DNA of 64,000 nucleotides from a virus: the IMG/VR virus record IMGVR_UViG_3300035682_000025, positions 8,042 through 72,041 of that record. The stretch is one strand, 5' to 3'. Below the pieces are notes generated by a model. It saw only the letters and a list, made by a program, of their open reading frames with translations. It made no database searches and was not told where the DNA came from. A program made the translations under genes and the position numbers. This document shows, in pieces, positions 1-64,000 of this stretch (positions are counted from its first letter, which is position 1; each line of letters opens with the position of its first letter).

Positions 1-2466
1 AAATACAATACTAATGGAGCTGTTATATGGCAACGCTTAGTAGACAATACTACCTCTTGGACATTCGGCGGGGGATTCTGGTTCGGCTCTGATGGTGGCG
101 GCAGCAATATTGCTGTTCATAATGGTTATGTTGCTATAGCAGGCGCATTTGGTGACCCATTTGACAACCAACAGTCAACCGCAGTAGTGGTACAGATAGA
201 CACTGATGCTACGCCATTCTCAGTAGATAATTGGGACATTAAGACTGCCACATTCAGTGGGTTGTTTGACGGAACTGCTAGCGATATTACAGTAGTCAAT
301 GCTAACAAAGTACCAGGTTCGGCTGTACCGTCTGTTGACGTTTTGACAAGTAATGGAGACTTCACCGATTTCCTAACAATAACACAATATGGACTTGCTG
401 GTGGTAACGAGAGTTTAGTCAACGGTTCGTATTCGGTTAGCCTGGGAAATACTGGTACTTTAACATTACCTGCGGGTGGTACGATATCTGAAGGTTTTGT
501 AACCAGCAATCCTACTATACAAATTACACCAGCAACACCAACAGTGGCCAGCCAGAAGTTGGTGATCAAAGGTGGTAGCAATTATAATTTCACGGACAAC
601 GGCATAACCTTAAGTTATCAAGATAACACTGGGATATTTGGTGATACACTTGATTTTTATGTTAACAACGCAATCACTTATGCTAACCAAACACTCTACT
701 GGTGGATATATCCAGAGGCTGCTGGCCTAACAACCCCAAGTTCTGGCACAGTAGCACTAGATGCAAATGGTGGCGGCGGTCCTATCACTTTTACTGTAAA
801 CAACGACAACTTTGAGTTTACTGTACGCGTATCACCAGAAGAAGATAATTACGACCCTGCGAATGTGGGCGTTGAATCGGGTTTGATTAACCCTGACGAA
901 CCTGCTTTTGATGGTGACCATCACCTACACTTGACTACAGGCGACTTGACAGAGACCAGTATCTTCTTGGGCACTGACAATCACAATGTTCGCACTACAG
1001 CTGATGGTGGAATACAAGTAACTACGGAAACAACAACAGTACAATCGCCATTTACCATAACGATCACGGGTGCTGATGTTAGCGCTGTGAATTTAACCTA
1101 CACTAGAGATCCTGAGCAAGCAACTCCAACTTGGACTTCGCCTGTGGCCAATACAGCCACTGACCCGTATATAGTGTTTGTGGAAGGCGAGTATGGAATC
1201 ATTGCTCCTGACTATGATCCAGTTACACCACTTTATGTCAACACAGGAACACTGACAGTACCATTAGCACAGTGGGCTACTAATCCTCCTTATGGAAGCG
1301 TTGCTCCTCTTGGTGTCTACACATACCCTACTCCAGATGTTCACGCTTGGGCATTTGGTCCAGATGGTACTACCACATTCCCAACATTAACAGTTCCTAT
1401 CAGTGACAATGCTACACCAACTGGCACTGGGCAGATTATAAAATTTGGCGACACTACACAGCAGGCAATCATATTCGGGCCCGAATCAACAGTAAGTACT
1501 ATCAGTGCTGAACGAGTTATCATCCAAGGTGCTCCCGGATATACAGGAACTGATGGCGAAGGTGGTGACGTTTATGTATGGGCAGGACCAGGAGGAAGCC
1601 TTAACGGGTTTGGTGGTGATATTAAAGTTCGCGCTGGTCGAGGCAATGGCACGGGCGCCGGCGGATACTTAAATCTACAAGCAGGCGACAGTGGCACAAG
1701 CGCAGGCGGATACATCAATATTGAAAGTGGAGAAACGAGTACATACGGCGACGGTGGTGACATTACAGTCCAGGCCCGTAGTGGCGGCCGCATAGTATTC
1801 CGTACATACAACTCAGAAGGCAGTAGCAGAGATCTAGAATTAAACAACGCTGGTACAACAACATTCCCGGGTGCTGTAGTCAAAAGTACAGTGGCTAAAA
1901 CTGGTGCGAACCCAGCAGATATTGGTAAAGGTGAGGCCGAAACTATTACGGTATCACCTAGCAACAATACTAATCTTACCGTAGGCACAGTAAACGGCAT
2001 AGCATTTGACGCAGGGTTTACTCTTGATATCACGATTTCGGCCAACGGTGATATCAGTACCGTAGTTACTGCTAGCGATCCCGATCTAAGCGTTGGGGAT
2101 TTTGGTGTTATTGACGGTGGCGGAATCTTAGGCGGAACACAAGGAGTTGATATCACTACCTTTACCGTGGACACATTGACCAACATCATCATATCAACAC
2201 CAATAGACCTAACCAAGTCTGTCAACAAACTAACCAACGGTAATTACACACTGGCTAACGGCGTTGAGGGTCAGATCCTGTACTTGGTTAGACAGAGCGA
2301 ATCAACATACAATTCTATTATGGTAAATGTTGCCAATGCTCGTGTTTACGGTATGTTAGAAACAACCATTGACTACTATCCTTTTGACAATGGTACTTCA
2401 TTAAACATCAGTACACTGATCTTTACAGACGGTGCTTGGCAATCAGATGTCGGGTCGTGGGATTAA
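1..2466 (+). CDS. Tail fiber / adhesin protein, 5-prime partial (gene continues upstream of window)
   Basis: Frame 1 is open from nt 1 into the track ORF 187..2466 with no stop. Gly/Thr/Asn/Ser-rich, beta-rich repetitive sequence of at least 821 aa. It lies immediately upstream of the gp15-gp23 module, as for tail fiber genes in T4-like phages. Confidence 0.65.
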   Translation, partial: KYNTNGAVIWQRLVDNTTSWTFGGGFWFGSDGGGSNIAVHNGYVAIAGAFGDPFDNQQSTAVVVQIDTDATPFSVDNWDIKTATFSGLFDGTASDITVVNANKVPGSAVPSVDVLTSNGDFTDFLTITQYGLAGGNESLVNGSYSVSLGNTGTLTLPAGGTISEGFVTSNPTIQITPATPTVASQKLVIKGGSNYNFTDNGITLSYQDNTGIFGDTLDFYVNNAITYANQTLYWWIYPEAAGLTTPSSGTVALDANGGGGPITFTVNNDNFEFTVRVSPEEDNYDPANVGVESGLINPDEPAFDGDHHLHLTTGDLTETSIFLGTDNHNVRTTADGGIQVTTETTTVQSPFTITITGADVSAVNLTYTRDPEQATPTWTSPVANTATDPYIVFVEGEYGIIAPDYDPVTPLYVNTGTLTVPLAQWATNPPYGSVAPLGVYTYPTPDVHAWAFGPDGTTTFPTLTVPISDNATPTGTGQIIKFGDTTQQAIIFGPESTVSTISAERVIIQGAPGYTGTDGEGGDVYVWAGPGGSLNGFGGDIKVRAGRGNGTGAGGYLNLQAGDSGTSAGGYINIESGETSTYGDGGDITVQARSGGRIVFRTYNSEGSSRDLELNNAGTTTFPGAVVKSTVAKTGANPADIGKGEAETITVSPSNNTNLTVGTVNGIAFDAGFTLDITISANGDISTVVTASDPDLSVGDFGVIDGGGILGGTQGVDITTFTVDTLTNIIISTPIDLTKSVNKLTNGNYTLANGVEGQILYLVRQSESTYNSIMVNVANARVYGMLETTIDYYPFDNGTSLNISTLIFTDGAWQSDVGSWD

Positions 2467-2487
2467 CGGACAAGAGAACAATTTATT

Positions 2488-3243
2488 ATGAAATATCATA
2501 GAGATCAATATCTATTATTTGTATATCAAGTAATTGCCCACATTGGACTATTGCTATTACTATTTTATGGAACATGGTTACAATTACTGATATCTTTTAC
2601 GATTTATTATGTTTTAGGTACGGTAGGTGCAAGTATGACTTATCACAGATTACTCACTCATAGGTCATACACTCCGCCTAGATGGTTTGAACTACTAGGT
2701 AGTGTTGTTGGTGCATTATGTTTGATAGGAAGTCCTGTTAGTTGGGTTGCCATGCACAAACAGCACCATAGATACAGCGATCAGGAGCTGGACCCGCACA
2801 GTCCAGTTCATCACAGTTTTATTCATGTGATGTGCTTTGAAATGTTTAGTGAAGTTAATTTACGTTACGCTGCAAGTATGCTACGAGATCCAATTCAATT
2901 GTTTCTACACAAATACTACTTCTTAATACACGCTTCTATTTTTACAACATTAATAGTCGTCAATCCTTGGAGTGTAGTTTACTTATATCTAGCACCTGTT
3001 GCATTTGTTTGGACATTAGGAAACTGCGTCAATTATTTTAATCATACATCAGGGTATAGAAATCACGAAACAAAAGACAACAGCAGGAACAATCCAATAC
3101 TCGCTATACTATTTGGCGGAGAAGGATGGCATAACAATCACCACGCTAATCCTGCTAAATATTATTATGGCGAGAAGTGGTGGGAATTTGATCTAGCTGG
3201 TTTCCTGATTAAAACATTTTTAGATCGTCGGATAGATGAATAG
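2488..3243 (+). CDS. Membrane fatty-acid desaturase, delta-9 acyl-CoA/acyl-lipid type
   Basis: Three canonical His boxes (HRLLTH, HKQHH, HNNHH) spaced as in stearoyl-CoA/DesC desaturases. Four hydrophobic segments are present. RBS-like gagaac upstream. Confidence 0.75.
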   Translation: MKYHRDQYLLFVYQVIAHIGLLLLLFYGTWLQLLISFTIYYVLGTVGASMTYHRLLTHRSYTPPRWFELLGSVVGALCLIGSPVSWVAMHKQHHRYSDQELDPHSPVHHSFIHVMCFEMFSEVNLRYAASMLRDPIQLFLHKYYFLIHASIFTTLIVVNPWSVVYLYLAPVAFVWTLGNCVNYFNHTSGYRNHETKDNSRNNPILAILFGGEGWHNNHHANPAKYYYGEKWWEFDLAGFLIKTFLDRRIDE

Positions 3244-3269
3244 TTATTTCTAATATATAATAGAGATAG

Positions 3270-3279
3270 CCATAAATAT
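3270..3279 (+). promoter_or_regulatory. T4-type late promoter (CCATAAATAT) upstream of gp15
   Basis: ATAAATA core sits 20 nt upstream of the AGGAG RBS of the gp15 homolog. The same motif precedes gp18, gp19, gp21, gp22, gp23 and all three HEGs. Confidence 0.55.
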
Positions 3280-3297
3280 ATCGAATTAGGAGAATAA

Positions 3298-4098
3298 ATG
3301 CCAATTGTAAATCACTTTTATAATGGAACAACGCGGCGCTACATCGCGTTGTTCGGTTCACTATTCAATAAGATGAGTCTGACTCGTGACGATAACGCAG
3401 GCAATGAAATACAGAGAATGGTCGTTCCTATTTCATACGGACCATTTCAGAAGTTCTTGGCAAAGCTTATTCAAGATCCAGATTTGTCAAAAATTTCAGC
3501 TGTCACTCTTCCAAGAATGTCATTTGAAATTGTGTCAATGTCTTATGATGGCCCAAGAAAGACAAACAGCCGCAATACGATATCAACCAATGACGGCGCT
3601 TCTGTATTCTCTCCTGCTCCATACAATATAGAGTTTAGTCTGTATATCATGACAAAATATGCAGAAGATGGAACTAAGATTATAGAGCAAATTATCCCAT
3701 TCTTCAAGCCAGAATATACATATAGCGCTTATGTTCTTGATAATGCGCCTGCTATGGATATTCCATTGGTGCTAAATAGTGTTAGTATAGAAGATTTATA
3801 CGAAGGTGACTTTGAGACTCGCCGAACTATGATGTGGACATTAACATTCACGATGAAAGCTTGGTATTTTGGCCCAGTTCGGGAAAAGAAGCATATCAAA
3901 TTTGTAGATGTTCGATCATATACACAAATGGAACAGGGTGGCGGTTCTATTATTACGGTTCAGCCTGGATTGACCGTGAATGGCGATCCAACTAATGATA
4001 TAACTGAAACAATACCATTCCAAGAAATTGAGATTGATGATGATTGGGGTGTAATCACAATAGTAGAGGATTTAGAATATGACGGCAATCAGCAATGA
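3298..4098 (+). CDS. gp15: Tail sheath stabilizer / tail completion protein (T4 gp15 homolog)
   Basis: Blocks conserved with T4 gp15: FYNGTTRRYIALFGSLF, TLPRMSFEIVSMSYD, KIIEQIIPFFKPEY. 266 aa. Confidence 0.85.
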   Translation: MPIVNHFYNGTTRRYIALFGSLFNKMSLTRDDNAGNEIQRMVVPISYGPFQKFLAKLIQDPDLSKISAVTLPRMSFEIVSMSYDGPRKTNSRNTISTNDGASVFSPAPYNIEFSLYIMTKYAEDGTKIIEQIIPFFKPEYTYSAYVLDNAPAMDIPLVLNSVSIEDLYEGDFETRRTMMWTLTFTMKAWYFGPVREKKHIKFVDVRSYTQMEQGGGSIITVQPGLTVNGDPTNDITETIPFQEIEIDDDWGVITIVEDLEYDGNQQ

Positions 4099-4561
4099 TC
4101 CGATTGAAATGGCTCTTGGATTGAGACCCGTTGAAGATGCTATTGAATATACCGACTATAGCAATGCGTCAGCTAGCGATACAGCGGGCTCCATATCCGT
4201 CACTACTGCCACCATGCCAGCGTTGATTGCCGCTAATGCTGACGAAGATGACACGGTACAGGACATTGAACTTGCTAGGTCTAATATAAAGAACATCATA
4301 GAGCAGGGAGATGATGCGCTCAAAGAGATGATCAATCTTGCAAAGCAGTCAGAAAGCCCAAGAGCCTATGAAGTTGCCTCAACCCTGATGAAGACGCTTC
4401 TTGATGCAAACAAAGACTTTGTGGAAATGTCTACGAAGAAAAAGTATGCCAAAGAAGAAATACTTCACCCGAAAGACGAAGCAGCTACGACGAATGTTAC
4501 CAATAATAACCTGATTCTGTCAACCGCAGATTTGTTGAAGATGCTAAAGGGTGATGAATGA
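4079..4561 (+). CDS. gp16: Terminase small subunit (T4 gp16-like)
   Basis: 160 aa ORF between gp15 and gp17 homologs, overlapping both (ATGA overlap with TerL), acidic, size matches T4 gp16. RBS GAGGA upstream. Confidence 0.6.
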   Translation: MTAISNDPIEMALGLRPVEDAIEYTDYSNASASDTAGSISVTTATMPALIAANADEDDTVQDIELARSNIKNIIEQGDDALKEMINLAKQSESPRAYEVASTLMKTLLDANKDFVEMSTKKKYAKEEILHPKDEAATTNVTNNNLILSTADLLKMLKGDE

Positions 4562-6156
4562 ATATCGGGTACAACGGCAATTCAAATCTAAAAAAATCGG
4601 ACACACCTGTTGAGTGGACTCAAGAGCTTATTCAAGAATTTGCAAAGTGTGCAGCTGATCCGGTCTACTTTGCAAAGACATATATCAAGATTGTTCATGT
4701 TGACAGAGGGCTTATCCCGTTTGATATGTATGACTATCAAGAAGAAATTGTTGAGAAAATTACAAACAATCGCCGTGTTGCTGTTCTCACTGCTAGACAG
4801 TCTGGCAAGACCACCACAGCAGTTGCTGTCATTCTGCACTACATCCTATTCAATGAGTTCAAGACAGTTGCTATTCTTGCTAACAAGGGTGATGCTGCGA
4901 CCGAAGTTCTTAGCCGAATCAAACTTGCTTATGAGGCACTTCCTGCTTGGCTTCAACAGGGAGTCGAAGAATGGAACAAGACCTATATCACACTTGAAAA
5001 TGGATGCAAGATCTATGCAGGAACAACATCATCTTCTGCTATTCGTGGTAAGGCTGTAAGCTTCCTCTACCTAGACGAAGTTGCGTTCATTGAAGGGTAT
5101 GATGAATTCTTCGCATCTGTCTATCCTACCATATCATCTGGTGAGACTACCAAACTTCTCATGACATCTACCCCTAACGGGATGAATCATTTTTGGAAAA
5201 CATGTAAGGGTGCTGAAGAGGGAACGAATGGATACAAGTTTGTTCGGGTCATGTGGTATGATGTTCCGGGTCGTGGTGAAGCATGGCAACAGGAGACTAT
5301 AGAAGCACTCGACCATGACCAAGAAAAGTTCAATCAAGAATATTGCTGTCAATTTATCGGCAGTTCTGGAACCCTTATCTCTGGCCACAAGCTAAAAGAA
5401 CTTTCTCCATTTAGGCCAATTGCTCAGAGTGATGGACTACTACAATACGAGCGACCAGAAGCCGACAACACCTATGCCATTATCGTTGATGTGTCAAGAG
5501 GAAAGGGATTAGACTATTCCGCATTCTCTGTTATTGACATTACAAAAATGCCATATAAACAGGTATGTACATTTAGAGATAACATGATTGGCGTTGTGGA
5601 TTATTCTTCTGTGGTTCACAATATTGCTAAACTTTACAATGAAGCATATCTACTAATAGAAATAAATGATATTGGCGGCCAAATAGCAGATATATTGTAT
5701 TTAGATTATGGATATGAAAACATGGTATTTACTGAGAATGCTGGGCGAACCGGAAAAAGGGTTTCCGGCGGCTTTGGGAAAAATGTTGACAGGGGTATCC
5801 GTACAACTAAATCAGTGAAGTCGGTTGGGTGTTCCGTATTGAAGATGCTAATTGAACAGAACCAATTGATTGTCACTGACTTCAACACAATACAGGAGCT
5901 ATCTAGGTTTTCTCGTAAGGCGCTGTCATATGAAGCCGAATCTGGCGCTACCGATGACTTGGTAATGGGACTAGTTCTTTTTGCCTGGTTAAGCGATCAG
6001 TCTTACTTTAGAGACTTGACTGATATCAATACAATGGCAGCTCTGAGAGAGAAAACAGAAGAAGAAATCGAGAGCGACTTATTGCCCTTTGGATTCATAA
6101 ACAATGGCATTGACGATGATGATGCACCCGTAGTTCGACATGCAAACTGGCTTTGA
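4558..6156 (+). CDS. gp17: Terminase large subunit (T4 gp17 homolog)
   Basis: Walker A VLTARQSGKTT, Walker B LYLDE, C-terminal nuclease region. 532 aa, T4-like synteny. Confidence 0.9.
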   Translation: MNIGYNGNSNLKKSDTPVEWTQELIQEFAKCAADPVYFAKTYIKIVHVDRGLIPFDMYDYQEEIVEKITNNRRVAVLTARQSGKTTTAVAVILHYILFNEFKTVAILANKGDAATEVLSRIKLAYEALPAWLQQGVEEWNKTYITLENGCKIYAGTTSSSAIRGKAVSFLYLDEVAFIEGYDEFFASVYPTISSGETTKLLMTSTPNGMNHFWKTCKGAEEGTNGYKFVRVMWYDVPGRGEAWQQETIEALDHDQEKFNQEYCCQFIGSSGTLISGHKLKELSPFRPIAQSDGLLQYERPEADNTYAIIVDVSRGKGLDYSAFSVIDITKMPYKQVCTFRDNMIGVVDYSSVVHNIAKLYNEAYLLIEINDIGGQIADILYLDYGYENMVFTENAGRTGKRVSGGFGKNVDRGIRTTKSVKSVGCSVLKMLIEQNQLIVTDFNTIQELSRFSRKALSYEAESGATDDLVMGLVLFAWLSDQSYFRDLTDINTMAALREKTEEEIESDLLPFGFINNGIDDDDAPVVRHANWL

Positions 6157-6188
6157 TTGCCAGAGAAGCTTGACTCAAAGCGAGAAAA

Positions 6189-6198
6189 TCATAAATAA
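6189..6198 (+). promoter_or_regulatory. T4-type late promoter (TCATAAATAA) upstream of gp18
   Basis: ATAAATA core about 50 nt upstream of the sheath gene start. Confidence 0.5.
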
Positions 6199-6249
6199 CT
6201 AAAAGAAGATTGAGCAATCAAAACAACCCGTCAAAAGGAGACAAAACAC

Positions 6250-8130
6250 ATGGTTTTTTCCGTTAGTCCATCCATTACAGTAAGAGAAGTTGACCTTACT
6301 ACTACCGTTCCTGCTATTACAACTCCGCCTGCTGCTATTGCTGGCGTGTTCAATTGGGGGCCAGTCAATGAAAGAGTTTTGATTTCTTCTGAAATTGAGC
6401 TCGCAAATATATTCGGAAAGCCAACAGACGATAATTATGAAACATTTTTCTCGGCTGCTGACTTTCTATCATATTCTAACGCATTGTATGTCACCCGCGT
6501 TGTTTCTGATACCGCAAATACAGCAAGTTCAACTTACTTTGAAGCAAAATATCCAGGTGAGCTTGGTAATTCTTTAGCAGTATCTGTCGTCACTGCTGCC
6601 AATGATGATATAGAAGACCCGATTGCTTTTAGTGCTCCTGCTTGGACCGCAACTAAAGTTGTTGGGACGGTATCGGAGCTTCAGACAAACCCCGCAGACG
6701 AGGTCGCTGGAATGGCGTTTGGAACAACAGTTCTATATGTTACGACCTTAGCAGCAACACTAGATATCAAATCTGATGATGTTATCCACATATCTTCCGA
6801 CATATATGGCGCACAGGAAATTTCTGTATCCAATTTTGACGATAATATCACAAATGCAAACACAACTCCATACATTCATAAGATTACGCTATCTGGAAAA
6901 TATACACTACCAGAAACCGATCCAACTGATTTGACTTTCAGCCGCAGATGGGGATTTTCTAGTGCAGTTGGTGCAGCTCCTTCTGCTGGTCGTATGCATA
7001 TTATAGTGTATGATAACGATGGTAATATTACAGGTACTGCTGGCCAGATCATTGAAAAGTATGAAAATGTTTCGGCCGAACCTACTTCTAAACTAGCAGA
7101 CGGCACGAACAACTACTATAAGGATGTTCTCAGCACAAAATCATCTTATATCGTCGCTTTGGATTCAACCTCAATTGATACTGAAGACCAATTGCGTCAA
7201 GGCGACGTGCTCGCATCTGGCGCGAATGGTGAAAGCGAAAGCGAGATTGTTCTTGGCAAAATTGCGCAGGGATATGACCTATATAAAGAAGCTAACGAGG
7301 TTGATGTTTCATTTGCAATTCAAGGAAGACCATCTCTGAATCTTGCGAATTATCTGATTTCAAATCTGGCTGAATATCGCAAGGATTGTATGGTATTTGT
7401 TTCTCCAACTAAAGCTGATGTTGTTGATGTTGCATCACCACAGACACAGTTGACGAATATTCTTGCTTATCGCGCCGACCTTCAGAATTCTTCCTATTGG
7501 TTCATGGATTCTGGTTACAAGTATCGCTATGACAAGTACAATGATGTATTTCGTTGGGTTCCTCTGAATGGGGATATGGCTGGTCTTGCCTCACTTGTTC
7601 AGCCATGGGAGTCGCCAGCTGGTTATAGAAAGGGTCGCGTTCGTAATGTGATCAAACTCGCATTCAATCCAAATAAGGCTCAGCGCGATCAGCTATATGG
7701 AAAAGATGTCAACCCAGTCATTACACAATCTGGCCAGGGAACAATTCTTTTTGGTGACAAGACTGGATTTGGCACCGCAACCGGAAGCGCGTTTACTCGC
7801 ATCAATGTCCGTCGCTTGTTCATCACGGTGGAAAAGGCAATTGCTACAATATCTGCTCAACTATTGTTTGAATTCAATGACGAATTCACGCAAAATCAGT
7901 TTCGTCAGATTGTTGACCCATTCCTTCGTGACATTCAGGGTCGCCGTGGTATTATTGACTTCCGTGTTGTTTCGGATGCAACCGTGAACACCCCACAGAT
8001 AATCGATATGAACACTTTCCGTGCAAACATCTTTATCAAACCTTCACGTTCCATAAATTACATCGAATTGACTTTTGTGGCAACCAGAACTGGCGTTGAA
8101 TTTGAAGAGATTGTCGGCCAACAGTTCTGA
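6250..8130 (+). CDS. gp18: Tail sheath protein (T4 gp18 homolog)
   Basis: Strong conservation with T4 gp18, e.g. YRYDKYNDVFRWVPLNGDMAGL, SPAGYRKGRVRNVIKLA, AQRDQLYGKDVNPV, TRINVRRLF, INYIELTFVATRTGVEFEE. Confidence 0.9.
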   Translation: MVFSVSPSITVREVDLTTTVPAITTPPAAIAGVFNWGPVNERVLISSEIELANIFGKPTDDNYETFFSAADFLSYSNALYVTRVVSDTANTASSTYFEAKYPGELGNSLAVSVVTAANDDIEDPIAFSAPAWTATKVVGTVSELQTNPADEVAGMAFGTTVLYVTTLAATLDIKSDDVIHISSDIYGAQEISVSNFDDNITNANTTPYIHKITLSGKYTLPETDPTDLTFSRRWGFSSAVGAAPSAGRMHIIVYDNDGNITGTAGQIIEKYENVSAEPTSKLADGTNNYYKDVLSTKSSYIVALDSTSIDTEDQLRQGDVLASGANGESESEIVLGKIAQGYDLYKEANEVDVSFAIQGRPSLNLANYLISNLAEYRKDCMVFVSPTKADVVDVASPQTQLTNILAYRADLQNSSYWFMDSGYKYRYDKYNDVFRWVPLNGDMAGLASLVQPWESPAGYRKGRVRNVIKLAFNPNKAQRDQLYGKDVNPVITQSGQGTILFGDKTGFGTATGSAFTRINVRRLFITVEKAIATISAQLLFEFNDEFTQNQFRQIVDPFLRDIQGRRGIIDFRVVSDATVNTPQIIDMNTFRANIFIKPSRSINYIELTFVATRTGVEFEEIVGQQF

Positions 8131-8141
8131 GAATAAATATA
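8131..8141 (+). promoter_or_regulatory. T4-type late promoter (GAATAAATATA) upstream of gp19
   Basis: ATAAATA core 24 nt upstream of the gp19 start, followed by RBS AGGAG. Confidence 0.5.
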
Positions 8142-8163
8142 GCAAACAACAGGAGATAACGAT

Positions 8164-8700
8164 ATGAGCTTCTCAATAAATCAATTTAAGTCTGAACTAG
8201 TGGGGGGTGGTGCGCGCCCCTCACTCTTCCAAGTTCAAATCACAAACCCAATTCTTGGTGTCGCTGACTTCAAAGTTCCATTCATGGTAAAAGCAGCTGC
8301 GCTTCCTGCTTCTACTCTTGGAACTTATGTCGTGCCATATTTTGGCCGTGACATCAAATACGCTGGAGACAGAACTTTCGAAGATTGGGAAGTGACGATA
8401 ATCAACGATGAAGACTTCTCAATTCGCAATGCTATGGAAGCATGGTCAAACGCAATCAATTCGCACATTTCAAATACGAGAGCACTTCCACAGCAGTATA
8501 AATCTGACGCCATCATTACACAATATGGCAAAGACGGGCAGACTCTTCGCATCTATAACTTCCAAGGCATACATCCACTAACTATAGGTAGTATTGCGAT
8601 GCAATGGGATACAAAAGATACTATTGAAGAATTTACCGTATCATTCCAGTACGATCTTTGGAATATTGTTGGTGGAACCACCGGAAATCCTATAACCTGA
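8164..8700 (+). CDS. gp19: Tail tube protein (T4 gp19 homolog)
   Basis: ARPSLFQV, AAALPAS, AGDRTFEDWEVTIINDED, SDAIITQYGKDG and EEFTVSFQYDLW blocks match T4 gp19. Confidence 0.9.
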   Translation: MSFSINQFKSELVGGGARPSLFQVQITNPILGVADFKVPFMVKAAALPASTLGTYVVPYFGRDIKYAGDRTFEDWEVTIINDEDFSIRNAMEAWSNAINSHISNTRALPQQYKSDAIITQYGKDGQTLRIYNFQGIHPLTIGSIAMQWDTKDTIEEFTVSFQYDLWNIVGGTTGNPIT

Positions 8701-8719
8701 TATAAGAGGTCTATATAAT

Positions 8720-10384
8720 ATGCAACTTTTTGGCTACGAGATCCTCAGAAAACGGGATAAAGAAGAACAACCAAAATCCTTTGCGCCGCCGTTGAATGAC
8801 GACGGCGCAGTAAACGTAGAATCCACCGCTGTTGGTGGAGCCTACGGCTACTTTCTGGACATTGAAGGATCTGCAAAAACAGAATCCGAGTTAGTTACGC
8901 GCTATAGGTCTATGGCACTTCAGCCAGAAATCCAGCAGGCAGTTGATGAAATTGTCAACGAGGCTATCAACATTGATTATAATGAAAGAGCTGCCGAGAT
9001 TGTGTTGGAAGAGACTGAGCTTCCTTCTAAAGTCAAGGAAGTCATAGCTGAAGAATTTGATAATATTCTTCGTCTGCTGGACTTTTCAAATCAAGGCTAT
9101 GAAATATTCCAAAGATTCTTCGTTGATGGTCGTATCAACTATCATGTTATCATAGATGAGAAAAATGTCAACAAAGGAGTTGTCGAACTTCGGTATCTTG
9201 ACCCAAGAAAAATTCGACTCATTCGTGAAAGTGATTCCACCGAAAGAGATAAGAATACTGGTGTTCCTTTCCGCAAGATAAAAAAGGAATACTACATGTA
9301 TTCCGAAACTGGGTTTGGATCAGCTACGAGCCGGGCTGGCGGAGATATGCAATCCATTACTGGATTTCGTATCGCCAAAGACTCTATTGCTCGCGTTACA
9401 TCTGGATTGATGAATGAGACCCAGACGCTTGTGCTATCTCACTTACATAGAGCAATCAAACCACTAAACCAGCTTCGAGTTCTAGAAGATGCGACGATCA
9501 TCTATACTCTAACAAGAGCACCAGAGCGGCGCGTTTTCTATGTTGACGTTGGTAACTTGCCAAAGGCGAAGGCAGAGCAATATCTCGCTGACATGATGGC
9601 TCGTCACAAGAACAAACTAAACTATAACTCGGCAACTGGCGAAGTTGGTGACACTCGTAAATTCATGACTATGACGGAAGATTTTTGGTTCCCTCGCCGT
9701 GAAGGAAACAGATCAACCGAAGTTGATACCCTACCTGGTGGTGGAGCTGCCTTTGGTGACAACGATAACCTTGCTTATTTTCAGAAGAAACTATATAAAT
9801 CACTTGGCGTTCCGGTATCACGACTTGAACCAGAGACTATGTATTCATTTGGTCGTGTTTCTGAAATGACTAGAGATGAACTTCGCTTCTCAAAGTTTAT
9901 TCGCCGTTTGCGTGTCCGATTCTCTATCCTATTTGATACTATTCTAGAAAAGCAGCTTATTCTAAAGGGCATTCTAACGCCAGAAGAATGGCTTGAAATC
10001 AAGGATAAAATACGCTACGATTTTATGAAAGACAATTATTTTGAAGAACTAAAACAGATGGAAATTCTTCGCGAGAAAGTTTCCATGCTTCGTGATATTG
10101 ATGATAATGTTGGTAAATACTTCTCTCGTAACTGGGTGCAAAAACATGTGCTGTTTATGAATGACGAAACCATTGAAGAAATGACAGCCGAAATAGATGC
10201 CGAACGCGCTGCTGGGATCTATCGCGACCCAGATGAGCCACCTCCAGAAGATGCTCTACCACCAGAGGATGATGGTGCTGGCGAGGCACCTCCAGAGGAT
10301 GAGCCAACAGAAGAGCAGAACAATTTATTGATAAATAGCACAAAGTTTGACAAATATAAACAAAGTCGGAGAAAATTCAGATGA
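8720..10384 (+). CDS. gp20: Portal vertex protein (T4 gp20-like)
   Basis: 554 aa ORF at the gp20 position between tail tube and prohead protease. Acidic Pro/Glu-rich C-terminus. Confidence 0.75.
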   Translation: MQLFGYEILRKRDKEEQPKSFAPPLNDDGAVNVESTAVGGAYGYFLDIEGSAKTESELVTRYRSMALQPEIQQAVDEIVNEAINIDYNERAAEIVLEETELPSKVKEVIAEEFDNILRLLDFSNQGYEIFQRFFVDGRINYHVIIDEKNVNKGVVELRYLDPRKIRLIRESDSTERDKNTGVPFRKIKKEYYMYSETGFGSATSRAGGDMQSITGFRIAKDSIARVTSGLMNETQTLVLSHLHRAIKPLNQLRVLEDATIIYTLTRAPERRVFYVDVGNLPKAKAEQYLADMMARHKNKLNYNSATGEVGDTRKFMTMTEDFWFPRREGNRSTEVDTLPGGGAAFGDNDNLAYFQKKLYKSLGVPVSRLEPETMYSFGRVSEMTRDELRFSKFIRRLRVRFSILFDTILEKQLILKGILTPEEWLEIKDKIRYDFMKDNYFEELKQMEILREKVSMLRDIDDNVGKYFSRNWVQKHVLFMNDETIEEMTAEIDAERAAGIYRDPDEPPPEDALPPEDDGAGEAPPEDEPTEEQNNLLINSTKFDKYKQSRRKFR

Positions 10385-11850
10385 AGACATTCAAGCAGTT
10401 GATTGCAGAAGTCGCTCAGCCAAATAACGATGATGAGCTCAATTTCAAAGAAAAGCATACCATCGAAGTTATTGACAACGATAAACCATTTCCTACAGTG
10501 AAGAGAAGCCCACGTCGCAGAGCAGATTACGACGAAGGCGAGGATGAAGTAGTATATGAAGCATCGAAGCTTGACCCTGTTGGAAAGGCTGATGCTGATA
10601 TTGACAATGATGGCGATACAGACAATTCGGATGAGTTTCTACATGCTCGTCGCAAGGCAATCGCTAAAGCAATGAAGAAAGAAGCCCTTGATCTAAGAGA
10701 GAAGGCAGTTTCGCAGGCGCAACAGCAAGCCGCTGGTGTAGCGCTAGCTGTGAAGCGCGGAGACAAGCCAAAGTCTGCTCTCATTGGTGCATCCAAAGAG
10801 ATGTATAAAATGTCTGAGAAAGACTTGGAAGATTTTGCAAAAACGAAGCACAAGGGTCTTCCAGAAAAGATTACAGAAGCTAGTGATAGCAAAATCATCG
10901 CTTCGATCAATGCTGGTGATTCCATTGATGTTACGGTTCAAAAGAACCTGAACCGCAAAGGTGACAACAAAGACGAAATTCTCAAAGTCATTCGCGACTA
11001 CAATTGGAAGAAGCGTATGAAGAAAGAAGAAGTCGGTCAGATCGATGAAGCTGTTGCTGGTCCACAAGACTGCTGGCCCGGTTACAGAAAAGTCGGTACT
11101 AAAATGGGTACAGGCAGAAATACCGGCAATAGAGTGAACGATTGCGAAAAACTTGACGAAGATGCAACACTTGACCAAATCCGTGCTATTCTAACAAAAA
11201 AGAATGACGGAACAAAAGTAGTCAAGGATAAGTCTGGATACTTTCATATCAAAACAGCAAACTCCCACAAGGGACCATTTCATACAATGAAAGATGTTCT
11301 CAAAGATTTGAGTGAAAGCACAAAAAACCTTGGCGAGGCACTTCCAGCACATCTTGTTCGTGGTGATAGCTATGTTGGTATTCCAGATGGAATCGTTGCT
11401 CAGGCAAAAGAAAGAGTTAGACGTCTGAAACCAGCTACATCAAGTGAACATTATGAACAGATGCATAAAGCACTTTCTGACCTTGGTTGGGAGATGACTG
11501 TAGGTGGTAAGTATGTAAGAGAGGGAGCTTTTGTTGCAAAAGCAGCTAGTGCATATGTCGCAGGAAAGAAGAAATTCAAACTTGATGATGAAGAATTTCC
11601 AGTAACGATAAAGCCATCTACTGCTAAGAAGATAGTCAAAGAAAATGCAACCCTCACTGAAACTTTCAAAGTTGGTGCTGTCAAACTGAATGACGGTTCT
11701 TCTATCATCATCAAAGAGCAAGATGCAAAAATATTGAACCAACTGGTCAAAGAACTAAGTGGGCCAAATCGCGAAGCAATGATGACCGCTGCGATGAAGG
11801 ATAAGACTGGTTTCAATGAAATTCTAGGATTTGCGAAGGAGGCATTGTGA
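10381..11850 (+). CDS. Hypothetical head-morphogenesis cluster protein (possible prohead core/internal protein)
   Basis: 489 aa, highly charged (K/E/D), DADIDNDGDTDNSDE acidic cluster. ATGA overlap with portal gene. Occupies the gp67/gp68 position. Confidence 0.6.
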   Translation: MKTFKQLIAEVAQPNNDDELNFKEKHTIEVIDNDKPFPTVKRSPRRRADYDEGEDEVVYEASKLDPVGKADADIDNDGDTDNSDEFLHARRKAIAKAMKKEALDLREKAVSQAQQQAAGVALAVKRGDKPKSALIGASKEMYKMSEKDLEDFAKTKHKGLPEKITEASDSKIIASINAGDSIDVTVQKNLNRKGDNKDEILKVIRDYNWKKRMKKEEVGQIDEAVAGPQDCWPGYRKVGTKMGTGRNTGNRVNDCEKLDEDATLDQIRAILTKKNDGTKVVKDKSGYFHIKTANSHKGPFHTMKDVLKDLSESTKNLGEALPAHLVRGDSYVGIPDGIVAQAKERVRRLKPATSSEHYEQMHKALSDLGWEMTVGGKYVREGAFVAKAASAYVAGKKKFKLDDEEFPVTIKPSTAKKIVKENATLTETFKVGAVKLNDGSSIIIKEQDAKILNQLVKELSGPNREAMMTAAMKDKTGFNEILGFAKEAL

Positions 11851-12098
11851 TGATGATAATCAAGCCACTAGACGAAGAAACTTCCATAACAACAGCTGAT
11901 GATATGAATGGTGCTCGCCTTGTTCGTGTATACGCTGCAGCAGTCTCAAAAGTTACAATAGAAAATCCAGCAGCAAACACTGTCGTTGGCTCATTCACCG
12001 TTCCTGCTGGATCTACTACAATTGTGGAAAAGAATGGGACAGACACTATCGCCGGTTCTACTACGCTTCTTTGTACAGCTGTATCGTACAAGTCATAA
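11847..12098 (+). CDS. Small hypothetical protein in head module (possible prohead core component)
   Basis: 83 aa, ATGA-coupled to upstream gene, located between portal and prohead protease. Confidence 0.5.
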   Translation: MMMIIKPLDEETSITTADDMNGARLVRVYAAAVSKVTIENPAANTVVGSFTVPAGSTTIVEKNGTDTIAGSTTLLCTAVSYKS

Positions 12099-12101
12099 GA
12101 A

Positions 12102-12112
12102 TCATAAATAAA
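12102..12112 (+). promoter_or_regulatory. T4-type late promoter (TCATAAATAAA) upstream of gp21
   Basis: ATAAATA core 25 nt upstream of the gp21 start. Confidence 0.5.
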
Positions 12113-12135
12113 AGAAAACAACCGGAGAAACCATA

Positions 12136-12912
12136 ATGGCATTGCTGATTACAGAAGTATTCAACGAAGATTGCGAAGTGCTTGTTGAAGCAAATGAGAA
12201 CGGCTCTAAGTCGCATTACATCAATGGTATCTTCATGCAGGGTGATATCAAGAACCGTAATGGTCGTGTATATCCTTCTGATATGCTTGAGAAAGAGATG
12301 AAAAGATACAATGAGCAGTTCGTCAAGACGAAAAGAGCTCTTGGCGAACTAGGTCATCCAGATGGCCCACAAATCAATGGTGATCGTGTTTCACATCTAA
12401 TCACTGAAATGAAAAGAGACGGTTCCAATTTCGTTGGTAAGGCAAAGATCCTTTCTACACCAATGGGAAACATTGTCAAGACATTTATTGATGAGGGTGT
12501 AAAAATTGGAGTATCTACTCGTGGTCTTGGTTCTGTCAAGACCACAAAAGAAGGAATTATGGAAGTTCAAAATGACTTCCATCTTGCAACCGTTGATATT
12601 GTTACTGACCCAAGTGGTCCAGACTGCTTTGTTCAGGGAATAATGGAAAACACCCAATACTACTTTGATATTGCTACTGCATCTTGGAGACAATCCGCTG
12701 ATACCATAGTAGCAGAAGCAACTGAGATGGGCGCTAGTTCTATGGATGCTTGCGTATCACCCGATCAGTTCAACGAGGCTATGGATCGTATCCAGATGCT
12801 TGAAGACACTATTCGTTCTATCAAAGAGTCATTTAGCAAACCGTCAAAGAAAATTGATGAAGCTAAAGCTCTACAGATCTTTGAAACGTATATGTCAACA
12901 CTGAAAAACTGA
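12136..12912 (+). CDS. gp21: Prohead core protease (T4 gp21 homolog)
   Basis: INGIFMQGDIKNRNGRVYP, ALGELGHP and GVSTRGLGS match T4 gp21. Confidence 0.85.
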   Translation: MALLITEVFNEDCEVLVEANENGSKSHYINGIFMQGDIKNRNGRVYPSDMLEKEMKRYNEQFVKTKRALGELGHPDGPQINGDRVSHLITEMKRDGSNFVGKAKILSTPMGNIVKTFIDEGVKIGVSTRGLGSVKTTKEGIMEVQNDFHLATVDIVTDPSGPDCFVQGIMENTQYYFDIATASWRQSADTIVAEATEMGASSMDACVSPDQFNEAMDRIQMLEDTIRSIKESFSKPSKKIDEAKALQIFETYMSTLKN

Positions 12913-12915
12913 ATA

Positions 12916-12926
12916 TAATAAATAGT
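12916..12926 (+). promoter_or_regulatory. T4-type late promoter (TAATAAATAG) upstream of gp22
   Basis: ATAAATA core about 35 nt upstream of the scaffold gene. Confidence 0.5.
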
Positions 12927-12960
12927 TATGAAATCGCAAAAAACAAGAAGGAGTTTCTAA

Positions 12961-13923
12961 ATGGCAGAAAACCTAGAAGAAAAGAAGATGTCCGCTGATG
13001 GCCAATCTTCCGTTGAAGATCCAGTGAGCCCTGCTGGTGGTGAACCAAAGCAGAGCCCAACTGGTGCTGATACAAAGAAAAAGGTTGATCCAAACGCTGA
13101 CACAGTTGCTGATGGCGTTACAAAAGTTACCAAGAACGCTGAAAAAGCTGTTGAATTCGCAGAAGAAGTCGAGCTAGAAGAGCATGTCGGTATCTCTGGT
13201 CTATTTGAAGGTCTTGACCTTTCGGAAGACTTCAAAGCAAGAGCAGAGCTCGTATTCGAAGCTGCTGTCAATGAAGCTGCTACCGTCAAAGCAAAATCAA
13301 TTGTTGAATCTGTTGAGGCTGATCTACAGGAACAGTTTAGCAATTCTCTGAATGAGTCTCTAGAAGAAATCGTTGAAAATCTAGATTCATACCTTGACTA
13401 TGTTGTTCAAGAGTGGATGTCAGAAAATGAAGTTGCTATTGAAGCTGGCATCAAAGTAGAGATGGCTGAATCCTTCATGGATGGGCTAAAGGAACTCTTC
13501 TATGAGCATAATGTCAAGATTGATGAAGATACGATTGACGTGGTTGCTGAACTCGAAGAAGAAGTTGCAGCTGCTAAAGAAGCTGCAAATCGCGCTATCA
13601 TCGAAAGCATCGGCATCAACGAAGAACTACAAACTCTTCGTGCTGAGCGCGAATTTTCTAACATGACTGAAGGACTTTCACAGTCTCAAGTTGAACGTTT
13701 TCGTGTTCTATCAGAGAAACTGAATAGTTCAGATATCGCTTCCTACAAGCAAGACCTTGCTACTATCAAGGAATCTTTCTTCAAGAAAACAAACAGTGCG
13801 ACAGCCGTCAAGGATCTTGATGAAGCTGCTGGTGAGTTTATCATTGAAGAAGTTATTCCAGTCAAGAAATCCGGCGATGCTTCCATTAATGCTTATGCTG
13901 AATTTCTGAATAACATGAAATAA
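12961..13923 (+). CDS. gp22: Prohead scaffold protein (T4 gp22-like)
   Basis: 320 aa, very acidic and alpha-helical, at the gp22 position between protease and major capsid protein. Confidence 0.7.
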   Translation: MAENLEEKKMSADGQSSVEDPVSPAGGEPKQSPTGADTKKKVDPNADTVADGVTKVTKNAEKAVEFAEEVELEEHVGISGLFEGLDLSEDFKARAELVFEAAVNEAATVKAKSIVESVEADLQEQFSNSLNESLEEIVENLDSYLDYVVQEWMSENEVAIEAGIKVEMAESFMDGLKELFYEHNVKIDEDTIDVVAELEEEVAAAKEAANRAIIESIGINEELQTLRAEREFSNMTEGLSQSQVERFRVLSEKLNSSDIASYKQDLATIKESFFKKTNSATAVKDLDEAAGEFIIEEVIPVKKSGDASINAYAEFLNNMK

Positions 13924-13931
13924 TAAATAAC
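13921..13931 (+). promoter_or_regulatory. T4-type late promoter (TAATAAATAA) upstream of gp23
   Basis: ATAAATA core 38 nt upstream of the major capsid protein start, RBS AAGGAGA. Confidence 0.55.
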
Positions 13932-13966
13932 TAAGTAAACACAAACCATCAAGGAGAGACAAAGAA

Positions 13967-15286
13967 ATGAGTCAAAACAATCGTTTCCTAGTAGAAAAGT
14001 GGAAGCCAGTTCTGGACCACGAAAAATTCGGCCGTATCGGTGATGATTATCGCCGTGGCGTTACTGCAACAATTCTAGAGAACACACAGAACGCTCTGCG
14101 CGAAGACCGCACCGCAGTTTCTATGACGTCTCTCTTGAGCGAAACAACAAACAACACCTACGGCGCTGGCGCTGGTGCTGCTGGATTTAGTTCTGGTGCA
14201 GAGGCTAGCGGTCCAACCGCTGGTTATGACCCAATCCTAATCAGCTTGGTTCGTCGTTCCATGCCTAACCTGATTGCTTACGATATCGCTGGTGTTCAGC
14301 CGATGACTGGTCCAACCGGACTTATCTTCGCGATGCGCTCCAAGTATACTGCAATGGCTGGTAACACTTCAACAGAAGCTTTCTACGGCGAAGCAAACAC
14401 CGCGTTCTCTGGAACCGGAACACCAAACTCCGCTGGTCTTCCAACCAACGCAAACTTCGGTACTGCTATGAGAACTGAAGTAGGCGAAACTCTTGGTACT
14501 GGCGGCAACCCATTCGGCGAAATGGCTTTCTCAATCGAAAAAGTCGCTGTCGAAGCAAAGACCCGCGCATTGAAAGCAGAATACACCACTGAACTTGCAC
14601 AAGACCTCAAGGCAGTTCATGGTCTGGACGCTGAGACAGAACTTGCAAACATCCTTTCTTCTGAAATCCTTGTTGAAATCAACAGAGAAGTTGTTCGTAC
14701 AATCTATAGTTCTGCTGTTCAGGGTTCTCAGGGAACCGCTGTAAACGGTACATTCGATCTTGACGTTGACGCAAATGGCCGTTGGTCAGTTGAGAAGTTC
14801 AAGGGTCTGATGTTCCAGATTGAGAAAGAAGCTAACGCAATTGCTAAGGCAACTCGTCGCGGCAAGGGTAACATCGTTATCTGTTCTTCTGATGTTGCTT
14901 CTGCACTTCAGATGGCTGGTATCCTTGATTACACTCCTGCTCTAAACTCTAACAATCTACAGGTAGATGATACCGGCAATACTTTCGCTGGTGTTCTGAA
15001 CGGCCGCTTCCGCGTATACATCGACCCATACGCTGGTTCAAACTACCTGGTTGTTGGTTACAAGGGCTCATCCGCGTTTGACGCTGGTATTTTCTACTGC
15101 CCATACGTTCCACTACAGATGGTTCGTGCTATCGGCGAAGATACCTTCCAGCCAAAAATTGGCTTCAAGACCCGCTACGGCATGGTCGCGAACCCATTCG
15201 CTGGTGGCGCTACTCAAGGTATGGGTGCTATCTCTGCTGCATCAAACGTGTACTACAGAAAAGTTATTGTATCAAATCTGTTCTGA
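13967..15286 (+). CDS. gp23: Major capsid protein (T4 gp23 homolog)
   Basis: AYDIAGVQPMTGPTGLIFAM and other blocks characteristic of the T4 gp23 family. 439 aa. Confidence 0.9.
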   Translation: MSQNNRFLVEKWKPVLDHEKFGRIGDDYRRGVTATILENTQNALREDRTAVSMTSLLSETTNNTYGAGAGAAGFSSGAEASGPTAGYDPILISLVRRSMPNLIAYDIAGVQPMTGPTGLIFAMRSKYTAMAGNTSTEAFYGEANTAFSGTGTPNSAGLPTNANFGTAMRTEVGETLGTGGNPFGEMAFSIEKVAVEAKTRALKAEYTTELAQDLKAVHGLDAETELANILSSEILVEINREVVRTIYSSAVQGSQGTAVNGTFDLDVDANGRWSVEKFKGLMFQIEKEANAIAKATRRGKGNIVICSSDVASALQMAGILDYTPALNSNNLQVDDTGNTFAGVLNGRFRVYIDPYAGSNYLVVGYKGSSAFDAGIFYCPYVPLQMVRAIGEDTFQPKIGFKTRYGMVANPFAGGATQGMGAISAASNVYYRKVIVSNLF

Positions 15287-15321
15287 TAAAAGAACTCGGA
15301 AACAACCGAGTCAAACTAAAG

Positions 15322-15349
15322 GGGCGGAACTTCGGTTCCGCCTTTTTTT
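15322..15349 (+). terminator. Rho-independent terminator after the major capsid gene
   Basis: GGCGGAAC-TTCG-GTTCCGCC stem-loop followed by T7 run. Confidence 0.8.
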
Positions 15350-15404
15350 ATTGCTAAGTCAAAAACTATTTTCAGTTTCTTCTTATCGTAAGCAACTTAC
15401 TCTA

Positions 15405-15480
15405 ATAAATAGAAGTATAGGTCGCGGAGGTCGAGTCCCACCTATTCTAGAACTATCATTTTTTGGAAGGAGTCCCAGCA
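15405..15480 (+). promoter_or_regulatory. HEG-associated late promoter plus conserved leader (copy A)
   Basis: ATAAATAGAAGT...TCGCGG...CTCTAGAACT...AAGGAG, conserved with copies upstream of the HNH (29687-29765) and second GIY-YIG (62183-62267) genes. Confidence 0.6.
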
Positions 15481-16302
15481 ATGTCTATTTATACTGGTTT
15501 TGTTTACATTTGGTTTGATCGCAAAAAGAAGTGGTTTTGTATTGGTTCTCACATGGGTAGTTTGGATGATGGTTATACCTCATCAACTGGTTTCATGAAA
15601 AAGGCATACAAAAAGCGACCAAATGACTTTAGACGAAAAATACTTGAGTTTTACTATGGAAACGACAGCAGAGAACTATTCTCTATTGAACAAAAGTATC
15701 TTGACATGATAAAGGATGCAGAACTTTGTCTTGGTGAAAATAAGACAAATGGAACCATAAGATATTACAATGTAAAGAAGAAAGCATTAGGAATTTCTGG
15801 TATAGCCGCTTCTGTTATAAAGAAAAGCTATTGGAATAGTGAAATTGGTAGAAAAAAGAAGATGGAAATGAGTGAAAACATGAAGAAAAATAATCCATCA
15901 AAAAAGGGCGCGGTTCCTTGGAATAAAGGAAAGCGTTGTCCGTCAATTTCAATTGCAAAACTTGGAAAATCTATGAACTATACAGAAGAACAACGAAATC
16001 GTAGATCGGAAAGGTCCAAAGAGTTATGGGCCGATCCAGAATATCTAGAAAAAATGCGCAACCGCAAAAGCCCAGACTATGAAAAAATAGCAGACAAAAT
16101 GCGCGGCCGAAATCACGACGAAGATACTAAGGCTCGCATATCAGAATCTTTGCTGGGAAAACAAAAGACAGAAGAACACAAACTGGCAATGAAAGTATCT
16201 GCTAAAACAAGAAACCCATTTACATGCCCGCATTGTGGATTTCAAGGAAGGGGTGGTCATCGCTATCACTTCAATAACTGCAAATCTTTTCCCAAAGAAT
16301 AA
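15481..16302 (+). CDS. GIY-YIG homing endonuclease (Seg-like) with NUMOD-type DNA-binding repeats and C-terminal Zn finger
   Basis: N-terminal GFVYIWFDR...KWFCIGS GIY-YIG motif. Repeated NPSKKGAVPWNKGK / HDEDTKARISES NUMOD3-like motifs. CPHCG...HRYHFNNC at C-terminus. True start is ATG 15481 with RBS GGAAGGAG (the track start is a TTG). Confidence 0.8.
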   Translation: MSIYTGFVYIWFDRKKKWFCIGSHMGSLDDGYTSSTGFMKKAYKKRPNDFRRKILEFYYGNDSRELFSIEQKYLDMIKDAELCLGENKTNGTIRYYNVKKKALGISGIAASVIKKSYWNSEIGRKKKMEMSENMKKNNPSKKGAVPWNKGKRCPSISIAKLGKSMNYTEEQRNRRSERSKELWADPEYLEKMRNRKSPDYEKIADKMRGRNHDEDTKARISESLLGKQKTEEHKLAMKVSAKTRNPFTCPHCGFQGRGGHRYHFNNCKSFPKE

Positions 16303-16304
16303 AA

Positions 16305-16333
16305 GAGGCGGGCTTTATGCCCGCCTTTTTTTA
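16305..16333. terminator. Bidirectional rho-independent terminator
   Basis: AGGCGGGC-TTTAT-GCCCGCCT flanked by T runs on both strands. Sits between convergent genes. Confidence 0.75.
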
Positions 16334-16663
16334 TCCCAAAATGCTGAACAAATATAGCTTTGCTGGTTCGTGTTCTGTCCAGTCTAGCAACTCTTCTGAT
16401 GTCACATCACGAAAGGCAGTTGCAAGCTTATCATAGTCTTCTAGATACATGATAGTATCTTCTACCTTCATCTCAAGCAGATCGAATCCGGTGATGCTGT
16501 CGCTTACTTTCAGTATCTTGCCATAGACAGCAAACTCTTCGCTGTCTGGCGAAAAATAGCTGTCAATCGTCTCAAATTGCAAATCATCAATAAAATCTGC
16601 ATCAAGAATCTCTTCTTTTAGCTTCCATCCGAGCACAAGATAATCATATCTATACACCCCCAT
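16331..16663 (-). CDS. Hypothetical protein
   Basis: 110 aa acidic ORF, first gene of the leftward block. Confidence 0.5.
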   Translation of the reverse strand: MGVYRYDYLVLGWKLKEEILDADFIDDLQFETIDSYFSPDSEEFAVYGKILKVSDSITGFDLLEMKVEDTIMYLEDYDKLATAFRDVTSEELLDWTEHEPAKLYLFSILG

Positions 16664-16682
16664 TGTTCAGTCCTTTCTTTGG

Positions 16683-17837
16683 TTATGCTTTCACCTTTGC
16701 GCGGGTCAGAACCGTCTGTTTGGTTCCTTTGTAGAGTTTATGTTCTTTCACAGTCGCATCAACTTTGAGGTTGGTGCCTTCGGCGGATTCGACCTTGTTT
16801 CCGGTGATCCACGAGAAGGCATTGCCATCGGCATCTTTCAGCAGGTGGAGATAGGAAGGCCCGAAGGAGCCAGAACCGAGATAGATGATCCGTTCCAGCA
16901 ACAGAGAGACATCTTTCAGACGACCCTTGACTTCGCCAACGAAGTTGCTTTCCTTGACCGCAGCCTTCGGAGCGAGTTCCCGCTGCGCGGTGATGACAGC
17001 ACTAGAAATCAGGGCGACATGTTCTTTCTTGATAATGTCCTGCTTCGTCAGCACCCGAATGTTATCCATGTAATCATTGCCGAACGAAACATCCCGCCGA
17101 AAGAAGCCAACCGTTTTTTCGGCCCACTCGCGGTCAATCTCGGTGGGTTCAATCTTGTAGGCAGGAACCCCAGCGATTCCCCACATCACCATCTCGCCGG
17201 TCGTCGGGTCACCAGTTTCAGTCTGCCGTGCCTTGGAGACATAACCATGTTTCCGAATATTGGCAGCAGCTGCAACCAGAACCTCGTTCAAGCCGTAGTA
17301 GCCGAAAGAACCGAAGTTGCCGAGATCATCTTCATCCGACATATCTTTCAGTTCTTCAAAGAACTGAGCACGAGCGACAATCGATTTCGGGTCATCGATG
17401 CCGAGAAATTCCCGCAGGCACTGCCGACCGACAGCGATCTGCTTTTCGTCATTGGCGAGAACGAACACATCATTCCGCCGACGAGCAGAGTTGCAGTGGT
17501 CGCAGAAACCGTCATGCGACCGAAAACGCTCTTCCAGTGTTTTGGTCGTGCCGGGAACCCGATGGACCAGGTTCTCTTCACCGAGAAGTTCGATCCGAGC
17601 GAGGAAATCCCAACCCGAAATCCGCGGTGCTTCACCAGAGACAGTCACATCTACGAAGTCAATGACCATCTTGCCGTATTCGGTGTCCACCTCGCGAGAG
17701 ACGACTTCACCGAACGAAAAGGCGATGTCGGGATTGCCGTTCTTGACGGCTTTTTTCGCGAGCTTCACAAGCCGCGCCTCGATGGTGGTCTTACGGAAGG
17801 CGGGAATCGAGAAAGTGGTGAGTTCCATGATGAGCAT
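16683..17837 (-). CDS. Hypothetical 384-aa protein with Cys/His cluster (FCDHCNSARRRND), in GC-rich island
   Basis: Long ORF in a region of about 52-55 percent GC versus about 42 percent elsewhere. The antisense 374-aa ORF is a GC shadow. No recognisable family. Confidence 0.6.
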   Translation of the reverse strand: MLIMELTTFSIPAFRKTTIEARLVKLAKKAVKNGNPDIAFSFGEVVSREVDTEYGKMVIDFVDVTVSGEAPRISGWDFLARIELLGEENLVHRVPGTTKTLEERFRSHDGFCDHCNSARRRNDVFVLANDEKQIAVGRQCLREFLGIDDPKSIVARAQFFEELKDMSDEDDLGNFGSFGYYGLNEVLVAAAANIRKHGYVSKARQTETGDPTTGEMVMWGIAGVPAYKIEPTEIDREWAEKTVGFFRRDVSFGNDYMDNIRVLTKQDIIKKEHVALISSAVITAQRELAPKAAVKESNFVGEVKGRLKDVSLLLERIIYLGSGSFGPSYLHLLKDADGNAFSWITGNKVESAEGTNLKVDATVKEHKLYKGTKQTVLTRAKVKA

Positions 17838-17882
17838 CTCCTCTGGGTTACAGCTACACTCTAGGCCGAATCGATGTCCAAG

Positions 17883-18206
17883 TCAAGCGGCTTGTTCGCC
17901 AAGAACCTGAAAAAGATTGACGCAAGAGTGTTTTTCGATCCAATCATATACATATTCTCGTGGCGCGGTATCCATGTCATAAAGATGCTGCTCTGCCCCT
18001 TTCCAATCTCCATCTGCCAATAATACAGCAGCATCGATACCGCTCGAAGCATCCATAAGGACCATAGAAAGCATAGAGGCGTCATCTTCCCACATCACGA
18101 GATCATTTTTCAGTTTGGTCATGACCTCATTCTTTACAGCTTTAGCGAGAGCATCCCAATCTACTTTCACGACTTTGACTACCGTCTCGGTGATTACTAC
18201 AGTCAT
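17883..18206 (-). CDS. Hypothetical protein
   Basis: Track ORF trimmed to the internal ATG at 18206 (RBS AAAGGAA), which abuts the stop of the upstream gene. GC-rich island. Confidence 0.4.
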   Translation of the reverse strand: MTVVITETVVKVVKVDWDALAKAVKNEVMTKLKNDLVMWEDDASMLSMVLMDASSGIDAAVLLADGDWKGAEQHLYDMDTAPREYVYDWIEKHSCVNLFQVLGEQAA

Positions 18207-18219
18207 TTCGATTCCTTTC

Positions 18220-18528
18220 TTAAGCAGCGAGTTTCTTAGCCATCCAAGCTTCCACAACATCAGCAATCCGTTCACTTTCGTCGCCTTCTGTGTAGTAGAT
18301 TGTGAATTCGCCAACGCGGTTCGTGCTCTCTTTGGATACATACTCAAAACCGCCATAATATTCCAGAGAACCACGATTGGGTTCTTCTACGATAACAGCA
18401 TCTTCTGTGACCCAGATAGAGCCGCACCGATAGTCAAGACCAACAAGACTCGCATTCAGGCATTCGCCATTCTCTTCTAGCCACTCACGAACCCGCTCTT
18501 CAGCGTCACTTACGATATCATAAAGCAT
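18220..18528 (-). CDS. Hypothetical protein
   Basis: 102 aa, ATG start, GC-rich island. Confidence 0.45.
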   Translation of the reverse strand: MLYDIVSDAEERVREWLEENGECLNASLVGLDYRCGSIWVTEDAVIVEEPNRGSLEYYGGFEYVSKESTNRVGEFTIYYTEGDESERIADVVEAWMAKKLAA

Positions 18529-18541
18529 GGTATGTTTCCTT

Positions 18542-18853
18542 TCAACCAGCGATTTTTTTCAGAGCATTCAGAACGCGAACCGACCCGCCACTTTTATTCA
18601 TCTTGAACACACGAGAACTCATAGCGGACAGAGCCCCAATACCCCCACCATCCGTGCCCCAAATACTGCCGGGGCTGGTCGAGGGCAGAAGACCGAGAAT
18701 ACTGAAGTATTCCATGTCAGCCCGAACAAAGTCATCAGTCGAGTTGATGCCCGACTTGGTGATGGTCAGGATGGAACCGCGAACGGTCACCTCCCAGCCA
18801 TACTCATTAGCGACAGCGAGAATCTTCGCGGCGGTTTCTGTAGCAGCACTCAT
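18542..18853 (-). CDS. Hypothetical protein
   Basis: Track start 18868 is a TTG. ATG at 18853 is preceded by GAAGGAG. Confidence 0.45.
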   Translation of the reverse strand: MSAATETAAKILAVANEYGWEVTVRGSILTITKSGINSTDDFVRADMEYFSILGLLPSTSPGSIWGTDGGGIGALSAMSSRVFKMNKSGGSVRVLNALKKIAG

Positions 18854-18888
18854 GGCGATCTCCTTCAAAGCAGCGATTACTTTTTGAC

Positions 18889-18915
18889 AGTATAGTGATT
18901 CGGATTTATTGTCAA
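18889..18915 (-). promoter_or_regulatory. Conserved early promoter P1 (TTGACA-N15-TATACT with CGAATC spacer)
   Basis: Reverse complement reads TTGACAataaatccgaatcacTATACT. Confidence 0.55.
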
Positions 18916-19295
18916 GCGGCGATAAGCATCTCTACCGCTTCAAATGGAATATTGTCAGCTTTGTATTTCCACACAGAGACGAACCATGCCTCACCGTCCC
19001 ACAGGTAGAGGTACTGAGCTCCAGCATATTCAAAGCCTTCAGCGAAGTAATCTTCGACCGAAGCGAAAGTGACAGCCTTGTCCGAATGAACAGCGCTATT
19101 CCGCGACTCTTCGTAGTCCTTCGTCAGTGACGACAGATAACCACCAGTCGCAACAATCCAAGCATCCAATGAACTGTTGTAGGATTCCGTAAGCAACGCG
19201 CCCACCCCTTCGACATAACCATCATAATGAACATAGGAAGCAGTGACTTCGTTGGTCTCTTCGTCCCAAATACCGATCATAGCATGAGTACCCAT
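18912..19295 (-). CDS. Hypothetical protein
   Basis: 127 aa, ATG with RBS AAGGAG. Confidence 0.5.
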   Translation of the reverse strand: MGTHAMIGIWDEETNEVTASYVHYDGYVEGVGALLTESYNSSLDAWIVATGGYLSSLTKDYEESRNSAVHSDKAVTFASVEDYFAEGFEYAGAQYLYLWDGEAWFVSVWKYKADNIPFEAVEMLIAA

Positions 19296-19338
19296 TGCGA
19301 TTCTCCTTGTCTCGCGATTACTTCTTGACGGTATACCG

Positions 19339-19365
19339 ATTCGTCTCTCTTGTCAAGCAAGTATT
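19339..19365 (-). promoter_or_regulatory. Conserved early promoter P2
   Basis: Reverse complement reads TTGACAagagagacgaatcggTATACC. Confidence 0.5.
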
Positions 19366-19393
19366 CGTGTTGCTATAGCATTTATCATAAATA

Positions 19394-20770
19394 TCACGCG
19401 CCAGACATAATAATTTGTTTTGCTAGTTTTTCTTCTTCTAGCGTTAGATGTCTGATCTCTGTTTTTCCATCTTTTATTCCAAAAAGTGTTGCTGTTTCTC
19501 CGATACCAAGTAGTTTTCTTTCAATTCTGTATGCGCGTTCGGCTCGATTCCATAGAACTTCGTTCAGGGTAAAATCTGTCTGTGATACCACCTTTTTTAT
19601 GCGACGGTCTACGGAAATATCATTTGATACACCAAACTTCCAAATATTTGGATTTTCGATGGTGTTCCACATATAAACCACGTCAACGCGCCGCAAACCA
19701 ACAAGCATATGACGACAAATTTCATCCAACCAGTCGTTGATGCGCGCCGCATGATATGCACCACCCGCTGCTACAAAAAACTCTTTCCTAGTATTGTATT
19801 TTCTTGCTTCTTCTGCACAGTTTTCATATGACCAATGATTTGGATTTGCTGTAATTTTTGGAGACATGTGACCATGCGCTTCATCCAGCCAACCATTTCT
19901 CTTTGCGGCAGAGTAAGCACCACAATTGGATTTTCTAAAGTCTTCTCTCGATTCATATTGTCTCGATTGTTTTAGGCATAGCTCTTTTGTCCAATATCCA
20001 CTTGGTTTTTTTGAAGTATCATACAAATGGCGAATCAATTCAACCCAGTTGTTTCTTTTGATTGCGTTGTATAGATTCTTATTGCAATTTAGCATTTCGG
20101 AAAGGGTTTTATATTTAGAAACTTCCTGTTTGCATTTTTCATATGTCCAATACTCGTATACATCTTTCATACCATCAAATAGTTCTGTCCATCCACTGGT
20201 ATGAATTTTGTAATATGCTGATGGGCTAGACAATCTCATTTCTAGTTTTGATTTATACAACATGGCTTCTTTTTTGCAAGATTCGTATGTCCATTTTGTT
20301 CTTAGTTTGTGTCCATTTGTCATATGTGAACAAATTTCATCGAACCATCCTTCCTTTACGCTTTTTCTATGAAATGACGGTGACGCTTTTTTGAAGTCGC
20401 TTTTGGTTTGATATTTGAGTGCTTCTTGTTTGCAATCTTCATATGACAAATTAGGAGTGGTGTTCATGTGATTACAAATTTCTGGCAACCACCCATAAGA
20501 TTTTGCAAACCTATACACTTCCACATTTTCTTTCTCAAATTGCTTGTGTGTTTTGTACACGGAGGCAACTTCTTTACAATGTTCGTATGAAAACTTTTCT
20601 GTTTTCGGCTTCTCCATGTGCTTACATAATTCATCCAGCCATCCGTTTTTTCTGGCTGCTTCATATGCCCTACCAGAGCCTTTCTTGAAACTTACTCTAT
20701 TTGTATATTTTGATGCTTCATCAGCGACTTGCTCTTTTGTTCGCCAGTATCTATATTTTTTCGTATTCAT
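19394..20770 (-). CDS. Tandem-repeat protein with C-terminal T5orf172/GIY-YIG-like domain
   Basis: Seven imperfect 45-50 aa repeats (W..E.C..EA.KY....F.K....AY.AA.KNGWLDE.C.HM) are followed by VYMWNT..NPNIWKFGVSNDISVDRRIKK..., matching the T5orf172 / GIY-YIG-like fold. Confidence 0.6.
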   Translation of the reverse strand: MNTKKYRYWRTKEQVADEASKYTNRVSFKKGSGRAYEAARKNGWLDELCKHMEKPKTEKFSYEHCKEVASVYKTHKQFEKENVEVYRFAKSYGWLPEICNHMNTTPNLSYEDCKQEALKYQTKSDFKKASPSFHRKSVKEGWFDEICSHMTNGHKLRTKWTYESCKKEAMLYKSKLEMRLSSPSAYYKIHTSGWTELFDGMKDVYEYWTYEKCKQEVSKYKTLSEMLNCNKNLYNAIKRNNWVELIRHLYDTSKKPSGYWTKELCLKQSRQYESREDFRKSNCGAYSAAKRNGWLDEAHGHMSPKITANPNHWSYENCAEEARKYNTRKEFFVAAGGAYHAARINDWLDEICRHMLVGLRRVDVVYMWNTIENPNIWKFGVSNDISVDRRIKKVVSQTDFTLNEVLWNRAERAYRIERKLLGIGETATLFGIKDGKTEIRHLTLEEEKLAKQIIMSGA

Positions 20771-20797
20771 TTTTGCTCCAAGTTTTAGTTTTCTTTG

Positions 20798-21331
20798 TCA
20801 AGCAAGTATTTGCATGGTCATGAAAGAAGCGAAGTCGTCATAGCCATTTTTGAGGTTGAACACTGGTATTTTGTAGTGGGTTGCTATCCTGATTGCCTGG
20901 CCCGTACCACCACTTGCTTTGCCGTCTTTTGTCCAGCATAGAACAAAGTCAACTGGGCTTTTCAGATCAGACCCTAGAACTTGATATGAGTTTCTTGACA
21001 TAAATTTCCAACCAGCATCTGATAGTGCATCTGGCTTCGGATGATATTTTCGAACAAGGTCGGGATTGAATGGCGGAACGATGTAACTACCTTCGCCGTG
21101 AAGTTTGATCAGCGGTTCTATGTTCCGTTTATTGAACCCATCCCAAGGAAGGAATATTTGTCGATTGATAACTGCGCCCCACTCGAAGGCAGTATCAGCT
21201 CCATCAGCCCCACCGGAATTGCAAGTATAGCCAAGAGACGCTAATCTCTTGGCTATTGCTGTCATATGTAGACATACTTCTGGTGGTGTTCTTCTTGAAC
21301 CGATTCCGGCGTATGCCCTAACGCTTTGCAT
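20798..21331 (-). CDS. DprA/Smf-like Rossmann-fold (SLOG) protein
   Basis: AGIGSRRTP...SGGADGAD...GA and RNSYQVLG motifs match the DprA Rossmann domain. 177 aa standalone. Confidence 0.55.
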   Translation of the reverse strand: MQSVRAYAGIGSRRTPPEVCLHMTAIAKRLASLGYTCNSGGADGADTAFEWGAVINRQIFLPWDGFNKRNIEPLIKLHGEGSYIVPPFNPDLVRKYHPKPDALSDAGWKFMSRNSYQVLGSDLKSPVDFVLCWTKDGKASGGTGQAIRIATHYKIPVFNLKNGYDDFASFMTMQILA

Positions 21332-21566
21332 CTTCTAGCATAGCTAAACACATCCTGAAATTTCCAATCACATCATCAAGTTCATATGAAAGTTCTTCAT
21401 AAACCTTTCCGTCTTCATCGGAGACGACACCTTCAAGAAACCGTTCTACGAGATCCATATGCGAATAGATGATTGATGGTGTACCGGCATTCCCAAGGTA
21501 TAGGTTCAATCCAGAACCATCTACCATCAGAGAAATATCAATATTTGCTGAAATTGATTTGATCAT
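21318..21566 (-). CDS. Hypothetical protein
   Basis: 82 aa, overlaps neighbours by short coupling overlaps. Confidence 0.4.
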   Translation of the reverse strand: MIKSISANIDISLMVDGSGLNLYLGNAGTPSIIYSHMDLVERFLEGVVSDEDGKVYEELSYELDDVIGNFRMCLAMLEDAKR

Positions 21567-21817
21567 TTCATCCCCAGCGCGGCTTTATACATTTCCATGA
21601 TCGCTTCTTCCTCGGCAATCTCATCCGGCTTGCGCTTGCGCAGCGCAATCACTTTTTTCACGATCTTGCCATCATATCCGCGGCCCTTAAGTTCCGACAT
21701 GAGTTCTTTTTGATTCTCGGTCACATCTTTTTTCTCTGCTTCTAGCTGCTCGTAGCGTTCAATGAACTGGCGTAGTTCATCAGCAGTAACATTGTAGGCT
21801 TCATTCGTATCGCTCAT
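21563..21817 (-). CDS. gapR: GapR-like nucleoid-associated DNA-binding protein (DUF2312)
   Basis: LRQFIERYEQLEAEKKDV...KGRGYDGKIVKKVIALRKRKPDEIAEEEAIMEMYKAALGM matches the GapR/DUF2312 family. Start re-assigned to ATG 21817 with RBS AAGGAG. Confidence 0.75.
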   Translation of the reverse strand: MSDTNEAYNVTADELRQFIERYEQLEAEKKDVTENQKELMSELKGRGYDGKIVKKVIALRKRKPDEIAEEEAIMEMYKAALGMK

Positions 21818-21992
21818 TTTGTAGCTCCTTGAGTTTGATTGTAAGTTCAACAGCAGCGTCAAGTTCTTCTCTTGTTGAAGATAGAACCACGCAGCTCCAT
21901 AATTCTTGAAAGCCGAGACCACTGAAATAGGCATTTCCAATGGAGCTTCCAATGTAGTCGTAGTCCGAAATGTCAGGGTCGTTTTGGATCAT
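21801..21992 (-). CDS. Hypothetical protein
   Basis: 63 aa ORF with RBS GAGGAA. Its start is ATGA-coupled to the upstream small hydrophobic ORF. Confidence 0.35.
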   Translation of the reverse strand: MIQNDPDISDYDYIGSSIGNAYFSGLGFQELWSCVVLSSTREELDAAVELTIKLKELQNERYE

Positions 21993-22120
21993 TTATGTTC
22001 CTCTGCGATTCTGATTAGTTCTGCAATCAGCAGAAGCCCTGCTGATGTTGTTGCAACTGTAAGCCCAAAAGCTAATCCACCGAATGCGACAATCCTAAGC
22101 AGGCTTTTGGAATATGACAA
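21989..22120 (-). CDS. Possible small single-TM hydrophobic peptide (about 43 aa, TTG start; start uncertain)
   Basis: Open frame encoding ...RIVAFGGLAFGLTVATTSAGLLLIAELIRIAEEHK. Its stop overlaps the ATG of the next gene (ATGA). Not in the track because it is under 60 aa. Confidence 0.25.
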   Translation of the reverse strand: MSYSKSLLRIVAFGGLAFGLTVATTSAGLLLIAELIRIAEEHK

Positions 22121-22137
22121 ATACAGTTTGTGGTTTT

Positions 22138-22581
22138 TCATGGATGAAGCGAGAACTTTTTCAGAATAGTACTCGCAAATTTGTCATTTTCTTTGTTGGG
22201 CACAAATACATATGCGCAGGTATCCAGCGGAATGTGATGGACAACCTCGCCGTCAAGAATTGGATAGGTCGGATCATGAACCACATCAGCAATGTATTCC
22301 ATGCCCCGGAAAATGTCAACTGTTGCTTTGATGTCCGGCATTTTTCCAGCAAGAACAAGTACAGTGCCGAAGAATTGAGAAGTCGAGTTTTCCCATTCAG
22401 CAAAACCAGTCATGGTCGAGGTTTGCATCTCACTGTACATTGGCTTCGAGTTATACTCTTGAGCATAACCATGAAAATGTCCGACAAATGCGTTAGACGC
22501 GTGACTTGCCTGAGCCATTGCCTTTCCGGCATTAAGCGAGGCAAGGTCATTCCGAACGATGATATATAATACTGCTGTCAT
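22138..22581 (-). CDS. Peptidyl-tRNA hydrolase, PTH2 family-like
   Basis: N-terminal LYIIVRNDLASLNAGKAMAQASHAS resembles the PTH2 signature (hhVVRxDLxMxxGKxxAQxxHA). Confidence 0.5.
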   Translation of the reverse strand: MTAVLYIIVRNDLASLNAGKAMAQASHASNAFVGHFHGYAQEYNSKPMYSEMQTSTMTGFAEWENSTSQFFGTVLVLAGKMPDIKATVDIFRGMEYIADVVHDPTYPILDGEVVHHIPLDTCAYVFVPNKENDKFASTILKKFSLHP

Positions 22582-22603
22582 ATGGGTTCCCTTGTTTGAT
22601 TCG

Positions 22604-22912
22604 TCAGTGAAAAGTATATGTCAACATTGGAAGATTGTCAATCATATTTTCGGTGTGTTTTGTATGACCAGACTTTATGATATCAATGACATTAACATAG
22701 TTGTCAGTTGAATTTGTTTCTATAGCTATAGCTGATAGTTCAGCTGACATCTTCGGAAGTGCCTTTCCAAAAAATGTATGAATATCTGTTTCGGTGCCAA
22801 ATCTAATAGCTTTACATGAAAGTGCGATTGGGCTACTACTGAATAGGTGGTTGCCTAAATATATGCCCAGATAGATTCCTCGGTCTTCATGAAATGCAAT
22901 GTATGACTTCAT
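22604..22912 (-). CDS. Hypothetical protein
   Basis: 102 aa ORF. Confidence 0.4.
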   Translation of the reverse strand: MKSYIAFHEDRGIYLGIYLGNHLFSSSPIALSCKAIRFGTETDIHTFFGKALPKMSAELSAIAIETNSTDNYVNVIDIIKSGHTKHTENMIDNLPMLTYTFH

Positions 22913-23289
22913 TCTTTCCTTTCCTCCATCATATCGATTGAACGGAACACCAGAATCAAAATAGAGATGACGACAGTAGTAACAGTGATGCCCGCAAAAA
23001 GCACATACCCAAGCGTATAGAGATGCCAGACTCCAAGTAGTAGAAGAATTCGAATAATAATAAGCGTTCTAGCATCAGACCTTTCGGTAAATGCTTTGAG
23101 CTCTTCGATTCTCTTTTCTGGATTCTTAAGCAGAGTCTTCTGAAATCCTATAACAATTGCGATTGAGTATAGTACCAAAAATACATTAAGACAGAGAATG
23201 CCGATGATGATGTTGGTCGCCCAGAGGGCTCCACCCATAGACATATAGAGTGAACCAGCGATCACAGATGCTACGATTATATAAATCAT
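22909..23289 (-). CDS. Integral membrane protein (4 predicted TM helices)
   Basis: Start re-assigned to ATG 23289, which is ATGA-coupled to the upstream gene. Four long hydrophobic stretches. Confidence 0.5.
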   Translation of the reverse strand: MIYIIVASVIAGSLYMSMGGALWATNIIIGILCLNVFLVLYSIAIVIGFQKTLLKNPEKRIEELKAFTERSDARTLIIIRILLLLGVWHLYTLGYVLFAGITVTTVVISILILVFRSIDMMEERKE

Positions 23290-23852
23290 CCAATTTCCTT
23301 TGATTTGAACCATTCTGGAATTTCGCGATTGGTCCATGCCATCTTGAATCGTTCTTGTTTTGTTTGATAGAAGGCACGATAGGAACGAACTGGGTCGTTA
23401 TGAAACATGCATTCTGGGTTAGATTTCATGGCGAGTGCAAATGGCGTCATTGGACCATACTTGATGTTTTTTGGCATCAAGGATAGTTTTTCGCGCAAAA
23501 CTTTATCAGTCAGATGTACCTTGCCGTAGCGATGCGTATACTCGTCACACAGCGCGATGAAATGAGCGTAGTGCCAACCATAGTTCATTGCAGATGCCAT
23601 TGTCCAAGCCGTGCAGGGATGAGCGCTGTGGACGGCTTTATACAGAATATGATTCATATATGGATCAGGATGTAGCCATACTTTGACTTGCGATTTTCCC
23701 GACTTGGACGCTGCTTTGATAGAGTGTCCATCAAGGATGCGGTGTGCTGTTGAGAGCATTTGTGCGCTCTCAATTACCATTTTTGGAATGTGTTTATTGC
23801 ACTGCAGTTGTGCAGCCTTTACTGGCTCCAAATCAAGAATGAACAGATTCAT
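23286..23852 (-). CDS. Hypothetical protein (His/Trp-rich, 188 aa)
   Basis: Well-formed ORF, no confident family assignment. Confidence 0.5.
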   Translation of the reverse strand: MNLFILDLEPVKAAQLQCNKHIPKMVIESAQMLSTAHRILDGHSIKAASKSGKSQVKVWLHPDPYMNHILYKAVHSAHPCTAWTMASAMNYGWHYAHFIALCDEYTHRYGKVHLTDKVLREKLSLMPKNIKYGPMTPFALAMKSNPECMFHNDPVRSYRAFYQTKQERFKMAWTNREIPEWFKSKEIG

Positions 23853-24284
23853 TTAGTCAATCCGAGAACCAGCACTTGCATTGATGCCGTTCTCACGAAG
23901 AACCTTGGAGAAGGCACGAGCAAATGCTTCTTTCTTCTGCATAGACTGGTTGAATTCGCTCACCCAGCGCTGATAGTTCTTTTCATATTCGTTCTTACTG
24001 AACCCAGCAGCTTCAAGCACTTTGCGCTCTTCTTTGCCGAGTTTGGTGCTTCCCTTGAATTCAGGATAGACATTGATCCAAGCAAATCCACAAACCCCAT
24101 CGGCAACATACTCGGTGGGTTTGGAGTAGTCAATTTCGTTGGAGAACAAACCCTTCGCAGAGCCGACGACCATCGGAATAACCTTAGCCTTCGTCACAGC
24201 TTCATTGCCAGCAGCGTCTGCTTTGGTGATGATTTCTTTGAGAACGGAAAGAGTCGGAATCATAGTGTATCTCCTTTTGAACAC
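23853..24284 (-). CDS. Hypothetical protein
   Basis: 143 aa, abuts the downstream gene. Driven by promoter P3. Confidence 0.5.
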   Translation of the reverse strand: MFKRRYTMIPTLSVLKEIITKADAAGNEAVTKAKVIPMVVGSAKGLFSNEIDYSKPTEYVADGVCGFAWINVYPEFKGSTKLGKEERKVLEAAGFSKNEYEKNYQRWVSEFNQSMQKKEAFARAFSKVLRENGINASAGSRID

Positions 24285-24291
24285 TAGTGCA

Positions 24292-24319
24292 GATTACGGC
24301 GATTCGGATGTATTGTCAA
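24292..24319 (-). promoter_or_regulatory. Conserved early promoter P3
   Basis: Reverse complement reads TTGACAatacatccgaatcgccgTAATCT. Confidence 0.55.
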
Positions 24320-24570
24320 GCCAGAGAAACGCGCCGTTCGTAAGTCTTCCGCCGAGGTTTTTCGACACCGGTCGTTTTCGGTTTCGCGTTCACAGCGTAC
24401 CGAATGAGCCGCTGATCCACATCAGACAGAGCATGACCCCTGCTCGAAGGGGTCTCGAACCGAACAGCGAGCGCAGACGCTGCATTCGCGATCACATCAT
24501 TCTTATCTTTCTCTGCGGTGTAGTAGAGGGTCTGCAGGAAAGACTTGGCACGAAGGTCATTGATGATCAT
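24316..24570 (-). CDS. Hypothetical basic protein
   Basis: 84 aa. Confidence 0.4.
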   Translation of the reverse strand: MIINDLRAKSFLQTLYYTAEKDKNDVIANAASALAVRFETPSSRGHALSDVDQRLIRYAVNAKPKTTGVEKPRRKTYERRVSLA

Positions 24571-24603
24571 AGTGATTCCTTTTTTGTTTCCGTCACAAGT
24601 ATG

Positions 24604-24632
24604 GTTATAGACCGATTCGACTCACTAGTCAA
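24604..24632 (-). promoter_or_regulatory. Conserved early promoter P4
   Basis: Reverse complement reads TTGACTagtgagtcgaatcggtcTATAAC. Confidence 0.55.
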
Positions 24633-25036
24633 GCCATAATAGTTTCCAGTTTGGAGATCATGCCCTTCAGTTCTTCAATCCGTTCTTTGGTTGCAATCCA
24701 GTCACCGCTGTAGCTCCAACCGGACTTCATTGTACCTTCGATTTCCTTAGCAATTTTGGCGCGAGCTTCCCGGTCATTATCCCGAGCCAGTTCTTCGCGA
24801 AGTTTGTCAGCGTTTCCAATGCTCGGACCCCACTCATTTTTGTAGGAGTCTCCACTTTTGTTGAAACGGTATTCCTTGGGACCACAGCTGTGGTCACCAC
24901 AGGTGACAAAGATATGACCATGACCGTTGATCTTGGTAACAGTACCAAATTCAGCAATGGAAAGCCCACCATAGCGGGTGCGCTTGACAACAGCAACTTC
25001 TTTACCGACATGGGCATCAAAGATTCCGAAAGACAT
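24629..25036 (-). CDS. Hypothetical protein
   Basis: 135 aa, RBS GGAGAA. Confidence 0.45.
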   Translation of the reverse strand: MSFGIFDAHVGKEVAVVKRTRYGGLSIAEFGTVTKINGHGHIFVTCGDHSCGPKEYRFNKSGDSYKNEWGPSIGNADKLREELARDNDREARAKIAKEIEGTMKSGWSYSGDWIATKERIEELKGMISKLETIMA

Positions 25037-25065
25037 GTAGTGTTCTCCTCTTGTCTACAAGTATG

Positions 25066-25094
25066 GTTATATACCGAATCATCTTACTAGTCAA
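25066..25094 (-). promoter_or_regulatory. Conserved early promoter P5
   Basis: Reverse complement reads TTGACTagtaagatgattcggtaTATAAC. Confidence 0.55.
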
Positions 25095-25101
25095 CCCGGT
25101 G

Positions 25102-25413
25102 TCAAGTATGTTCTACGATTTTTATTCCAGAAGCTTCGATTGCTCCCCTACAGATTGGGCAGGGTTTTGCCACCTTCTCTTCTCCATCTTTGCCAAACCG
25201 AGTCACCACAATTTTGTGTGCCCTGTCGAGTCTACGACACCGCAAAATTGCGTGAATTTCAGCATGAAGAAATTGTTTATCTGGCAACCCAACTTTCTCA
25301 GCGCACTTTGCTTGGTATGGGTGGGTTTTCACATAGCTGTTTTTGCCGATGGATAAAACTTTGCCGCGTTTGTCATAGATGATGGCAGTGATATCGAACC
25401 GCGCTTTCGTCAT
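25102..25413 (-). CDS. Cytidine/deoxycytidylate deaminase-family zinc enzyme
   Basis: HAEIHAI ... PCPICRGAI zinc-binding motifs of the CDA fold. Start re-assigned to ATG 25413, directly after the stop of the upstream gene. Confidence 0.65.
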   Translation of the reverse strand: MTKARFDITAIIYDKRGKVLSIGKNSYVKTHPYQAKCAEKVGLPDKQFLHAEIHAILRCRRLDRAHKIVVTRFGKDGEEKVAKPCPICRGAIEASGIKIVEHT

Positions 25414-25414
25414 A

Positions 25415-25657
25415 TCAGAGCAGACGAAACTTTTTGGAAAGAGTCTTGAATACCTTTTCCCAACCAAACTTCTCATAGAGCGACTTGAGTTCAGCGTCAG
25501 CCTCGGCATAGCCGTTCATCGTCAGACGGTTTGCATCAAGGACGAGTTCCAGAGCGATGGAGTTGTCACCATCGCACATGTCGTAAGCATCTGAGGCGAT
25601 GTAATCCCATGTTGCATAGATTGCGTTTTCAGTAGCACGGCTAATTGTAAGCATCAC
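25415..25657 (-). CDS. Hypothetical protein
   Basis: 80 aa. Confidence 0.4.
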   Translation of the reverse strand: MMLTISRATENAIYATWDYIASDAYDMCDGDNSIALELVLDANRLTMNGYAEADAELKSLYEKFGWEKVFKTLSKKFRLL

Positions 25658-25875
25658 TTGATTTCCTTGCCAGTTGTGATTTCGTAGATAGCTGCTTCGG
25701 CGAGTTTGATGAACATGTTCTTGATGCCTTCATCAAGGATGTCCCAATTATTATGGCTATTGGGATTTTCGACAAAGGATTTCTTCGCAAGGTCGAGAGC
25801 ATCTTCATAGGCATTCATCTTGGCGAACTCTTTCACTGTGTCGATGGCAGCACGAATCATTTCTTTGTCTGTCAT
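25654..25875 (-). CDS. Hypothetical protein
   Basis: 73 aa, ATGA-coupled. Confidence 0.4.
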   Translation of the reverse strand: MTDKEMIRAAIDTVKEFAKMNAYEDALDLAKKSFVENPNSHNNWDILDEGIKNMFIKLAEAAIYEITTGKEIK

Positions 25876-25899
25876 GTCTTATCTCCCGATTACTCTTGT

Positions 25900-25928
25900 A
25901 AGATAGACGATTCGTAATCAGATGTCAA
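25900..25928 (-). promoter_or_regulatory. Conserved early promoter P6
   Basis: Reverse complement reads TTGACAtctgattacgaatcgtcTATCTT. Confidence 0.5.
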
Positions 25929-26416
25929 CCTGGCTGATAAGCTTTCTTCAAATCTTCTTCGTGATAAAGCGATTTGTAGCACTTGTAGGCTACATCTATG
26001 CTGTCTCTAATTCGCTCTGCGCTCTGTTTCGGAAATCCATTTGCTCTAAGAAGTGCAAGAGAGCGCGTCTGCCATTCTTCGATTCCTATGGTTTGACAAC
26101 CAACAACTATGAAATCATGGGCAATAACGATTTCTTGCTCAAAGCCATGAATTGTTATTGGAGTCTTCGTCAATGTTACATTTCCATGAATCGTAGTCGC
26201 ATTCAAGAAAGCATTTCCACCAACCTTTGCGCCATCTTCCACAACTGATTTGTTTTGAAGAACCGCATTTCCAAAAATAGTTGAGCCTGTTGCCACTGTG
26301 CAGTTCTCTCCAATAACAGCATTATCAAGGATCTCGCAATCGTAGCCGACAAAAGCAGTTGGATGAACAGATGCCGTCTCGGCGACAAGTCCACCGCCAA
26401 TAGGATGCTTTATCAT
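25925..26416 (-). CDS. Hexapeptide-repeat (left-handed beta-helix) protein, acyltransferase/gamma-carbonic-anhydrase-like
   Basis: Repeated [LIV]G.N..[IV] hexapeptides (VGYDCEILDNAVIGENCTVATGSTIFGNAVLQNKSVVEDGAKVGGNAFL). Confidence 0.6.
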   Translation of the reverse strand: MIKHPIGGGLVAETASVHPTAFVGYDCEILDNAVIGENCTVATGSTIFGNAVLQNKSVVEDGAKVGGNAFLNATTIHGNVTLTKTPITIHGFEQEIVIAHDFIVVGCQTIGIEEWQTRSLALLRANGFPKQSAERIRDSIDVAYKCYKSLYHEEDLKKAYQPG

Positions 26417-27090
26417 AGTTTTACCTTCTCTCTTATTTCAATGAATTTTTCTATCCAGTCTTTTGACCGCTCGATGAACACAAGTGGCTCTCCATCATCA
26501 ACCATCATCAAAATGACGATTTTCTTTGGAAGCATTCCGGTTCGCTCAAATGTCATGTAGGAATAAGCTGAAGTTTGTGTAAAATATCCATCAATGTCTT
26601 CTCGCTTTTTCTCTCGCTTACTCGTCTTGAAATCTATAATGGATAGTTCGCCGTCCCACTCAGCGAGGCAATCTACCCGTCCAGCAACGCGCAGCTTGTC
26701 CGAATAGAGGGGTACTTCAAGTCCATAGACCTTAGAGACATGCTTGTCAAGGATGGGTCGTATCTGTCCAAATGACGCTATATTGACGGGCATATGACCC
26801 TTGGTATATGCTGGATTGTTTTTTAGATATTCTTCTGCAAGCTCATGAACAGCAGTTCCTCGCCGGGATGCCTGCTCTGTTACTTTGCGAGCTGCTTCTT
26901 CGCCAACCCTGGCCTTCCAACCATCTAGCCAAGATTTGTCAGACCCAGCGCCGATTACGGTCGTGACAGAAGGATATCTGTTGCCTTCTGGAGTGGTATA
27001 GATGCGACCAACACCTTCTACAATTTCATCCGTCAGTTGCGGAAAGACGGTCCAAATATCATGCTCAAATTTTCTCGTTGATGTCTTCAA
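26413..27090 (-). CDS. PD-(D/E)XK family nuclease (RecB/Cas4-like core, no Cys cluster)
   Basis: GRVDCLAEWDGELSIIDFKTSK carries the D...E.K catalytic triad arrangement. Confidence 0.6.
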   Translation of the reverse strand: MKTSTRKFEHDIWTVFPQLTDEIVEGVGRIYTTPEGNRYPSVTTVIGAGSDKSWLDGWKARVGEEAARKVTEQASRRGTAVHELAEEYLKNNPAYTKGHMPVNIASFGQIRPILDKHVSKVYGLEVPLYSDKLRVAGRVDCLAEWDGELSIIDFKTSKREKKREDIDGYFTQTSAYSYMTFERTGMLPKKIVILMMVDDGEPLVFIERSKDWIEKFIEIREKVKL

Positions 27091-27562
27091 TTTTCAAATA
27101 TCCAAATTTCATTCTAAAATCGGGAAGTTTTATCCCGCTAAAATCATAGTCTTTTCTCACATAGGACAGTGAAATATGTGGTATGTAGTCTGGCCATTGA
27201 TCCATAAGACCACGCCCCGCAAAATTATCTCGTATTTCTGATATATCAGGCGAGGAAACTACAAGAACGGGTATGTCGCTATTATCCCCAAGCAGTTTGA
27301 ATCTAGAGGAGAGTGCTTCGCCTTGTGTGAGGCGAAGCACTTCATTCTCTATATTAGATTGGTTGATAGAATAGAATATGGTCGTATGAAATTCAAAGTC
27401 TTCTGGTGGGTTGTCATTTCCACTATATGACTTTGTTATATCAAATCCATTTTCTTGGCACCAATTACGAAGATTTTGTTGAGTCTCATCATCATATACT
27501 ATACAGACATATTTTCTATTCATATTCACTTTCTCACGAAACATTCTAAAAGTCTTTATCAT
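27065..27562 (-). CDS. 2H phosphoesterase superfamily protein (LigT / 2-prime,3-prime-cyclic phosphodiesterase-like)
   Basis: Two H-x-T/S-x motifs (FHTTIFY and PHISLSY) at the expected spacing. Alternative start ATG 27523. Confidence 0.55.
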   Translation of the reverse strand: MIKTFRMFREKVNMNRKYVCIVYDDETQQNLRNWCQENGFDITKSYSGNDNPPEDFEFHTTIFYSINQSNIENEVLRLTQGEALSSRFKLLGDNSDIPVLVVSSPDISEIRDNFAGRGLMDQWPDYIPHISLSYVRKDYDFSGIKLPDFRMKFGYLKIEDINEKI

Positions 27563-27563
27563 T

Positions 27564-27965
27564 TTATACTGCTACACTTGGACCACCAATTGATACTTTT
27601 TCGCTTCCAGTGAGTACCGTGTGATCAAATGTAGTTCCTTTGTTGAACTTACTTCCTACCCGGACAACCTTCTTGCCGCCTATCGATACACTACCAGCAC
27701 ACAATGATGCGGCTGGCGCATGATCTATAGCTTCTTCCGTACATGGAAGACCGTCTGGGTGCAAATCCATAGAGTCTCCTTCTACAGCAACTAGTTTTCC
27801 TTCCACATATACCTTTGTGTTGGTGGTTGCTCCCGTAACTTGTATCGATTCAACATCCCAATTCCACTTAGACGGTAATGAGCTGCATATAGCACCTCTA
27901 TTACCGTCAGTACATTCTATATCACTGAAACCATCAGCCCAAGCTATGCCATTAGACAAGTTCAA
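27564..27965 (-). CDS. PAAR-repeat-like protein (gp5.4-like spike-tip candidate)
   Basis: Three V.V.GK.V.RVG-type repeats with a PAAS motif (HAPAASLCAGSVSIGGKKVVRVG). Confidence 0.4.
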   Translation of the reverse strand: MNLSNGIAWADGFSDIECTDGNRGAICSSLPSKWNWDVESIQVTGATTNTKVYVEGKLVAVEGDSMDLHPDGLPCTEEAIDHAPAASLCAGSVSIGGKKVVRVGSKFNKGTTFDHTVLTGSEKVSIGGPSVAV

Positions 27966-28689
27966 GCTCTTCTTCTGCTATAATAAATTCCTTCACAAGC
28001 CCAGATCGCACAACATCATCTACTGTAAATTGGATTGTACTAAAGCATTCCATTCTGTCAAGGATTTGTTTGAACTTACGAAGTCCAGAAACATCCATGC
28101 GGTTCTTTGAGCAATCAAGGTCATCCTGCTTAGTATCACCGCAGAATATAATTTTTGAACCTTCGCCGACACGCGTGATAATTGTTCTTAATTCGTCAAG
28201 CCGCATGTTCTGACATTCATCTACTATAATCACAGCATTGTCAAATGTCAAGCCACGAATGAATGATGTGCTCATAAAACGAATCATTTTTTTCTGTTTC
28301 ATTATGTCATATCCGTCAGCACGCTCAAATAGGTCGTTCACAATATCAACATAGGGTGCTTCGAAGTTTGCCATTTTTTCCTGCGCGCCTCCGGGCATGT
28401 GTCCCTGTTCTCTTGATTGAACTGATGACCGGATGATGATAATCTCCTTATATTCGTTTCTGTCCATAACGTCTTTTAGTGCCAGATAGAGGGAAATGTA
28501 TGTCTTTCCTGTTCCTGCCGATCCAATTGCGAGAAGATTTTGACTATCACTATATTCTTGGAATAGAATGCGTTGATTTTTAGTCATTGGTTCAATTTTC
28601 TTCATTGCAAATTTTGTATTTAGCAGATGATTAGTCTCCTTTTCCACTCTAGCTTTGGTTCTCTTTGTAAGACGTCTGTTTGCTGACAT
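27952..28689 (-). CDS. phoH: PhoH-like ATPase
   Basis: Walker A GSAGTGKTY, Walker B IIVDECQN, PhoH-family length and motifs. Confidence 0.85.
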   Translation of the reverse strand: MSANRRLTKRTKARVEKETNHLLNTKFAMKKIEPMTKNQRILFQEYSDSQNLLAIGSAGTGKTYISLYLALKDVMDRNEYKEIIIIRSSVQSREQGHMPGGAQEKMANFEAPYVDIVNDLFERADGYDIMKQKKMIRFMSTSFIRGLTFDNAVIIVDECQNMRLDELRTIITRVGEGSKIIFCGDTKQDDLDCSKNRMDVSGLRKFKQILDRMECFSTIQFTVDDVVRSGLVKEFIIAEEELELV

Positions 28690-28734
28690 GTGAACTCCTA
28701 TGTTGAGTTTAGTTGATTTGCAAGACCGATCCTT

Positions 28735-28971
28735 TTACCACGTGTTGATAATGTTTTTTTTGTGATGGCCGGAGACGGTCTTGAGCACATCGCGGAACCC
28801 ATCATCGGGCCTCCGCTTTCCGAGACGCACGGAATCGCCGAGCGCAGGGAATCTGGTAAACACTTGTATTATGTTGGTGTTGTCATTGAGATACTGCTCA
28901 AATTCGGCGAACTTCATGTTCACCTCAAAGACTTCATCTGTGTCCTTGTTCATAGCGCTATAGATTGGCAT
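28735..28971 (-). CDS. Hypothetical protein
   Basis: 78 aa, RBS GGAGG, immediately downstream of a terminator hairpin. Confidence 0.4.
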   Translation of the reverse strand: MPIYSAMNKDTDEVFEVNMKFAEFEQYLNDNTNIIQVFTRFPALGDSVRLGKRRPDDGFRDVLKTVSGHHKKNIINTW

Positions 28972-28980
28972 CTATCCTCC

Positions 28981-29019
28981 AAAAAAATAGTGCGGTGTCC
29001 GAGTAACAGACACCGCACT
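28981..29019 (-). terminator. Rho-independent terminator (minus strand)
   Basis: GTGCGGTGTC...GACACCGCAC 10-bp stem followed by a T7 run on the minus strand. Confidence 0.7.
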
Positions 29020-29081
29020 TTGCTTTCATTACAAATCGACTGTTACAACTGTATTTATGCTTACAGTTGTCTCAGTCTAGG

Positions 29082-29669
29082 TCAATTTCCGGTTATCAAC
29101 TCATATATTTCTTTCCAGTTTGTCACACGTCTCACATCTTCATGATGATCATCAATATTATAATGATGAGACATCAAAATGGGCTTCATACCATGACCCA
29201 AACCCATCAAGGCATTTTTCATCAAATCTTCAATCCAAAAGCACCCAGTTCCTTCATATTCTTTCAGTAGTTCTTTTTTGTTCGATGAACTGCCACATAG
29301 GGTCAAGCGCTCAAATGCTGTCTTACCAAAGAGGTTGTGAATGTTTTCCATTCTGGCATCATACATATCGCGTGTATTTGGAATTGCGCTGATGCAATGG
29401 AACACATAGCCATGATCTTCGTGAAGTTTGCGGATGTATTTGATGGCGTCTTTGAATGGAGGCAAACTCCGCATGGCAGCACTTTCATTGAAAGCAGCTG
29501 CCAGCTCATCGCCTTCTTCTTTCGAGATGCCATATTTGTCTTCGATGCTGTAGAATCCGTTTATGGTTTCTTTGTACCCCTTGGACACCATTGACATGTG
29601 GAAACCGTGTTCCCAATACCCAATAACCCCATCGAAATCTGTGACAATCACATTGTCATAAGCAATCAT
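29082..29669 (-). CDS. HAD-superfamily phosphatase, 5-prime(3-prime)-deoxyribonucleotidase-like
   Basis: N-terminal motif I VIVTDFDGVI (DxDGV), 195 aa. Confidence 0.55.
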   Translation of the reverse strand: MIAYDNVIVTDFDGVIGYWEHGFHMSMVSKGYKETINGFYSIEDKYGISKEEGDELAAAFNESAAMRSLPPFKDAIKYIRKLHEDHGYVFHCISAIPNTRDMYDARMENIHNLFGKTAFERLTLCGSSSNKKELLKEYEGTGCFWIEDLMKNALMGLGHGMKPILMSHHYNIDDHHEDVRRVTNWKEIYELITGN

Positions 29670-29670
29670 T
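29641..29670. repeat. 30-bp perfect direct repeat, copy 1 (first 10 codons of HAD gene 29082..29669)
   Basis: gtgacaatcacattgtcataagcaatcatt is identical to 30710-30739. Confidence 0.9.
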
Positions 29671-29686
29671 CAATATCTCCATAATG

Positions 29687-29765
29687 ATAAATAGAAGTGT
29701 CAATCGCGGTAGTGCAAATACCCACTGACTCTAGAACTTGTCACCTAAAAGAAGGAGCTCCAGCA
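29687..29765 (+). promoter_or_regulatory. HEG-associated late promoter plus conserved leader (copy B)
   Basis: GATAAATAGAAGTGTCAATCGCGG...CTCTAGAACT...AAGGAGCTCCAGCAATG. Conserved with copies A and C. Confidence 0.6.
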
Positions 29766-30710
29766 ATGGATATTTATCCGATTCTAGCATCAAAGCCTCA
29801 TAGCGAACATCATCTCAATAGATATATCAGGTTTATTGAGCAATGTCAACAGAATAACAAAAAGTCTTCCATAAAAACACATAGGCATCATATTTGCCCA
29901 AGAGCAAAAGATATGTTTCCAGAATATGAGTCGTTCGCCAAGAACAAATGGAATATGGCACGACTGACGCCACGACAGCATTTCATCGCCCACATAATGT
30001 TGTGGAAAGTATATCCAAACATTTCTTCGCAGTTCAATGCTGTTTGGCAAATGAAACACAGAAATAACGAACAAATGAATTCGCGACTATATGAAAGCGT
30101 TCTATTAGAGCATAGCAGAGTAACCTCAGCTAGACTAAAAAATACGGTTTCTGTATATGATGCAAATGGTTTATTTCATCGTATTCCAGTAAGTGAATAT
30201 GACGAAAGTAAGCATACACCCATTTCTGCAAATAGAGTAGTAGCAAAAATGGATAGCGGTGATTATGTTGTGGTTTCTGTAGATGAGTTTCGTTCTAGAA
30301 CTGATTTACACGGAACAACAAAAAATACGAAAGCATGGAATGATGGAAATACTGTTATGTATTCTTACAAAAATCCTGGCCCTGGTTTTACGAGGGGTCA
30401 TTTACCCCTCTCGGATGAGCAGAAGAAAATTCGTAATGAAAAGACTCGACAGACTATATCAAAAAGAACATCAGAAGAAAATAAACTAATCAGTATAAAG
30501 AGCTCTCAAGCTAAAAGAGAGTATTATGCCAATCTCTCACCAGAAGAAAGAAAAAAGCCGCAAGAGTTCAAAGACAAGTTGTCGGAAATCAGGAAAGAAA
30601 GCAATCCGGGTTTCAGAGCAACTCACGCCTGCCCTACTTGCGGCAAAGAAGGTCAGAAAGCTAATATTTCAAAGCATCACGGTCTCAATGGCGAAAAGTG
30701 TAGATGGTAG
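29766..30710 (+). CDS. HNH homing endonuclease (free-standing, Mob-like)
   Basis: HHICPRA ... NMARLTPRQHFIAHIMLW HNH motif. Lys/Glu-rich C-terminal DNA-binding tail with CPTCG. Antisense to the surrounding operon. ATG 29766 with RBS AAGGAG. Confidence 0.8.
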   Translation: MDIYPILASKPHSEHHLNRYIRFIEQCQQNNKKSSIKTHRHHICPRAKDMFPEYESFAKNKWNMARLTPRQHFIAHIMLWKVYPNISSQFNAVWQMKHRNNEQMNSRLYESVLLEHSRVTSARLKNTVSVYDANGLFHRIPVSEYDESKHTPISANRVVAKMDSGDYVVVSVDEFRSRTDLHGTTKNTKAWNDGNTVMYSYKNPGPGFTRGHLPLSDEQKKIRNEKTRQTISKRTSEENKLISIKSSQAKREYYANLSPEERKKPQEFKDKLSEIRKESNPGFRATHACPTCGKEGQKANISKHHGLNGEKCRW

Positions 30711-30739
30711 TGACAATCACATTGTCATAAGCAATCATT
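30710..30739. repeat. 30-bp perfect direct repeat, copy 2 (pseudo-start MIAYDNVIVT after NT5C stop)
   Basis: Identical to 29641-29670. On the minus strand it reads TAA-A-ATGATTGCTTATGACAATGTGATTGTCAC, then runs into the HNH gene 3-prime end. Confidence 0.9.
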
Positions 30740-31210
30740 TTACAATCCCGTAATCTTGAAGATTTCCCGCAGTGTGTCAGCGGTGTTCTTGTGAACAATT
30801 GCGATGCCGCCGAGCTCTTTCCATGCCTTGCAGTTTTTTTCGAAGTCATCAATCAGAATGTCGCCAGGTTCGTGCATGAACAATGCTTTGTTCACTCCGC
30901 CCATCATCGGAATGACAGTAATGTCTTTGGATAGATGTTCCCGCACCCAAGCCCGTTTTTGAATAGCAGCATTTTTGTAGTTCGACTTTGGGCAAGCAGA
31001 CAGAATGGTAACATCAAAATTGTCAACCAATATGTTGAACATCCCCTTTGCATCTTTCATAAGCGGAAGGTTAGCGTAGAAGTCGTGGTAGCCGTTGATC
31101 ATCTTCCACATCACATCGTCGTCAAGCGTTTGTGGGTCAACGCCGAATTTTTCAACAAAGTGGGTGTCGAAGTCCGCCATCACGCCATCGAGGTCTAGGT
31201 AGATACGCAT
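30740..31210 (-). CDS. 5-prime(3-prime)-deoxyribonucleotidase (NT5C family, HAD superfamily)
   Basis: N-terminal IYLDLDGVMADFD is the NT5C signature, 156 aa. Confidence 0.65.
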   Translation of the reverse strand: MRIYLDLDGVMADFDTHFVEKFGVDPQTLDDDVMWKMINGYHDFYANLPLMKDAKGMFNILVDNFDVTILSACPKSNYKNAAIQKRAWVREHLSKDITVIPMMGGVNKALFMHEPGDILIDDFEKNCKAWKELGGIAIVHKNTADTLREIFKITGL

Positions 31211-31241
31211 TATTTTTCTTTCATTATTACCATTACAGAAT

Positions 31242-31270
31242 CATCATAGGGCATATGTAGCTATGTGTCA
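31242..31270 (-). promoter_or_regulatory. Early promoter P7 (TTGACA-N17-TATGAT)
   Basis: Reverse complement reads TTGACAcatagctacatatgcccTATGATgattctgtaa. Shares the GATTCTGTAA downstream box with P11/P12. Confidence 0.5.
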
Positions 31271-31443
31271 AGCGCTATTCGTCGTCTTTCCCATCATATG
31301 ATGACATTTTTTCATTATTCTTTTGCCGCTGCTTCATTTTTCGCTCTTTCAGCCTGTCTTGTTTATTACGAATTTCATCGTCATCATTGATCCATTCGCC
31401 TTCGTATTGGTCTTCGCGAAAGTGACGAAACGACTTAGCCATT

Positions 31444-31893
31444 TTAGTTAGCTCCTTCTGGGCTGCTAGTGTTATCTTCGATAGAAATTAGGTCGGGAAA
31501 TGCTTCAGCAACAACAGCTCTAGACAGCCCCTTGAGTGGCTTCTGAGCAATCATTTTGCATAGCAGTTCAGCATCTTTGTCATCAATATCTTCTAGCAAA
31601 GAGATGAACAGCTGTTCTCGCTTCACTTTGTCGAGTTGATCATATCCGCCACCCTTGATGAAGATACGAAGTCTACGAGTTTCTTTGTAGAGCATCCCTT
31701 CTACGCCGATGTAGCCGTTCTTTTTCCATGGCGGAGGTACTGATGGAATCAGAAATTCCACCGTAGGGTCATACATGTATTTTAGAACTGTTTTTAGTGG
31801 AACGCCGTCACACTGTCGAAGCCAAGCAATTTTTTCTTCCTTGGTCTTGAGTTCAGTTGCTTTATTGACGATTTCGGAAAGAGAGTTTAGCAT
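31444..31893 (-). CDS. Hypothetical protein
   Basis: 149 aa. Its ATG shares one nt with the RNase H stop (TAATG). Confidence 0.5.
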   Translation of the reverse strand: MLNSLSEIVNKATELKTKEEKIAWLRQCDGVPLKTVLKYMYDPTVEFLIPSVPPPWKKNGYIGVEGMLYKETRRLRIFIKGGGYDQLDKVKREQLFISLLEDIDDKDAELLCKMIAQKPLKGLSRAVVAEAFPDLISIEDNTSSPEGAN

Positions 31894-32753
31894 TAAAAGT
31901 CACCAATGTCTGTCATGAGGTTTTTGAGTTTCTTCTGAATGAAGTAGTTGAGTAGTTTGGTTCGGCCGATAGTCTTTTCTTGGTTGTATGCTTCGAGTAT
32001 CTGGGTCTTGTATACAACAGGTGTATCAGATAAGTCAATCAACATTTTGTTGCGATGATATCTAATTTTGGTCGTCTCATCCATGCTGTTCATAGAAGAG
32101 CGAAACATTTCCATCTTCTTGGCAGTCATCGGCTTTTGACGCTCCCCAATCACAAGACAATTGTCGGGCGAAAGAATGTTTGGAATTCCATCACCAGTGT
32201 CGCCTTTGAGAATATGCTCCACAAGAAATTCATCTGGATTTTCGTGACGAATCCACTTTTTGCGCACCGGGTCATACTGATCGATGTTCGCATAGCGTTG
32301 AAGTTGAATGTAATCTTTGTCGCCGGATAGCACCAAGAATTTCTCTGACCCCGTATTGAGTTCTGTTCCAAATTCATGAGAAACAACACCGATGATATCA
32401 TCTGCTTCACACCTATCGATTTGAATCACTTTATAGGGAAAATGCTCAGCAATCTCTTCGCGGATATCAGACATGATTCGAAATAGTTCATTCCAATCAA
32501 GCTCTGACTTTTCGCGGCTAGTACGCCGACTTGCTTTGTAGTATGGAAATGCTTCTCGCCGCCATGAGTTTTTTCCATCACAACAGAGTACAATGTCTCC
32601 ATAGGTGTCTTTGAATTTTGTACGATTATACTTCAAAGACATCAGAAACATATGTCGAATCACATCATCAGACATTTCAACATTTGTATGATTTCCGATA
32701 TTGGCGAATAGTGTAGCAAGCATCACTTGGCTATAATCAACTAGTATGGGCAT
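31893..32753 (-). CDS. rnh: RNase H / 5-prime-3-prime flap exonuclease (T4 rnh homolog)
   Basis: LSGDKDYIQL and ILKGDTGDGIPNI motifs of the T4 RNase H/FEN family. 286 aa. Confidence 0.85.
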   Translation of the reverse strand: MPILVDYSQVMLATLFANIGNHTNVEMSDDVIRHMFLMSLKYNRTKFKDTYGDIVLCCDGKNSWRREAFPYYKASRRTSREKSELDWNELFRIMSDIREEIAEHFPYKVIQIDRCEADDIIGVVSHEFGTELNTGSEKFLVLSGDKDYIQLQRYANIDQYDPVRKKWIRHENPDEFLVEHILKGDTGDGIPNILSPDNCLVIGERQKPMTAKKMEMFRSSMNSMDETTKIRYHRNKMLIDLSDTPVVYKTQILEAYNQEKTIGRTKLLNYFIQKKLKNLMTDIGDF

Positions 32754-32755
32754 TC

Positions 32756-33091
32756 TTAAGATTCCTCATTATCCACATTGTCACCAATATAACCCTCTTC
32801 GTCTTCAATGTCAACTCCAAAAATATCTTTTGCGATATCTTGGAATGGATGGTCGTCGTATCCTTGTGATAGCAAGTACATAGCAGAAATAACTTCCTCA
32901 AGGCAAAGGGCTATTGGCATGAATTCATCATCTGTAAAGATGCAGTCGCCGGTTTTATCGTGTAGCGCGTTATGGATGATTTCAATAATTTCAGATGCAA
33001 ACTCATTCGCATCTTCTTCCACTGCCATCCTATCTTTGATCTCAATTACCTCTTCCTTTGGCTTCGGAAACGGAATCACATTATTTTTCAT
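32756..33091 (-). CDS. Hypothetical acidic protein
   Basis: Start re-assigned to ATG 33091, ATGA-coupled to the upstream gene. Confidence 0.45.
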   Translation of the reverse strand: MKNNVIPFPKPKEEVIEIKDRMAVEEDANEFASEIIEIIHNALHDKTGDCIFTDDEFMPIALCLEEVISAMYLLSQGYDDHPFQDIAKDIFGVDIEDEEGYIGDNVDNEES

Positions 33092-34020
33092 TGTATCTCT
33101 TTCAGTAGGTTTGTCCACTTGTCAGCAAACATTGTTATATTATGTCTTGGACTACTATTTATGGTCTTGGATTTTCTAAGGTCATGCGATAGAACAGCTG
33201 ACATCACCTGATAAAACTTTTTGGCGTGCTCGTTTTGGTTTTCTGTATAGTCATACATAAATGTGTTCTGTCCAGCTGTTTCTGGAAGCGCAGCTAGGTT
33301 TGGATGGACAGTTAATACTTTATGCTCAATCGCCTCTATTAGAGCTATACATGAAGTCTCTTTCCATGTACAAGGATATGGAAAGTAATGAGCCCTTGAC
33401 AGATAGTCGCGAACAACGCTATTTGGTTGAGCTCCATGATATGTTACATTTGGATTTTTCCGCAACTGATCAAACACAGGTTTATATCCCTTGTCCCGCT
33501 CTCCCCATCCATAGACCCCAAATGACGAAAATACATCTAAGTGAAGTCGGTCTGGGTATTGTGGTTTTTTTGTGAGCTCATCAAATACGGAAGCGAGAAT
33601 GTGTAGACCTCTATGTGGAGTCGTATGATAGATCAGCCGTATCGTACCGTCAGTTTCTTTGTTGAGTTCCCCAGCAGGCTCAATCGCATTCTCTATGACG
33701 CGGCACATAGAATGTGGAATTCCAAACCGAGCAATGTATGCGTCTCTCTGCCAACATGTAACGAATACAAACATCCTAAACTGTTTCCATCCGCCATTTT
33801 CAAGAATTTTTGTCTCTGGATCTTCTGGTAAGTCGTGGGCGAAAAATATGTTGGGAACTCCGGCATATACTTGACGGACTCTTGCGAAGTGTATTGCAAC
33901 ATTTTTTAGCAGCGACGGATCTATATATTTCAGAAGTCGATCTCGCATTTGTTCTGTCCCGCCCATTGCTGAGCGAGACAGATTTGTATCAATGACTTCA
34001 CCTTTATAGATGACAGACAT
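33088..34020 (-). CDS. Glycosyltransferase-like protein (GT-B fold, GT1/GT4-like E-x7-E region)
   Basis: TWKETSCIALIEAIEHKVLTVHP resembles the EX7E motif of retaining GT4 enzymes. 310 aa. Confidence 0.4.
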   Translation of the reverse strand: MSVIYKGEVIDTNLSRSAMGGTEQMRDRLLKYIDPSLLKNVAIHFARVRQVYAGVPNIFFAHDLPEDPETKILENGGWKQFRMFVFVTCWQRDAYIARFGIPHSMCRVIENAIEPAGELNKETDGTIRLIYHTTPHRGLHILASVFDELTKKPQYPDRLHLDVFSSFGVYGWGERDKGYKPVFDQLRKNPNVTYHGAQPNSVVRDYLSRAHYFPYPCTWKETSCIALIEAIEHKVLTVHPNLAALPETAGQNTFMYDYTENQNEHAKKFYQVMSAVLSHDLRKSKTINSSPRHNITMFADKWTNLLKEIQ

Positions 34021-34283
34021 TAGACAGTAGCTTCTGCGTTGATATGATTTACAGAATCATATCGGAAGCTTCGCCATGCTGACTTATCCAAGTCCCATAC
34101 AGCCTGGACATCTGGGTTTTCTTTCTTTGGGGTCTTTCCTTCAACAATCGGGGTCGATGGAATCATATCCGAGCGAAGTGTACAGCGCATTTCGCGTACC
34201 TCTCCATTTGCCTTCGTGAAGGATACGATAGCTACACCACTATGCAGGGCATTTTTCACATCTTGTACATTCATAGTATTCAT
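34020..34283 (-). CDS. Hypothetical protein
   Basis: Track ORF trimmed to the internal ATG (MNTMNVQ...) to avoid a 110-nt overlap with the upstream gene. Confidence 0.4.
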   Translation of the reverse strand: MNTMNVQDVKNALHSGVAIVSFTKANGEVREMRCTLRSDMIPSTPIVEGKTPKKENPDVQAVWDLDKSAWRSFRYDSVNHINAEATV

Positions 34284-34293
34284 AATTTTTCCC

Positions 34294-34545
34294 TTACGAA
34301 ATGATAAAACGTTGTTTTTCGCGCTCTTTGGGATTGCCCCAAAGTATATTCGACCTAACTCGAATCTTAGTCTTTTTGGTTTCATTCTTGTTCGGATTAT
34401 CAATAGTCACCCACGGATTTTGGCCAAGCCAATATGCTCTTTGAATATTCCTGACCTTCTCAGCCGGGTCATTCACCCTCGTGCTCATAGAGCTTGCACG
34501 TTCCCCCTTGGAGGTGGAGTGCTTTCCAGATGCTTTACTTCCCAT
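34294..34545 (-). CDS. Hypothetical basic protein
   Basis: 83 aa. Confidence 0.4.
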   Translation of the reverse strand: MGSKASGKHSTSKGERASSMSTRVNDPAEKVRNIQRAYWLGQNPWVTIDNPNKNETKKTKIRVRSNILWGNPKEREKQRFIIS

Positions 34546-34563
34546 AATGTAGTCTCCTTCATA

Positions 34564-34797
34564 TCAAGTTTTAGCTGGTTCAAGTTTTAGTAATTTTAGG
34601 TCCATCAGTATACGATAACTGATGTTCACAATGTCACCATCCGAATCAATCCGAAGCGTTGCTAACAGTTTGTCCAGAAAGACGAGTTCTTTGTTTTGTG
34701 CTTTAGCAATCTTCATGCAATCCATTACGCATTGAACGTCATATGGATTTTCAACGAAGATTTGCAACCTTTGAGTTGGCATTAGCTTCCTTTCCAA
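34564..34797 (-). CDS. Hypothetical protein
   Basis: 77 aa. Confidence 0.35.
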   Translation of the reverse strand: MERKLMPTQRLQIFVENPYDVQCVMDCMKIAKAQNKELVFLDKLLATLRIDSDGDIVNISYRILMDLKLLKLEPAKT

Positions 34798-35419
34798 GTA
34801 TTTTTCTTATCATTTGATGGAAGTCGCTAACAGATGTGTTGTTATAGATCCGATACATACGGATTGGTATCTGTGGCTCTGATTTTTGAATTGAGCTTTC
34901 GGAATCTTTGGTTCCTAGTTCTTCTATCAAAATGCCGTTTATGTAGTTCCGAGAATCAGAAGAAAACGAGCATCCGGTGCGATATATTTGAACGATGCAA
35001 ACTTTGTCATGTCCAACTCTATTTATTACAGGAGTAATTTCTTCTACGAAGCCGCCGTCACTGAAGCAATAGTTACGAGATGGGTCAACTTTCTCTGATG
35101 TTTTTACACCAAAATAGTCTTTACCATGCCGTGGTTTGATAATTTCTTCTGATACGAAGATCATAGCTTCTCTTCTAGAAAATCCATCGAGCCTATGTTC
35201 GCCTCGTTCTTTTATGATCCTATCGTTATAATTTTCCATAAACCAGTCTAAGGATACATCATAATACTGTGCAGTAGCACGAAATAGTTCTTGCTTGAAC
35301 TCTAGATGGGCGTAACCATAGTTTACTTTTAGGAAGTGGCACGCCTCATCCTTTCCAGAACCAGGCGGGCCATTGAAAATAAAGTTCAAGCTTCGATATC
35401 CGCGAATGCAGAATCCCAC
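34751..35419 (-). CDS. P-loop nucleotide kinase (T4 gp1 dNMP-kinase-like)
   Basis: IFNGPPGSGKDE P-loop with the SGKD signature seen in gp1-type dNMP kinases. 222 aa. Confidence 0.45.
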   Translation of the reverse strand: MGFCIRGYRSLNFIFNGPPGSGKDEACHFLKVNYGYAHLEFKQELFRATAQYYDVSLDWFMENYNDRIIKERGEHRLDGFSRREAMIFVSEEIIKPRHGKDYFGVKTSEKVDPSRNYCFSDGGFVEEITPVINRVGHDKVCIVQIYRTGCSFSSDSRNYINGILIEELGTKDSESSIQKSEPQIPIRMYRIYNNTSVSDFHQMIRKILGKEANANSKVANLR

Positions 35420-35592
35420 TCATCTGCTGTGATACCCGATAGGATAAACTCGCGGTCATTCATAGACAGGTATGGCATCAGGTCTTGGATGTTTCCGTGT
35501 CCAGCCTGCCAAGCCATGAAGTCTTCAGGATTTACCGGAATGTCCATAGTGCGTTGGATTCCAGAAATAACGCTCTTGCGTGTGATTTGCAT
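35386..35592 (-). CDS. Hypothetical protein
   Basis: 68 aa, downstream of promoter P8. Confidence 0.35.
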   Translation of the reverse strand: MQITRKSVISGIQRTMDIPVNPEDFMAWQAGHGNIQDLMPYLSMNDREFILSGITADEWDSAFADIEA

Positions 35593-35626
35593 GTTCTCGT
35601 CTCCATTGTGTTTCTTCGTGTATGTT

Positions 35627-35655
35627 CAATTTATCCCATTTGTACGAGATTGTCA
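35627..35655 (-). promoter_or_regulatory. Early promoter P8 (TTGACA-N17-TAAATT)
   Basis: Reverse complement reads TTGACAatctcgtacaaatgggaTAAATT. Confidence 0.45.
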
Positions 35656-36213
35656 AGCAGTATTTCCACCGTGAAATCGGTATTTGCACATGTAGTAGGC
35701 GTCAAACATATCGCTTACTGGGTTCCATGCCTTGGCTACCTCTTGTCCGATAAGATGAAAGAGGTTCAGTTGTGTCTCTTCTATGAAGGCTTCCCAAACT
35801 TTTTCCTTGTTGGCATTGCCCTTTCCACAAGCAAACTTCTTTACAGAGGTAGGTGCGTATACTTCAAAGTCTATGCCAGCTTGCCACATTTTATGTTTGA
35901 GCAATCCGGTATTCTCTCCAATTTCAAAAAGACGGCTTCCGGTGCTGCCATATGAGTAACCTTCAAGGCCTACTACCGCTGCTTTATGTGAATTGAGAAT
36001 ATTTAGAGCCCAGTTAGATAGATTGTCAAACCGCTGTTGTTGCGATTCAAACTCTTCGTAAAGAGATCCGCGAACCTGGTCAGTATGTATAAGAAGCTTG
36101 TTCTTTTGTGTGAGATAGTAGAATGTGCAGTTGTTTATTGACCACTCTTCTCCGTCATGGATACAAACCGCCGGCGAAGTCATTGACCAATCAATTCCTG
36201 CAATAATAGTCAT
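35653..36213 (-). CDS. RuvC/YqgF-like RNase-H-fold nuclease (putative junction resolvase)
   Basis: N-terminal IIAGIDWS (Asp in the first beta strand), GLEGYSYG, and C-terminal SDMFDAYY acidic motif. Confidence 0.4.
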   Translation of the reverse strand: MTIIAGIDWSMTSPAVCIHDGEEWSINNCTFYYLTQKNKLLIHTDQVRGSLYEEFESQQQRFDNLSNWALNILNSHKAAVVGLEGYSYGSTGSRLFEIGENTGLLKHKMWQAGIDFEVYAPTSVKKFACGKGNANKEKVWEAFIEETQLNLFHLIGQEVAKAWNPVSDMFDAYYMCKYRFHGGNTA

Positions 36214-36251
36214 AATATAGCTCCTCTTTGAAGCTATTTATGACTTTTTTG

Positions 36252-36572
36252 TTAGTTTCGGCGCATTTGTGCTGAGTCAATCGCAGCTTGCGGATTATCT
36301 TTGCGGATAGGCATTAGATTTGACTTGTGCATAGTCACAATACCAAGAATTTCTGTACCGGAGTATGAATTTTCTCTGATTTTGCTTCCGTTGCCCGGAA
36401 TAGCATTGGATGTTATACGATAGTTATTTGTGCTGTAATCTGGAATTTCATTCACAGATTTCTTTGAAGCAGTTCCTTTATAGCCTACGCGACGAAGGAA
36501 CTGTTCATGTTCTTTATGTTGAGAAACCTGTCGTTCAGCCTTTGTCGGACCTCTTGGTTTTACTTTCGCCAT
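36252..36572 (-). CDS. Hypothetical basic protein
   Basis: 106 aa. Confidence 0.45.
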   Translation of the reverse strand: MAKVKPRGPTKAERQVSQHKEHEQFLRRVGYKGTASKKSVNEIPDYSTNNYRITSNAIPGNGSKIRENSYSGTEILGIVTMHKSNLMPIRKDNPQAAIDSAQMRRN

Positions 36573-36828
36573 TACATGTCAACCTTGTCAATTGAAAATC
36601 TGGAGTTTGGCCAGTATAGACCATCATGATTGTTTGAACTTTGTCTAAATCATACAATCGTTCTTCCAAAAAGTCAACCACATCAAATACGCTATCTGCA
36701 TCAACCTCATGATAAGAAAACATATAATCAAGAGCTTCCCGCATAGTGCATTTTTCATTCACCATGATGTCTACGACTTCTTTTTCAAAGCTCATGGTGT
36801 AATCAGAAAGGTGAATCACCGAAGCCAC
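36535..36828 (-). CDS. Hypothetical protein
   Basis: 97 aa (start may be the internal ATG at 36795). Confidence 0.35.
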   Translation of the reverse strand: MASVIHLSDYTMSFEKEVVDIMVNEKCTMREALDYMFSYHEVDADSVFDVVDFLEERLYDLDKVQTIMMVYTGQTPDFQLTRLTCNGESKTKRSDKG

Positions 36829-37069
36829 CCATCACATTAGTTATTTCATCAGCAAAATCTTCATATCCGCCTATGTAGCGATCATACCACCAAATTTGTG
36901 GAATACTAGACCGCTGAACTGGAATAATCGTTTTCAACTCATTCAGATTTGCATCATCATCTGTGTCCTTGAACACATAAGGTAGATTATATTGAGTCGC
37001 CAGTCTCTTTGCTCTGATGCAATAGCTGCATGTCTCATTTCCGTAAATTGTTATCATTTGGGCCTCCAT
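36803..37069 (-). CDS. Glutaredoxin (NrdH/Grx-like)
   Basis: CSYC active site, IPQIWWYDRYIGGYEDF glutaredoxin C-terminal motif. Confidence 0.7.
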   Translation of the reverse strand: MEAQMITIYGNETCSYCIRAKRLATQYNLPYVFKDTDDDANLNELKTIIPVQRSSIPQIWWYDRYIGGYEDFADEITNVMGGFGDSPF

Positions 37070-37131
37070 AAATGCTGATGTTGATTATTTATGTCAGGTC
37101 CGATAGACAGAACACAATACCACGGCAGTAT

Positions 37132-37156
37132 GCGAGGGTGAAGTTCCCACCCTCGC
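37132..37156. other. Stable 9-bp-stem hairpin in intergenic region (no T-run)
   Basis: GCGAGGGTG-aagttcc-CACCCTCGC. Confidence 0.5.
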
Positions 37157-37201
37157 TTCCGTATTGAATACCATTCAGTTTGTCAGCAACTTCCTGAATG
37201 T

Positions 37202-37690
37202 TCATGCCTTGAAATCCACCGGAACGCAGACACCAGATTTCCAAGAAGAATACTTCGCACCTGCAAGACTGGTTTCAGTTTCGCCCTCGTAGAGAATCTT
37301 GTCAAGCTTAACTCTCTTGCGGTCATCCAACCATCCAGCGAGAGCAATAGTTCCTACAGTGAGTATGATAAGACCAATCACACCTCCGGCGCCAAGAAGA
37401 AAGTCTGTCGTATGATATACCATGGCGTAACCCATAAGGTAGATCACAAATATGCTAAGGGAAGCCAGACCAATAAGGAATGCAGCCGTAACAGCGACCT
37501 TGAACATGCTCCACAGCGTCATTTGCCAATAGGAGCAAAGGTTGTCCCTGCTTTGAACAAATTTTTCTGCGTTATCGTTTCTGTTTAGGCGTTCGTTTGT
37601 TTTTACCATCCTGACATTCAGCTTGTAGTGCCAAGAGTTTTTGTTGACAGAAAAAGTTTTCATTTTAGACCCCATAAATTTCGGTTGCAA
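37202..37690 (-). CDS. Membrane protein (2-3 TM helices)
   Basis: Hydrophobic core VAVTAAFLIGLASLSIFVIYLMGYAMV and GAGGVIGLIILTVGTIALAGWL. Confidence 0.45.
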   Translation of the reverse strand: MQPKFMGSKMKTFSVNKNSWHYKLNVRMVKTNERLNRNDNAEKFVQSRDNLCSYWQMTLWSMFKVAVTAAFLIGLASLSIFVIYLMGYAMVYHTTDFLLGAGGVIGLIILTVGTIALAGWLDDRKRVKLDKILYEGETETSLAGAKYSSWKSGVCVPVDFKA

Positions 37691-38105
37691 TTTGTCCGGC
37701 GCGCTTCATGTCAGCAAGCGCACCAAAATGATCACGAAGCGCTTTCATGATATCACCCTTCTTTGGTACAGGACCCATTTTACTGCGCCCAGTCATGAAT
37801 GCGCTAAGAAATGCAGCAATTTCTTGATCAGAAGCCATCTGTGGAAGCACACTAACAAGAATTGATTTCTCGTCTTCCATATCTTTGCGCTGCCCGTCTC
37901 CAATGTGCAGTTTAAGAAGTTCGTCAATCGTAGCGACCAACTTTTGGACAACCTTGATTGCTTCGTCATCGGTAGTTGCGCGGTTGCCGTTGTTCTTACC
38001 GACCTTCTCAACCTCGCTAAGAGCGAAGACGATTTTAGAAGCAACAGGGTTTCGCTCTTTACGAAGCCGGAGCGACTCAGCTTTCAGTTTTTCAATAATA
38101 CTCAT
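37665..38105 (-). CDS. GatB/YqeY-domain protein
   Basis: MSIIEKLKAESLRLRKERN...VLPQMASDQEIAAFLSAFM...MGPVPKKGDIMKALRDHFGALADMKRAGQI matches the YqeY/GatB C-terminal domain. Start re-assigned to ATG 38105. Confidence 0.6.
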   Translation of the reverse strand: MSIIEKLKAESLRLRKERNPVASKIVFALSEVEKVGKNNGNRATTDDEAIKVVQKLVATIDELLKLHIGDGQRKDMEDEKSILVSVLPQMASDQEIAAFLSAFMTGRSKMGPVPKKGDIMKALRDHFGALADMKRAGQIATEIYGV

Positions 38106-38139
38106 TTCGATTCTCTCGTTTGTGTTTGTGCTTCTAACA

Positions 38140-38448
38140 CTACTCCGAATTTTCATCATTGTCAACCGGATTCGCATAGTAAAGATAGCTTCGGTGTGTT
38201 CTATTTTTCCATGCGAGCGACTCTGACATAAGCTTGTCCAAATGTTCGGTCGAGTGTTCAACTAGGTCGCGCTGCATTGCATCAGCATACCAATCATGTT
38301 CTCGGTCATACGCTGCTGCAACTCCATCAGCTGCTTCATCTAGTGTATTGTCGCTATGACCACAATCCCCTAGAATACGGCAGAAGTGCTGCTCTACTGT
38401 AATTTCATCTGGGTAGTAGGCAATGTCCCAACCCTTGCAGTTACACAT
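38140..38448 (-). CDS. Hypothetical acidic protein
   Basis: 102 aa. Confidence 0.4.
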   Translation of the reverse strand: MCNCKGWDIAYYPDEITVEQHFCRILGDCGHSDNTLDEAADGVAAAYDREHDWYADAMQRDLVEHSTEHLDKLMSESLAWKNRTHRSYLYYANPVDNDENSE

Positions 38449-38828
38449 TAACCTGCCACCTTATATGCTACGATATCCCATCGATTCATTGGGTCGCTTG
38501 CGCTACGATGTCTCCAAGTAATCTGTGGCCAGTGTTTAGCAGCGATAGGAGAACGAGGAATTCTGCCGCGCACTTTGACAGCAACAACAGTTTCGCCATC
38601 AACGGGACGGTCTCCGCCTTCCCATATAATGAAACCATCCCCATCAATTGCAACACTTTCAGAGCAAAGATTGCCAGATGGGTTCTTTGCTGGCTGATAA
38701 TCATTCTCTACAATTGTCAATGCGTTTCTGGCTCGTTCCCTGCACCAATGCCCGCCGCGTTCTTCGCCCCAGCTTGCAATTTCTTGTAAAGCATTCTGTA
38801 GTGATTCATGGGTTTTCATATCAATCAC
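38448..38828 (-). CDS. Hypothetical protein
   Basis: 126 aa. Confidence 0.4.
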   Translation of the reverse strand: MIDMKTHESLQNALQEIASWGEERGGHWCRERARNALTIVENDYQPAKNPSGNLCSESVAIDGDGFIIWEGGDRPVDGETVVAVKVRGRIPRSPIAAKHWPQITWRHRSASDPMNRWDIVAYKVAG

Positions 38829-39963
38829 CGCCTTTCAGCAAAAACGAGTTGGAAATTGTCTTGAAGCTGAAACTCGGGTCTTCATTGCACTTCCACACAA
38901 GACCTTCACGGATTTTGTGATTGATGCTCGGACCTTCTGCAAGAGCAAGACCTTCTTCAACACTGTTGGGTGCTTTCCAGTTAGAGCCGTGTAGTGGAAC
39001 ATGCTCAAGACCAAGCAACTGACAATTTACGCGACGGTCGCCCGGAGAGACATACTCGTGCTTCTGAATGTCGAACATATCGAAGACAAAGAAACGGTGT
39101 TCTTTGAACCCTTCACGGTTACCCTGAATCGACGGGCCGCACACTTCCCCCTGAAATGCATATCCATCTGGAATTTTATCACCAATCTTGAGAGCCATAG
39201 CAACAAAGGTATTGTCCTTGTTCTCGTCATTGATTTTCAGTTCAAGGTTCCGGCTTGCAACACGAAGTTCACCTTCCCATCGGAAGATAGTGCAGCTAGA
39301 ACCGTCCAGCTTCAGAGTGACTTCGTAGGTTGGCTCTTGGAAGTCAGCAGGAAGAACTACTGGCCGTTGATCAAGGCGTTGAAGCTCAGCATCCCAAACA
39401 GTTTCAGTTGCAAGTCGCTTGGCTTTCTTTTGAATATCGCCAAAGCAGTTTTGAATGCGCTCTTGATCGGTCTTCGGGATCAGCGATGTTGGGAAAGTAC
39501 CTTTTGCTTGACCTTGCAATTGCGCAGGAAGAGGTGCTTCCCACTTTTGAATGTTGAGGAATTCGGTCAGGTCAGTACCTTCTTTGATTTCAGGTCGCTC
39601 TGGTAGATTTACAGGAATGTCACCACCGTCACTGTTACACCAAATATTGATATAATCTTCTGCAACGCAAATTGGCAGCAAAAGCCCCTGAGAAACCTGC
39701 CCCCTAAGTTTGATTGTCCGCAGACGTTCACCCTTCACACCATTGTATTCGCGGGGTTCATTTCCTTTGCTCAAGAATGCTGCGAGTTCATGCGGAACCC
39801 AAGAGTCAATTTCGAGGTATACAGCAAGGTCGTTCACAGCGAATTCGCCGCGCTTTACGACGACCTTCCATCCGTCAATAGTAGCCACTTCGACGGCATC
39901 AGCACCTTCGATGGGTCGAATGTCGGCAATGCGCCGAATAGAAGCAAGTTTACGCTCAGTCAT
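38821..39963 (-). CDS. ATP-dependent RNA ligase-like nucleotidyltransferase with N-terminal putative tRNA-binding OB-fold domain
   Basis: Motif I KLDGSS (Rnl1-like KxDGS), motif IV-like EGLVWK, C-terminal K-rich motif V. The N-terminal 60 aa (IRRIADIRPIEGADAVEVATIDGWKVVV) resemble the Trbp111/EMAP-type tRNA-binding domain. Confidence 0.55.
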   Translation of the reverse strand: MTERKLASIRRIADIRPIEGADAVEVATIDGWKVVVKRGEFAVNDLAVYLEIDSWVPHELAAFLSKGNEPREYNGVKGERLRTIKLRGQVSQGLLLPICVAEDYINIWCNSDGGDIPVNLPERPEIKEGTDLTEFLNIQKWEAPLPAQLQGQAKGTFPTSLIPKTDQERIQNCFGDIQKKAKRLATETVWDAELQRLDQRPVVLPADFQEPTYEVTLKLDGSSCTIFRWEGELRVASRNLELKINDENKDNTFVAMALKIGDKIPDGYAFQGEVCGPSIQGNREGFKEHRFFVFDMFDIQKHEYVSPGDRRVNCQLLGLEHVPLHGSNWKAPNSVEEGLALAEGPSINHKIREGLVWKCNEDPSFSFKTISNSFLLKGGD

Positions 39964-40400
39964 CTATTATCTCCATAATAAGTGTGTCCTGTCCAGTTGC
40001 AAAGAACTTTGCCGATTGCATCATAGACAGGACTCACAGCACAGTCGGTAGTTGGCTCATACATGGCCGCATAGTCATACAAAGCAGGAAACAAGTAAAC
40101 ACAAAGAATATGGATATTCTTAGGCATTTCACTAACCTGTTCTTTTTCAGTCCAACGGATCAATTGTTCAAGCTGTTCTTTCCGTTCTTGATCCCGAATA
40201 ATAGACTTCATTGCTCGAGCAGTAAGCTGAGAATGTTCTTTCATTTCTCGAGCAATACTGGCTTCTACACCAGAAAGAGACTTTTTCAGGTGGTCGATGA
40301 TCGGTGTGAGATCAAGCGCATTCTTTTTGTCATGTTCTTCTTGTGCTTGTTTTGCATATTTTGCAAGCAGCCGAGCTTTGGTTTCGGCAATATCAGTCAT
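39960..40400 (-). CDS. Hypothetical protein
   Basis: 146 aa, promoter P9 upstream. Confidence 0.45.
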   Translation of the reverse strand: MTDIAETKARLLAKYAKQAQEEHDKKNALDLTPIIDHLKKSLSGVEASIAREMKEHSQLTARAMKSIIRDQERKEQLEQLIRWTEKEQVSEMPKNIHILCVYLFPALYDYAAMYEPTTDCAVSPVYDAIGKVLCNWTGHTYYGDNR

Positions 40401-40431
40401 GTCATTTTTCCCACATTTGTATCACAGAACC

Positions 40432-40460
40432 ACCATAGGCGATTCTCTAGTATTTGTCAA
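40432..40460 (-). promoter_or_regulatory. Early promoter P9 (TTGACA-N17-TATGGT)
   Basis: Reverse complement reads TTGACAaatactagagaatcgccTATGGT. Confidence 0.5.
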
Positions 40461-40496
40461 CCGCTCTTCGTTTGTCTCCAAGAAACATAATCCGCA

Positions 40497-40700
40497 TCAT
40501 TTCCCTTCACATCGAACAAATGTAAGAGTTTCTGGGTCAATTCGTGGGGCCATCATTTGAAAATATGTATCTTCTCCATCGACCCAATATGCAACACCAT
40601 CCAAACATACTGTAATCATATCACTGGTTTGATCGGTATTGTTTTTTTCTTCACATCCTGCAAGAGATAGAAGTACAGCGGCAATAACAAGATATTTCAT
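40497..40700 (-). CDS. Small lipoprotein
   Basis: Signal peptide with lipobox LLSLAGC. 67 aa. ATGA-coupled to the upstream ORF. Confidence 0.55.
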   Translation of the reverse strand: MKYLVIAAVLLSLAGCEEKNNTDQTSDMITVCLDGVAYWVDGEDTYFQMMAPRIDPETLTFVRCEGK

Positions 40701-40876
40701 TGAGCTCGCTCCATTTGGATTTCTTTGATGACTTCAATCATCTGATTTTCATCAGCTTCAGCAAATTCATCTACATAAGCTTGAATTTCCCAAGCAAGTT
40801 CTTGGGCATCCCAATTCCATACTGGTTGCCCATTATCAGCAGTAGTCTGCATCAGTTCAAGCAATTGCTCTTTCAT
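40697..40876 (-). CDS. Small acidic cytoplasmic protein (59 aa), not in track
   Basis: MKEQLLELMQTTADNGQPVWNWDAQELAWEIQAYVDEFAEADENQMIEVIKEIQMERAQ. ATGA overlaps at both ends link it to the two lipoprotein genes. Confidence 0.45.
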   Translation of the reverse strand: MKEQLLELMQTTADNGQPVWNWDAQELAWEIQAYVDEFAEADENQMIEVIKEIQMERAQ

Positions 40877-41229
40877 TTCATTTCCTCAGTAGCATCAGGA
40901 ATAGTATATTCTACGCCGATTCTACGGCTAATGTCAATCACATACTGCTCACGAGATTCCCTGACTGCTTCGCGAATGCCTTCACTGACTTCATTAGCAA
41001 GCTCTCGCGGAACTAATGGGCGATTGCTATCAAAGCATCTACGGCCGAGGCATGGCTCATCGAACCAAACAGGATACCCATTCTTCAAGATAGTTACACC
41101 ATCTTGACTGAGTGTGTACCCCTTCTCTTCCATGTAAGGGTTTAGCTCAGGAGGCCAGACTGCTGGACTTGGCTCGATATTACACGCAGCAACGAAAAGG
41201 ATGGTGCATAGAAGGAGTGATTTTCTCAT
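40873..41229 (-). CDS. Lipoprotein
   Basis: Signal peptide with lipobox LFVAAC. 118 aa. Confidence 0.55.
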   Translation of the reverse strand: MRKSLLLCTILFVAACNIEPSPAVWPPELNPYMEEKGYTLSQDGVTILKNGYPVWFDEPCLGRRCFDSNRPLVPRELANEVSEGIREAVRESREQYVIDISRRIGVEYTIPDATEEMK

Positions 41230-41435
41230 TCCGCATCGCCTCCCGTTAGCACATTACTGGGGTGAATGGACCGCTCCGATTCATCATCCCATCGGACACG
41301 AAGAATGGCTTCTAAACCATTGCTGGAAAATCCGATTACATGACCAAACATGGGTCGTGCTTCTAGTCCTCTATATATACCACCATGAGAACCATCTTTC
41401 TCGCGAACAACAGTTCCAATCTTGTATTTCCACAT
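41226..41435 (-). CDS. Hypothetical protein
   Basis: 69 aa, ATGA-coupled. Confidence 0.4.
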   Translation of the reverse strand: MWKYKIGTVVREKDGSHGGIYRGLEARPMFGHVIGFSSNGLEAILRVRWDDESERSIHPSNVLTGGDAE

Positions 41436-41440
41436 TTTGC

Positions 41441-41698
41441 TTATTTCCTATGTTCAAGCGCCGCAGAGACGCGGGCAAAGTGATCTGCTTCCGCAGCACG
41501 GAATTTTGTATTGTAGAATTCCCGAGCAGATTCGATTGTATCTTGGTTCAGCGCCTGCATAGCAATGCTATTTGTGATTGATCGCATGGTCGAATTTGCA
41601 TCATAGAGATTTGCATACAGTTGCAAATCTCCACCACTGATGAAATTCGCAAGCTTCGTGCGAAGAACATAAGCCCACATAAGAACAGGGTCTTTCAT
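41441..41698 (-). CDS. Hypothetical protein
   Basis: 85 aa. Confidence 0.4.
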   Translation of the reverse strand: MKDPVLMWAYVLRTKLANFISGGDLQLYANLYDANSTMRSITNSIAMQALNQDTIESAREFYNTKFRAAEADHFARVSAALEHRK

Positions 41699-41699
41699 T

Positions 41700-41957
41700 T
41701 CAAGCAGCCTTGTATTCGAGGTTTCCAGCTTTCGCCAACCGCAAGATCACATACCCCATGTTCAGGGGATACCAGTTGACAAATTCGTCGGTAGACACTT
41801 CAGCACTCGTTTTCAGAACACCCTTGGCAGCATACCGCAGAATGTCATATCCGCATTCAAGACCGTTCGTTTCTTTGAATTTTGCGAGGGCTGCATTGAC
41901 GAGAACTTCTTTATTCAGTTCCCAAGGAGATGCGTATTTCATGAAGTGTCCTTTCAT
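41700..41957 (-). CDS. Hypothetical protein
   Basis: 85 aa, first gene after promoter P10. Confidence 0.4.
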   Translation of the reverse strand: MKGHFMKYASPWELNKEVLVNAALAKFKETNGLECGYDILRYAAKGVLKTSAEVSTDEFVNWYPLNMGYVILRLAKAGNLEYKAA

Positions 41958-41968
41958 CTGACTTCATC

Positions 41969-41997
41969 AATCTACACCGATTCGATGCTCGTGTCAA
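41969..41997 (-). promoter_or_regulatory. Conserved early promoter P10
   Basis: Reverse complement reads TTGACAcgagcatcgaatcggtgTAGATT. Confidence 0.6.
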
Positions 41998-42248
41998 GCA
42001 TCTTTCTCATGGAATATCTCATTTTCGCCGATCATATCTAAAATAAGTTGAGCAGAAATAAGAACGATAGAGCTCTCTCGCGAACCCTCGTCATTCTTTC
42101 GTAAGATGTGAAATACAACGCTCCTATCGTTTGGTTGGTGCAATTCAACTCCGGTGCAAACGAGGTCTTGGATCTTAGGTTTCAGTTGCCGAAGAAATTC
42201 GGTAATATAATCTAGGTCATCACTTAACAATTCTGAGCGCATAGACAT
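41994..42248 (-). CDS. Hypothetical protein
   Basis: 84 aa. Confidence 0.4.
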   Translation of the reverse strand: MSMRSELLSDDLDYITEFLRQLKPKIQDLVCTGVELHQPNDRSVVFHILRKNDEGSRESSIVLISAQLILDMIGENEIFHEKDA

Positions 42249-42249
42249 C

Positions 42250-43371
42250 CTATGCCTCCAACCAGTTCATCATTGCTTCATACTTCGGACCGTTACCGAC
42301 GGAATCCTTGATCTTCTTGATAACGAGAGGGCGAAGTTCCTTGCCATCAAGAGCCGAGAAGATGAAAGAAGCATCTTCCTTGTTGATCAGATTCGGGACG
42401 AAGTTGATAGCAACATCCTTCTTCACTCCACCATGCAGGACACGAGCAAGAGTAACCAACCCCTCCAGCCGCCCAAGAGCGTTCTCCAGCGCAGCGTCAA
42501 AGCGGCGTTCATAAGCACGAACGGTTGCCAGGTCAGTCGCATCAAGCAACGGGAGAACATCATCCAGCTGCTCGTTGATGATAATGTCAGCGATGTTTCG
42601 GTCAGAGCGAACCAAGTCTTTGGTTTTATGAATACGGACATACCAGTCGTTCTTGATCTTCAACATGTGGCCATCAGCGAACCGAATGATATCACCTTCA
42701 CGGCCAGACATCTCGCGAGCACGAGCAATGTATTCCGACAGACCACCCTCTACAGAACCATACTGCTGAACAACCTCGAAAGGAGCCGAGTGTGGCATAT
42801 AGTAGTTGCCAGTGAAGTTGTTGCGCATGGCCAGAAGAACGAGCTTCGGCTCAGCATACTCAATCACGATTTTGTTGGTCGGAGCAATATATTCAAAGAT
42901 AGGAGTTACATCGGAAAGCACCAGCTGCTCAAGCCACTCGTATTGTTCAGCAGTAAGCAGTTTTTCAGCTTCAATAGCGATGTCAGTCACGCCCATCTTG
43001 GTTGCAAGACGAACCATTCCGTTCAGGCAAATCGGCCGGATCATCGACCCATCCATCTTTTCCATGATGACATGGGGCTTGGTCATATCAATTGCATGAA
43101 TTTGCGTTTCTTCTTTTTCAAGGGCATTGAAAAATTTGTGGAAGGGGCGCGACATGATATAGCCCTCAAGGTCAAAGATCAAGCCGCGGCATTCACGCCG
43201 AATAGCACCACCAAGGTCATCCGGGCCAGTCATATCAAAGGTATCAGCCATCGCAACAACATAGTTGATAACAGTACCAAACTCGCGCTCAGCAACAATA
43301 AATTCGGAGCGACCTTCAATGTGAGGAAGCACATCGTTGATGGTGCGGATTTCAGGGAATTGATAGTTCAT
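42250..43371 (-). CDS. rnlA: RNA ligase 1 (T4 RnlA homolog)
   Basis: ECRGLIFD, motif I EKMDGSM, FEYIAPTNKIV, EGDIIRFADGHMLKIKNDWYVRIH all match T4 Rnl1. 373 aa. Confidence 0.85.
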   Translation of the reverse strand: MNYQFPEIRTINDVLPHIEGRSEFIVAEREFGTVINYVVAMADTFDMTGPDDLGGAIRRECRGLIFDLEGYIMSRPFHKFFNALEKEETQIHAIDMTKPHVIMEKMDGSMIRPICLNGMVRLATKMGVTDIAIEAEKLLTAEQYEWLEQLVLSDVTPIFEYIAPTNKIVIEYAEPKLVLLAMRNNFTGNYYMPHSAPFEVVQQYGSVEGGLSEYIARAREMSGREGDIIRFADGHMLKIKNDWYVRIHKTKDLVRSDRNIADIIINEQLDDVLPLLDATDLATVRAYERRFDAALENALGRLEGLVTLARVLHGGVKKDVAINFVPNLINKEDASFIFSALDGKELRPLVIKKIKDSVGNGPKYEAMMNWLEA

Positions 43372-43553
43372 TATTCACTCTTTTCTTCAGCTGCCAACCG
43401 CGCATCGCGGATTTTCCTAAGTTGATGAATTGCCAACTTCGCCTTGTTATTTTCTCTGATCATGCGGTCTCTTTGAGCTTTAAGTTTTTCTAGAGCACGA
43501 GCAGTTTCTCTGATCTTTTCGTCAAGTTCAGCAATAGATTCTTTGGTGTTCAT
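43371..43553 (-). CDS. Hypothetical coiled-coil protein
   Basis: 60 aa, Lys/Arg/Glu-rich helix. Confidence 0.4.
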   Translation of the reverse strand: MNTKESIAELDEKIRETARALEKLKAQRDRMIRENNKAKLAIHQLRKIRDARLAAEEKSE

Positions 43554-43560
43554 GCTATAG

Positions 43561-43612
43561 TCCTTCTTTACCTTACAGAATCAACATACATCGATTCGCA
43601 TTCTATGTCAAC
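43561..43612. repeat. 52-bp duplicated promoter/5-prime-UTR cassette, copy 1
   Basis: Identical to 44038-44089 apart from 2 mismatches. Confidence 0.85.
43583..43611 (-). promoter_or_regulatory. Early promoter P11 (part of 52-bp duplicated promoter/leader, copy 1)
   Basis: Reverse complement reads TTGACAtagaatgcgaatcgatgTATGTTgattctgtaaggtaaagaagga. Confidence 0.55.
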
Positions 43613-43712
43613 AGTTAATTTCTGCTGCAGTGCCTTCTTCCATCAAATTAGCCATTTCGTTTGCTCCTTGTTTCCGTGTAGCACGCCTAGCACTCGGCTG
43701 CCGAGTCAGCCA

Positions 43713-44030
43713 TCAAAATGGATGACCGTTTGCCATTTGAATGGTAAGTGGCCCAATGAACCGCTCCCGACGCGCTTGGTTTTCTGCATTGCGCCGCAGG
43801 TTATAAATACGACCCTCCAACAGACTAACAGCGGTTGCGCGGCGCTGAACGAGAACTTCCCGACGGCCGCCCAGGCGAACGCGGAAATATTGCAGCATGA
43901 TCTGATCCAACTGGGTATGACTGGCTTTTGTAACGGTGGCGAGAATAGACCGAGCCTCAATTTCCCACTTGGTGGGCGGCTGCGGCTCAACATCGATGTT
44001 GTCGATTCGATAGTAGCACATCTGGTGCAT
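43713..44030 (-). CDS. Hypothetical Arg-rich protein
   Basis: 105 aa, driven by promoter P12 (duplicated cassette). Confidence 0.4.
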   Translation of the reverse strand: MHQMCYYRIDNIDVEPQPPTKWEIEARSILATVTKASHTQLDQIMLQYFRVRLGGRREVLVQRRATAVSLLEGRIYNLRRNAENQARRERFIGPLTIQMANGHPF

Positions 44031-44037
44031 TGTCGTT

Positions 44038-44089
44038 TCCTTCTTTACCTTACAGAATCAACATACATCGATTCGAATGCTATGTCAAC
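44038..44089. repeat. 52-bp duplicated promoter/5-prime-UTR cassette, copy 2
   Basis: tccttctttaccttacagaatcaacatacatcgattcgaatgctatgtcaac versus copy 1 ...cgcattctatg... Confidence 0.85.
44060..44088 (-). promoter_or_regulatory. Early promoter P12 (copy 2 of duplicated cassette)
   Basis: Reverse complement reads TTGACAtagcattcgaatcgatgTATGTT. Confidence 0.55.
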
Positions 44090-44318
44090 CAACAATCGTC
44101 CCAATTCTTCGCAAAGAAACGCCACTTACACCCATTGTATCCTCGCTAATGGTTACAAAGGAGTTGGCGAACTTACCACGGCCATCATGTGTGTAGGTTC
44201 CTTGCATGATGACCGTATCCGTTCCGCCACCGTGCCAGTAAACCTCAATATCAAGAATGCCAGTCAGCTTTTTGTCGGTGTAGTTCCAATCTTCCCAGAC
44301 AATATGTTCAATTTGCAT
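44085..44318 (-). CDS. Hypothetical protein
   Basis: Start re-assigned to the internal ATG, ATGA-coupled to the upstream gene. Confidence 0.35.
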   Translation of the reverse strand: MQIEHIVWEDWNYTDKKLTGILDIEVYWHGGGTDTVIMQGTYTHDGRGKFANSFVTISEDTMGVSGVSLRRIGTIVG

Positions 44319-44319
44319 G

Positions 44320-44628
44320 TTAGATTCCTCCGTTCTGATTCCAATAATCTTCGTTCTCTTTTTCGATTTGTTCCCACTCGTCAATGAGAGATACTACATG
44401 CTCAGTATCAGCCAAGTAAGGTTCTTCCCATTCTGGGTCATTCATCGAAGAATAGACAGAATGGCCACCGTGCTGGACATAGAACATGTCAGCAAGGTCG
44501 CTGTCTACATAGATGCGACAGCCTCCCCATTCTTCGTATGAATGCCAGTTGTATTCATGGGCCAGTTGCTTGCCGACTAGATAGGAGTCTTTGTCAATTT
44601 CAGGATCATGGGTCTTCATCGAATTCAT
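44320..44628 (-). CDS. Hypothetical acidic protein
   Basis: 102 aa. Confidence 0.4.
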   Translation of the reverse strand: MNSMKTHDPEIDKDSYLVGKQLAHEYNWHSYEEWGGCRIYVDSDLADMFYVQHGGHSVYSSMNDPEWEEPYLADTEHVVSLIDEWEQIEKENEDYWNQNGGI

Positions 44629-44806
44629 CCTTTTCTATATATAGAACAGTTCCATCGGAAATCCAGTCGCCACGGTGATTATCAACATAAGCCGCTGCTT
44701 CAAAAACATCCTCTTCGGTTGCTTCAAGATCATCTGGAAGCTCAAATCGAACGGTGAGAGTAGTCGTGTATTGAATTTCGGCGTAGTACACAGCCATCAG
44801 AACCAT
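44606..44806 (-). CDS. Hypothetical protein
   Basis: 66 aa. Confidence 0.35.
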   Translation of the reverse strand: MVLMAVYYAEIQYTTTLTVRFELPDDLEATEEDVFEAAAYVDNHRGDWISDGTVLYIEKDEFDEDP

Positions 44807-44985
44807 CCAAAGAGATAGACACCGGGGATAAGCAGAACTGCAAGGCTCAAAATAAGATCTCTAATATCACTGCGCGTCCATGTGAGTTGCCCCTTATCCA
44901 TGATATCTGTAAAGACAATAATAAACAACAAGAAGTTCCAGCAGATGGCAGGAATGAAGGTCAACCAGGCAAGAATAGTAAGCAT
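44797..44985 (-). CDS. Small membrane protein (2 TM)
   Basis: 62 aa, hydrophobic. Confidence 0.35.
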   Translation of the reverse strand: MLTILAWLTFIPAICWNFLLFIIVFTDIMDKGQLTWTRSDIRDLILSLAVLLIPGVYLFGWF

Positions 44986-44997
44986 TTTGTGTATCCT

Positions 44998-45204
44998 TTA
45001 CACAGAGAGGGTTGATTCTTTGCGAGCACGACACTCGCGAATTTGATCAATCAGCTGGTCACGGTCTTCATCTGTGAAACGGCTTCCGTAGGAATATGCA
45101 GAGTGAAGCCATCCAAGGGCATAATCTCGCCCCCGAACATCAATGATTGTATCAACAAGCAGTTTGCGAAGCTCAATGAGCGACATATTTTCAAACTCTT
45201 CCAT
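44998..45204 (-). CDS. Hypothetical protein
   Basis: 68 aa, after promoter P13. Confidence 0.4.
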   Translation of the reverse strand: MEEFENMSLIELRKLLVDTIIDVRGRDYALGWLHSAYSYGSRFTDEDRDQLIDQIRECRARKESTLSV

Positions 45205-45231
45205 GTCAGTTCTCCTCTTGATTACAGATTG

Positions 45232-45260
45232 ACACTACACCGATTCGGTTTGATTGTCAA
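45232..45260 (-). promoter_or_regulatory. Conserved early promoter P13
   Basis: Reverse complement reads TTGACAatcaaaccgaatcggtgTAGTGTcaat. Confidence 0.6.
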
Positions 45261-45544
45261 CCCATCAATTCATTCATAGCGCGTTTCCAGTTGTATTCTT
45301 CAACGACTCGTTCTCCGGGTACCTTGGCGTACATGCCCATTGTTCCGACACTGTATACCTTGACAAACTCAGCAAGACCATCACCACCAGTGCGGGTGCG
45401 TTCAAGAGCCATAGCGACCGCATCATTTGGGCAAGTCGTTATGCCGAACACACTATCCCAATCTACAATGGCATATCCGACAAAGTTGGTGTTGGCAGCG
45501 AGGGCGAGAACTTCATTATTCATAGGCGATTCCTTTTCTGACAT
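45257..45544 (-). CDS. Hypothetical protein
   Basis: 95 aa. Confidence 0.4.
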   Translation of the reverse strand: MSEKESPMNNEVLALAANTNFVGYAIVDWDSVFGITTCPNDAVAMALERTRTGGDGLAEFVKVYSVGTMGMYAKVPGERVVEEYNWKRAMNELMG

Positions 45545-45549
45545 GTATA

Positions 45550-45578
45550 GTTATAGACGATTCGATGGGAGCAGTCAA
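45550..45578 (-). promoter_or_regulatory. Conserved early promoter P14
   Basis: Reverse complement reads TTGACTgctcccatcgaatcgtcTATAAC. Confidence 0.55.
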
Positions 45579-45949
45579 CCCCTCATCATCATAACACTGG
45601 TGTACTTTTTGACAAACTCATAGAGACTATCGAAATGAGAAACAACTTCCTCAAGACCACCACTATGTCCACGCTCGTATGCTTCGCTCCAGATCACCTC
45701 AAATTCACCCTCTGACATCGCATAGTCAGACCTAAGCTTTTCCTCAAACTCACGACAAAGTGATGACATTTGAGAATGATAGTAGCTCTTATCTTCTTTA
45801 TATCCGTCGAGCTCGCGATCATAGTATTCAAGAGCATCAGCATAGGCGCGTGCTTCAATCGCAGATGGGCTACGGCCAAGAGTTGGTTTAGTGGGCTTGG
45901 CCGGATACTTCAAGTGACGGCCACTGTAGTAGTCAAAATCATAGCTCAT
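45575..45949 (-). CDS. Hypothetical protein
   Basis: 124 aa. Confidence 0.45.
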   Translation of the reverse strand: MSYDFDYYSGRHLKYPAKPTKPTLGRSPSAIEARAYADALEYYDRELDGYKEDKSYYHSQMSSLCREFEEKLRSDYAMSEGEFEVIWSEAYERGHSGGLEEVVSHFDSLYEFVKKYTSVMMMRG

Positions 45950-45990
45950 TGCGTTTTCCTTAGCCAGAAGTTTAGTTCCATTACAAAGTC

Positions 45991-46019
45991 AATCTACACC
46001 AATTCGGTCTTCATGTCAA
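45991..46019 (-). promoter_or_regulatory. Conserved early promoter P15
   Basis: Reverse complement reads TTGACAtgaagaccgaattggtgTAGATT. Confidence 0.55.
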
Positions 46020-46034
46020 TCGGTATTTTCAATT

Positions 46035-46232
46035 CTACCATCTATATGTAATAACATCTTTGCCGCAATTCGCACAGGTGAATCCTTTCGCCCCATCTGG
46101 CCCACCACCGTAATCAGTACCAGACCAAAGAGTGCGAACATCTTTCGGCACATATTCATTGATAGCACCACACTCTTGGCATGTTGCTTGTTTTACTGTC
46201 TTAGGGTCAAACCCAACTACCTTTGGCATCAC
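46035..46232 (-). CDS. Small zinc-ribbon protein
   Basis: CQEC...CANCG paired CxxC motifs, 65 aa. Confidence 0.4.
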   Translation of the reverse strand: MMPKVVGFDPKTVKQATCQECGAINEYVPKDVRTLWSGTDYGGGPDGAKGFTCANCGKDVITYRW

Positions 46233-46612
46233 TTTTCTCCAAACTGCGCCTTCAGGCGCTCATATTCTTTTCTCTCACGCTCTTCTTTAGCTGACTTTTG
46301 CGTGTCTTCTTGTTTCAGTCGGAACTGATATTCCAGATCAGTCTCATACCGTTCCCCATACAGAACATATGACGGAGAACACGAGCATTCACAAGGACAA
46401 CCACAGTCATTCTTTTCTTCGAATCGCATATTTTGGTATCTGTCTCTGTGTTTCTTTTGCATCTGTTGAAGATGAGAAATAAGCTCGGTCAATTTACCAG
46501 ACGGATAAAGAGTTTCCTTTACCCACCCATAATCAATATATTCGGTATTGCCGTGACGGTACTTGGAAAGTTTTGGTTCAGCACCCACCGGAACGCTAAT
46601 CATCTTTTTCAT
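46229..46612 (-). CDS. Hypothetical Cys-rich protein
   Basis: 127 aa, CGCPCECSC cluster, ATGA-coupled. Confidence 0.45.
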   Translation of the reverse strand: MKKMISVPVGAEPKLSKYRHGNTEYIDYGWVKETLYPSGKLTELISHLQQMQKKHRDRYQNMRFEEKNDCGCPCECSCSPSYVLYGERYETDLEYQFRLKQEDTQKSAKEERERKEYERLKAQFGEK

Positions 46613-47058
46613 TCATCGATTTCCTTATCCAGTTCGCGAACCTTTTGTTGAACTATCCCGGCGATAACTTTACTCCAACGGTTCGCATATGGCAGGTTGA
46701 AGTGATACGCTACATAATCAGCGCCATAATGATAGTCGTTCAGACTAAAGTTCTCGCCCTCTAGTATCCAACGAATAGCAGTTTCTTCGTCCGCAGCACC
46801 AAGGTCAGTTGCAGCATTGATGCGAGCTGAAAATTTCACGACAGCTTCTTCATGCGCTTTGCGATCTTCTTTGATGGAAGCCTCTAGAGCGTCAAGGGCA
46901 TCATCCCAAATGACCTGCTTACGGTCGGCTGATGCCTCATAGAACTCGCAACCGGCCCGAGGGCGGAAGCCGTAAGCATCCTTATGCAGGTCGGAGAACA
47001 TTTCAACCGAAAAGTAATGGATGGTCGTCGTCATGGAGAGTTCCTTTTCATTCCTCAC
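46609..47058 (-). CDS. Hypothetical protein
   Basis: 149 aa, after promoter P16. Confidence 0.45.
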   Translation of the reverse strand: MRNEKELSMTTTIHYFSVEMFSDLHKDAYGFRPRAGCEFYEASADRKQVIWDDALDALEASIKEDRKAHEEAVVKFSARINAATDLGAADEETAIRWILEGENFSLNDYHYGADYVAYHFNLPYANRWSKVIAGIVQQKVRELDKEIDE

Positions 47059-47064
47059 TTTGTC

Positions 47065-47093
47065 AATCTACACCGATTCGGGCTTTATGTCAA
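47065..47093 (-). promoter_or_regulatory. Conserved early promoter P16
   Basis: Reverse complement reads TTGACAtaaagcccgaatcggtgTAGATT. Confidence 0.6.
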
Positions 47094-47156
47094 TAGAAAA
47101 AAGGCGGAAGATTTCTCTCCCGCCCATAATTTTTTCGGTAGTAGTTCCAATAATGA

Positions 47157-48020
47157 TTACTGGTTGACTCCGCCCATATTCATGAATGGAACAGTTTGAC
47201 CGGGAATCATAGTGGTTGGAAGAGCACCGTTCCAGCGTTCAGCCTGCACAAGATCAATGAGCGCCGGGTTGTCACGAAGCGCATCTCCACGAGCACGAAT
47301 GGCACTTGCTTCTGCATCACCAGTCAATGTGATTGCTTCTGCCTCTGCGGTCGCCTGAGCAACACGAGCATCAGCTTCTGCTTGTGCCTGAATCACTTTG
47401 ATTTCGGCCTGAACTTTTTCCCGCTCAGCATTTTGTCGAACTTTCTGAACTTCAACTTCGGCAAGCATTCTTGCTTCAATTGAATTTTCATATGCATCAG
47501 AGAAGTCGATGTTTTCAATCTGAACGGATTCTACAATGATGGGGCCAACAACAGCCTTTTGGATTGCCATCTGGACTTCTGCTGCAAGCCGTTCGCGTTC
47601 CTGAATTGCTGTTGCAGCATTGAATTTACCAAAGACATTTTTTACTTCTTCAAGAACTTGTCGGTCAAGAAGACGAGAGACAACGCCAGCCTCACCACCA
47701 TATTCGCGATAGATAGTCTCAACTTGATCAGCGGGCAGACGATAGTTTACAGACATATTCAGACCTGCTGTCTGTTGGTCCCGCGAATAAGCAAGAATAT
47801 TTTCATACATCTGAGCCTGTGACTGCACAGAAATATCAACAACAGAATCAACGATTGGTAGTTTGAAACCAAGACCCGGTTCAGCTGTTCCGATCACAGC
47901 ACCATTCCGTAGTGCAACACCACGATACCCTTCGTTTACGGTATACCATGACCCACCAAGAATAGTTAGCGCGACAATACCAACAACGACGGCACCACCA
48001 ATTCCAACAACTACATTCAT
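47157..48020 (-). CDS. SPFH/band-7 (prohibitin/HflKC-like) membrane protein
   Basis: N-terminal TM anchor, SPFH domain, Ala/Glu/Gln-rich coiled-coil tail. Start re-assigned to the ATG at 48020 (MNVVVGIGG), RBS GAAAGGAAG. Confidence 0.75.
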   Translation of the reverse strand: MNVVVGIGGAVVVGIVALTILGGSWYTVNEGYRGVALRNGAVIGTAEPGLGFKLPIVDSVVDISVQSQAQMYENILAYSRDQQTAGLNMSVNYRLPADQVETIYREYGGEAGVVSRLLDRQVLEEVKNVFGKFNAATAIQERERLAAEVQMAIQKAVVGPIIVESVQIENIDFSDAYENSIEARMLAEVEVQKVRQNAEREKVQAEIKVIQAQAEADARVAQATAEAEAITLTGDAEASAIRARGDALRDNPALIDLVQAERWNGALPTTMIPGQTVPFMNMGGVNQ

Positions 48021-48102
48021 AACTTTCTTCCTTTCATAATTTTTATATTCGTTCATATCGTTTTGATAATCGAGACTATTTCTATAGTTGGTTCGATCTG
48101 GT

Positions 48103-48288
48103 TTACGCATCTTCATCATCCTCTAGGTCAACAACCTTTGTGATTTCATTTCCGTTTTCGTCTTTTGTCTTGACATAGCGGTACCTACCAGTAGTTCGCT
48201 TGAATGTCAAGTTTTTCATAATCACAAAAGCACCAACTCCAATGAGTGCTGCAATGATGATAATTCCGACAAGTGATAGTGGCATCAT
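48103..48288 (-). CDS. Small single-TM membrane protein (possible SPFH partner)
   Basis: 61 aa, N-terminal TM helix and acidic C-terminus, immediately upstream of the SPFH gene. Confidence 0.45.
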   Translation of the reverse strand: MMPLSLVGIIIIAALIGVGAFVIMKNLTFKRTTGRYRYVKTKDENGNEITKVVDLEDDEDA

Positions 48289-48299
48289 TTTATTTTTCC

Positions 48300-48545
48300 T
48301 TAGATTTCAGTTGCTGGCTCGAATTCGGTTCGAGCAGTTTCAGGAGTACCATAGTATACCCGCCATTTCATGCGGAACTTTTTTCCATTCTCATGTAGGA
48401 AATCTCTTACGAAGAGGCCACAGTCTTCTTGACTCTCAAGCATTTCTTCATCCGATATCGGTTTGAATAATGGATGAGTTTCATCGATAATCTGGTGTAG
48501 ATATGCATCAATTTGTTCAGCAGCAGATGTCATTGTTTTATTCAC
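48300..48545 (-). CDS. Hypothetical protein
   Basis: 81 aa. Confidence 0.4.
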   Translation of the reverse strand: MNKTMTSAAEQIDAYLHQIIDETHPLFKPISDEEMLESQEDCGLFVRDFLHENGKKFRMKWRVYYGTPETARTEFEPATEI

Positions 48546-48579
48546 TGTTGTCGCCTTCTATCAGTTTCATGTTTTTGTA

Positions 48580-48873
48580 TCACGGCATAGCCACGATATT
48601 GTGGTCCCGAAAACGAGAAACGAGGACCACCTCATATCCCTTCAATTCCGGGTGTTTCCGCAGATGCCGAAGGAACGCCCTATACGAGCGACAATCAGCA
48701 TGGGAAGACCCACCGTCTGTCAGGAACTCGCTAGTGACCCACTTCTTTGTCTTGCGGCACAACCAAAGCGATGGATTTCCATCAATACTAAAAGTTGTGA
48801 TTCCCATGAACCAGTGCCGGAGAAATCGGTGACCTTTTGGTGCTTCGAATGTGATATTCATATCAGACCTCAA
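48580..48873 (-). CDS. Hypothetical protein
   Basis: 97 aa. Confidence 0.4.
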   Translation of the reverse strand: MRSDMNITFEAPKGHRFLRHWFMGITTFSIDGNPSLWLCRKTKKWVTSEFLTDGGSSHADCRSYRAFLRHLRKHPELKGYEVVLVSRFRDHNIVAMP

Positions 48874-49279
48874 TCTGGCTTTCCAGCCATTCTACATAGT
48901 TCGTTGCGCCACTTTCTTTGAACCGAGCAATAAGCGCATTCGATTTTTCACCAAGAACAGTGAAGTAGTTTTCGAAGGGCCACAGCGTAGGCGACCCGAA
49001 GTAGATTAGCTCTTGCTTTTTGTACATGTTAGCCTCACGAGCAGTCAAGCAGGCAACACCATCTTTGTTGTAATAGTTGGGGGCTTCGAGCGCAGCGTTG
49101 AATTCGTCAAAATCGGAGTAGTCAAATGTGATTTTGTACATATGTTCATGAACATCAGCATTATCGGTATCTTTTTCTACAATGCTGACAATCCGAGCGC
49201 GCATGGAGTTCTCTGGATAAGCCTCCATCTCTTCAATCTTCGAGGTGAACTGGACATTCTTACCGATGAGGTGTTGCAT
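48863..49279 (-). CDS. Hypothetical protein
   Basis: 138 aa, after promoter P17. Confidence 0.45.
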   Translation of the reverse strand: MQHLIGKNVQFTSKIEEMEAYPENSMRARIVSIVEKDTDNADVHEHMYKITFDYSDFDEFNAALEAPNYYNKDGVACLTAREANMYKKQELIYFGSPTLWPFENYFTVLGEKSNALIARFKESGATNYVEWLESQIEV

Positions 49280-49309
49280 CTGATGTTTCCTTTTCTCTAC
49301 TACATGATC

Positions 49310-49338
49310 AATCTATACCGATTCGGGCATCATGTCAA
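49310..49338 (-). promoter_or_regulatory. Conserved early promoter P17
   Basis: Reverse complement reads TTGACAtgatgcccgaatcggtaTAGATT. Confidence 0.6.
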
Positions 49339-49372
49339 GAAGAAAAATCGATATAATTTATACATTTTCTTC

Positions 49373-49400
49373 TTGACAAATTTTTCATGCCTGGTATAAT
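49373..49400 (+). promoter_or_regulatory. Orphan perfect-consensus sigma70 promoter on the + strand (TTGACA-N16-TATAAT)
   Basis: TTGACAaatttttcatgcctggTATAAT. No + strand ORF downstream. A 14-nt perfect palindrome gcagcttaagctgc (49436-49449) lies 35-50 nt downstream. Confidence 0.5.
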
Positions 49401-49448
49401 TGGATTATCATCCATAAACCAGAAAAGAAGCTGCTGCAGCTTAAGCTG

Positions 49449-49655
49449 CTATTCGAATGTACATTTGCCGCTAAGTGTGATTTCGCCTTTTTGTGCAATA
49501 CATGCTTTCTCTACCTCAGCGTGAGCATTCACCCTTTGCCGACTATCTTCAACAGTACAGTATGCGAGTGGCACTGCCAGTAGAGCAAGTGCCAGTATAG
49601 TTTTCCATTCCATGTTTATTCTCCTATCAAATGTTGCTGAACAGGTCAGCTGCAA
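49449..49655 (-). CDS. Small secreted/lipoprotein-like protein
   Basis: Signal-peptide-like ILALALLAVPLAYC. Likely start is the internal ATG (MEWKTIL). Confidence 0.4.
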   Translation of the reverse strand: MQLTCSATFDRRINMEWKTILALALLAVPLAYCTVEDSRQRVNAHAEVEKACIAQKGEITLSGKCTFE

Positions 49656-49845
49656 AACTTCCCATTTCTTTCAAGCCTGCTTCGTATCCAGCAAGCCAGC
49701 ATTTGTATACCAGCTCCTCTTGATCGCCGCGCAGAAGAGATTCCAGTTCTTCTCGGTTATCTTCAAACCATTCGTCATAAGTCATCAGAACATTCCCTTG
49801 AATAGTTCGTTCACAGTTGCTTTCGCCTCTTGATAGCGAAGCCAT
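49627..49845 (-). CDS. Hypothetical protein (alternative: two coupled sub-60-aa ORFs)
   Basis: 72 aa track ORF. An alternative parse gives a 49-aa ORF plus the MTYDEWFEDN... ORF joined by a TGATG overlap. Confidence 0.3.
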   Translation of the reverse strand: MASLSRGESNCERTIQGNVLMTYDEWFEDNREELESLLRGDQEELVYKCWLAGYEAGLKEMGSFAADLFSNI

Positions 49846-49930
49846 TTGTCAACATCTTCCTTCGTGATCAGACCCATTGCAATGAGGTCATTCAGAGAGA
49901 AGACTTTTCGGTTCGCAAGTTCACTGTTGA

Positions 49931-50182
49931 TCATTTTACTTCAACCTCTCGGTATTGGACTTCAACGACTTCGTAGGCGTGCATGGCACTCTTTGGAAAC
50001 CACTTGCCCTTTAGATAAGCAGATTCTACGGCATGATTTGGAAGATCACAGTATGCTTCATCCATTGTTGGCCACTTAGCAAGAATCGTTACGCCGTCTC
50101 TTCGTGGGCTCCAATCGTCATTCACTTGTTGAATGACGACTTGCCATTCGCAGCGAAAGGTCTTGAATTTGAATTCGCTCAT
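49931..50182 (-). CDS. Hypothetical protein
   Basis: 83 aa, RBS GGAAGTGA. Confidence 0.4.
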   Translation of the reverse strand: MSEFKFKTFRCEWQVVIQQVNDDWSPRRDGVTILAKWPTMDEAYCDLPNHAVESAYLKGKWFPKSAMHAYEVVEVQYREVEVK

Positions 50183-50183
50183 T

Positions 50184-50327
50184 TCACTTCCTCAATTTCA
50201 GCTCAACAAAGAATGTCTTGGTGCGTTTTGCCCAAGCACGAACAGCTTTTTCGTTTTCCGCATGTCGTAGTGTCGTGTGCTTCCGACCAAGATGGTCAGT
50301 CACGAAAGTAACGAGAAAGGTTTTCAT
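50184..50327 (-). CDS. Small basic protein (47 aa), not in track
   Basis: MKTFLVTFVTDHLGRKHTTLRHAENEKAVRAWAKRTKTFFVELKLRK. ATGA-coupled to the upstream gene. Confidence 0.3.
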   Translation of the reverse strand: MKTFLVTFVTDHLGRKHTTLRHAENEKAVRAWAKRTKTFFVELKLRK

Positions 50328-50524
50328 TCCAGCTCCATTTGTGTTCCAGCAAGAACAACGGCATGAACATGCTCAAGTTCTTTGATGAATTGCAAAGCTT
50401 TTGGGTGGCCCTCTGCGGCAAGTCGGTCGATATCATCAAGCATCATTCGAATTTTGATGAAGTTGATGCCGCCGTTGTCATTGATCATTGCGTGAATGTT
50501 CATCAGTTTGTCGATTGATTTCAT
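50324..50524 (-). CDS. Hypothetical protein
   Basis: Start re-assigned to the internal ATG 50524 (ATGA coupling). Confidence 0.35.
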   Translation of the reverse strand: MKSIDKLMNIHAMINDNGGINFIKIRMMLDDIDRLAAEGHPKALQFIKELEHVHAVVLAGTQMELE

Positions 50525-50706
50525 TTTACATTCACCGCAACCACATGGAAGGAATCCCAACGCATTTTCCATTCCTTGTTCAGTTTCATTTCTTCGATTT
50601 CTGCTTCTGCCTTTTCAACAGTAGAGAAGAGGCCGAGGCGTGTCTCTGTGCCACGAGAACCCCAGTCGATCCAGGCACCGGTGCCAATCAATTCAAATAC
50701 AATCAT
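50521..50706 (-). CDS. Hypothetical protein
   Basis: 61 aa. Confidence 0.35.
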   Translation of the reverse strand: MIVFELIGTGAWIDWGSRGTETRLGLFSTVEKAEAEIEEMKLNKEWKMRWDSFHVVAVNVK

Positions 50707-50876
50707 ATCCAGTCTCCGCTACTCGTTGTGCGTACCGCATCCATTTTGTAACCATATAACTCTGATGCTTCAATGAGACTTTCCATAGTATCTACGGCGA
50801 GCTGTTCACTGGTAAACACATTGTAAACCGAGACGACTCCGGTTTTGAGGTATTTCTCAAGAATTATATAGTACAT
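50703..50876 (-). CDS. Small protein (57 aa), not in track
   Basis: MYYIILEKYLKTGVVSVYNVFTSEQLAVDTMESLIEASELYGYKMDAVRTTSSGDWI. RBS GAGGAA. First ORF after promoter P18. ATGA-coupled downstream. Confidence 0.35.
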   Translation of the reverse strand: MYYIILEKYLKTGVVSVYNVFTSEQLAVDTMESLIEASELYGYKMDAVRTTSSGDWI

Positions 50877-50904
50877 GGAAGATTCCTCTTGTTCCTACAA
50901 ATTG

Positions 50905-50933
50905 ACACTACACCGATTCGGAAACATTGTCAA
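50905..50933 (-). promoter_or_regulatory. Conserved early promoter P18
   Basis: Reverse complement reads TTGACAatgtttccgaatcggtgTAGTGTcaat. Confidence 0.6.
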
Positions 50934-50936
50934 CCA

Positions 50937-51509
50937 TCAAAAGCCGTGTTGCTCTTTATACTTCTTGAGCCACACCAGCGCATCTTCTCTCTCTTTTTTC
51001 CATCGCGGAATGTGTTCATCCCATCCGACTTGGCTCGGCCATGTATCTGGCTTGATGTATTCATTGTCTGCTTCTAGCATAGCAATGGCTTCATCGATAG
51101 TTTTGTTGCCTTCTTTGCCGAACGACCCTAGTACTTTAGCAGCTTGATGTTTACCGAGTCCTTTGAGTGTGTCTATACCTAGCCAAGATTCAATATAACA
51201 ACGCATACATGTACAAGGAAAACAGGTGCAATCGCCGCCATGTTGGTCATCAATATAACTGATGTAATCCTGAATTTCTTCGGACTCCACTTCAAGATTA
51301 TAAATTGCAGCCCATTTGCCAGCTATTTTTTTGATTTCCTCTGTGTCAGTAAGGGGAGGGTCAGAGAAATCTCCATTTAGTCGCATATTGAGATTACAAA
51401 GAAGATCGCTATACTGCTCATTCTGATAAGCAGCAAGTATCATCTGTTTATCCCGATCATCAAGTTCGACGGTGGTCCAAAATGGATTTTGATTCCAGTT
51501 GATTTTCAT
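50937..51509 (-). CDS. Hypothetical protein (Cys-rich CTCFPCTCMRC segment)
   Basis: 190 aa. Confidence 0.5.
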   Translation of the reverse strand: MKINWNQNPFWTTVELDDRDKQMILAAYQNEQYSDLLCNLNMRLNGDFSDPPLTDTEEIKKIAGKWAAIYNLEVESEEIQDYISYIDDQHGGDCTCFPCTCMRCYIESWLGIDTLKGLGKHQAAKVLGSFGKEGNKTIDEAIAMLEADNEYIKPDTWPSQVGWDEHIPRWKKEREDALVWLKKYKEQHGF

Positions 51510-51703
51510 TCATCTTGCTCCTCGTAAATATAATCGACTTCATGGCCCTGCAGTTCTTCTAGAATGTAGCGATAAGCATCAGCAGTATTCATAAAGCGCC
51601 GGTCTTCCACTTCTTTGCCGTCAATATAAAGGATAGTTCCATACTCCGTGCAGCAGCCAGGTTCACCACAAGTCCAGTAATAGTCTTTTGTTTCAATTTT
51701 CAT
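51506..51703 (-). CDS. Hypothetical protein
   Basis: 65 aa, ATGA-coupled. Confidence 0.4.
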   Translation of the reverse strand: MKIETKDYYWTCGEPGCCTEYGTILYIDGKEVEDRRFMNTADAYRYILEELQGHEVDYIYEEQDE

Positions 51704-51716
51704 CGATTATTATCCT

Positions 51717-52079
51717 TCAATATGGAATATCGTCTTCATAGTCTTCTTTGACTTGTTTCTTTGGTGGAGCAAGAACCAAGTTTGACTCTTCTCCAGCTTC
51801 ATATCGGACCCTTGCATCTTCAATAACTGCGTTATAATCAAAAATAGACTTGAATGGATCACAAGCCCATGTTAGTACACTTTCTATAATTGTGACTGGA
51901 TTTTTTGTAGATCTTGCATCTTTACATGCTTTGATAATATTATTATTTTCGTCAAAATGTAAAAACCATTCACCGTTCCTTACCCATCCAGTCCAGATTC
52001 CATTTTTATGGTTTACATCATAGCAGTATAGCCATGAATTCGTGCCAAATAAAAATACTTTAGTAGCCACGAGTGTCAC
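51717..52079 (-). CDS. Hypothetical protein
   Basis: 120 aa. Confidence 0.45.
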   Translation of the reverse strand: MTLVATKVFLFGTNSWLYCYDVNHKNGIWTGWVRNGEWFLHFDENNNIIKACKDARSTKNPVTIIESVLTWACDPFKSIFDYNAVIEDARVRYEAGEESNLVLAPPKKQVKEDYEDDIPY

Positions 52080-52335
52080 CTAAGCCCTGATCGCCATTCA
52101 TAATAGTACCGCTCTGTAGCCGAATGGCTCCGTTTGTGGGTAAATCTCTAAATGTAGTTTTCGATTTGACTTTTATATTCAGCTCGACCCTGACTTCATC
52201 GCCAATTTGAAACAACTTGTCGCCGCTATCTTCCCTGAATTGCCCGCTCTTGTAAAGTTCAAGCGGATCTTCAATAATAGAAAGAGCTGTCTCTCCATTT
52301 CCATCCTTTTTCATCAGTAGATATTTCATAACCAA
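52060..52335 (-). CDS. Hypothetical protein
   Basis: 91 aa. Confidence 0.4.
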   Translation of the reverse strand: MVMKYLLMKKDGNGETALSIIEDPLELYKSGQFREDSGDKLFQIGDEVRVELNIKVKSKTTFRDLPTNGAIRLQSGTIMNGDQGLGDTRGY

Positions 52336-52682
52336 TCTCTCCCTATCTTTTTCTCTGGAACATTTGCATCATCAATTGAAATTTCTTCGATATAGAATTC
52401 GTGTTTCAATCCATTGTCATCATCATCTTCGTGATACCATTCAGACCAATAATCATAAACAACACGAAATGATTTGCCATCCTCAAACACAAAATCATGT
52501 GTTTCACTACCACCGCTGTCATAATCCCAATGTCTGATGTGAGCATAAAAGTAATTGCTAATTGAATTTTGATACACATCGCCATGGTCTTCATAATTTT
52601 TATCTGTATACTCAATCCAAGCTTTGGGTATATTACCAATACCAGTTCTATAACGGGTATTCATTGTTGTTGTAAATTTCAT
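52326..52682 (-). CDS. Hypothetical acidic protein
   Basis: 118 aa. Confidence 0.4.
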   Translation of the reverse strand: MKFTTTMNTRYRTGIGNIPKAWIEYTDKNYEDHGDVYQNSISNYFYAHIRHWDYDSGGSETHDFVFEDGKSFRVVYDYWSEWYHEDDDDNGLKHEFYIEEISIDDANVPEKKIGRDWL

Positions 52683-52915
52683 TTTGCATATCTTTGATCA
52701 GTTTCAAGAATTTCAGTTTCGCAAGTAGCAACAAATTGATTTGTTGGAAACACTGAAGCAGCTAAATCATCAATCATTGTTGGATCATTATATGACTGCT
52801 CAATATCCATCATCATCGTTTTTGTCAACACTTCACAATCGTTTAGTGTCTGGCCCTCATATCCAATCTGTAATACCACTGCACCAGCATACCACAATGT
52901 TGCCAAGAATGTCAA
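52679..52915 (-). CDS. Hypothetical protein
   Basis: 78 aa. Confidence 0.35.
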   Translation of the reverse strand: MTFLATLWYAGAVVLQIGYEGQTLNDCEVLTKTMMMDIEQSYNDPTMIDDLAASVFPTNQFVATCETEILETDQRYAK

Positions 52916-52916
52916 G

Positions 52917-53138
52917 TCAATTACTCCTCTTGAATGGTCTAGCCATGCGCATTTGAATCAGCTCATTGGTGATTTCTTTGATACGTGCTTTTGCACTATC
53001 ATCGCCATTTGCCAACTTGGATATAAGTATTTGTCTTTCTCTCTGCAAATCGCCATTCTTAGAGCCAATCCAAAGACCAGGCGCAACTTGATATTGACTA
53101 TTTGTCATTGGTTCGGACTCCTCATTTCTTTCCACCAA
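52917..53138 (-). CDS. Hypothetical protein
   Basis: 73 aa. Confidence 0.35.
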   Translation of the reverse strand: MVERNEESEPMTNSQYQVAPGLWIGSKNGDLQRERQILISKLANGDDSAKARIKEITNELIQMRMARPFKRSN

Positions 53139-53476
53139 GATTCTGCATGTTCTTTATCGTGCCACATAGGATTGTTTGTAAATTCGTCTACATATTCTCT
53201 ACGAGCCTGAACATGACTTACGACTCTTCCGCCAATGACATTAGCAGAAGACCCCGGCTCTTCGTCTGGGCCATACCATCCACACTTCCGTTCTATTTCA
53301 GAAAGTTCTCGGTCTTTATCGTATGGACCTATCTCGGATGCTCTACAATTGTCGCAATGGTATGGTCCACATTGAATCATACCAACACCAATATCAACGA
53401 AGTCAGCTCTACAAACGGTGCCACAATATGGGCACCGTTCTGTTGGTTCATGCTCTCCGTATGTATATCCACTCAT
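53105..53476 (-). CDS. Cys-rich zinc-finger protein
   Basis: CPYCG...C...C..C..CDNC arrangement. Confidence 0.45.
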   Translation of the reverse strand: MSGYTYGEHEPTERCPYCGTVCRADFVDIGVGMIQCGPYHCDNCRASEIGPYDKDRELSEIERKCGWYGPDEEPGSSANVIGGRVVSHVQARREYVDEFTNNPMWHDKEHAESWWKEMRSPNQ

Positions 53477-53715
53477 GATTTCAATTCATCGCAATCATAA
53501 AATTCTTCAACTTCTTTTTGGTAGAAGATATATGTTTTATCTATCCATTCCAGCCATAGAGGAATACCTAAGAAATGCACCCGATTCTGAGCATAATCAT
53601 ATTTGCAGTAGTTCCACCTTGTGTTATCAATAATGGTTTTTGTCTTGCATTTTCCGGTGAGATGCAGACGCTTGATTGACCCATACCGTGACTCGTATGC
53701 AATCATATCAGACAT
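53473..53715 (-). CDS. Hypothetical protein
   Basis: 80 aa. Confidence 0.4.
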   Translation of the reverse strand: MSDMIAYESRYGSIKRLHLTGKCKTKTIIDNTRWNYCKYDYAQNRVHFLGIPLWLEWIDKTYIFYQKEVEEFYDCDELKS

Positions 53716-54823
53716 CGCGTTTTCCTTTCCAGAATGCTACAGCAACAGGAAAGCGGAGCTTCCCGTCAGAGGTTTTATTTTGATATCGGACGGTCACTTG
53801 GGTTCCCACCAATGAGTCGCGTTCTTCGAGCAGTCGTTTTGCAAACTCTTGACTGCCGCGCATACCCGACTGCTGAACTTCTCCATCTGGTAGACGGATG
53901 GTAACGCTTTTTGCATAACCCTGCCAGTTGCCAAGACCCTCGACCACTTCTACGATTTCAAATTCATCATCTTCAAAAGTCTTATGCTTGAGCAGTGACT
54001 TTGAGCGTTTATGCTCATAGGGTGCATTCCGGTCACGAAGCATCTGCCCCTCATATCCACTCTCTAGATACTCGCCAAGTTTCGTGTCAATTTCATCAGC
54101 AGAGTGAACAAGAACAGCAGGAACAGCAACGACCATAGGGAACCGCCCAGCGATGTTGACTTGAATGAACTTGAAGCGTTCTGCATAGGTCAAGTCTTCG
54201 CCGGGAATAATGACATCATAGACATGGTATTCAATCATCTTAGCAGACTCATAAATGTCTTCTGATGTCGGCTTTGTCTTACGAGCCAATGAAATTAGTT
54301 TTTCAAAATCATCTTTCAGCTCATGATTATAGAGTTCGCCATCAACAACCGCATCAGGGAATTCGTCAAATAGCGGCTGTAGAGCAGCTCTAATATGCGG
54401 GGATGATAGTAGTGGCTTTCCATTACGAGACTGTAGACCCGCTTCTGATGTGATACAGCGCACTCCATCCAACTTTGGTTGCGACCAATAGGGGAATGCT
54501 TTATTCTTCTTTGCATCATAAGCTGCTGCAAGCATACATTCAACGAACTTTGCGCCCTTACGAGCCTCTTCAATCGTATCAGCGTATTTGCCTTGATATG
54601 TTTGATGCTCATATTTGGATTTGACTTCCGATAGCACCTGTTCGGTGACGGAAGTAGCATTTACTTTGCCGACATTTTTCTCTGTCGGATATTGCCAACC
54701 AGATACGACAATCTTTCCGGTTTCTAACCCAGAATGAGTTCTATAGGCTTCGTCATTTGATTCAATCCACCAAGTTCGAACTCGGCCGGTGCTATCAATT
54801 TTATATAGTGTAGGATGGTTCAT
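53708..54823 (-). CDS. ATP-dependent DNA ligase
   Basis: Motif I QPKLDGVRC, motif III/IV region, EGQMLR, LLKHK motif V/VI. 371 aa, similar in size to T7-type phage ligases. Confidence 0.85.
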   Translation of the reverse strand: MNHPTLYKIDSTGRVRTWWIESNDEAYRTHSGLETGKIVVSGWQYPTEKNVGKVNATSVTEQVLSEVKSKYEHQTYQGKYADTIEEARKGAKFVECMLAAAYDAKKNKAFPYWSQPKLDGVRCITSEAGLQSRNGKPLLSSPHIRAALQPLFDEFPDAVVDGELYNHELKDDFEKLISLARKTKPTSEDIYESAKMIEYHVYDVIIPGEDLTYAERFKFIQVNIAGRFPMVVAVPAVLVHSADEIDTKLGEYLESGYEGQMLRDRNAPYEHKRSKSLLKHKTFEDDEFEIVEVVEGLGNWQGYAKSVTIRLPDGEVQQSGMRGSQEFAKRLLEERDSLVGTQVTVRYQNKTSDGKLRFPVAVAFWKGKRDV

Positions 54824-54839
54824 GCAATTCCTTTCATTA

Positions 54840-55151
54840 TCATGCAGCCCAAGGGGATTTCTTTTTCGGGGCGACCTTCTCAGCGAGTTTTACGAGATAG
54901 GTGCCGATTGGACCGATATTCGTGTCAACAGAAAAGAGCTGCGATACGGTCCGAACTGCAGTTCCATCTTCTTCGTCTGGCATTTCAACAATCAGATGAG
55001 CGATAGCCGGAAAGAATTTTGTTGCGGGCATCACGCGATGGCCGACAACTACGCCTTCCACTTCGGGGTAGTAAGCACCGCAACGCGAAAGAACGACCGT
55101 CCCAACGGGAAAGTCGTTCATATTTTCGGGAGTGATTTTGATCAGCGTCAT
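54840..55151 (-). CDS. Hypothetical protein
   Basis: 103 aa, after promoter P19. Confidence 0.4.
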   Translation of the reverse strand: MTLIKITPENMNDFPVGTVVLSRCGAYYPEVEGVVVGHRVMPATKFFPAIAHLIVEMPDEEDGTAVRTVSQLFSVDTNIGPIGTYLVKLAEKVAPKKKSPWAA

Positions 55152-55176
55152 GTGAATGTCTCCTTATCACAGTTAC

Positions 55177-55205
55177 AACATACAGTGATTCGGGTCCATT
55201 GTCAA
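55177..55205 (-). promoter_or_regulatory. Conserved early promoter P19
   Basis: Reverse complement reads TTGACAatggacccgaatcactgTATGTT. Confidence 0.5.
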
Positions 55206-55209
55206 GCGG

Positions 55210-55446
55210 TTATTCGTAGTCTTCTTCGTCTAAATCGCTATAGTTATCTGATGGATAGAGTTCTTCCCATACCTCATCAAACACTTCATCATTTCCGACA
55301 CATTCGTCAAGTGTGTCACAATCAAACTCTTCGAAGGCATAGATCATCTGTTCATAGAATGATGTTCGTTCGACCTCATTTGTGATTGTTGCCTTGGCGG
55401 CGTCAATTAGTTCTGTAGCCAGTCTGCTTCCGCTTCCCCAACCCAT
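55210..55446 (-). CDS. Hypothetical acidic protein
   Basis: 78 aa. Confidence 0.4.
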   Translation of the reverse strand: MGWGSGSRLATELIDAAKATITNEVERTSFYEQMIYAFEEFDCDTLDECVGNDEVFDEVWEELYPSDNYSDLDEEDYE

Positions 55447-55471
55447 GTGTTAGCTCCTTTTACTGTGATTG

Positions 55472-55915
55472 TTATTGATATTTTTCGCTTTGCTTTTTGC
55501 TTGCGAGATTTCTTTCAGCAAGGTCTTTCGTAAAGACCTCTAAATTTTTACCTCTGCGATCTACTTTATAACACAATTGCCCGCCAAAGTAAACCAAAAA
55601 CTCTTGTGTAGCTGGACATTCTAGAACAATCGTGTAAGCAGTCGTCATCGATGCTCCACCCATTCCACCATGGCCAAGTGCAGTACTTCCCCATGTTTGG
55701 GGAAACATTGCATAGACCCAGAAGTCTCGGCCACTCCACGGTCGCCGAGATTTGGGTATCTTCTTCTCTCGTGCAGCAATACGCTCTTCTGTTGTCTTTG
55801 CTTTCTGGGAAGCTTCTAGATCAATGCTGTCATATTCAATATCACTGACACCTTCGTACTGAGCATGAGCTAGCGCTTCATGCAGGTCACGCAATGGATT
55901 GTCAATGCAGTTCAT
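55472..55915 (-). CDS. Hypothetical protein
   Basis: 147 aa. Confidence 0.45.
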   Translation of the reverse strand: MNCIDNPLRDLHEALAHAQYEGVSDIEYDSIDLEASQKAKTTEERIAAREKKIPKSRRPWSGRDFWVYAMFPQTWGSTALGHGGMGGASMTTAYTIVLECPATQEFLVYFGGQLCYKVDRRGKNLEVFTKDLAERNLASKKQSEKYQ

Positions 55916-56223
55916 TCGTCTTCATCTTCATCTTCCATTCGCTCTTGGATGATTTCATCAAAGTATTCAAAGTCAAACGGACCGGAAAGCACTTGCCCGA
56001 GTTTTTCGTAAAGAGTGGTGACAACATCTTCCGGCAATTCGATCACTCCAAGCGTTTCATCAGAGAAGTTGAAGTGGCCTTCGCTGTGTTTTCCAAGAAG
56101 CTCATCCCAATAAAGATACCCTGTATATTCTTTATATTTCTCTACTTCTTCATCTGTCAGAAAGAACAGACCTTCAATCGCGCCCATGCGCCCATAGTCT
56201 TCGTAGTATTTGTATAGTTTCAT
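55912..56223 (-). CDS. Hypothetical acidic protein
   Basis: 103 aa, ATGA-coupled. Confidence 0.4.
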   Translation of the reverse strand: MKLYKYYEDYGRMGAIEGLFFLTDEEVEKYKEYTGYLYWDELLGKHSEGHFNFSDETLGVIELPEDVVTTLYEKLGQVLSGPFDFEYFDEIIQERMEDEDEDE

Positions 56224-56483
56224 TCTTCATCATCCTCCACAATTGTAAATGATCTCATTACGCGTTCCTGCACCATCATGCTATTATCGCAATTCGGGCA
56301 GCAGTATTCTTTTGGTCCATCATCACCCCAATAGGTGATATGATATTGTGCATAATCGCAGTCACTCAAATCCTGCTCATGCGAACATTTTGGGCAAGTA
56401 ATCATTGTACTGTCCCATAGAGCATGGATACGCTCTATACCTTCAAGTGTCATCATTTTAGATAGACTCCCTTTTGGCCCCAA
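56220..56483 (-). CDS. Small zinc-ribbon protein
   Basis: CPKC...CPNC paired CxxC. Confidence 0.4.
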   Translation of the reverse strand: MGPKGSLSKMMTLEGIERIHALWDSTMITCPKCSHEQDLSDCDYAQYHITYWGDDGPKEYCCPNCDNSMMVQERVMRSFTIVEDDEE

Positions 56484-56598
56484 ATAACGGTGTACTCAGC
56501 CTTACGCACTTCCACCCAATCGTCTTTGTGTTCGGCCTCATAATATACTTTTGTGTCCGGTGGGAATTGTTGCAATAAAGCGATAAGGTGCTCAACTT

Positions 56599-56784
56599 TC
56601 ATTCTGCGATCTTTTTCATATATGAATTGATTATTTCCATTGATAATTTATAAGATTGAACTGCAACTCGCAACTCGAACTCGCTTTCTGTAATATCAGA
56701 TGTATTTACTGCTAAAAAGAAATCGCGGTAATCCGAATGATTTGAGATTTCACTGTTATCGTAGCCTTCAACTAATTGTTTCAT
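56599..56784 (-). CDS. Hypothetical protein
   Basis: 61 aa. An additional coupled sub-60-aa ORF lies at about 56458-56602. Confidence 0.35.
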   Translation of the reverse strand: MKQLVEGYDNSEISNHSDYRDFFLAVNTSDITESEFELRVAVQSYKLSMEIINSYMKKIAE

Positions 56785-56999
56785 TCTACACAGCTTCCAC
56801 TTACATATTGTTTACCAGATTCGACGCAGGCATTGAATTGTCGTTCTGTTTTAGCCATATCACTACTAATAAGCTTTCCGATTCCTAAAACAATAAGGAT
56901 AACGACGATGAAGAATAAGATAGCATCTAGATGCCAGCGGAGAATATCAGATAGAGAGTTCATGCTTTGGTTTCCATAATTTTGCGAATTTGAGTACAT
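56781..56999 (-). CDS. Small membrane protein
   Basis: 72 aa with a central hydrophobic helix. Confidence 0.35.
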   Translation of the reverse strand: MYSNSQNYGNQSMNSLSDILRWHLDAILFFIVVILIVLGIGKLISSDMAKTERQFNACVESGKQYVSGSCVE

Positions 57000-57300
57000 T
57001 CGGGGTTTCTAGTCTAGGACAGACGACAGCACAGGCTTTTCGTCCTTCAAGTGTAGTATTTTCGTGCCCAAGATAAACATCAGGTAGTGCTGCAATCTTG
57101 TCAAACTCTTTCTGGTTCACTCGCACCACACACTTGCGAAATGAGTCTTTAAGCCATGTCATATATTCTGGGTAGAACGGTAGACCGTATGATGGCCCTA
57201 CATATGTAAACTCTAAGTGAGCTCCTAACATGCTGTGTGCCACAAGAGTCGGTGTCATATAGTCAGGGAATTCGTCAAGTACTGCTATGTATAGTTTCAT
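56947..57300 (-). CDS. Hypothetical protein (weak PTH2-like N-terminal pattern)
   Basis: 117 aa. KLYIAVLDEF...TLVAHSMLGAH loosely resembles the PTH2 signature. Confidence 0.4.
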   Translation of the reverse strand: MKLYIAVLDEFPDYMTPTLVAHSMLGAHLEFTYVGPSYGLPFYPEYMTWLKDSFRKCVVRVNQKEFDKIAALPDVYLGHENTTLEGRKACAVVCPRLETPNVLKFAKLWKPKHELSI

Positions 57301-57467
57301 TGGTGTTTCTTTCCGCAGATGGGGCAGCTTCCTTGCTCGACAAAACTAACAGTCGTGAAGTTTGATGAGGTTCCACTGTAGTAACCTCTATCCCAAGAAA
57401 GGGTCTTGTCGTATAGTGCAGCGCAGCCGCTGCATCTAATAAGATTTGAAGCATTGGCAATGTTCAT
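57297..57467 (-). CDS. Small zinc-ribbon protein (56 aa), not in track
   Basis: MNIANASNLIRCSGC...CPICGKKHQ. ATGA-coupled at both ends. It replaces the overlapping track ORF 57275..57460 in another frame. Confidence 0.4.
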   Translation of the reverse strand: MNIANASNLIRCSGCAALYDKTLSWDRGYYSGTSSNFTTVSFVEQGSCPICGKKHQ

Positions 57468-57709
57468 TTTTCCAAATACTTTTCGCCATTGTTTTTCTGA
57501 TATTCTTTGAGTCCAATATTTAGCATACGCTCAATATGCACCAAATCACAGTTTAGCGCCGGATCATGCAATTCAACTAGGTTGTAGCCATGTCTATGAT
57601 TGCACCTACCATAATATAATACATGAAACTCATTATTAGCACCATGAGGTCTAATTGTGTATTTCATTTCACATGTACAGTTGTTGAATATATCTAAGTC
57701 ACTCATCAA
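57464..57709 (-). CDS. Hypothetical protein
   Basis: 81 aa. Confidence 0.4.
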   Translation of the reverse strand: MMSDLDIFNNCTCEMKYTIRPHGANNEFHVLYYGRCNHRHGYNLVELHDPALNCDLVHIERMLNIGLKEYQKNNGEKYLEK

Positions 57710-58299
57710 ATCATTCCAATACTTTGAAAAAGTTGCTTATCAATCGCCCATCTGTTTTCGCGATAGTTCTTCGCTTCCAGAGCAAGGTCTTCGATATTGA
57801 CCGGCGTGTAGTTTCGCATTTCTACACAGACAGAAGTGTATGGACCGATCTTCGGAGAACCCATTGTGTGGCTGTGGCCATGGACCTGAAATAGAGGGCA
57901 TTCAATACTTGTGCCCCGAAACAGCGCCATTAGATTCAATGGAACATGATGAAAAATAAGACCATGTTCAGTGAACATACGCCAGAACAGAGTTTTCTTG
58001 AAGAATGCTCCGTTTGCGAGAAATTGAATATCGTCATGGTTGCCGACAATTAGTCGCTTTGAACCATTGAACTTTGGCCAATCTCTCTTGAATGTTTCCT
58101 TGTCACCAAAGAATGTATCACCCAAAGTATAGACGATATCGCCAGGCTTCACAACAGAATTCCATCGATCAAGCAAGCACTCGTTCATTTGCTCTACAGT
58201 ATCAAAATCGCGAGTTCGGTTGCCTTGATAGTCAATAAAGCTCAGGATGTTGGCATGATTGTAGTGTAGGTCTGAAATGACCCAAATATCTTTAGCCAT
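57706..58299 (-). CDS. Calcineurin-like metallophosphoesterase (Ser/Thr phosphatase / diadenosine tetraphosphatase family)
   Basis: ISDLHYNH, GDxxxG, GNHD, HGHSH motifs. Confidence 0.75.
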   Translation of the reverse strand: MAKDIWVISDLHYNHANILSFIDYQGNRTRDFDTVEQMNECLLDRWNSVVKPGDIVYTLGDTFFGDKETFKRDWPKFNGSKRLIVGNHDDIQFLANGAFFKKTLFWRMFTEHGLIFHHVPLNLMALFRGTSIECPLFQVHGHSHTMGSPKIGPYTSVCVEMRNYTPVNIEDLALEAKNYRENRWAIDKQLFQSIGMI

Positions 58300-58316
58300 T
58301 TTAAATTTTCCTTATA

Positions 58317-58634
58317 TTAGGCTGCAGCCTTGACGAATTCTCGCAAGAGTTGGCCAGAATAGATGCCGATGCGGCTCTTGCCTGACTTATCTTTGACGCG
58401 CCAGTAGTTGATTTGTTTCGGCGAAAGATAACCAGCCTTCTGGTAGAACTTCGCCATTGAGGTTCCCATTTTTGCATGGCATGGACGGAAGCCTCGACCG
58501 TTTTTGTATTTAGTATCTTCGCTGTCGAGCTCATCAGCTGTCTGCAACTCAGCAAGACGAAGAAGCGCACGACCAACAGCCTTGTCGTTGGTCTCGAGCA
58601 GAGTTGCGATTTTTTCTTTGGTCCATTCAGTCAT
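58317..58634 (-). CDS. Hypothetical protein
   Basis: 105 aa. Preferred over the overlapping 58301..58576 frame. Confidence 0.4.
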   Translation of the reverse strand: MTEWTKEKIATLLETNDKAVGRALLRLAELQTADELDSEDTKYKNGRGFRPCHAKMGTSMAKFYQKAGYLSPKQINYWRVKDKSGKSRIGIYSGQLLREFVKAAA

Positions 58635-58905
58635 TGAAGATCACCACTTTCAGATTGGTCATACCGGGAGTAACAGAAACGAAGTTGATTGAGATTAGGT
58701 CCCCCTCGTTATCAAGAGTATCTTCCATTTGCACAAACACAACACAATTTCCAGTTTTTTCAGAAATGATTGTGAACCCCATGTCATCAGCATCATCATA
58801 GATGCGACCAAGTTTCAAATCTTTCAGTTCCGAAGCTTCAGCGGAAAACACGCCATTCTTGAATGCAAACTTGGAAGAACTAATCGGCGCAGGTTTCAGA
58901 AGCAT
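58627..58905 (-). CDS. Hypothetical protein
   Basis: 92 aa, after promoter P20. Confidence 0.4.
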   Translation of the reverse strand: MLLKPAPISSSKFAFKNGVFSAEASELKDLKLGRIYDDADDMGFTIISEKTGNCVVFVQMEDTLDNEGDLISINFVSVTPGMTNLKVVIFND

Positions 58906-58932
58906 GTTTCCCTCTTTTCTGACTACTCTTAG

Positions 58933-58961
58933 ACACTACACCGATTCGATATGTTTGTCAA
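58933..58961 (-). promoter_or_regulatory. Conserved early promoter P20
   Basis: Reverse complement reads TTGACAaacatatcgaatcggtgTAGTGT. Confidence 0.6.
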
Positions 58962-60136
58962 TACATTTTTTCAATGACCATAACTTTTTTTACGGTTGTC
59001 TCGCTGATGGCCATAGTCACAATATCAGATAGCAGAAATCCGACCTTGTACCTTTTTCCGCTGTAGCATTGTTTTGGGTCTGTGTGAACATAGATGTGCG
59101 GTGATACTGGTTCTTGAACCCAGTCGCCGATAGAGTATCGAATTTTCTTGCTATGAATGCAGTTTTCTAGCGTACCATCGGGCATTTCTTTGAATGATTT
59201 GTATCCGTATATCATCATATCGTCTGGCGCAATTTCGAACGGCTCTTTCTTGAGAATCTCTCGTAGACGAATTGCATTTGCCCCATCGGGCCTAATGCGA
59301 CCATCAGCCATCACAATTGCGTATCTGTCATTACTGCCGCCACAAACACTAAAACTAAACAACTTGTTGTTCTCGGGCATCTTGTAAGCATAGACCTTTT
59401 CTGTCGTGAATGCCAATTCAAAGTCGTCAGCGGTGAAATTACTATAGTCTGTAGAAGCGTCTGGAAACAGCAAGTCAACATTCAGGTCATCAAACAAGTC
59501 GATTGCAGCCTGAATAGAAAACTCTTTTCCTTCGGTATGAAGTTTTACCTGATGACCATAGGTTCCACCGATAACAGCTTCAAGCTCATCCCAACTAGTC
59601 GGAAGCGCGCTTTGCATGAGTGTTAGTGACATGCGAACCATTTCAGAAGTTGGAAGCGTGTACCCCTTCGCACGATACTTAGACAATCGCATCATGCTGT
59701 TGAGCGGATAGCGAGTCTTCGGGTTGAAACGAATGGTCTTTCCTGCGACATCCAGCCAGAAGTCTTTATGGAAATGATATTCTTTTGTATCACAATCGAA
59801 TGCAGCCATACATACAGTGAAGTCAAAGAATTCAAAGATTCGATCAGCTGTCGCGAATTCGTCAAACATCATGACCTGAACAATAACTCGCTCGTCTTTG
59901 TCATTTTTGATATCGTTTGATTTTAGCGTGATAGCACGGTCAGAGATGTTGACAATGAAGCAACCTTCTTCTTCCATCAAATAGTAGATGGTTTCGATTG
60001 CTGCTTCTGTTGATTTCGGATAAATGTCATAGTCAGAGATTTCGCTCTTTGTAACAGCAGAGAGGATTGCTCCACCAGCAACAAAACACTTGTCTAGACT
60101 ACCAAATGGGTGCGGGCGAATAGGAAGACGATTCAT
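58958..60136 (-). CDS. Pol-beta-superfamily nucleotidyltransferase, class II CCA-adding/poly(A) polymerase head-domain-like
   Basis: FVAGGAILSAVTKSEISDYDIY (GG-x11-DxD) and downstream FFDFTVCMAAFD (compare RRDFT[IV]NA motif B). 392 aa. Confidence 0.45.
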   Translation of the reverse strand: MNRLPIRPHPFGSLDKCFVAGGAILSAVTKSEISDYDIYPKSTEAAIETIYYLMEEEGCFIVNISDRAITLKSNDIKNDKDERVIVQVMMFDEFATADRIFEFFDFTVCMAAFDCDTKEYHFHKDFWLDVAGKTIRFNPKTRYPLNSMMRLSKYRAKGYTLPTSEMVRMSLTLMQSALPTSWDELEAVIGGTYGHQVKLHTEGKEFSIQAAIDLFDDLNVDLLFPDASTDYSNFTADDFELAFTTEKVYAYKMPENNKLFSFSVCGGSNDRYAIVMADGRIRPDGANAIRLREILKKEPFEIAPDDMMIYGYKSFKEMPDGTLENCIHSKKIRYSIGDWVQEPVSPHIYVHTDPKQCYSGKRYKVGFLLSDIVTMAISETTVKKVMVIEKMY

Positions 60137-60160
60137 AATATATGTCCTTAGTTGAATTTA

Positions 60161-61273
60161 TTAGTTGACGACCAATGTGATTTTTTCGGAGGCACGAGTA
60201 ACTGCAGTATAAGCCCATTTCCATCGGTCCTCACGAAAACACCAGCTTTCGTCCATAATGAAGGTCGATGACCATTGAGAACCTTGTGACTTATGTGTGG
60301 TGATGGCATAACCCCAACAAAACTGTTGACTTCCCTTTAACTCTTTCCAATGTGGCGTAGGCACATCTTCAAAAAAGAAGCTCTTGTGGGCACGGCTCAG
60401 AAATGGCAGTCGTTCATCATCCTGTGATTGAAGTCGCATTGTCAGAAAGTTTGTCTTGGCTATTTTTGGTTTGAGAACTTCTTCAACGTCAAACATTCCG
60501 CCATTGAAGATACCCAAGTCACGATCATTCTGTAGACAGATTAACTTGTCACCAATAACAGGAGTGTCTGGGTCAAGTCCCTTGAGTTTGCGTATTTTTG
60601 CGTTGAAGGATTCTCTTGTTGCATTTCTACCAACCAACACTTGATCTGCATCAATCAAGTCAGCTGTCGTCATTTTGTTCATGATACGGCTCTCACCGTA
60701 ACTACCCAACTTCGGCATCTGTTCATTCCGAATCATTGTGGCTAGGTGAATGATTGGATTGTCTTTTGCCTGCCGATGAATTTCGGTCAACATCACATCT
60801 GGTTCTTTTTCTGTAAAGTAACCAGCACCACTTACGGGTGGCAACTGACCAGGATCGCCAAGAACAAGAACTGGTTTTCTGAATGACAGAAGATCTTTCG
60901 CAAGTGCTTCATCTACCATTGAACACTCGTCAATAATAATCAGACTCACCTCATTCAAGCTAGATTGTCGATTTAGGTGCCAAGTGAGCTCGCCCGTCTT
61001 CGGGTCTTGTTCTGCCTTATAAATCAGACTATGAATAGTCCTAGCGTTTACACAACCATTCTTGCGCATCACCAAAGATGCTTTTCCAGTGAATGCTGCG
61101 AATTGGGTTTCACCATCAACATTTTCAGCGAAATGGCGTGCTAGAGTGGTCTTTCCTGTGCCCGCGTAACCAGCCACATAAAATACTTGCTTACTAGATT
61201 TACGCGAATTGGTATATTCATAGAACCATTTATCGACCGCCTTCAAGGCGTCTTGTTGTTTGTCAGTCCACAT
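60161..61273 (-). CDS. dda: Dda-like SF1B DNA helicase (RecD-like)
   Basis: GYAGTGKTT, IIDECSMV, GDPGQLPPV, YAITTHKSQGS, YTAVTRA motifs. Confidence 0.85.
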   Translation of the reverse strand: MWTDKQQDALKAVDKWFYEYTNSRKSSKQVFYVAGYAGTGKTTLARHFAENVDGETQFAAFTGKASLVMRKNGCVNARTIHSLIYKAEQDPKTGELTWHLNRQSSLNEVSLIIIDECSMVDEALAKDLLSFRKPVLVLGDPGQLPPVSGAGYFTEKEPDVMLTEIHRQAKDNPIIHLATMIRNEQMPKLGSYGESRIMNKMTTADLIDADQVLVGRNATRESFNAKIRKLKGLDPDTPVIGDKLICLQNDRDLGIFNGGMFDVEEVLKPKIAKTNFLTMRLQSQDDERLPFLSRAHKSFFFEDVPTPHWKELKGSQQFCWGYAITTHKSQGSQWSSTFIMDESWCFREDRWKWAYTAVTRASEKITLVVN

Positions 61274-61288
61274 ATCAATCCCTTTTCT

Positions 61289-61738
61289 CTAGAGTTTGGA
61301 GATAACCCAAGCCCCAGTAACATATTTTTTCAGGTGCGGAAATTGTGGAATCGGCACCGGTTTCATGGTGTGGTTGTCTGCCGCAAATCCAAAATGACTT
61401 ACGACCATGTGGCAGAACTTTTTGGAATCTTCAATCTGAATCATGAGCGGCATACATTTCTCATACGAGGTGCGCTCATCCAAAAATTTTTTCAGAAGAG
61501 GAGCATCAGAGTAGCGAGAGGATAGGTCAATTTGAATTCCCTTGTATCCTTGCTCACGAAGCATCAGAAGTGCTTCAGAAGCATACACACCTTCAACATC
61601 TTTCAGGCGCTTGTCCTGAATGAACGCAGCGCGAGAGTGAGAATGAAACAGTGGAATGCCGGTCAGGAAGGATATTGAGGTTGGAACACACCACGCGGTG
61701 TTTGCTTCCCAACCACGAGTTTCTACAGCATGAAGCAT
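61289..61738 (-). CDS. Hypothetical protein
   Basis: 149 aa. Confidence 0.45.
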   Translation of the reverse strand: MLHAVETRGWEANTAWCVPTSISFLTGIPLFHSHSRAAFIQDKRLKDVEGVYASEALLMLREQGYKGIQIDLSSRYSDAPLLKKFLDERTSYEKCMPLMIQIEDSKKFCHMVVSHFGFAADNHTMKPVPIPQFPHLKKYVTGAWVISKL

Positions 61739-61756
61739 GACAGATTTCCCTATGTC

Positions 61757-61966
61757 TTATACTTTGACTTTAGTCGATTCTTCTTCTAATGTCAAGATAT
61801 TCCGCATATCTCTGTCGGCATCTCGCTTCATTTCTTTGATGAAGGTCTGCCAGTGCGCCTCAATCGTATCTGGTGGACACTCCATACCTTCGTACCACCA
61901 ATAATTTACATTCGATTGTGCTTCACACAAATTTTTTGGTGTTTTGGTGTAACGAAACGGATTCAT
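61757..61966 (-). CDS. Hypothetical protein
   Basis: 69 aa. Confidence 0.4.
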   Translation of the reverse strand: MNPFRYTKTPKNLCEAQSNVNYWWYEGMECPPDTIEAHWQTFIKEMKRDADRDMRNILTLEEESTKVKV

Positions 61967-62182
61967 ACTTCGATTCTCCTAGCAATTGATATATCTTACC
62001 ATACATCACCCAGAAAATTTCGTCAATGATTCTTTTGTGTATATTTCCTTAGCCAACTCTTCTACGGGTCTGTTTTGAGCATAGCCCCGCTCAATCAGAT
62101 ACTCGGCTTTGTCTTTGTAGACTTTCTGCTGTTCATAGGTAAGTTTTTGCCAATCTTTTCTCATGCTGAGTTTCCTCTATTC

Positions 62183-62267
62183 ATAAATAGTAGTGTCAAT
62201 CGCGGGAGACCTGGCAGAATCCCCATTGACTCTATGTTTGACAACCTAATGAAAGGAAACACAGCTC
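62183..62267 (+). promoter_or_regulatory. HEG-associated late promoter plus conserved leader (copy C)
   Basis: CATAAATAGTAGTGTCAATCGCGGGAGACC...CCCATTGACTCTATG...AAAGGAAACACAGCTCATG. Confidence 0.55.
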
Positions 62268-63233
62268 ATGGCTATTTATCAACCGTATTTCTACATCATC
62301 CAAGATAAGCGCAACGGCATCTACTATGCCGGCGTCAAATGGGGGAAAGATGCAAACCCATCTACTTTTATGGCAGAAGGTGGCTACACGACTTCATCAA
62401 ATACAATCAACGACCTCATTAGACAGTATGACTTGAGCACCTTTATCATCCGCAAGATCAGAACTTTTGAAACTGCTGAAGAAGCTCAAGATTACGAAAC
62501 CAGGTTTCTTCAAAAGGTGGATGCCAAGAATCATCCAAGATTCTATAATGGCCACAATAACGATTGGATTCTATCCCCGAAAAAACTAAAACTTCTTATG
62601 ATAGAAAGGTATGGGGTCTCATATGCGTTACAAAATAACGAAACGAGAGAAAAAAGGTTTAATACCATTGAAGAAAGATATGGCGTAAGACATCCAATTC
62701 AGTCTGATATCATCAAGAGTAAAATGACCAATACCATGCGCGAAAGATATGAAGTGAGCTGGGCTTCACAGTGTCAAGAAATCAGAAATAAAATGACCGA
62801 AACTACAAAAGAGAGATATGGCGTAGAGTATCCAGCACAATCTATAGAAATTAGAAACAAAATGAAAAAAACAAACCTAGAAATAAGAGGCGTTGAATAC
62901 CCAACACAATCAGAAGAAGTTATGAATAAACTAAGAGAAACCAATTTTGAAAAATATGGTGTGGGAAATGTATTTCAAGCAGATGAAATAAAAGAAAAAA
63001 TAAGAAACAAAAATCTAGAAACTATGGGAGTCGAAAACCCATTCCAATCAGAAGAAATAAAAAGTAATATACGAGCTATAATGACTGCTAGGCACAATCG
63101 AGTGGAAGTTCAAGAAATAAAAAAATATGTAAAAAAGTTCAAGATAAAACTCCAAAGAAGCTGGAACAAAAAGCCTGATGAGTTTATTCAAAACCTACTT
63201 AGTAACCTAAAAAAAGAATACGGCGAAATATAA
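62268..63233 (+). CDS. GIY-YIG homing endonuclease with tandem ERYGVxYPxQSxEI repeats
   Basis: N-terminal YFYIIQDKRNGIYYAGVKWG GIY-YIG motif. At least seven repeats of about 20 aa ([EK][RK]YGV[EN].P.QS.EI.NK). Confidence 0.7.
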   Translation: MAIYQPYFYIIQDKRNGIYYAGVKWGKDANPSTFMAEGGYTTSSNTINDLIRQYDLSTFIIRKIRTFETAEEAQDYETRFLQKVDAKNHPRFYNGHNNDWILSPKKLKLLMIERYGVSYALQNNETREKRFNTIEERYGVRHPIQSDIIKSKMTNTMRERYEVSWASQCQEIRNKMTETTKERYGVEYPAQSIEIRNKMKKTNLEIRGVEYPTQSEEVMNKLRETNFEKYGVGNVFQADEIKEKIRNKNLETMGVENPFQSEEIKSNIRAIMTARHNRVEVQEIKKYVKKFKIKLQRSWNKKPDEFIQNLLSNLKKEYGEI

Positions 63234-63302
63234 GCTTCAAAGAGTGTAACTGGATTCTTTGTGTAGGGAAAGGTGTTCATGCCTGTCTCTCCAAAAGAAG
63301 AA

Positions 63303-63326
63303 AGGCTCTCAAGCGAGAGCCTTTTG
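63303..63326 (+). terminator. Rho-independent terminator after the second GIY-YIG gene
   Basis: AGGCTCTC-aagc-GAGAGCCT followed by TTTT. Overlaps the last codons of the convergent minus-strand gene. Confidence 0.65.
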
Positions 63327-63995
63327 CGAGGTGCGCGAGATTGCGCGACCCAAGTTCACTCGGTCGCCAGCGGCGCTCCCAGCACCGAAAGCGTTCCAAT
63401 TGGAAGACCGAATAACCGTCTTCACAGTACGAACGCGTGGGTGTGCCTTGTTGAATTCCGCATTGACCTCTTTTGCCTTTTGTTCAGCAATTTCGGAGAC
63501 AACGAGAGCGGTGGAAGAAGCGGTGGAGCCATTCTCGATCCGCAACCGTTCAGCATCACGCTTCTGGGTCTTACGGTCATTGTCGCGCTCATTAGCCATC
63601 TCATAGAGACGATTTGACACGCGGGTCGCCATCGCATTCTGGAACGAAGTTTTTGCACCGTAGCCAAGACGACCACTTTCAACTCGCTTGTAGTTCTCGA
63701 ATTCACGGTCCAGAGCATCCTTGATGACACCGACAAGGAATTCGGACAATTCGATGTCAGGGCGGTGACCAGTGAAAGTGACTTCACCAGAATACTTGTT
63801 ATAGATACACTTGGTTTCGGTGAACTTCGCGATGCCAGTCAAGCACAAGAGAACTTTGTGCATATGAGAGGTGCCCTTGAGAATTTTCGTATTAGCAACG
63901 CGGGTGATCACTTCAAGTTTGATCTCACCGGAAGCTTCCGCAATCGCCAGTTCAGCCTCTTCGATATTGTAAGCATCCATCAGCTTCATCGCCAT
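63309..63995 (-). CDS. Hypothetical protein (GC-rich)
   Basis: 228 aa ORF with a start 5 nt from the window edge (true start may lie beyond). Lys/Arg/Ala-rich helical C-terminal half. Confidence 0.5.
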   Translation of the reverse strand: MAMKLMDAYNIEEAELAIAEASGEIKLEVITRVANTKILKGTSHMHKVLLCLTGIAKFTETKCIYNKYSGEVTFTGHRPDIELSEFLVGVIKDALDREFENYKRVESGRLGYGAKTSFQNAMATRVSNRLYEMANERDNDRKTQKRDAERLRIENGSTASSTALVVSEIAEQKAKEVNAEFNKAHPRVRTVKTVIRSSNWNAFGAGSAAGDRVNLGRAISRTSQKALA

Positions 63996-64000
63996 CGTGA

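What the first reader, a model, noticed from the sequence alone, without database searches (positions are those of the whole stretch)
25102..28689. Compact early operon combining PhoH, a PAAR-like protein, 2H phosphoesterase, PD-(D/E)XK nuclease, hexapeptide-repeat protein and a cytidine/dCMP deaminase
The genes 27952-28689 (phoH), 27564-27965 (PAAR-like), 27065-27562 (2H), 26413-27090 (PD-(D/E)XK nuclease) and 25925-26416 (left-handed beta-helix acyltransferase-like) overlap each other by 4-26 nt, which suggests co-translation. Two small ORFs and a CDA-fold deaminase follow. A PAAR-like spike-tip protein outside the baseplate module, and a nuclease plus deaminase plus acyltransferase-like set co-transcribed with PhoH, is an unusual combination. 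It could represent nucleic-acid modification or anti-restriction functions (deaminase and nuclease) rather than simple nucleotide salvage.
Basis: partly seen in the sequence, partly recalled or inferred. Interest (0 to 1): 0.55.

Follow-up and report, generated by a model that had tools for sequence, protein, structure and literature searches.

The report
PhoH gene string with Acb1 and PAAR
This is a real, tightly packed gene string in a T4-like phage, but it is a conserved backbone (PhoH plus an exonuclease) with unrelated known-type genes inserted, including the spike-tip protein and an anti-CBASS enzyme, not a new nucleic-acid-modification system.

Summary
Three details need correcting. The deaminase is 103 aa (25102-25413), not the 135-aa ORF. 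PAAR and the 2H gene abut without overlapping. The string starts one gene earlier, at 28971.

The "2H phosphoesterase" is an Acb1 (T4 gene 57B) homologue, an anti-CBASS cyclic-oligonucleotide phosphodiesterase. The PAAR protein's best solved match is T4 gp5.4, the spike tip. It is the only PAAR ORF in the window, and its counterpart is the only one in the complete genome of the relative phiM7. The nuclease is an MGME1/RecB-type exonuclease.

In the cyanophage S-PM2 and phage Melnitz, the small regulator-like gene, PhoH and this exonuclease are adjacent. PAAR plus Acb1 is therefore a two-gene insert at that junction. The same junction holds homing endonucleases or reverse-strand genes in relatives.

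The hexapeptide protein, the two small ORFs and the deaminase are variable accessories. The hexapeptide protein and the deaminase do not always co-occur. The deaminase model resembles free-nucleotide deaminases, and the hexapeptide protein lacks a conserved catalytic histidine.

A conserved late-promoter-like box lies upstream, so "early operon" is unsupported.

Verdict: a mosaic of new members of known kinds, of low to moderate interest.

The parts
28972..29081 (-). Upstream intergenic region. It contains a late-promoter-like CATAAATA box (29059-29052), then a 13-bp hairpin plus T-run (29019-28982), then GGAGG and the ATG of the 78-aa gene.
   Evidence: Terminator-like hit. ATAAATA lies 27-59 nt upstream of seven head and tail gene starts. 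The motif, hairpin and RBS occur in the same order in L003, L006, L007 and L008, with compensatory stem changes.
28735..28971 (-). 78-aa gene at the head of the string (phrog_385, labelled 'transcriptional regulator'). It has no Cys and no Pfam hit.
   Evidence: phrog_385 at 3.6e-16. Present upstream of phoH in all relatives and in phiM7. 39% identical over the N-terminal 33 aa to S-PM2p196.
27952..28689 (-). PhoH-like P-loop ATPase, 245 aa, with Walker A motif GSAGTGKT.
   Evidence: PF02562 at 6e-48 and phrog_170 at 6.5e-79. 48-49% identical to S-PM2 and Melnitz PhoH.
27564..27959 (-). gp5.4-like PAAR spike-tip protein, 131 aa, TTG start, overlapping phoH by 8 nt. Invariant residues are H67, H80, H113, C16, C25, C73 and C87.
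   Evidence: phrog_281 at 7e-12; PF05488 at 26.8 bits against a cut-off of 27. The family profile's best PDB hit is T4 gp5.4 (5iv5, 4ku0), E = 0.004. hhalign against T4 gp5.4 gives 90.8% probability. It is the only PAAR ORF in the window and in the phiM7 genome.
27065..27562 (-). Acb1-family 2H phosphodiesterase (T4 57B homologue), 165 aa. The HxT/HxS tetrad is H59, T61, H129 and S131.
   Evidence: PF23474 at 48.9 bits, above the cut-off of 27. A profile search finds only Acb1 structures: 7t26 at 4.9e-6 and 9q2g at 8.7e-5. hhalign against T4 57B gives 92.9% probability. The tetrad is invariant in six homologues.
26413..27090 (-). MGME1/RecB-type PD-(D/E)XK exonuclease, 225 aa, TTG start, overlapping acb1 by 26 nt. 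Motifs are D140, D153-x-K155 and Q172xxxY176.
   Evidence: phrog_298 at 5.9e-71. MGME1 structures at 2.4e-9. The motifs are invariant. 42-43% identical to the exonucleases that directly follow PhoH in S-PM2 and Melnitz.
25925..26416 (-). 163-aa protein with about 90 aa of hexapeptide left-handed beta-helix followed by a conserved 75-80-aa C-terminal domain of unknown fold. It has a 4-nt ATGA overlap with the exonuclease gene. It is an accessory gene, absent in L003, L006 and phiM7.
   Evidence: PF00132 at 5.9e-9. The His of 'IAHDF' is replaced by P, E or D in homologues. The C-terminal domain has no PDB sequence match. Only three real cluster representatives were found among 1.84 billion.
25654..25875 (-). 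73-aa acidic ORFan, preceded by a sigma-70-like box (25928-25900) and a GGGAG RBS.
   Evidence: No Pfam, PHROG or NCBIfam hit. Found only in the closest relative L006, at 92% identity.
25415..25654 (-). 79-aa acidic ORFan with a TGATG stop/start overlap.
   Evidence: No family hit. Found only in L006, at 97% identity.
25102..25413 (-). 103-aa minimal CDA-fold zinc deaminase with HAE at residues 50-52 and PCPIC at 84-88.
   Evidence: PF00383 at 35.8 bits against a cut-off of 25. 696 homologues; those listed are about 103 aa and 66-98% identical. AF2 pLDDT is 81.8. Foldseek matches blasticidin-S deaminase, dCMP deaminases and cytidine deaminases and viral dCMP-type deaminases.

Best explanation
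The stretch is a co-oriented, translationally compact run of genes in the replication and nucleotide-metabolism arm of a T4-superfamily myovirus. It is a mosaic, not one functional system.

The backbone is old. A small regulator-like gene, PhoH and an MGME1/RecB-type exonuclease are adjacent in distant T4-like phages.

In this clade and in the rhizobial Emdodecavirus phages, two genes were inserted at the PhoH|exonuclease junction:
1. A gp5.4-type PAAR protein. It most likely caps the gp5 spike of the baseplate and binds a metal through conserved His and Cys residues. It appears to be the phage's only spike-tip gene (inferred from phiM7 and from the window).
2. An Acb1 2H phosphodiesterase. 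It most likely hydrolyses the 3'-5' cyclic oligonucleotide signals of CBASS-type defences, using its HxT/HxS tetrad. This is inferred from family membership.

Downstream of the exonuclease is a variable slot. It holds a hexapeptide-repeat protein that is probably not an acyltransferase, two acidic ORFans, and a 103-aa deaminase. The deaminase most likely acts on free cytosine nucleotides or nucleosides to feed dTTP synthesis.

The products act independently. The tight packing reflects phage genome economy. Transcription probably combines a late-type promoter upstream of the 78-aa gene with sigma-70-like boxes inside and after the string.
For: - Phage type: gp15, terminase, sheath, tube, portal, protease, scaffold and major capsid protein in T4 order. 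Early-type genes fill the rest of the window.
- Backbone: the regulator-like gene, PhoH and the exonuclease are adjacent in S-PM2 and Melnitz. The window's PhoH is 48% identical and its exonuclease 42-43% identical to theirs.
- Insert: PhoH-PAAR-Acb1-exonuclease occurs in L003, L004, L005, L006, L008, L009, L015 and phiM7. At the same junction phiM7 carries homing endonucleases, and L007 and L008 carry reverse-strand genes.
- PAAR is the gp5.4 homologue. It is the sole PAAR ORF in the window and in phiM7's 188 kb. phiM7's baseplate module has none.
- T4 gene 5.4 is late-expressed and its product binds metal through 3 His and 1 Cys (PMC12407873). Here H67, H80, H113 and four Cys are invariant.
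- Acb1. The mechanism comes from PMC9117128.
- Exonuclease motifs and the MGME1 match.
- Variable tail.
- Deaminase fold neighbours.
- LbH catalytic His not conserved.
- Promoter-like elements.
Against: - No expression, virion-proteome or enzymatic data exist for any of these proteins.
- The PAAR structure prediction failed (pLDDT 35). The Pfam score is 0.2 bits under the cut-off.
- The window does not include the baseplate module, so a second, divergent tip protein in this phage cannot be excluded. My PAAR HMM was built from these families only.
- The late-promoter-like box lies upstream of a terminator-like hairpin, which is hard to reconcile with simple late transcription.
- Viral 2H phosphodiesterases differ widely in substrate despite conserved active sites (bioRxiv 10.1101/2025.08.21.671373). 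The Acb1 substrate here is therefore not established.
- The deaminase reaches no curated family cut-off and has no PDB sequence hit.
- The persistent PAAR-Acb1 adjacency could mean a functional link that I am dismissing.
Confidence: 0.68

Rival explanations
1. The region is a counter-defence island. Acb1, the variable genes downstream (the LbH protein, the two acidic ORFans and perhaps the deaminase) and the nuclease together neutralise host immunity. In this view the variable slot is an anti-defence hotspot.
For: Acb1 family membership. Presence and absence of LbH, s73 and s79 vary between close relatives, which is typical of accessory and anti-defence loci. The two ORFans are small, acidic and without homologues in any library. 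The junction repeatedly accepts insertions.
Against: The exonuclease belongs to the conserved backbone and resembles a replication exonuclease. The deaminase is widespread in unrelated large phages and resembles nucleotide-metabolism enzymes. No other gene matches a known anti-defence family. PAAR and PhoH have no defence role.
Confidence: 0.2
2. The deaminase, the nuclease and the hexapeptide 'acyltransferase' form a nucleic-acid modification or anti-restriction pathway co-transcribed with PhoH.
For: The genes are co-oriented and tightly spaced. The nuclease-LbH ATGA overlap is conserved in three lineages. The deaminase active-site motifs are intact.
Against: LbH and the deaminase are not co-inherited. 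The LbH family lacks a conserved catalytic His, and its conserved part is a non-LbH C-terminal domain. A sigma-70-like box and a 49-nt gap separate LbH from the deaminase unit. The deaminase's fold neighbours are free-nucleotide enzymes. No APOBEC, TadA or toxin deaminase appears in the top 40.
Confidence: 0.05
3. The PAAR protein is not a virion spike tip. It is either an intracellular protein with another role or a carrier that delivers the adjacent Acb1 into the cell at injection, as T6SS PAAR proteins carry effectors.
For: The PAAR gene is outside any structural module and only 1 nt upstream of acb1. The pair stays together in phiM7 even though homing endonucleases flank it. The family has a longer N-terminal segment, with two invariant Cys, than T4 gp5.4.
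Against: The closest solved homologue is the T4 spike tip. It is the only PAAR in a complete related genome. L007 keeps a PAAR at this site without Acb1. T4 Acb1 was identified by fractionating lysates of infected cells (PMC9117128), and packaging of Acb1 has not been reported in the papers read.
Confidence: 0.05

Closest known systems
T4 gp5.4 (PAAR-repeat spike-tip protein; PDB 4KU0, 5IV5)
   Same: It is the best solved match of the family profile, and hhalign gives 90.8% probability with 32% identity over 71 columns. His and Cys residues are conserved, consistent with a 3His+1Cys metal site. It is a small single-domain protein.
   Different: It is 131 aa against 97 aa, with a longer N-terminal part. 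T4 5.4 lies between genes 5 and 6 in the baseplate cluster. Here the gene lies between phoH and acb1 among replication genes, on the strand opposite the head and tail genes.
T4 Acb1 (gene 57B) and phage FBB1 Acb1 (PDB 7T26), anti-CBASS 2H phosphodiesterases
   Same: The Pfam Acb1 score is above the cut-off. The HxT/HxS tetrad aligns with H44/T46/H113/T115. hhalign gives 92.9% against T4 57B.
   Different: Identity to T4 57B is only about 26%. The second motif is HxS, not HxT. Substrate range is untested. In T4, 57B sits next to 57A and gene 1, 6.4 kb from gene 5.4 on the other strand.
PhoH-exonuclease backbone of Kyanoviridae (S-PM2 p196-p198; Melnitz genes 80-83)
   Same: The order is the same: small regulator-like gene, PhoH, PD-(D/E)XK exonuclease. 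PhoH is 48% identical and the exonuclease 42-43% identical.
   Different: In those phages PhoH and the exonuclease are adjacent or separated by a 46-aa ORF. Here PAAR and Acb1 lie between them.
Human MGME1 (PDB 5ZYT, 5ZYU), a RecB-type PD-(D/E)XK ssDNA exonuclease
   Same: E = 2.4e-9 over residues 37-162. It shares the D...DxK motifs, and the phage family also has QxxxY.
   Different: The phage protein is shorter. Its biological role (replication or recombination end processing versus host DNA degradation) is untested. It is not Cas4: it scores 32 bits against a cut-off of 65 and has no Fe-S cysteine cluster.
Viral CMP/dCMP-type deaminases (T4 Cd class; PBCV-1 bi-DCD, PDB 7FH4; human DCTD, PDB 2W4L)
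   Same: It has the CDA fold with HAE and PCxxC zinc ligands. These are among its Foldseek neighbours.
   Different: It is only 103 aa, with no N-terminal helix. TM-scores are only 0.5-0.6. It reaches no curated family cut-off. It belongs to an uncharacterised ~100-aa family found in jumbo phages and cyanophages.

Membership tests
PAAR / gp5.4 spike-tip proteins | PAAR-repeat domain recognised by family profiles | tested here: met
   phrog_281 at 7e-12. hhalign against T4 gp5.4 gives 90.8% probability, E = 1.2e-6. The PDB profile search puts gp5.4 on top. Caveat: Pfam PF05488 scores 26.8 bits, just under the cut-off of 27.
PAAR / gp5.4 spike-tip proteins | Metal site at the cone tip formed by 3 His and 1 Cys (PMC12407873) | tested here: inconclusive
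   H67, H80, H113 and four Cys are invariant in 22 homologues. Two of the His align with His of gp5.4. The geometry could not be checked because the model failed (pLDDT 35).
PAAR / gp5.4 spike-tip proteins | Gene in the baseplate module next to the spike gene, with late expression | tested here: not met
   The gene lies between phoH and acb1, with no baseplate gene in the 64-kb window. phiM7 has the same arrangement. A late-promoter-like box lies 80 nt upstream of the string's first gene and about 1.1 kb upstream of the PAAR start, but its use is unproven.
PAAR / gp5.4 spike-tip proteins | One copy present on the spike of the virion | not testable with these tools
   This needs virion proteomics or cryo-EM.
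Acb1 anti-CBASS 2H phosphodiesterase | Family profile above the curated cut-off, and similarity to characterised Acb1 | tested here: met
   PF23474 at 48.9 bits against a cut-off of 27. The only significant PDB hits are Acb1 structures. hhalign against T4 57B gives 92.9%.
Acb1 anti-CBASS 2H phosphodiesterase | Catalytic HxT/HxT tetrad (PMC9117128) | tested here: met
   H59-T-T61 and H129-I-S131 are invariant in six homologues and align with the Acb1 motifs. The second motif is HxS.
Acb1 anti-CBASS 2H phosphodiesterase | [quoted passage not shown] | not testable with these tools
   This needs an enzymatic assay and plaque assays.
RecB/MGME1-type PD-(D/E)XK exonuclease | Motifs D, (D/E)xK and QxxxY | tested here: met
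   D140, D153-F-K155 and Q172...Y176 are invariant. MGME1 structures match at 2.4e-9.
Cas4 | Curated score cut-off and a four-Cys Fe-S cluster | tested here: not met
   TIGR00372 scores 32.4 bits against a cut-off of 65. No Cys is among the invariant columns of the six-sequence alignment.
Hexapeptide-repeat acyltransferases (LpxA/LpxD-like) | Left-handed beta-helix hexapeptide repeats | tested here: met
   PF00132 scores 35.7 bits against a cut-off of 27. There are generic LbH matches to LpxA, gamma-carbonic anhydrases and others.
Hexapeptide-repeat acyltransferases (LpxA/LpxD-like) | Conserved catalytic His, and a curated family score | tested here: not met
   The His of 'IAHDF' is P, E or D in homologues. 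All NCBIfam scores are 16-36 bits against cut-offs of 160-625. The LbH part is only about 5 coils long.
CMP/dCMP-type (CDA-fold) zinc deaminases | H(C)AE and PCxxC zinc-binding motifs, and the CDA fold | tested here: met
   H50-A-E52 and C85/C88 are invariant. PF00383 scores 35.8 bits against a cut-off of 25. The AF2 model has pLDDT 81.8 and its top Foldseek hits are CDA-fold deaminases.
dCMP deaminase proper (T4 Cd / ComEB equivalogs) | Curated equivalog score and an allosteric or extra zinc site | tested here: not met
   No dCMP-deaminase NCBIfam hit; the only hit is cytidine deaminase PRK08298, at 18 bits against a cut-off of 129. No PDB sequence hit. At 103 aa there is no room for the regulatory elements.
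PhoH-like ATPase | PhoH domain and Walker A motif | tested here: met
   PF02562 scores 163.5 bits against a cut-off of 27. GSAGTGKT is in the sequence. It does not reach the bacterial PhoH equivalog cut-off (100 against 380).

The most novel reading that the evidence does not exclude
The PAAR and Acb1 genes were captured together and stay adjacent: 1 nt apart here, and still paired in phiM7 between two homing endonucleases. The most novel reading not excluded is that they work as a pair. The spike-tip protein would carry or recruit Acb1 so that the anti-CBASS enzyme enters with the spike at injection, as T6SS PAAR proteins carry effectors encoded next to them. That would be a pre-emptive, virion-delivered counter-defence.
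Probability: 0.04. Interest if true: 0.75.

Novelty: new member of a known kind. Interest (0 to 1): 0.27.

Why it matters
The practical value is annotation. In this large uncultured clade of T4-like phages, and in the rhizobial Emdodecavirus phages, genes labelled "RNA ligase" or "hypothetical" next to phoH are an Acb1-type anti-CBASS enzyme and the spike-tip protein. This suggests the hosts use cyclic-oligonucleotide signalling defences.

It also shows that a virion component can sit outside the structural modules in T4-like genomes. This matters for module-based annotation and for engineering.

It identifies the PhoH|exonuclease junction as a recurrent insertion site. It also flags two uncharacterised but widespread small families that are cheap to test biochemically: a 103-aa deaminase and an LbH protein with a novel C-terminal domain.

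Nothing here points to a new kind of system.

Tried and rejected
- Nucleotide searches against cultured phages found nothing at the megablast level. At blastn level only short phoH segments matched.
- tblastn of the PAAR protein against cultured phages, and a scan of IMG/VR with PAAR peptide patterns, found nothing. The phiM7 PAAR found only its own genus.
- AlphaFold2 of the PAAR protein with 22 homologues failed (pLDDT 35), so no fold search was run on it.
- I considered that the LbH protein might be a truncated LpxA, because of an 'IAHDC'-like motif and an 'RRGFS'-like C-terminal stretch. I rejected this. The His is not conserved, and the C-terminal match to LpxA scores -1 bit.
- I considered a second late promoter directly upstream of PAAR in lineages where reverse-strand genes intervene. 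It is present in L007. In L008 and L009 the ATAAATA lies inside the reverse gene, so this is not a general feature.
- TATAAATA itself is not enriched in the window. Only the 7-mer ATAAATA shows the positional pattern.
- Rfam found no RNA family in 22-32 kb.
- L006 at first appeared to lack the deaminase. This is a scaffold gap of Ns.
- NCBIfam gave no hit above any curated cut-off.

Full report
**Context.** The window comes from a T4-superfamily myovirus. Positions 3.3-15.3 kb (+ strand) carry the sheath stabiliser gp15, small and large terminase, sheath, tube, portal, prohead protease, scaffold and major capsid protein, in T4 order. From 16 kb to 64 kb most of the large ORFs are on the minus strand. 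They are replication and nucleotide-metabolism genes: RNaseH-type exonuclease, dNMP kinase, RuvC-like resolvase, two RNA ligases, DNA ligase, Dda helicase and 5'-nucleotidases. There is no nucleotide-level match to any cultured phage. Identical proteins occur on metagenome contigs of up to 72 kb.

**The observation.** Independent gene calls on an identical contig give products of 78, 245, 131, 165, 225, 163, 73, 79 and 103 aa. The family assignments hold:
- PhoH: PF02562, 6e-48.
- PAAR: phrog_281, 7e-12. PF05488 scores 26.8 bits against a cut-off of 27.
- 2H: Pfam Acb1, 48.9 bits against 27.
- PD-(D/E)XK: phrog_298, 6e-71.
- Hexapeptide: PF00132, 5.9e-9.
- Deaminase: PF00383, 8e-9.

Several details need correcting:
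- PAAR starts at the TTG at 27959, giving an 8-nt overlap with phoH.
- PAAR and the 2H gene are 1 nt apart and do not overlap.
- The 26-nt and 4-nt overlaps are real and recur in relatives.
- The deaminase is 25102-25413 (103 aa).
- A 49-nt spacer with a TTGACA-17-TATCTT box separates the LbH gene from the small ORFs.
- The string begins with a 78-aa gene at 28971, just after a 13-bp hairpin with a T-run.

**The 2H gene is Acb1.**
- A profile of six homologues finds only Acb1 crystal structures in the PDB: 7t26 at 4.9e-6 and 9q2g at 8.7e-5.
- hhalign against T4 gene 57B gives 92.9% probability.
- The catalytic tetrad is invariant: H59, T61, H129 and S131.
- Viral 2H enzymes vary in substrate (bioRxiv 10.1101/2025.08.21.671373). 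The family is shown here; the substrate is inferred.

**The PAAR gene is the gp5.4 homologue.**
- The family profile's best solved matches are T4 gp5.4, labelled "tip of the central spike" (5iv5 and 4ku0, E = 0.004, residues 44-124 against 23-96 of 97).
- hhalign gives 90.8% probability.
- Three His and four Cys are invariant. This fits the 3His+1Cys metal site of gp5.4 (PMC12407873).
- The structure prediction failed, so the fold itself is not confirmed.
- An HMM built from three divergent PAAR subfamilies finds one PAAR ORF in the 64-kb window.
- In the complete 188-kb phiM7 genome it finds only gp195, which sits between phoH and the 2H gene. phiM7's baseplate module (gp91-gp101) has none.
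- In T4, gene 5.4 lies between genes 5 and 6, and 57B is 6.4 kb away on the other strand.
It is still the best candidate for the actual spike tip and is not an extra PAAR.

**The nuclease and the backbone.** The nuclease matches human MGME1 at 2.4e-9 and has the D, DxK and QxxxY motifs of RecB-type exonucleases. In the cyanophage S-PM2 the order is regulator-like p196, PhoH, exonuclease. In the Methylophilales phage Melnitz it is PhoH, a 46-aa ORF, then the PD-(D/E)XK nuclease. The window's PhoH is 48% identical to these and its exonuclease 42-43% identical. PhoH plus exonuclease is therefore an old T4-like syntenic pair.

**The insert.** PAAR plus Acb1 is a two-gene insert between PhoH and the exonuclease. 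The insert is found in the uncultured relatives L003, L004, L005, L006, L008, L009 and L015, and in phiM7. The same junction also holds GIY-YIG and HNH homing endonucleases in phiM7 and reverse-strand genes in L007 and L008. In L007 a different PAAR and a 163-aa ORF replace the pair, leaving a 24-codon Acb1 remnant.

**The variable tail.**
- The LbH protein is present only in the window phage, L007 and L008.
- The two acidic ORFans occur only in L006, the closest relative.
- The deaminase is in L006, L003 and L008, but not in L007 or the phiM7 locus.
- The LbH family's only candidate catalytic His is not conserved.
- The best-conserved part of the LbH protein is a C-terminal 75-80-aa domain. 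It has no PDB sequence match and only three real cluster representatives among 1.84 billion. It is not a credible acyltransferase, and its function is unknown.
- The deaminase belongs to a strongly conserved ~103-aa family: 696 metagenome hits, plus 203 cultured-phage records that include phiKZ-like and Rak2-like jumbo phages and cyanomyoviruses.
- Its AF2 model (pLDDT 81.8) is closest to blasticidin-S deaminase, human dCMP deaminase, tetrameric cytidine deaminases, the PBCV-1 dCMP/dCTP deaminase and viral dCMP-type deaminases. No polynucleotide-editing deaminase appears among the top hits.
- It reaches no curated family cut-off. I infer that it acts on a free cytosine nucleotide or nucleoside, with moderate confidence.

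**Transcription.** The 7-mer ATAAATA lies 27-59 nt upstream of the starts of gp15, sheath, tube, a 489-aa gene, protease, scaffold and the major capsid protein. From my own knowledge, this matches the T4 late promoter TATAAATA and the cyanophage NATAAATA. One copy lies 80 nt upstream of the 78-aa gene. It is invariant in five lineages whose proteins are only 59-76% identical, and it reads TATAAATA in L003. In every lineage a hairpin with compensatory changes, a T-run and the RBS follow. T4 gene 5.4 is a late gene (PMC12407873), so late expression of this string would fit a virion role for PAAR. The hairpin downstream of the box is unexplained. The label "early operon" is not supported either way.

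**Verdict.** There is no evidence for a joint nucleic-acid-modification function. The locus is a mosaic of new members of known families on a conserved backbone.

Noticed in passing
window 28972-29081 (- strand): A late-promoter-like ATAAATA box is followed by a conserved GTAACA..TTGTAATGAAA stretch, a 13-bp hairpin with a T-run, and then the RBS. The order is conserved in four other lineages, with compensatory stem changes. A promoter-like box upstream of a terminator-like hairpin is unexplained.
   Followed up: partly
window 15463-16302, 29697-30710, 62268-63233 (+ strand): Three homing-endonuclease-like ORFs are present. Two are inserted against the direction of the surrounding minus-strand genes, and one follows the major capsid gene. 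Each has an ATAAATA box 58-85 nt upstream (15405, 29687, 62183). The one at 29697-30710 splits two NT5C-type nucleotidase paralogues that are adjacent in relatives.
   Followed up: partly
window 27311-27342: A perfect 13-14-bp hairpin lies inside the Acb1 coding sequence. It is kept in the closest relative L006, is weaker in L008, and is absent in L003 and phiM7. It may be chance or a lineage-specific RNA element.
   Followed up: partly
window 25102-25413: The 103-aa deaminase belongs to an uncharacterised minimal CDA-fold family. The family is found in phiKZ-like and Rak2-like jumbo phages, Aeromonas phages and cyanomyoviruses. Members are annotated inconsistently as dCMP deaminase, TadA or hypothetical. 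It has no curated family and no PDB sequence hit.
   Followed up: partly
window 25928-26167 (C-terminal half of the LbH protein): This conserved 75-80-aa domain follows a short hexapeptide beta-helix. An exhaustive search of 1.84 billion representatives found only three real clusters, all with the same architecture.
   Followed up: partly
L007 4487-5352: In this lineage the 131-aa PAAR plus Acb1 pair is replaced by a 163-aa ORF of unknown function plus a 101-aa canonical PAAR. A 24-codon remnant of the Acb1 3' end is left in front of the exonuclease gene.
   Followed up: partly
window 24629-25036 and about 25066-25094: A 135-aa protein has a weak ProQ C-terminal-like match (PF24203, 22.9 bits against a cut-off of 27). 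It has its own TTGACT-17-TATAAC promoter-like box immediately after the deaminase stop codon.
   Followed up: no
window 25415-25875: Two small acidic ORFans (73 and 79 aa) have no match in Pfam, PHROGs or NCBIfam. They are shared only with the closest relative. They are typical candidates for host-takeover or anti-defence proteins.
   Followed up: no

Follow-up and report, generated by a model that had tools for sequence, protein, structure and literature searches.

It is probable that the stretch of viral DNA analyzed here, a 64-kb window, belongs to a T4-like aquatic myovirus whose early NT5C-HAD operon has been entered by a cassette with a MobE-like HNH homing endonuclease gene (HEG) of the free-standing kind, and that the direct repeat around this gene pairs the resident 5′ end of the HAD gene, left behind as an orphan stub, with an imported replacement. 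Besides the HEG open reading frame (ORF), the cassette comprises a NATAAATA box and a structured leader; it is transcribed opposite to its neighbors.

The upstream gene of the operon (30740-31210, minus strand) encodes an NT5C-type 5′(3′)-deoxyribonucleotidase of 156 aa (Pfam PF06941, E 5e-8; phrog_2643, 5′-3′ deoxyribonucleotidase, E 7e-46). The HEG target is the intact gene for a HAD-superfamily, NT5C-like phosphatase of 195 aa (29082-29669, minus strand; PF06941, E 3e-7; phrog_420), and the HEG itself lies on the plus strand (29766-30710); for all three ORFs the coordinates in the initial annotation were correct. Just upstream of NT5C, a consensus scan gave a pattern match to a sigma-70-like promoter, TTGACA-17-TATGAT with 11 of 12 matches (31243-31271, minus strand), which is likely the early promoter of the NT5C-HAD unit. 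The unit ends at an intrinsic-terminator-like hairpin of 13 pairs followed by a T run (inverted repeat I7, 28989-29019, minus strand). The HEG does not reside in an intron or intein, as both HAD and NT5C keep whole ORFs on the opposite strand, and no Rfam intron or other family was found in 29550-29850.

The repeat is a 30-mer, GTGACAATCACATTGTCATAAGCAATCATT, whose two exact copies at 29641-29670 and 30710-30739 had been reported by the initial annotation. Checked against the possibility of a longer generic intergenic repeat, it proved confined to these two sites of the window, with no further copy even at three or fewer mismatches and a chance expectation of 0 matches (100 shuffles). On the minus strand, each copy consists of an A, the ATG and 26 nt, covering the HAD start codon, eight more codons and two nucleotides of codon 10. 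The earlier description of the repeat as the start codon plus nine codons was one base off, as the repeat takes in the base before the ATG and omits the third base of codon 10, but the peptide it gave holds: codon 10 is ACA in the gene and ACT in the stub, both threonine, and both copies encode MIAYDNVIVT. Copy A (29641-29670, minus strand) is the working HAD 5′ end, and the catalytic motif I of HAD (DFDGV) starts at codon 11, directly past the repeated segment. Copy B (30710-30739) forms part of the orphan stub (30685-30739, minus strand), whose ATG lies at 30736-30738, so that the minus strand reads TAA-A-ATG past the NT5C stop. The stub ORF, MIAYDNVIVTTIYTFRH, is 17 codons long, as had been noted before; it enters the 3′ end of the HEG in antisense and has its stop at 30685. 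Past the 30 nt, weak similarity between the copies persists (8 of the next 15 nt), which suggests that the original duplication covered the ribosome-binding-site region too.

The 314-aa HEG protein has an N-terminal nuclease domain, a helical middle and a C-terminal Cys/His-rich domain, the last of which is common only to HEGs at the HAD site. No HNH model matched it in Pfam (to E 10) or NCBIfam (to E 0.1), and a sequence search of the PDB returned no nuclease hit. It does match phrog_655 and phrog_12434 (“HNH endonuclease”, E 4e-13), and its tblastn matches are ORFs annotated as MobE, HNH or homing endonuclease at 26-35% identity. Residues H41, H42, N63, H72 and H76 are invariant across 42 homologues (alignment A1) and align with HHIIPR...N...LTAREHFIAH of T4 MobE; comparison of A1 with T4 MobE by hhalign gave 98.3% probability and an E of 1.8e-14 over 113 columns. 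The gene had been called an HNH homing endonuclease, and this assignment can be sharpened to MobE-like HNH, with a presence that varies among close relatives. The protein seems to belong to a MobE-like subgroup outside the HNH profiles of Pfam and NCBIfam, and would be expected to cleave DNA.

The comparison with relatives rests on metagenomic loci because a DNA search of a phage collection with the 3.2-kb region gave no close relative; the near search was empty and the distant search returned two short NT5C matches. The HEG protein used as a query against viral contigs gave no related loci. Loci were found with the HAD protein, with the leader DNA pattern and by exact-protein look-ups, and 68 loci homologous at HAD were recovered. 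Ten of the loci, the window included, come from independent assemblies and agree in the position and orientation of the HEG; these and eight HEG-less loci have the same flanking genes and make up three backbone groups. All eight HEG-less relatives, in each of the three groups, have a single HAD 5′ end, as the initial annotation had expected of an allele without the HEG. In those that have NT5C, the stop codon of this gene directly adjoins or overlaps the start of HAD (ATGA in L006, TAATG in L002 and TGAAATATG in L008). The two genes had been proposed to abut ancestrally as TAAAATG; abutting or overlapping is what the relatives display, while that exact string occurs in none of them and was deduced from the stub. 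The stub itself is present in eight of the ten HEG-bearing loci (the window and seven of the nine others).

Which of the two gene ends is the newcomer can be read from loci in which they have diverged. The stubs of L083 and L081 are of a short MYDNVIVT type, like the HAD starts of the HEG-less relatives L008, L007 and L004, whereas the working copies of L083 and L081 are of a foreign long type, MN(A/T)YENVIVTD. The L010 stub agrees with HEG-less L008 at 26 of 27 nt, and the L010 working copy has 3 substitutions. In working copies, ATYGTCACAGAT is found in L078 and in five HEG-bearing loci across backbone groups A and B; the HEG-less loci all lack it. Over its first 60-200 nt, HAD is less identical to the nearest HEG-less relative than over the rest, at 68-80% and then 92-98% for L005/L004 and 70-75% and then 95% for L076/L006. 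A 5′ dip is also seen for L010/L008; identity is flat along HAD in the HEG-less control pair L007/L008. Because of the foreign N-terminal types and the lower identity over the first 60-200 nt, the stub is, on the sequences compared, most likely the resident HAD 5′ end, the working one having arrived together with the HEG. The 5′ dips, the foreign N-terminal types and the shared GTCACAGAT signature may all be signs of co-conversion, in relatives too divergent for fine mapping; as they are 72-92% identical in DNA, the inferred tracts are coarse, and the window shows no clear dip against L006. The window's own stub and working copy are not assignable to donor or recipient because they are identical over 30 nt, and such copies would look the same after gene conversion between them or with a very similar donor.

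Alternatively, the order may have been reversed, with the cassette entering exactly at the NT5C/HAD boundary while carrying the 30-nt stub at its 3′ end, so that the working HAD start is the resident one. We regard this as unlikely. In L081, L083 and L010 it is the stub that matches the local backbone and the working start that is foreign, and the HAD 5′ identity dip of HEG-bearing genomes points the same way, as does the leader and ribosome-binding-site region beside the working start, which is conserved across backbone groups. It is true that a direct repeat alone cannot place the insertion within itself and that the two copies are identical in the window, and a stub once formed does travel with the HEG 3′ end: L083 and L010 have in common the stub, the junction and the 3′ 190 nt of the HEG.

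With a resident stub and an imported start, the repeat would be a footprint of break repair and not a transposon-type target-site duplication. The enzyme would cut the HEG-less HAD gene at about codon 10-11, in DNA encoding the conserved VIVTD|xDG motif I, and the stub end would mark the break. The break would then be repaired by copying from a HEG-bearing genome, as in established T4 homing. The tract copied on the right-hand side would comprise the HEG, its leader, the donor ribosome-binding site and the donor's first ~10 HAD codons running into the gene. This would rebuild an intact HAD, and the gene is indeed intact, with a donor-like 5′ end in relatives. To the left, the recipient's own HAD start would stay as the orphan stub that is seen joined to the 3′ end of the HEG. 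In the founding event, homology was probably available on one side only, and illegitimate joining would have closed the other. From then on, the stub may have served as a built-in left homology arm, permitting homing into any genome with HAD whatever lies upstream, and the cassette could in this way become independent of its upstream gene context. The repeats may also permit precise loss of the HEG through recombination between the copies.

The stubs at the HAD site always end at codon 10-11, just before the catalytic DxDG motif. Homologous stubs, including those of L076, L078, L079, L081, L083 and L010, show 1 to 7 differences from the working copy over 27-30 nt in the five loci scored. Because the junction variants differ by 11-nt and 3-nt deletions between short repeats, they fit a single founding junction. 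It is possible, if improbable, that the stub is kept mainly because it is useful to the phage, by way of the NT5C stop-codon context, translational coupling or a small peptide, and not as a repair footprint or homology arm. The native arrangement of NT5C stop and ATG is kept in all loci, and the stub has survived substantial divergence, as in L079, where 7 of 30 nt differ. A useful stub would nevertheless be hard to reconcile with stub ORFs that vary in length and end, with 17 codons in the window, 9 codons and a stop in L010 and L083, and an HEG ORF that reads into the stub in L079 and L081. The stub usually follows NT5C, but in L081 it follows a different small gene. It has also been lost while the neighboring genes stay in the two HEG-bearing loci without a clear stub, L005, which keeps only ATGATA, and L082, which has a hairpin there.

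Related cassettes have left matching orphan gene ends at thyA, at DNA ligase and at both ends of a metallophosphoesterase gene. The thyA 5′ stub covers 52 codons at ~70% DNA identity to the working copy, and a 5′ stub was also found for DNA ligase. Metallophosphoesterase 5′ stubs that end at DxH are present in L085 and L088, and a 3′ fragment in L085 starts at GHxH. The stub end adjoins conserved-motif codons in at least four of five cases, catalytic in three of them: DxDG in HAD, DxH and GHxH in the phosphoesterase, and TTKKLxF in thymidylate synthase. By BLAST, no stub was found at the 62.2-kb cassette of the window or in L087 and L089, and ORF inspection showed no room for one beside the 15.4-kb cassette of the window. 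The preserved breakpoints that the initial annotation presented as one clean example are real and not a one-off, recurring with this HEG at the HAD site and with related HEGs at other genes. Its reading of the repeat as the footprint of HEG acquisition also stands, except for a target-site duplication in the transposon sense. Such a duplication, in which the filling in of a staggered cut leaves a copy on either side of an inserted element, would account for a perfect direct repeat directly flanking the inserted block in the window, but it is very improbable. The repeat length is not fixed (~23-33 nt at HAD, ~170 nt at thyA, and ~33 nt and ~115 nt at the 5′ and 3′ ends of the phosphoesterase gene) and always spans the distance from insertion point to gene end; the copies differ in other loci, even in how long the encoded N-terminus is; there is neither a transposase nor a pair of terminal inverted repeats; and the ORF has the homing endonuclease MobE as a homologue. 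That HEG-bearing and HEG-less variants were assembled into a chimera at the shared 30-mer is scarcely credible: the window is part of an assembled contig, and assembly can go wrong at short repeats, but seven further assemblies, independent and drawn from different samples and pipelines (IMG/VR, ENA, Logan and NCBI), show the same architecture, with stubs that have diverged and so could not come from a mis-join.

Free-standing HEGs are usually pictured between genes, cutting at a distance, and their targets are hard to find without biochemistry. Other HEGs do sit in coding sequence without killing the gene, as in the nrdA of phage Aeh1, which is split by mobE, and T4 mobA with its gene 60 bypass. 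These two, together with group I introns and inteins, resemble the HAD cassette in that they sit at a conserved coding target, break the recognition site and keep the gene working. Unlike them, the HAD cassette involves no splicing, split protein or bypass, and the gene is kept whole by its duplicated end. Compared with T4 MobE and the “intronless homing” of the T-even seg/mob genes, the cassette has a homologous nuclease domain and a free-standing ORF in a nucleotide-metabolism gene cluster. Also alike are the sporadic presence among close relatives, the apparent flank co-conversion, the late-promoter-like box, and the modular layout of a nuclease with a target-specific DNA-binding domain (PMC2988022). 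However, T4 free-standing HEGs are described as intergenic and cutting at a distance (PMC2988022), whereas insertion here is inside coding sequence, the displaced gene end is duplicated, and the ORF is antisense to its neighbors, which in T4 is true only of segD. Orphan gene ends beside phage HEGs were reported neither in PMC2988022 nor in the literature searched, coverage of which was incomplete and does not prove absence. In T4 intron homing, breaks with one-sided homology are repaired illegitimately, at microhomologies (Parker, Belisle and Belfort 1999, as described in PMC2988022). The founding event proposed here would likewise have a homologous side, a microhomology junction on the other and entry into new contexts, but the T4 case is an experimental plasmid-phage system with introns, and natural products with retained gene-end stubs are not described in that account of it. 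Homing-endonuclease activity is also tied to duplication junctions at microhomologies in phage T6, where SegB drives segmental amplification and a defense system selects for the resulting tandem arrays, whose unit is 718 bp (PMC13096335). Such arrays contrast with the single orphan gene end beside the inserted HEG here.

C-terminal duplications of atp6 and cob lie next to GIY-YIG and LAGLIDADG ORFs in the fungal mitochondrial system, and Paquin et al. reportedly described in 1994 a duplicated atp6 gene end beside an HEG in Allomyces. In fungal mitochondria, an endonuclease ORF enters a conserved gene with a substitute for the gene end, and the end that it displaces survives close by as a fragment (PMC6279837). 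L085 shows exactly the same layout at the 3′ end of its phosphoesterase gene. The fungal cases belong to another genetic system with other nuclease families and concern 3′ ends, often fused in frame; the phage cassettes mostly duplicate 5′ ends, bring a new ribosome-binding site and have the HEG in antisense. Beside splicing elements and split genes, the cassettes offer a third natural way in which a selfish nuclease can sit in coding sequence without doing harm. The breakpoints are preserved, with the stub marking the interruption of the resident gene to within a few bases, and it therefore supplies directly testable target predictions for several enzymes. The HEG of L010 is called only “Seg-like”, because BLASTP against I-TevI was not significant; it has a phrog_314 match, a database annotation and an N-terminal YxYxI...YYG pattern.

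The leader precedes three HEGs in the window and is common to HNH and GIY-YIG HEGs. At the HAD site, it is a conserved element of two hairpins with 8 and 11 pairs (29690-29768, minus strand; covariance model R1, 93 bits), which fold on the strand antisense to the HEG and include the complement of its ribosome-binding site and start codon. Among 22 model-aligned elements from the loci, 13 of 19 pairs show double-sided changes and 99.8% of cells pair, all non-Watson-Crick cells being G.U on the antisense (minus) strand. No Rfam family matched. The shared structured leader is an undescribed, putative regulatory element, now open to testing as such before both kinds of HEG. As a sole reading, a 5′ UTR given to the target gene was dropped because on that strand no gene follows downstream of the 15.4-kb cassette. 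For HAD, a sigma-70 promoter inside the leader was rejected because, on inspection, transcription from the TATAAT there would start at or past the ribosome-binding site. An operator mimicking the target site, as in the I-TevI model, was likewise rejected because HEGs that differ in their targets have one and the same leader. Tentatively, these HEGs may be distinct intragenic mobile cassettes that need no intron or intein and carry a spare target-gene end, as repair patch and portable homology arm, along with the antisense-folding leader; read-through from the early operon might then yield a structured antisense RNA that holds the HEG back until late infection. If this wider picture were true, orphan gene ends would make it possible to read HEG target sites out of metagenomes by sequence alone. 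The putative promoter of the HEG is the T4-type late-promoter-like NATAAATA motif, found as GATAAATA at 29686-29693 on the plus strand, 72 nt upstream of the HEG start; in most related cassettes the box reads TATAAATA.

Judged from sequence comparison, the locus is that of a predicted free-standing homing endonuclease gene (HEG), and it retains the apparent footprint of its invasion, an orphaned gene end of a kind seen at several target genes. The window genome is T4-like, encoding a major head protein, a Dda-like helicase, RNase H, PhoH and a PAAR protein, and a DNA search of deposited phages found no close relative. An exact direct repeat, GTGACAATCACATTGTCATAAGCAATCATT, occurs at 29641-29670 and 30710-30739. 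On the - strand, the first copy comprises the base preceding the ATG and the first 29 nt of the 195-aa phosphatase gene HAD (29082-29669), while the second starts one base past the TAA of the 156-aa NT5C-type nucleotidase gene (30740-31210); both genes match Pfam NT5C. The second copy opens a 17-codon ORF (MIAYDNVIVTTIYTFRH), here called the stub, that overlaps in antisense the 3' end of a 314-aa + strand ORF (29766-30710). The initial annotation described the locus and placed its ORFs correctly, and the position and identity of its 30-nt repeat hold, but its mapping of the repeat onto codons was off by one base. Since a sigma-70-like promoter (pattern match) closely precedes NT5C and HAD is closely followed by a strong terminator-like hairpin, the + strand ORF sits inside a two-gene unit.

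No nuclease match to the 314-aa ORF was found in Pfam, NCBIfam or a PDB sequence search. PHROGs assigns it to "homing endonuclease" (phrog_655) and "HNH endonuclease" (phrog_12434), and residues H41, H42, N63, H72 and H76 are invariant across 42 aligned homologues. Compared as a profile with the characterised T4 endonuclease MobE, this alignment gives a match probability of 98.3% (E 1.8e-14), pairing HHICPKA...N...LTPRQHFIAH with HHIIPRC...N...LTAREHFIAH. The AlphaFold model (pLDDT 83) places two strands and one helix around the conserved residues, and no nuclease came up in fold searches with the complete elongated model. From its sequence, we accept the ORF as a predicted MobE-like HNH nuclease.

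The HAD protein retrieved 68 loci from IMG/VR, the closer of which have the common gene order RNaseH-DUF6433-(p55)-(NT5C)-HAD-p78-PhoH in a tblastn map. In HEG-less loci that have NT5C, its stop and the HAD start abut or overlap, the junction reading ...GGAATGATTGCT in the nearest relative (L006), TAATG in L002, TGAAATATG in L008 and TAATATG in L011. A degenerate search for the string of HAD codons 5-10 found exactly one copy in 8/8 HEG-less loci and two copies in 6/10 HEG-bearing ones; the other two stub-bearing loci (L081 and the neighbour class of L082) escaped the pattern only because their working copies, the 5' ends of the intact HAD, are recoded. The HEG-less allele is therefore as the initial annotation foresaw, a single HAD 5' end with the two genes juxtaposed where NT5C is present, and among these loci the duplicate is confined to those with the HEG. 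Nor is the 30-mer a generic intergenic repeat, as it occurs only twice in the window; a third copy is absent there even at up to 3 mismatches, and shuffles predict none. These single copies and abutting genes support the original reading of HEG invasion with preserved breakpoints, which the comparisons below refine. In L006 (5001-5586), HAD matches in two frames (residues 1-157 and 146-195) with the ORF shortened to 170 aa, which reflects a frameshift or else a misassembly. In all pairs compared, HAD varies most in its 3' quarter.

A HEG is found in the same place and orientation in nine further loci of independent assemblies, among them L005 and L010 as well as L076, L078, L079, L081, L082 and L083, the latter six retrieved by exact-protein look-ups of homologues (52-83% identical). 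In 7/9 of these, the segment that separates the HEG 3' end from the upstream gene is again, in HAD sense, a HAD start. The stub differs from the working copy at 3 of 30 nt in both L076 and L078, 7 of 30 in L079 and 4 of 27 in L010, and is of a different N-terminal type in L083 and L081; only ATGATA is left of it in L005, and a hairpin takes its place in L082. Every stub ends at HAD codon 10-11 (VIVT or VIVTD), right before the HAD-phosphatase DxDG motif I. A target-site duplication of the transposon type is very improbable, as the repeat varies in length, always extends to the gene end and consists of two copies that have diverged. An assembly artefact is less credible still, with diverged stubs in seven independent assemblies.

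The stub/HEG junctions take three forms, ...ACWGAC-TAATYA-CTACCA, ...GTSAC-TACCA and ...GTWAC-CA. Deleting 11 nt between two TTACT repeats turns the first into the second, and a further deletion of TAC gives the third, so that a single founding junction, eroded later, would suffice to account for all three. The stub of L081 is preceded by a different small gene rather than NT5C, and for entry there only the HAD start would have offered homology on the left. Compared with its closest relative, the HEG-less L004 (3328-3338), L005 has one additional 1562-nt block (L005 3448-5009) made up of NT5C, HEG and leader, the conserved stretch preceding the HEG; NT5C seems to have been carried into L005 along with the HEG.

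Which of the two copies is the resident one can be approached by comparing genomes of like backbone. By DNA similarity there are three backbone groups, given here as HEG-bearing / HEG-less: window, L076 / L006; L010, L083 / L008, L007; and L005, L081 / L004. In the second and third groups the HEG-less HAD begins MYDNV, the form found in the stubs of L083 and L081, whose working genes begin MNAYEN and MNTYEN, respectively. The L010 stub equals HEG-less L008 at 26/27 nt, while the L010 working copy has ATC GTC ACA GAT where the stub/L008 type reads ATT GTT ACT GAT. Five HEG-bearing loci from backbone groups A and B have this GTCACA(GAT) in their working copies, as does L078, and it is absent from all HEG-less loci. 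We also computed HAD identity in 60-nt windows between HEG-bearing genomes and their nearest HEG-less relatives. From the 5' end it runs 68, 77, 80, 80 and then 92-98% for L005/L004, and 70, 75 and then 95% for L076/L006; in the HEG-less pair L007/L008 it is flat with no 5' dip. Taken together, the N-terminal types, the L010/L008 match, GTCACA(GAT) and the 5' dip indicate that the stub is the resident HAD start and that the working start probably arrived with the HEG, as co-conversion in homing predicts. In the window the two copies are identical over 30 nt and the comparison with L006 has no 5' dip, and the same assignment would hold there by analogy.

Under the mechanism we propose, the HEG enzyme would cut HEG-less HAD near codon 10-11, and repair from a HEG-bearing genome would copy the HEG, the leader, the ribosome-binding site and the donor's first codons, leaving a working copy presumably immune to cutting. 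In the founding event, the recipient's own HAD start would have stayed in place, likely with homology on one side only and the other side closed by illegitimate joining, a process documented experimentally for T4 intron homing (PMC2988022). Once formed, the stub would supply left-hand homology right up to the break. The cassette, flanked like an intron by target-gene sequence on both sides, could then enter any genome having HAD. The direct repeat may also offer a route to precise HEG loss.

L083 (3001-3939) and L010 (4292-4903) have in common NT5C, the stub, the junction, the last 190 nt and first 13 nt of the HEG, the leader and HAD. Between these parts lies an HNH domain in L083 versus an unrelated Seg-like N-terminal domain in L010. 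The C-terminal part is common only to HEGs at the HAD site, as would be expected if a target-specific DNA-binding domain can be combined with different nuclease domains; the pair looks like a swap of the catalytic domain in place on a common predicted DNA-binding domain.

Related cassettes were retrieved with a 24-nt leader motif and a looser 31-nt motif, and look-ups of more distant HEG homologues added four more loci. In L075 (OGVO01000094.1, 11679-12994), a 52-codon 5' stub of thymidylate synthase (TTG start, ending ...TTKKLAF, then stop) follows DHFR and is succeeded by an antisense HNH HEG, the leader and a complete thyA; in DNA, this gene is ~70% identical to the stub over its first codons. 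L085 (IMGVR_UViG_3300005611_000002, 6068-8652) has a metallophosphoesterase gene (7031-7582) between two HNH HEG cassettes. Beside its first HEG is an 11-codon 5' stub of that gene (MSDIWVTSDSH, then stop) ending at the DxH motif. Beside the second is a displaced 3' fragment of the same gene, which begins at the GHxH motif (GHIHQN...) and has stayed attached to the gene that follows; recoding has left the working 3' end unrecognisable to BLASTN. Further 5' stubs are those of a metallophosphoesterase in L088 (MRDIWVISDTH..., about 3410-3460) and a DNA ligase in L090 (MNSREKLYKIETL, then stop; about 3290-3380). The L088 stub retains native promoter-like and terminator-like sequences upstream, and the last HEG codons are antisense to it. 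There is no stub beside the L087 and L089 cassettes. The HEG runs antisense to its neighbours in every one of these loci. On the short contig L074 (719-1425), a degenerate or partial HNH ORF has the leader, and the ORF that comes after this leader covers just the C-terminal half of an RNA ligase (...EGFIVDFDGHKVKVK...), being a split gene or else a 3' part that was displaced. The closest described parallel known to us comes from fungal mitochondria, where 3' ends of genes are partially duplicated next to endonuclease ORFs (PMC6279837); the literature searched, which covers part of the journals, held no phage report of orphan gene ends beside HEGs.

The second window cassette (62165-63233, +) contains a 321-aa Seg-like ORF (62268-63233; phrog_12131, phrog_3339) with the N-terminus YFYIIQD...GIYYAG. 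A 52-aa - strand gene (62006-62164) points away from it on the other side of the leader, and BLAST found no stub of that gene beyond the HEG. Its leader (CATAAATAGTAGTGTCAATCGCGG...) scores 68 bits at 62186-62270 with R1, the covariance model of the element, with compensatory changes in both hairpins. The third (15408-16302, +) contains a 273-aa Seg-like ORF (15481-16302; GFVYIWFD...CIGSH, C-terminal CPHCG...HFNNC) and an R1 leader of 62 bits (15408-15483), and no stub was seen beside it on ORF inspection. It directly follows the major head protein gene (13967-15286) and its terminator, a placement similar to that of T4 segD between genes 23 and 24.

The leader, ~95 nt between HEG and HAD, is more conserved than the HEG itself. 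On the HEG strand it carries an NATAAATA box, GATAAATA in the window cassette and TATAAATA in most cassettes, together with a ribosome-binding site and an M-x-I-Y start. RNAalifold predicts two hairpins, and in a 15-sequence alignment 285/285 cells of the 19 pairs are standard, against 96% in shuffles and 27-45% in structures slid by a few columns. R1 finds the element three times in the window (including 29690-29768, -) and 22 times in the loci, and Rfam has no matching family. All examined matches lie directly upstream of a HEG, HNH or GIY-YIG-like and always starting M-x-I-Y, except L076 259-331, which precedes a non-ATG frame. In the model-fitted alignment 13/19 pairs have changes on both sides. 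Read antisense to the HEG, all one-sided changes give G.U, and in the HEG sense they would give A.C. Such a bias is unlikely to arise by chance with about ten independent changes, and one pair is G.U on the antisense strand in all sequences. The window leader folds at -22.7 kcal/mol antisense to the HEG versus -13.0 on the HEG strand. Covariation, G.U bias and folding suggest that the leader is selected on the strand carried by early read-through transcripts antisense to the HEG, and our best guess is a structured antisense RNA silencing the HEG until late infection. A role solely as 5' UTR of the target gene was rejected, as the 15.4-kb cassette is not followed by any gene on the antisense strand. 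Eight large + strand ORFs of the structural region (3272-15405, +) also have NATAAATA boxes, placed 19-69 nt upstream. The three window HEGs run in the same direction as these ORFs; two of them lie among early - strand genes, which run the other way.
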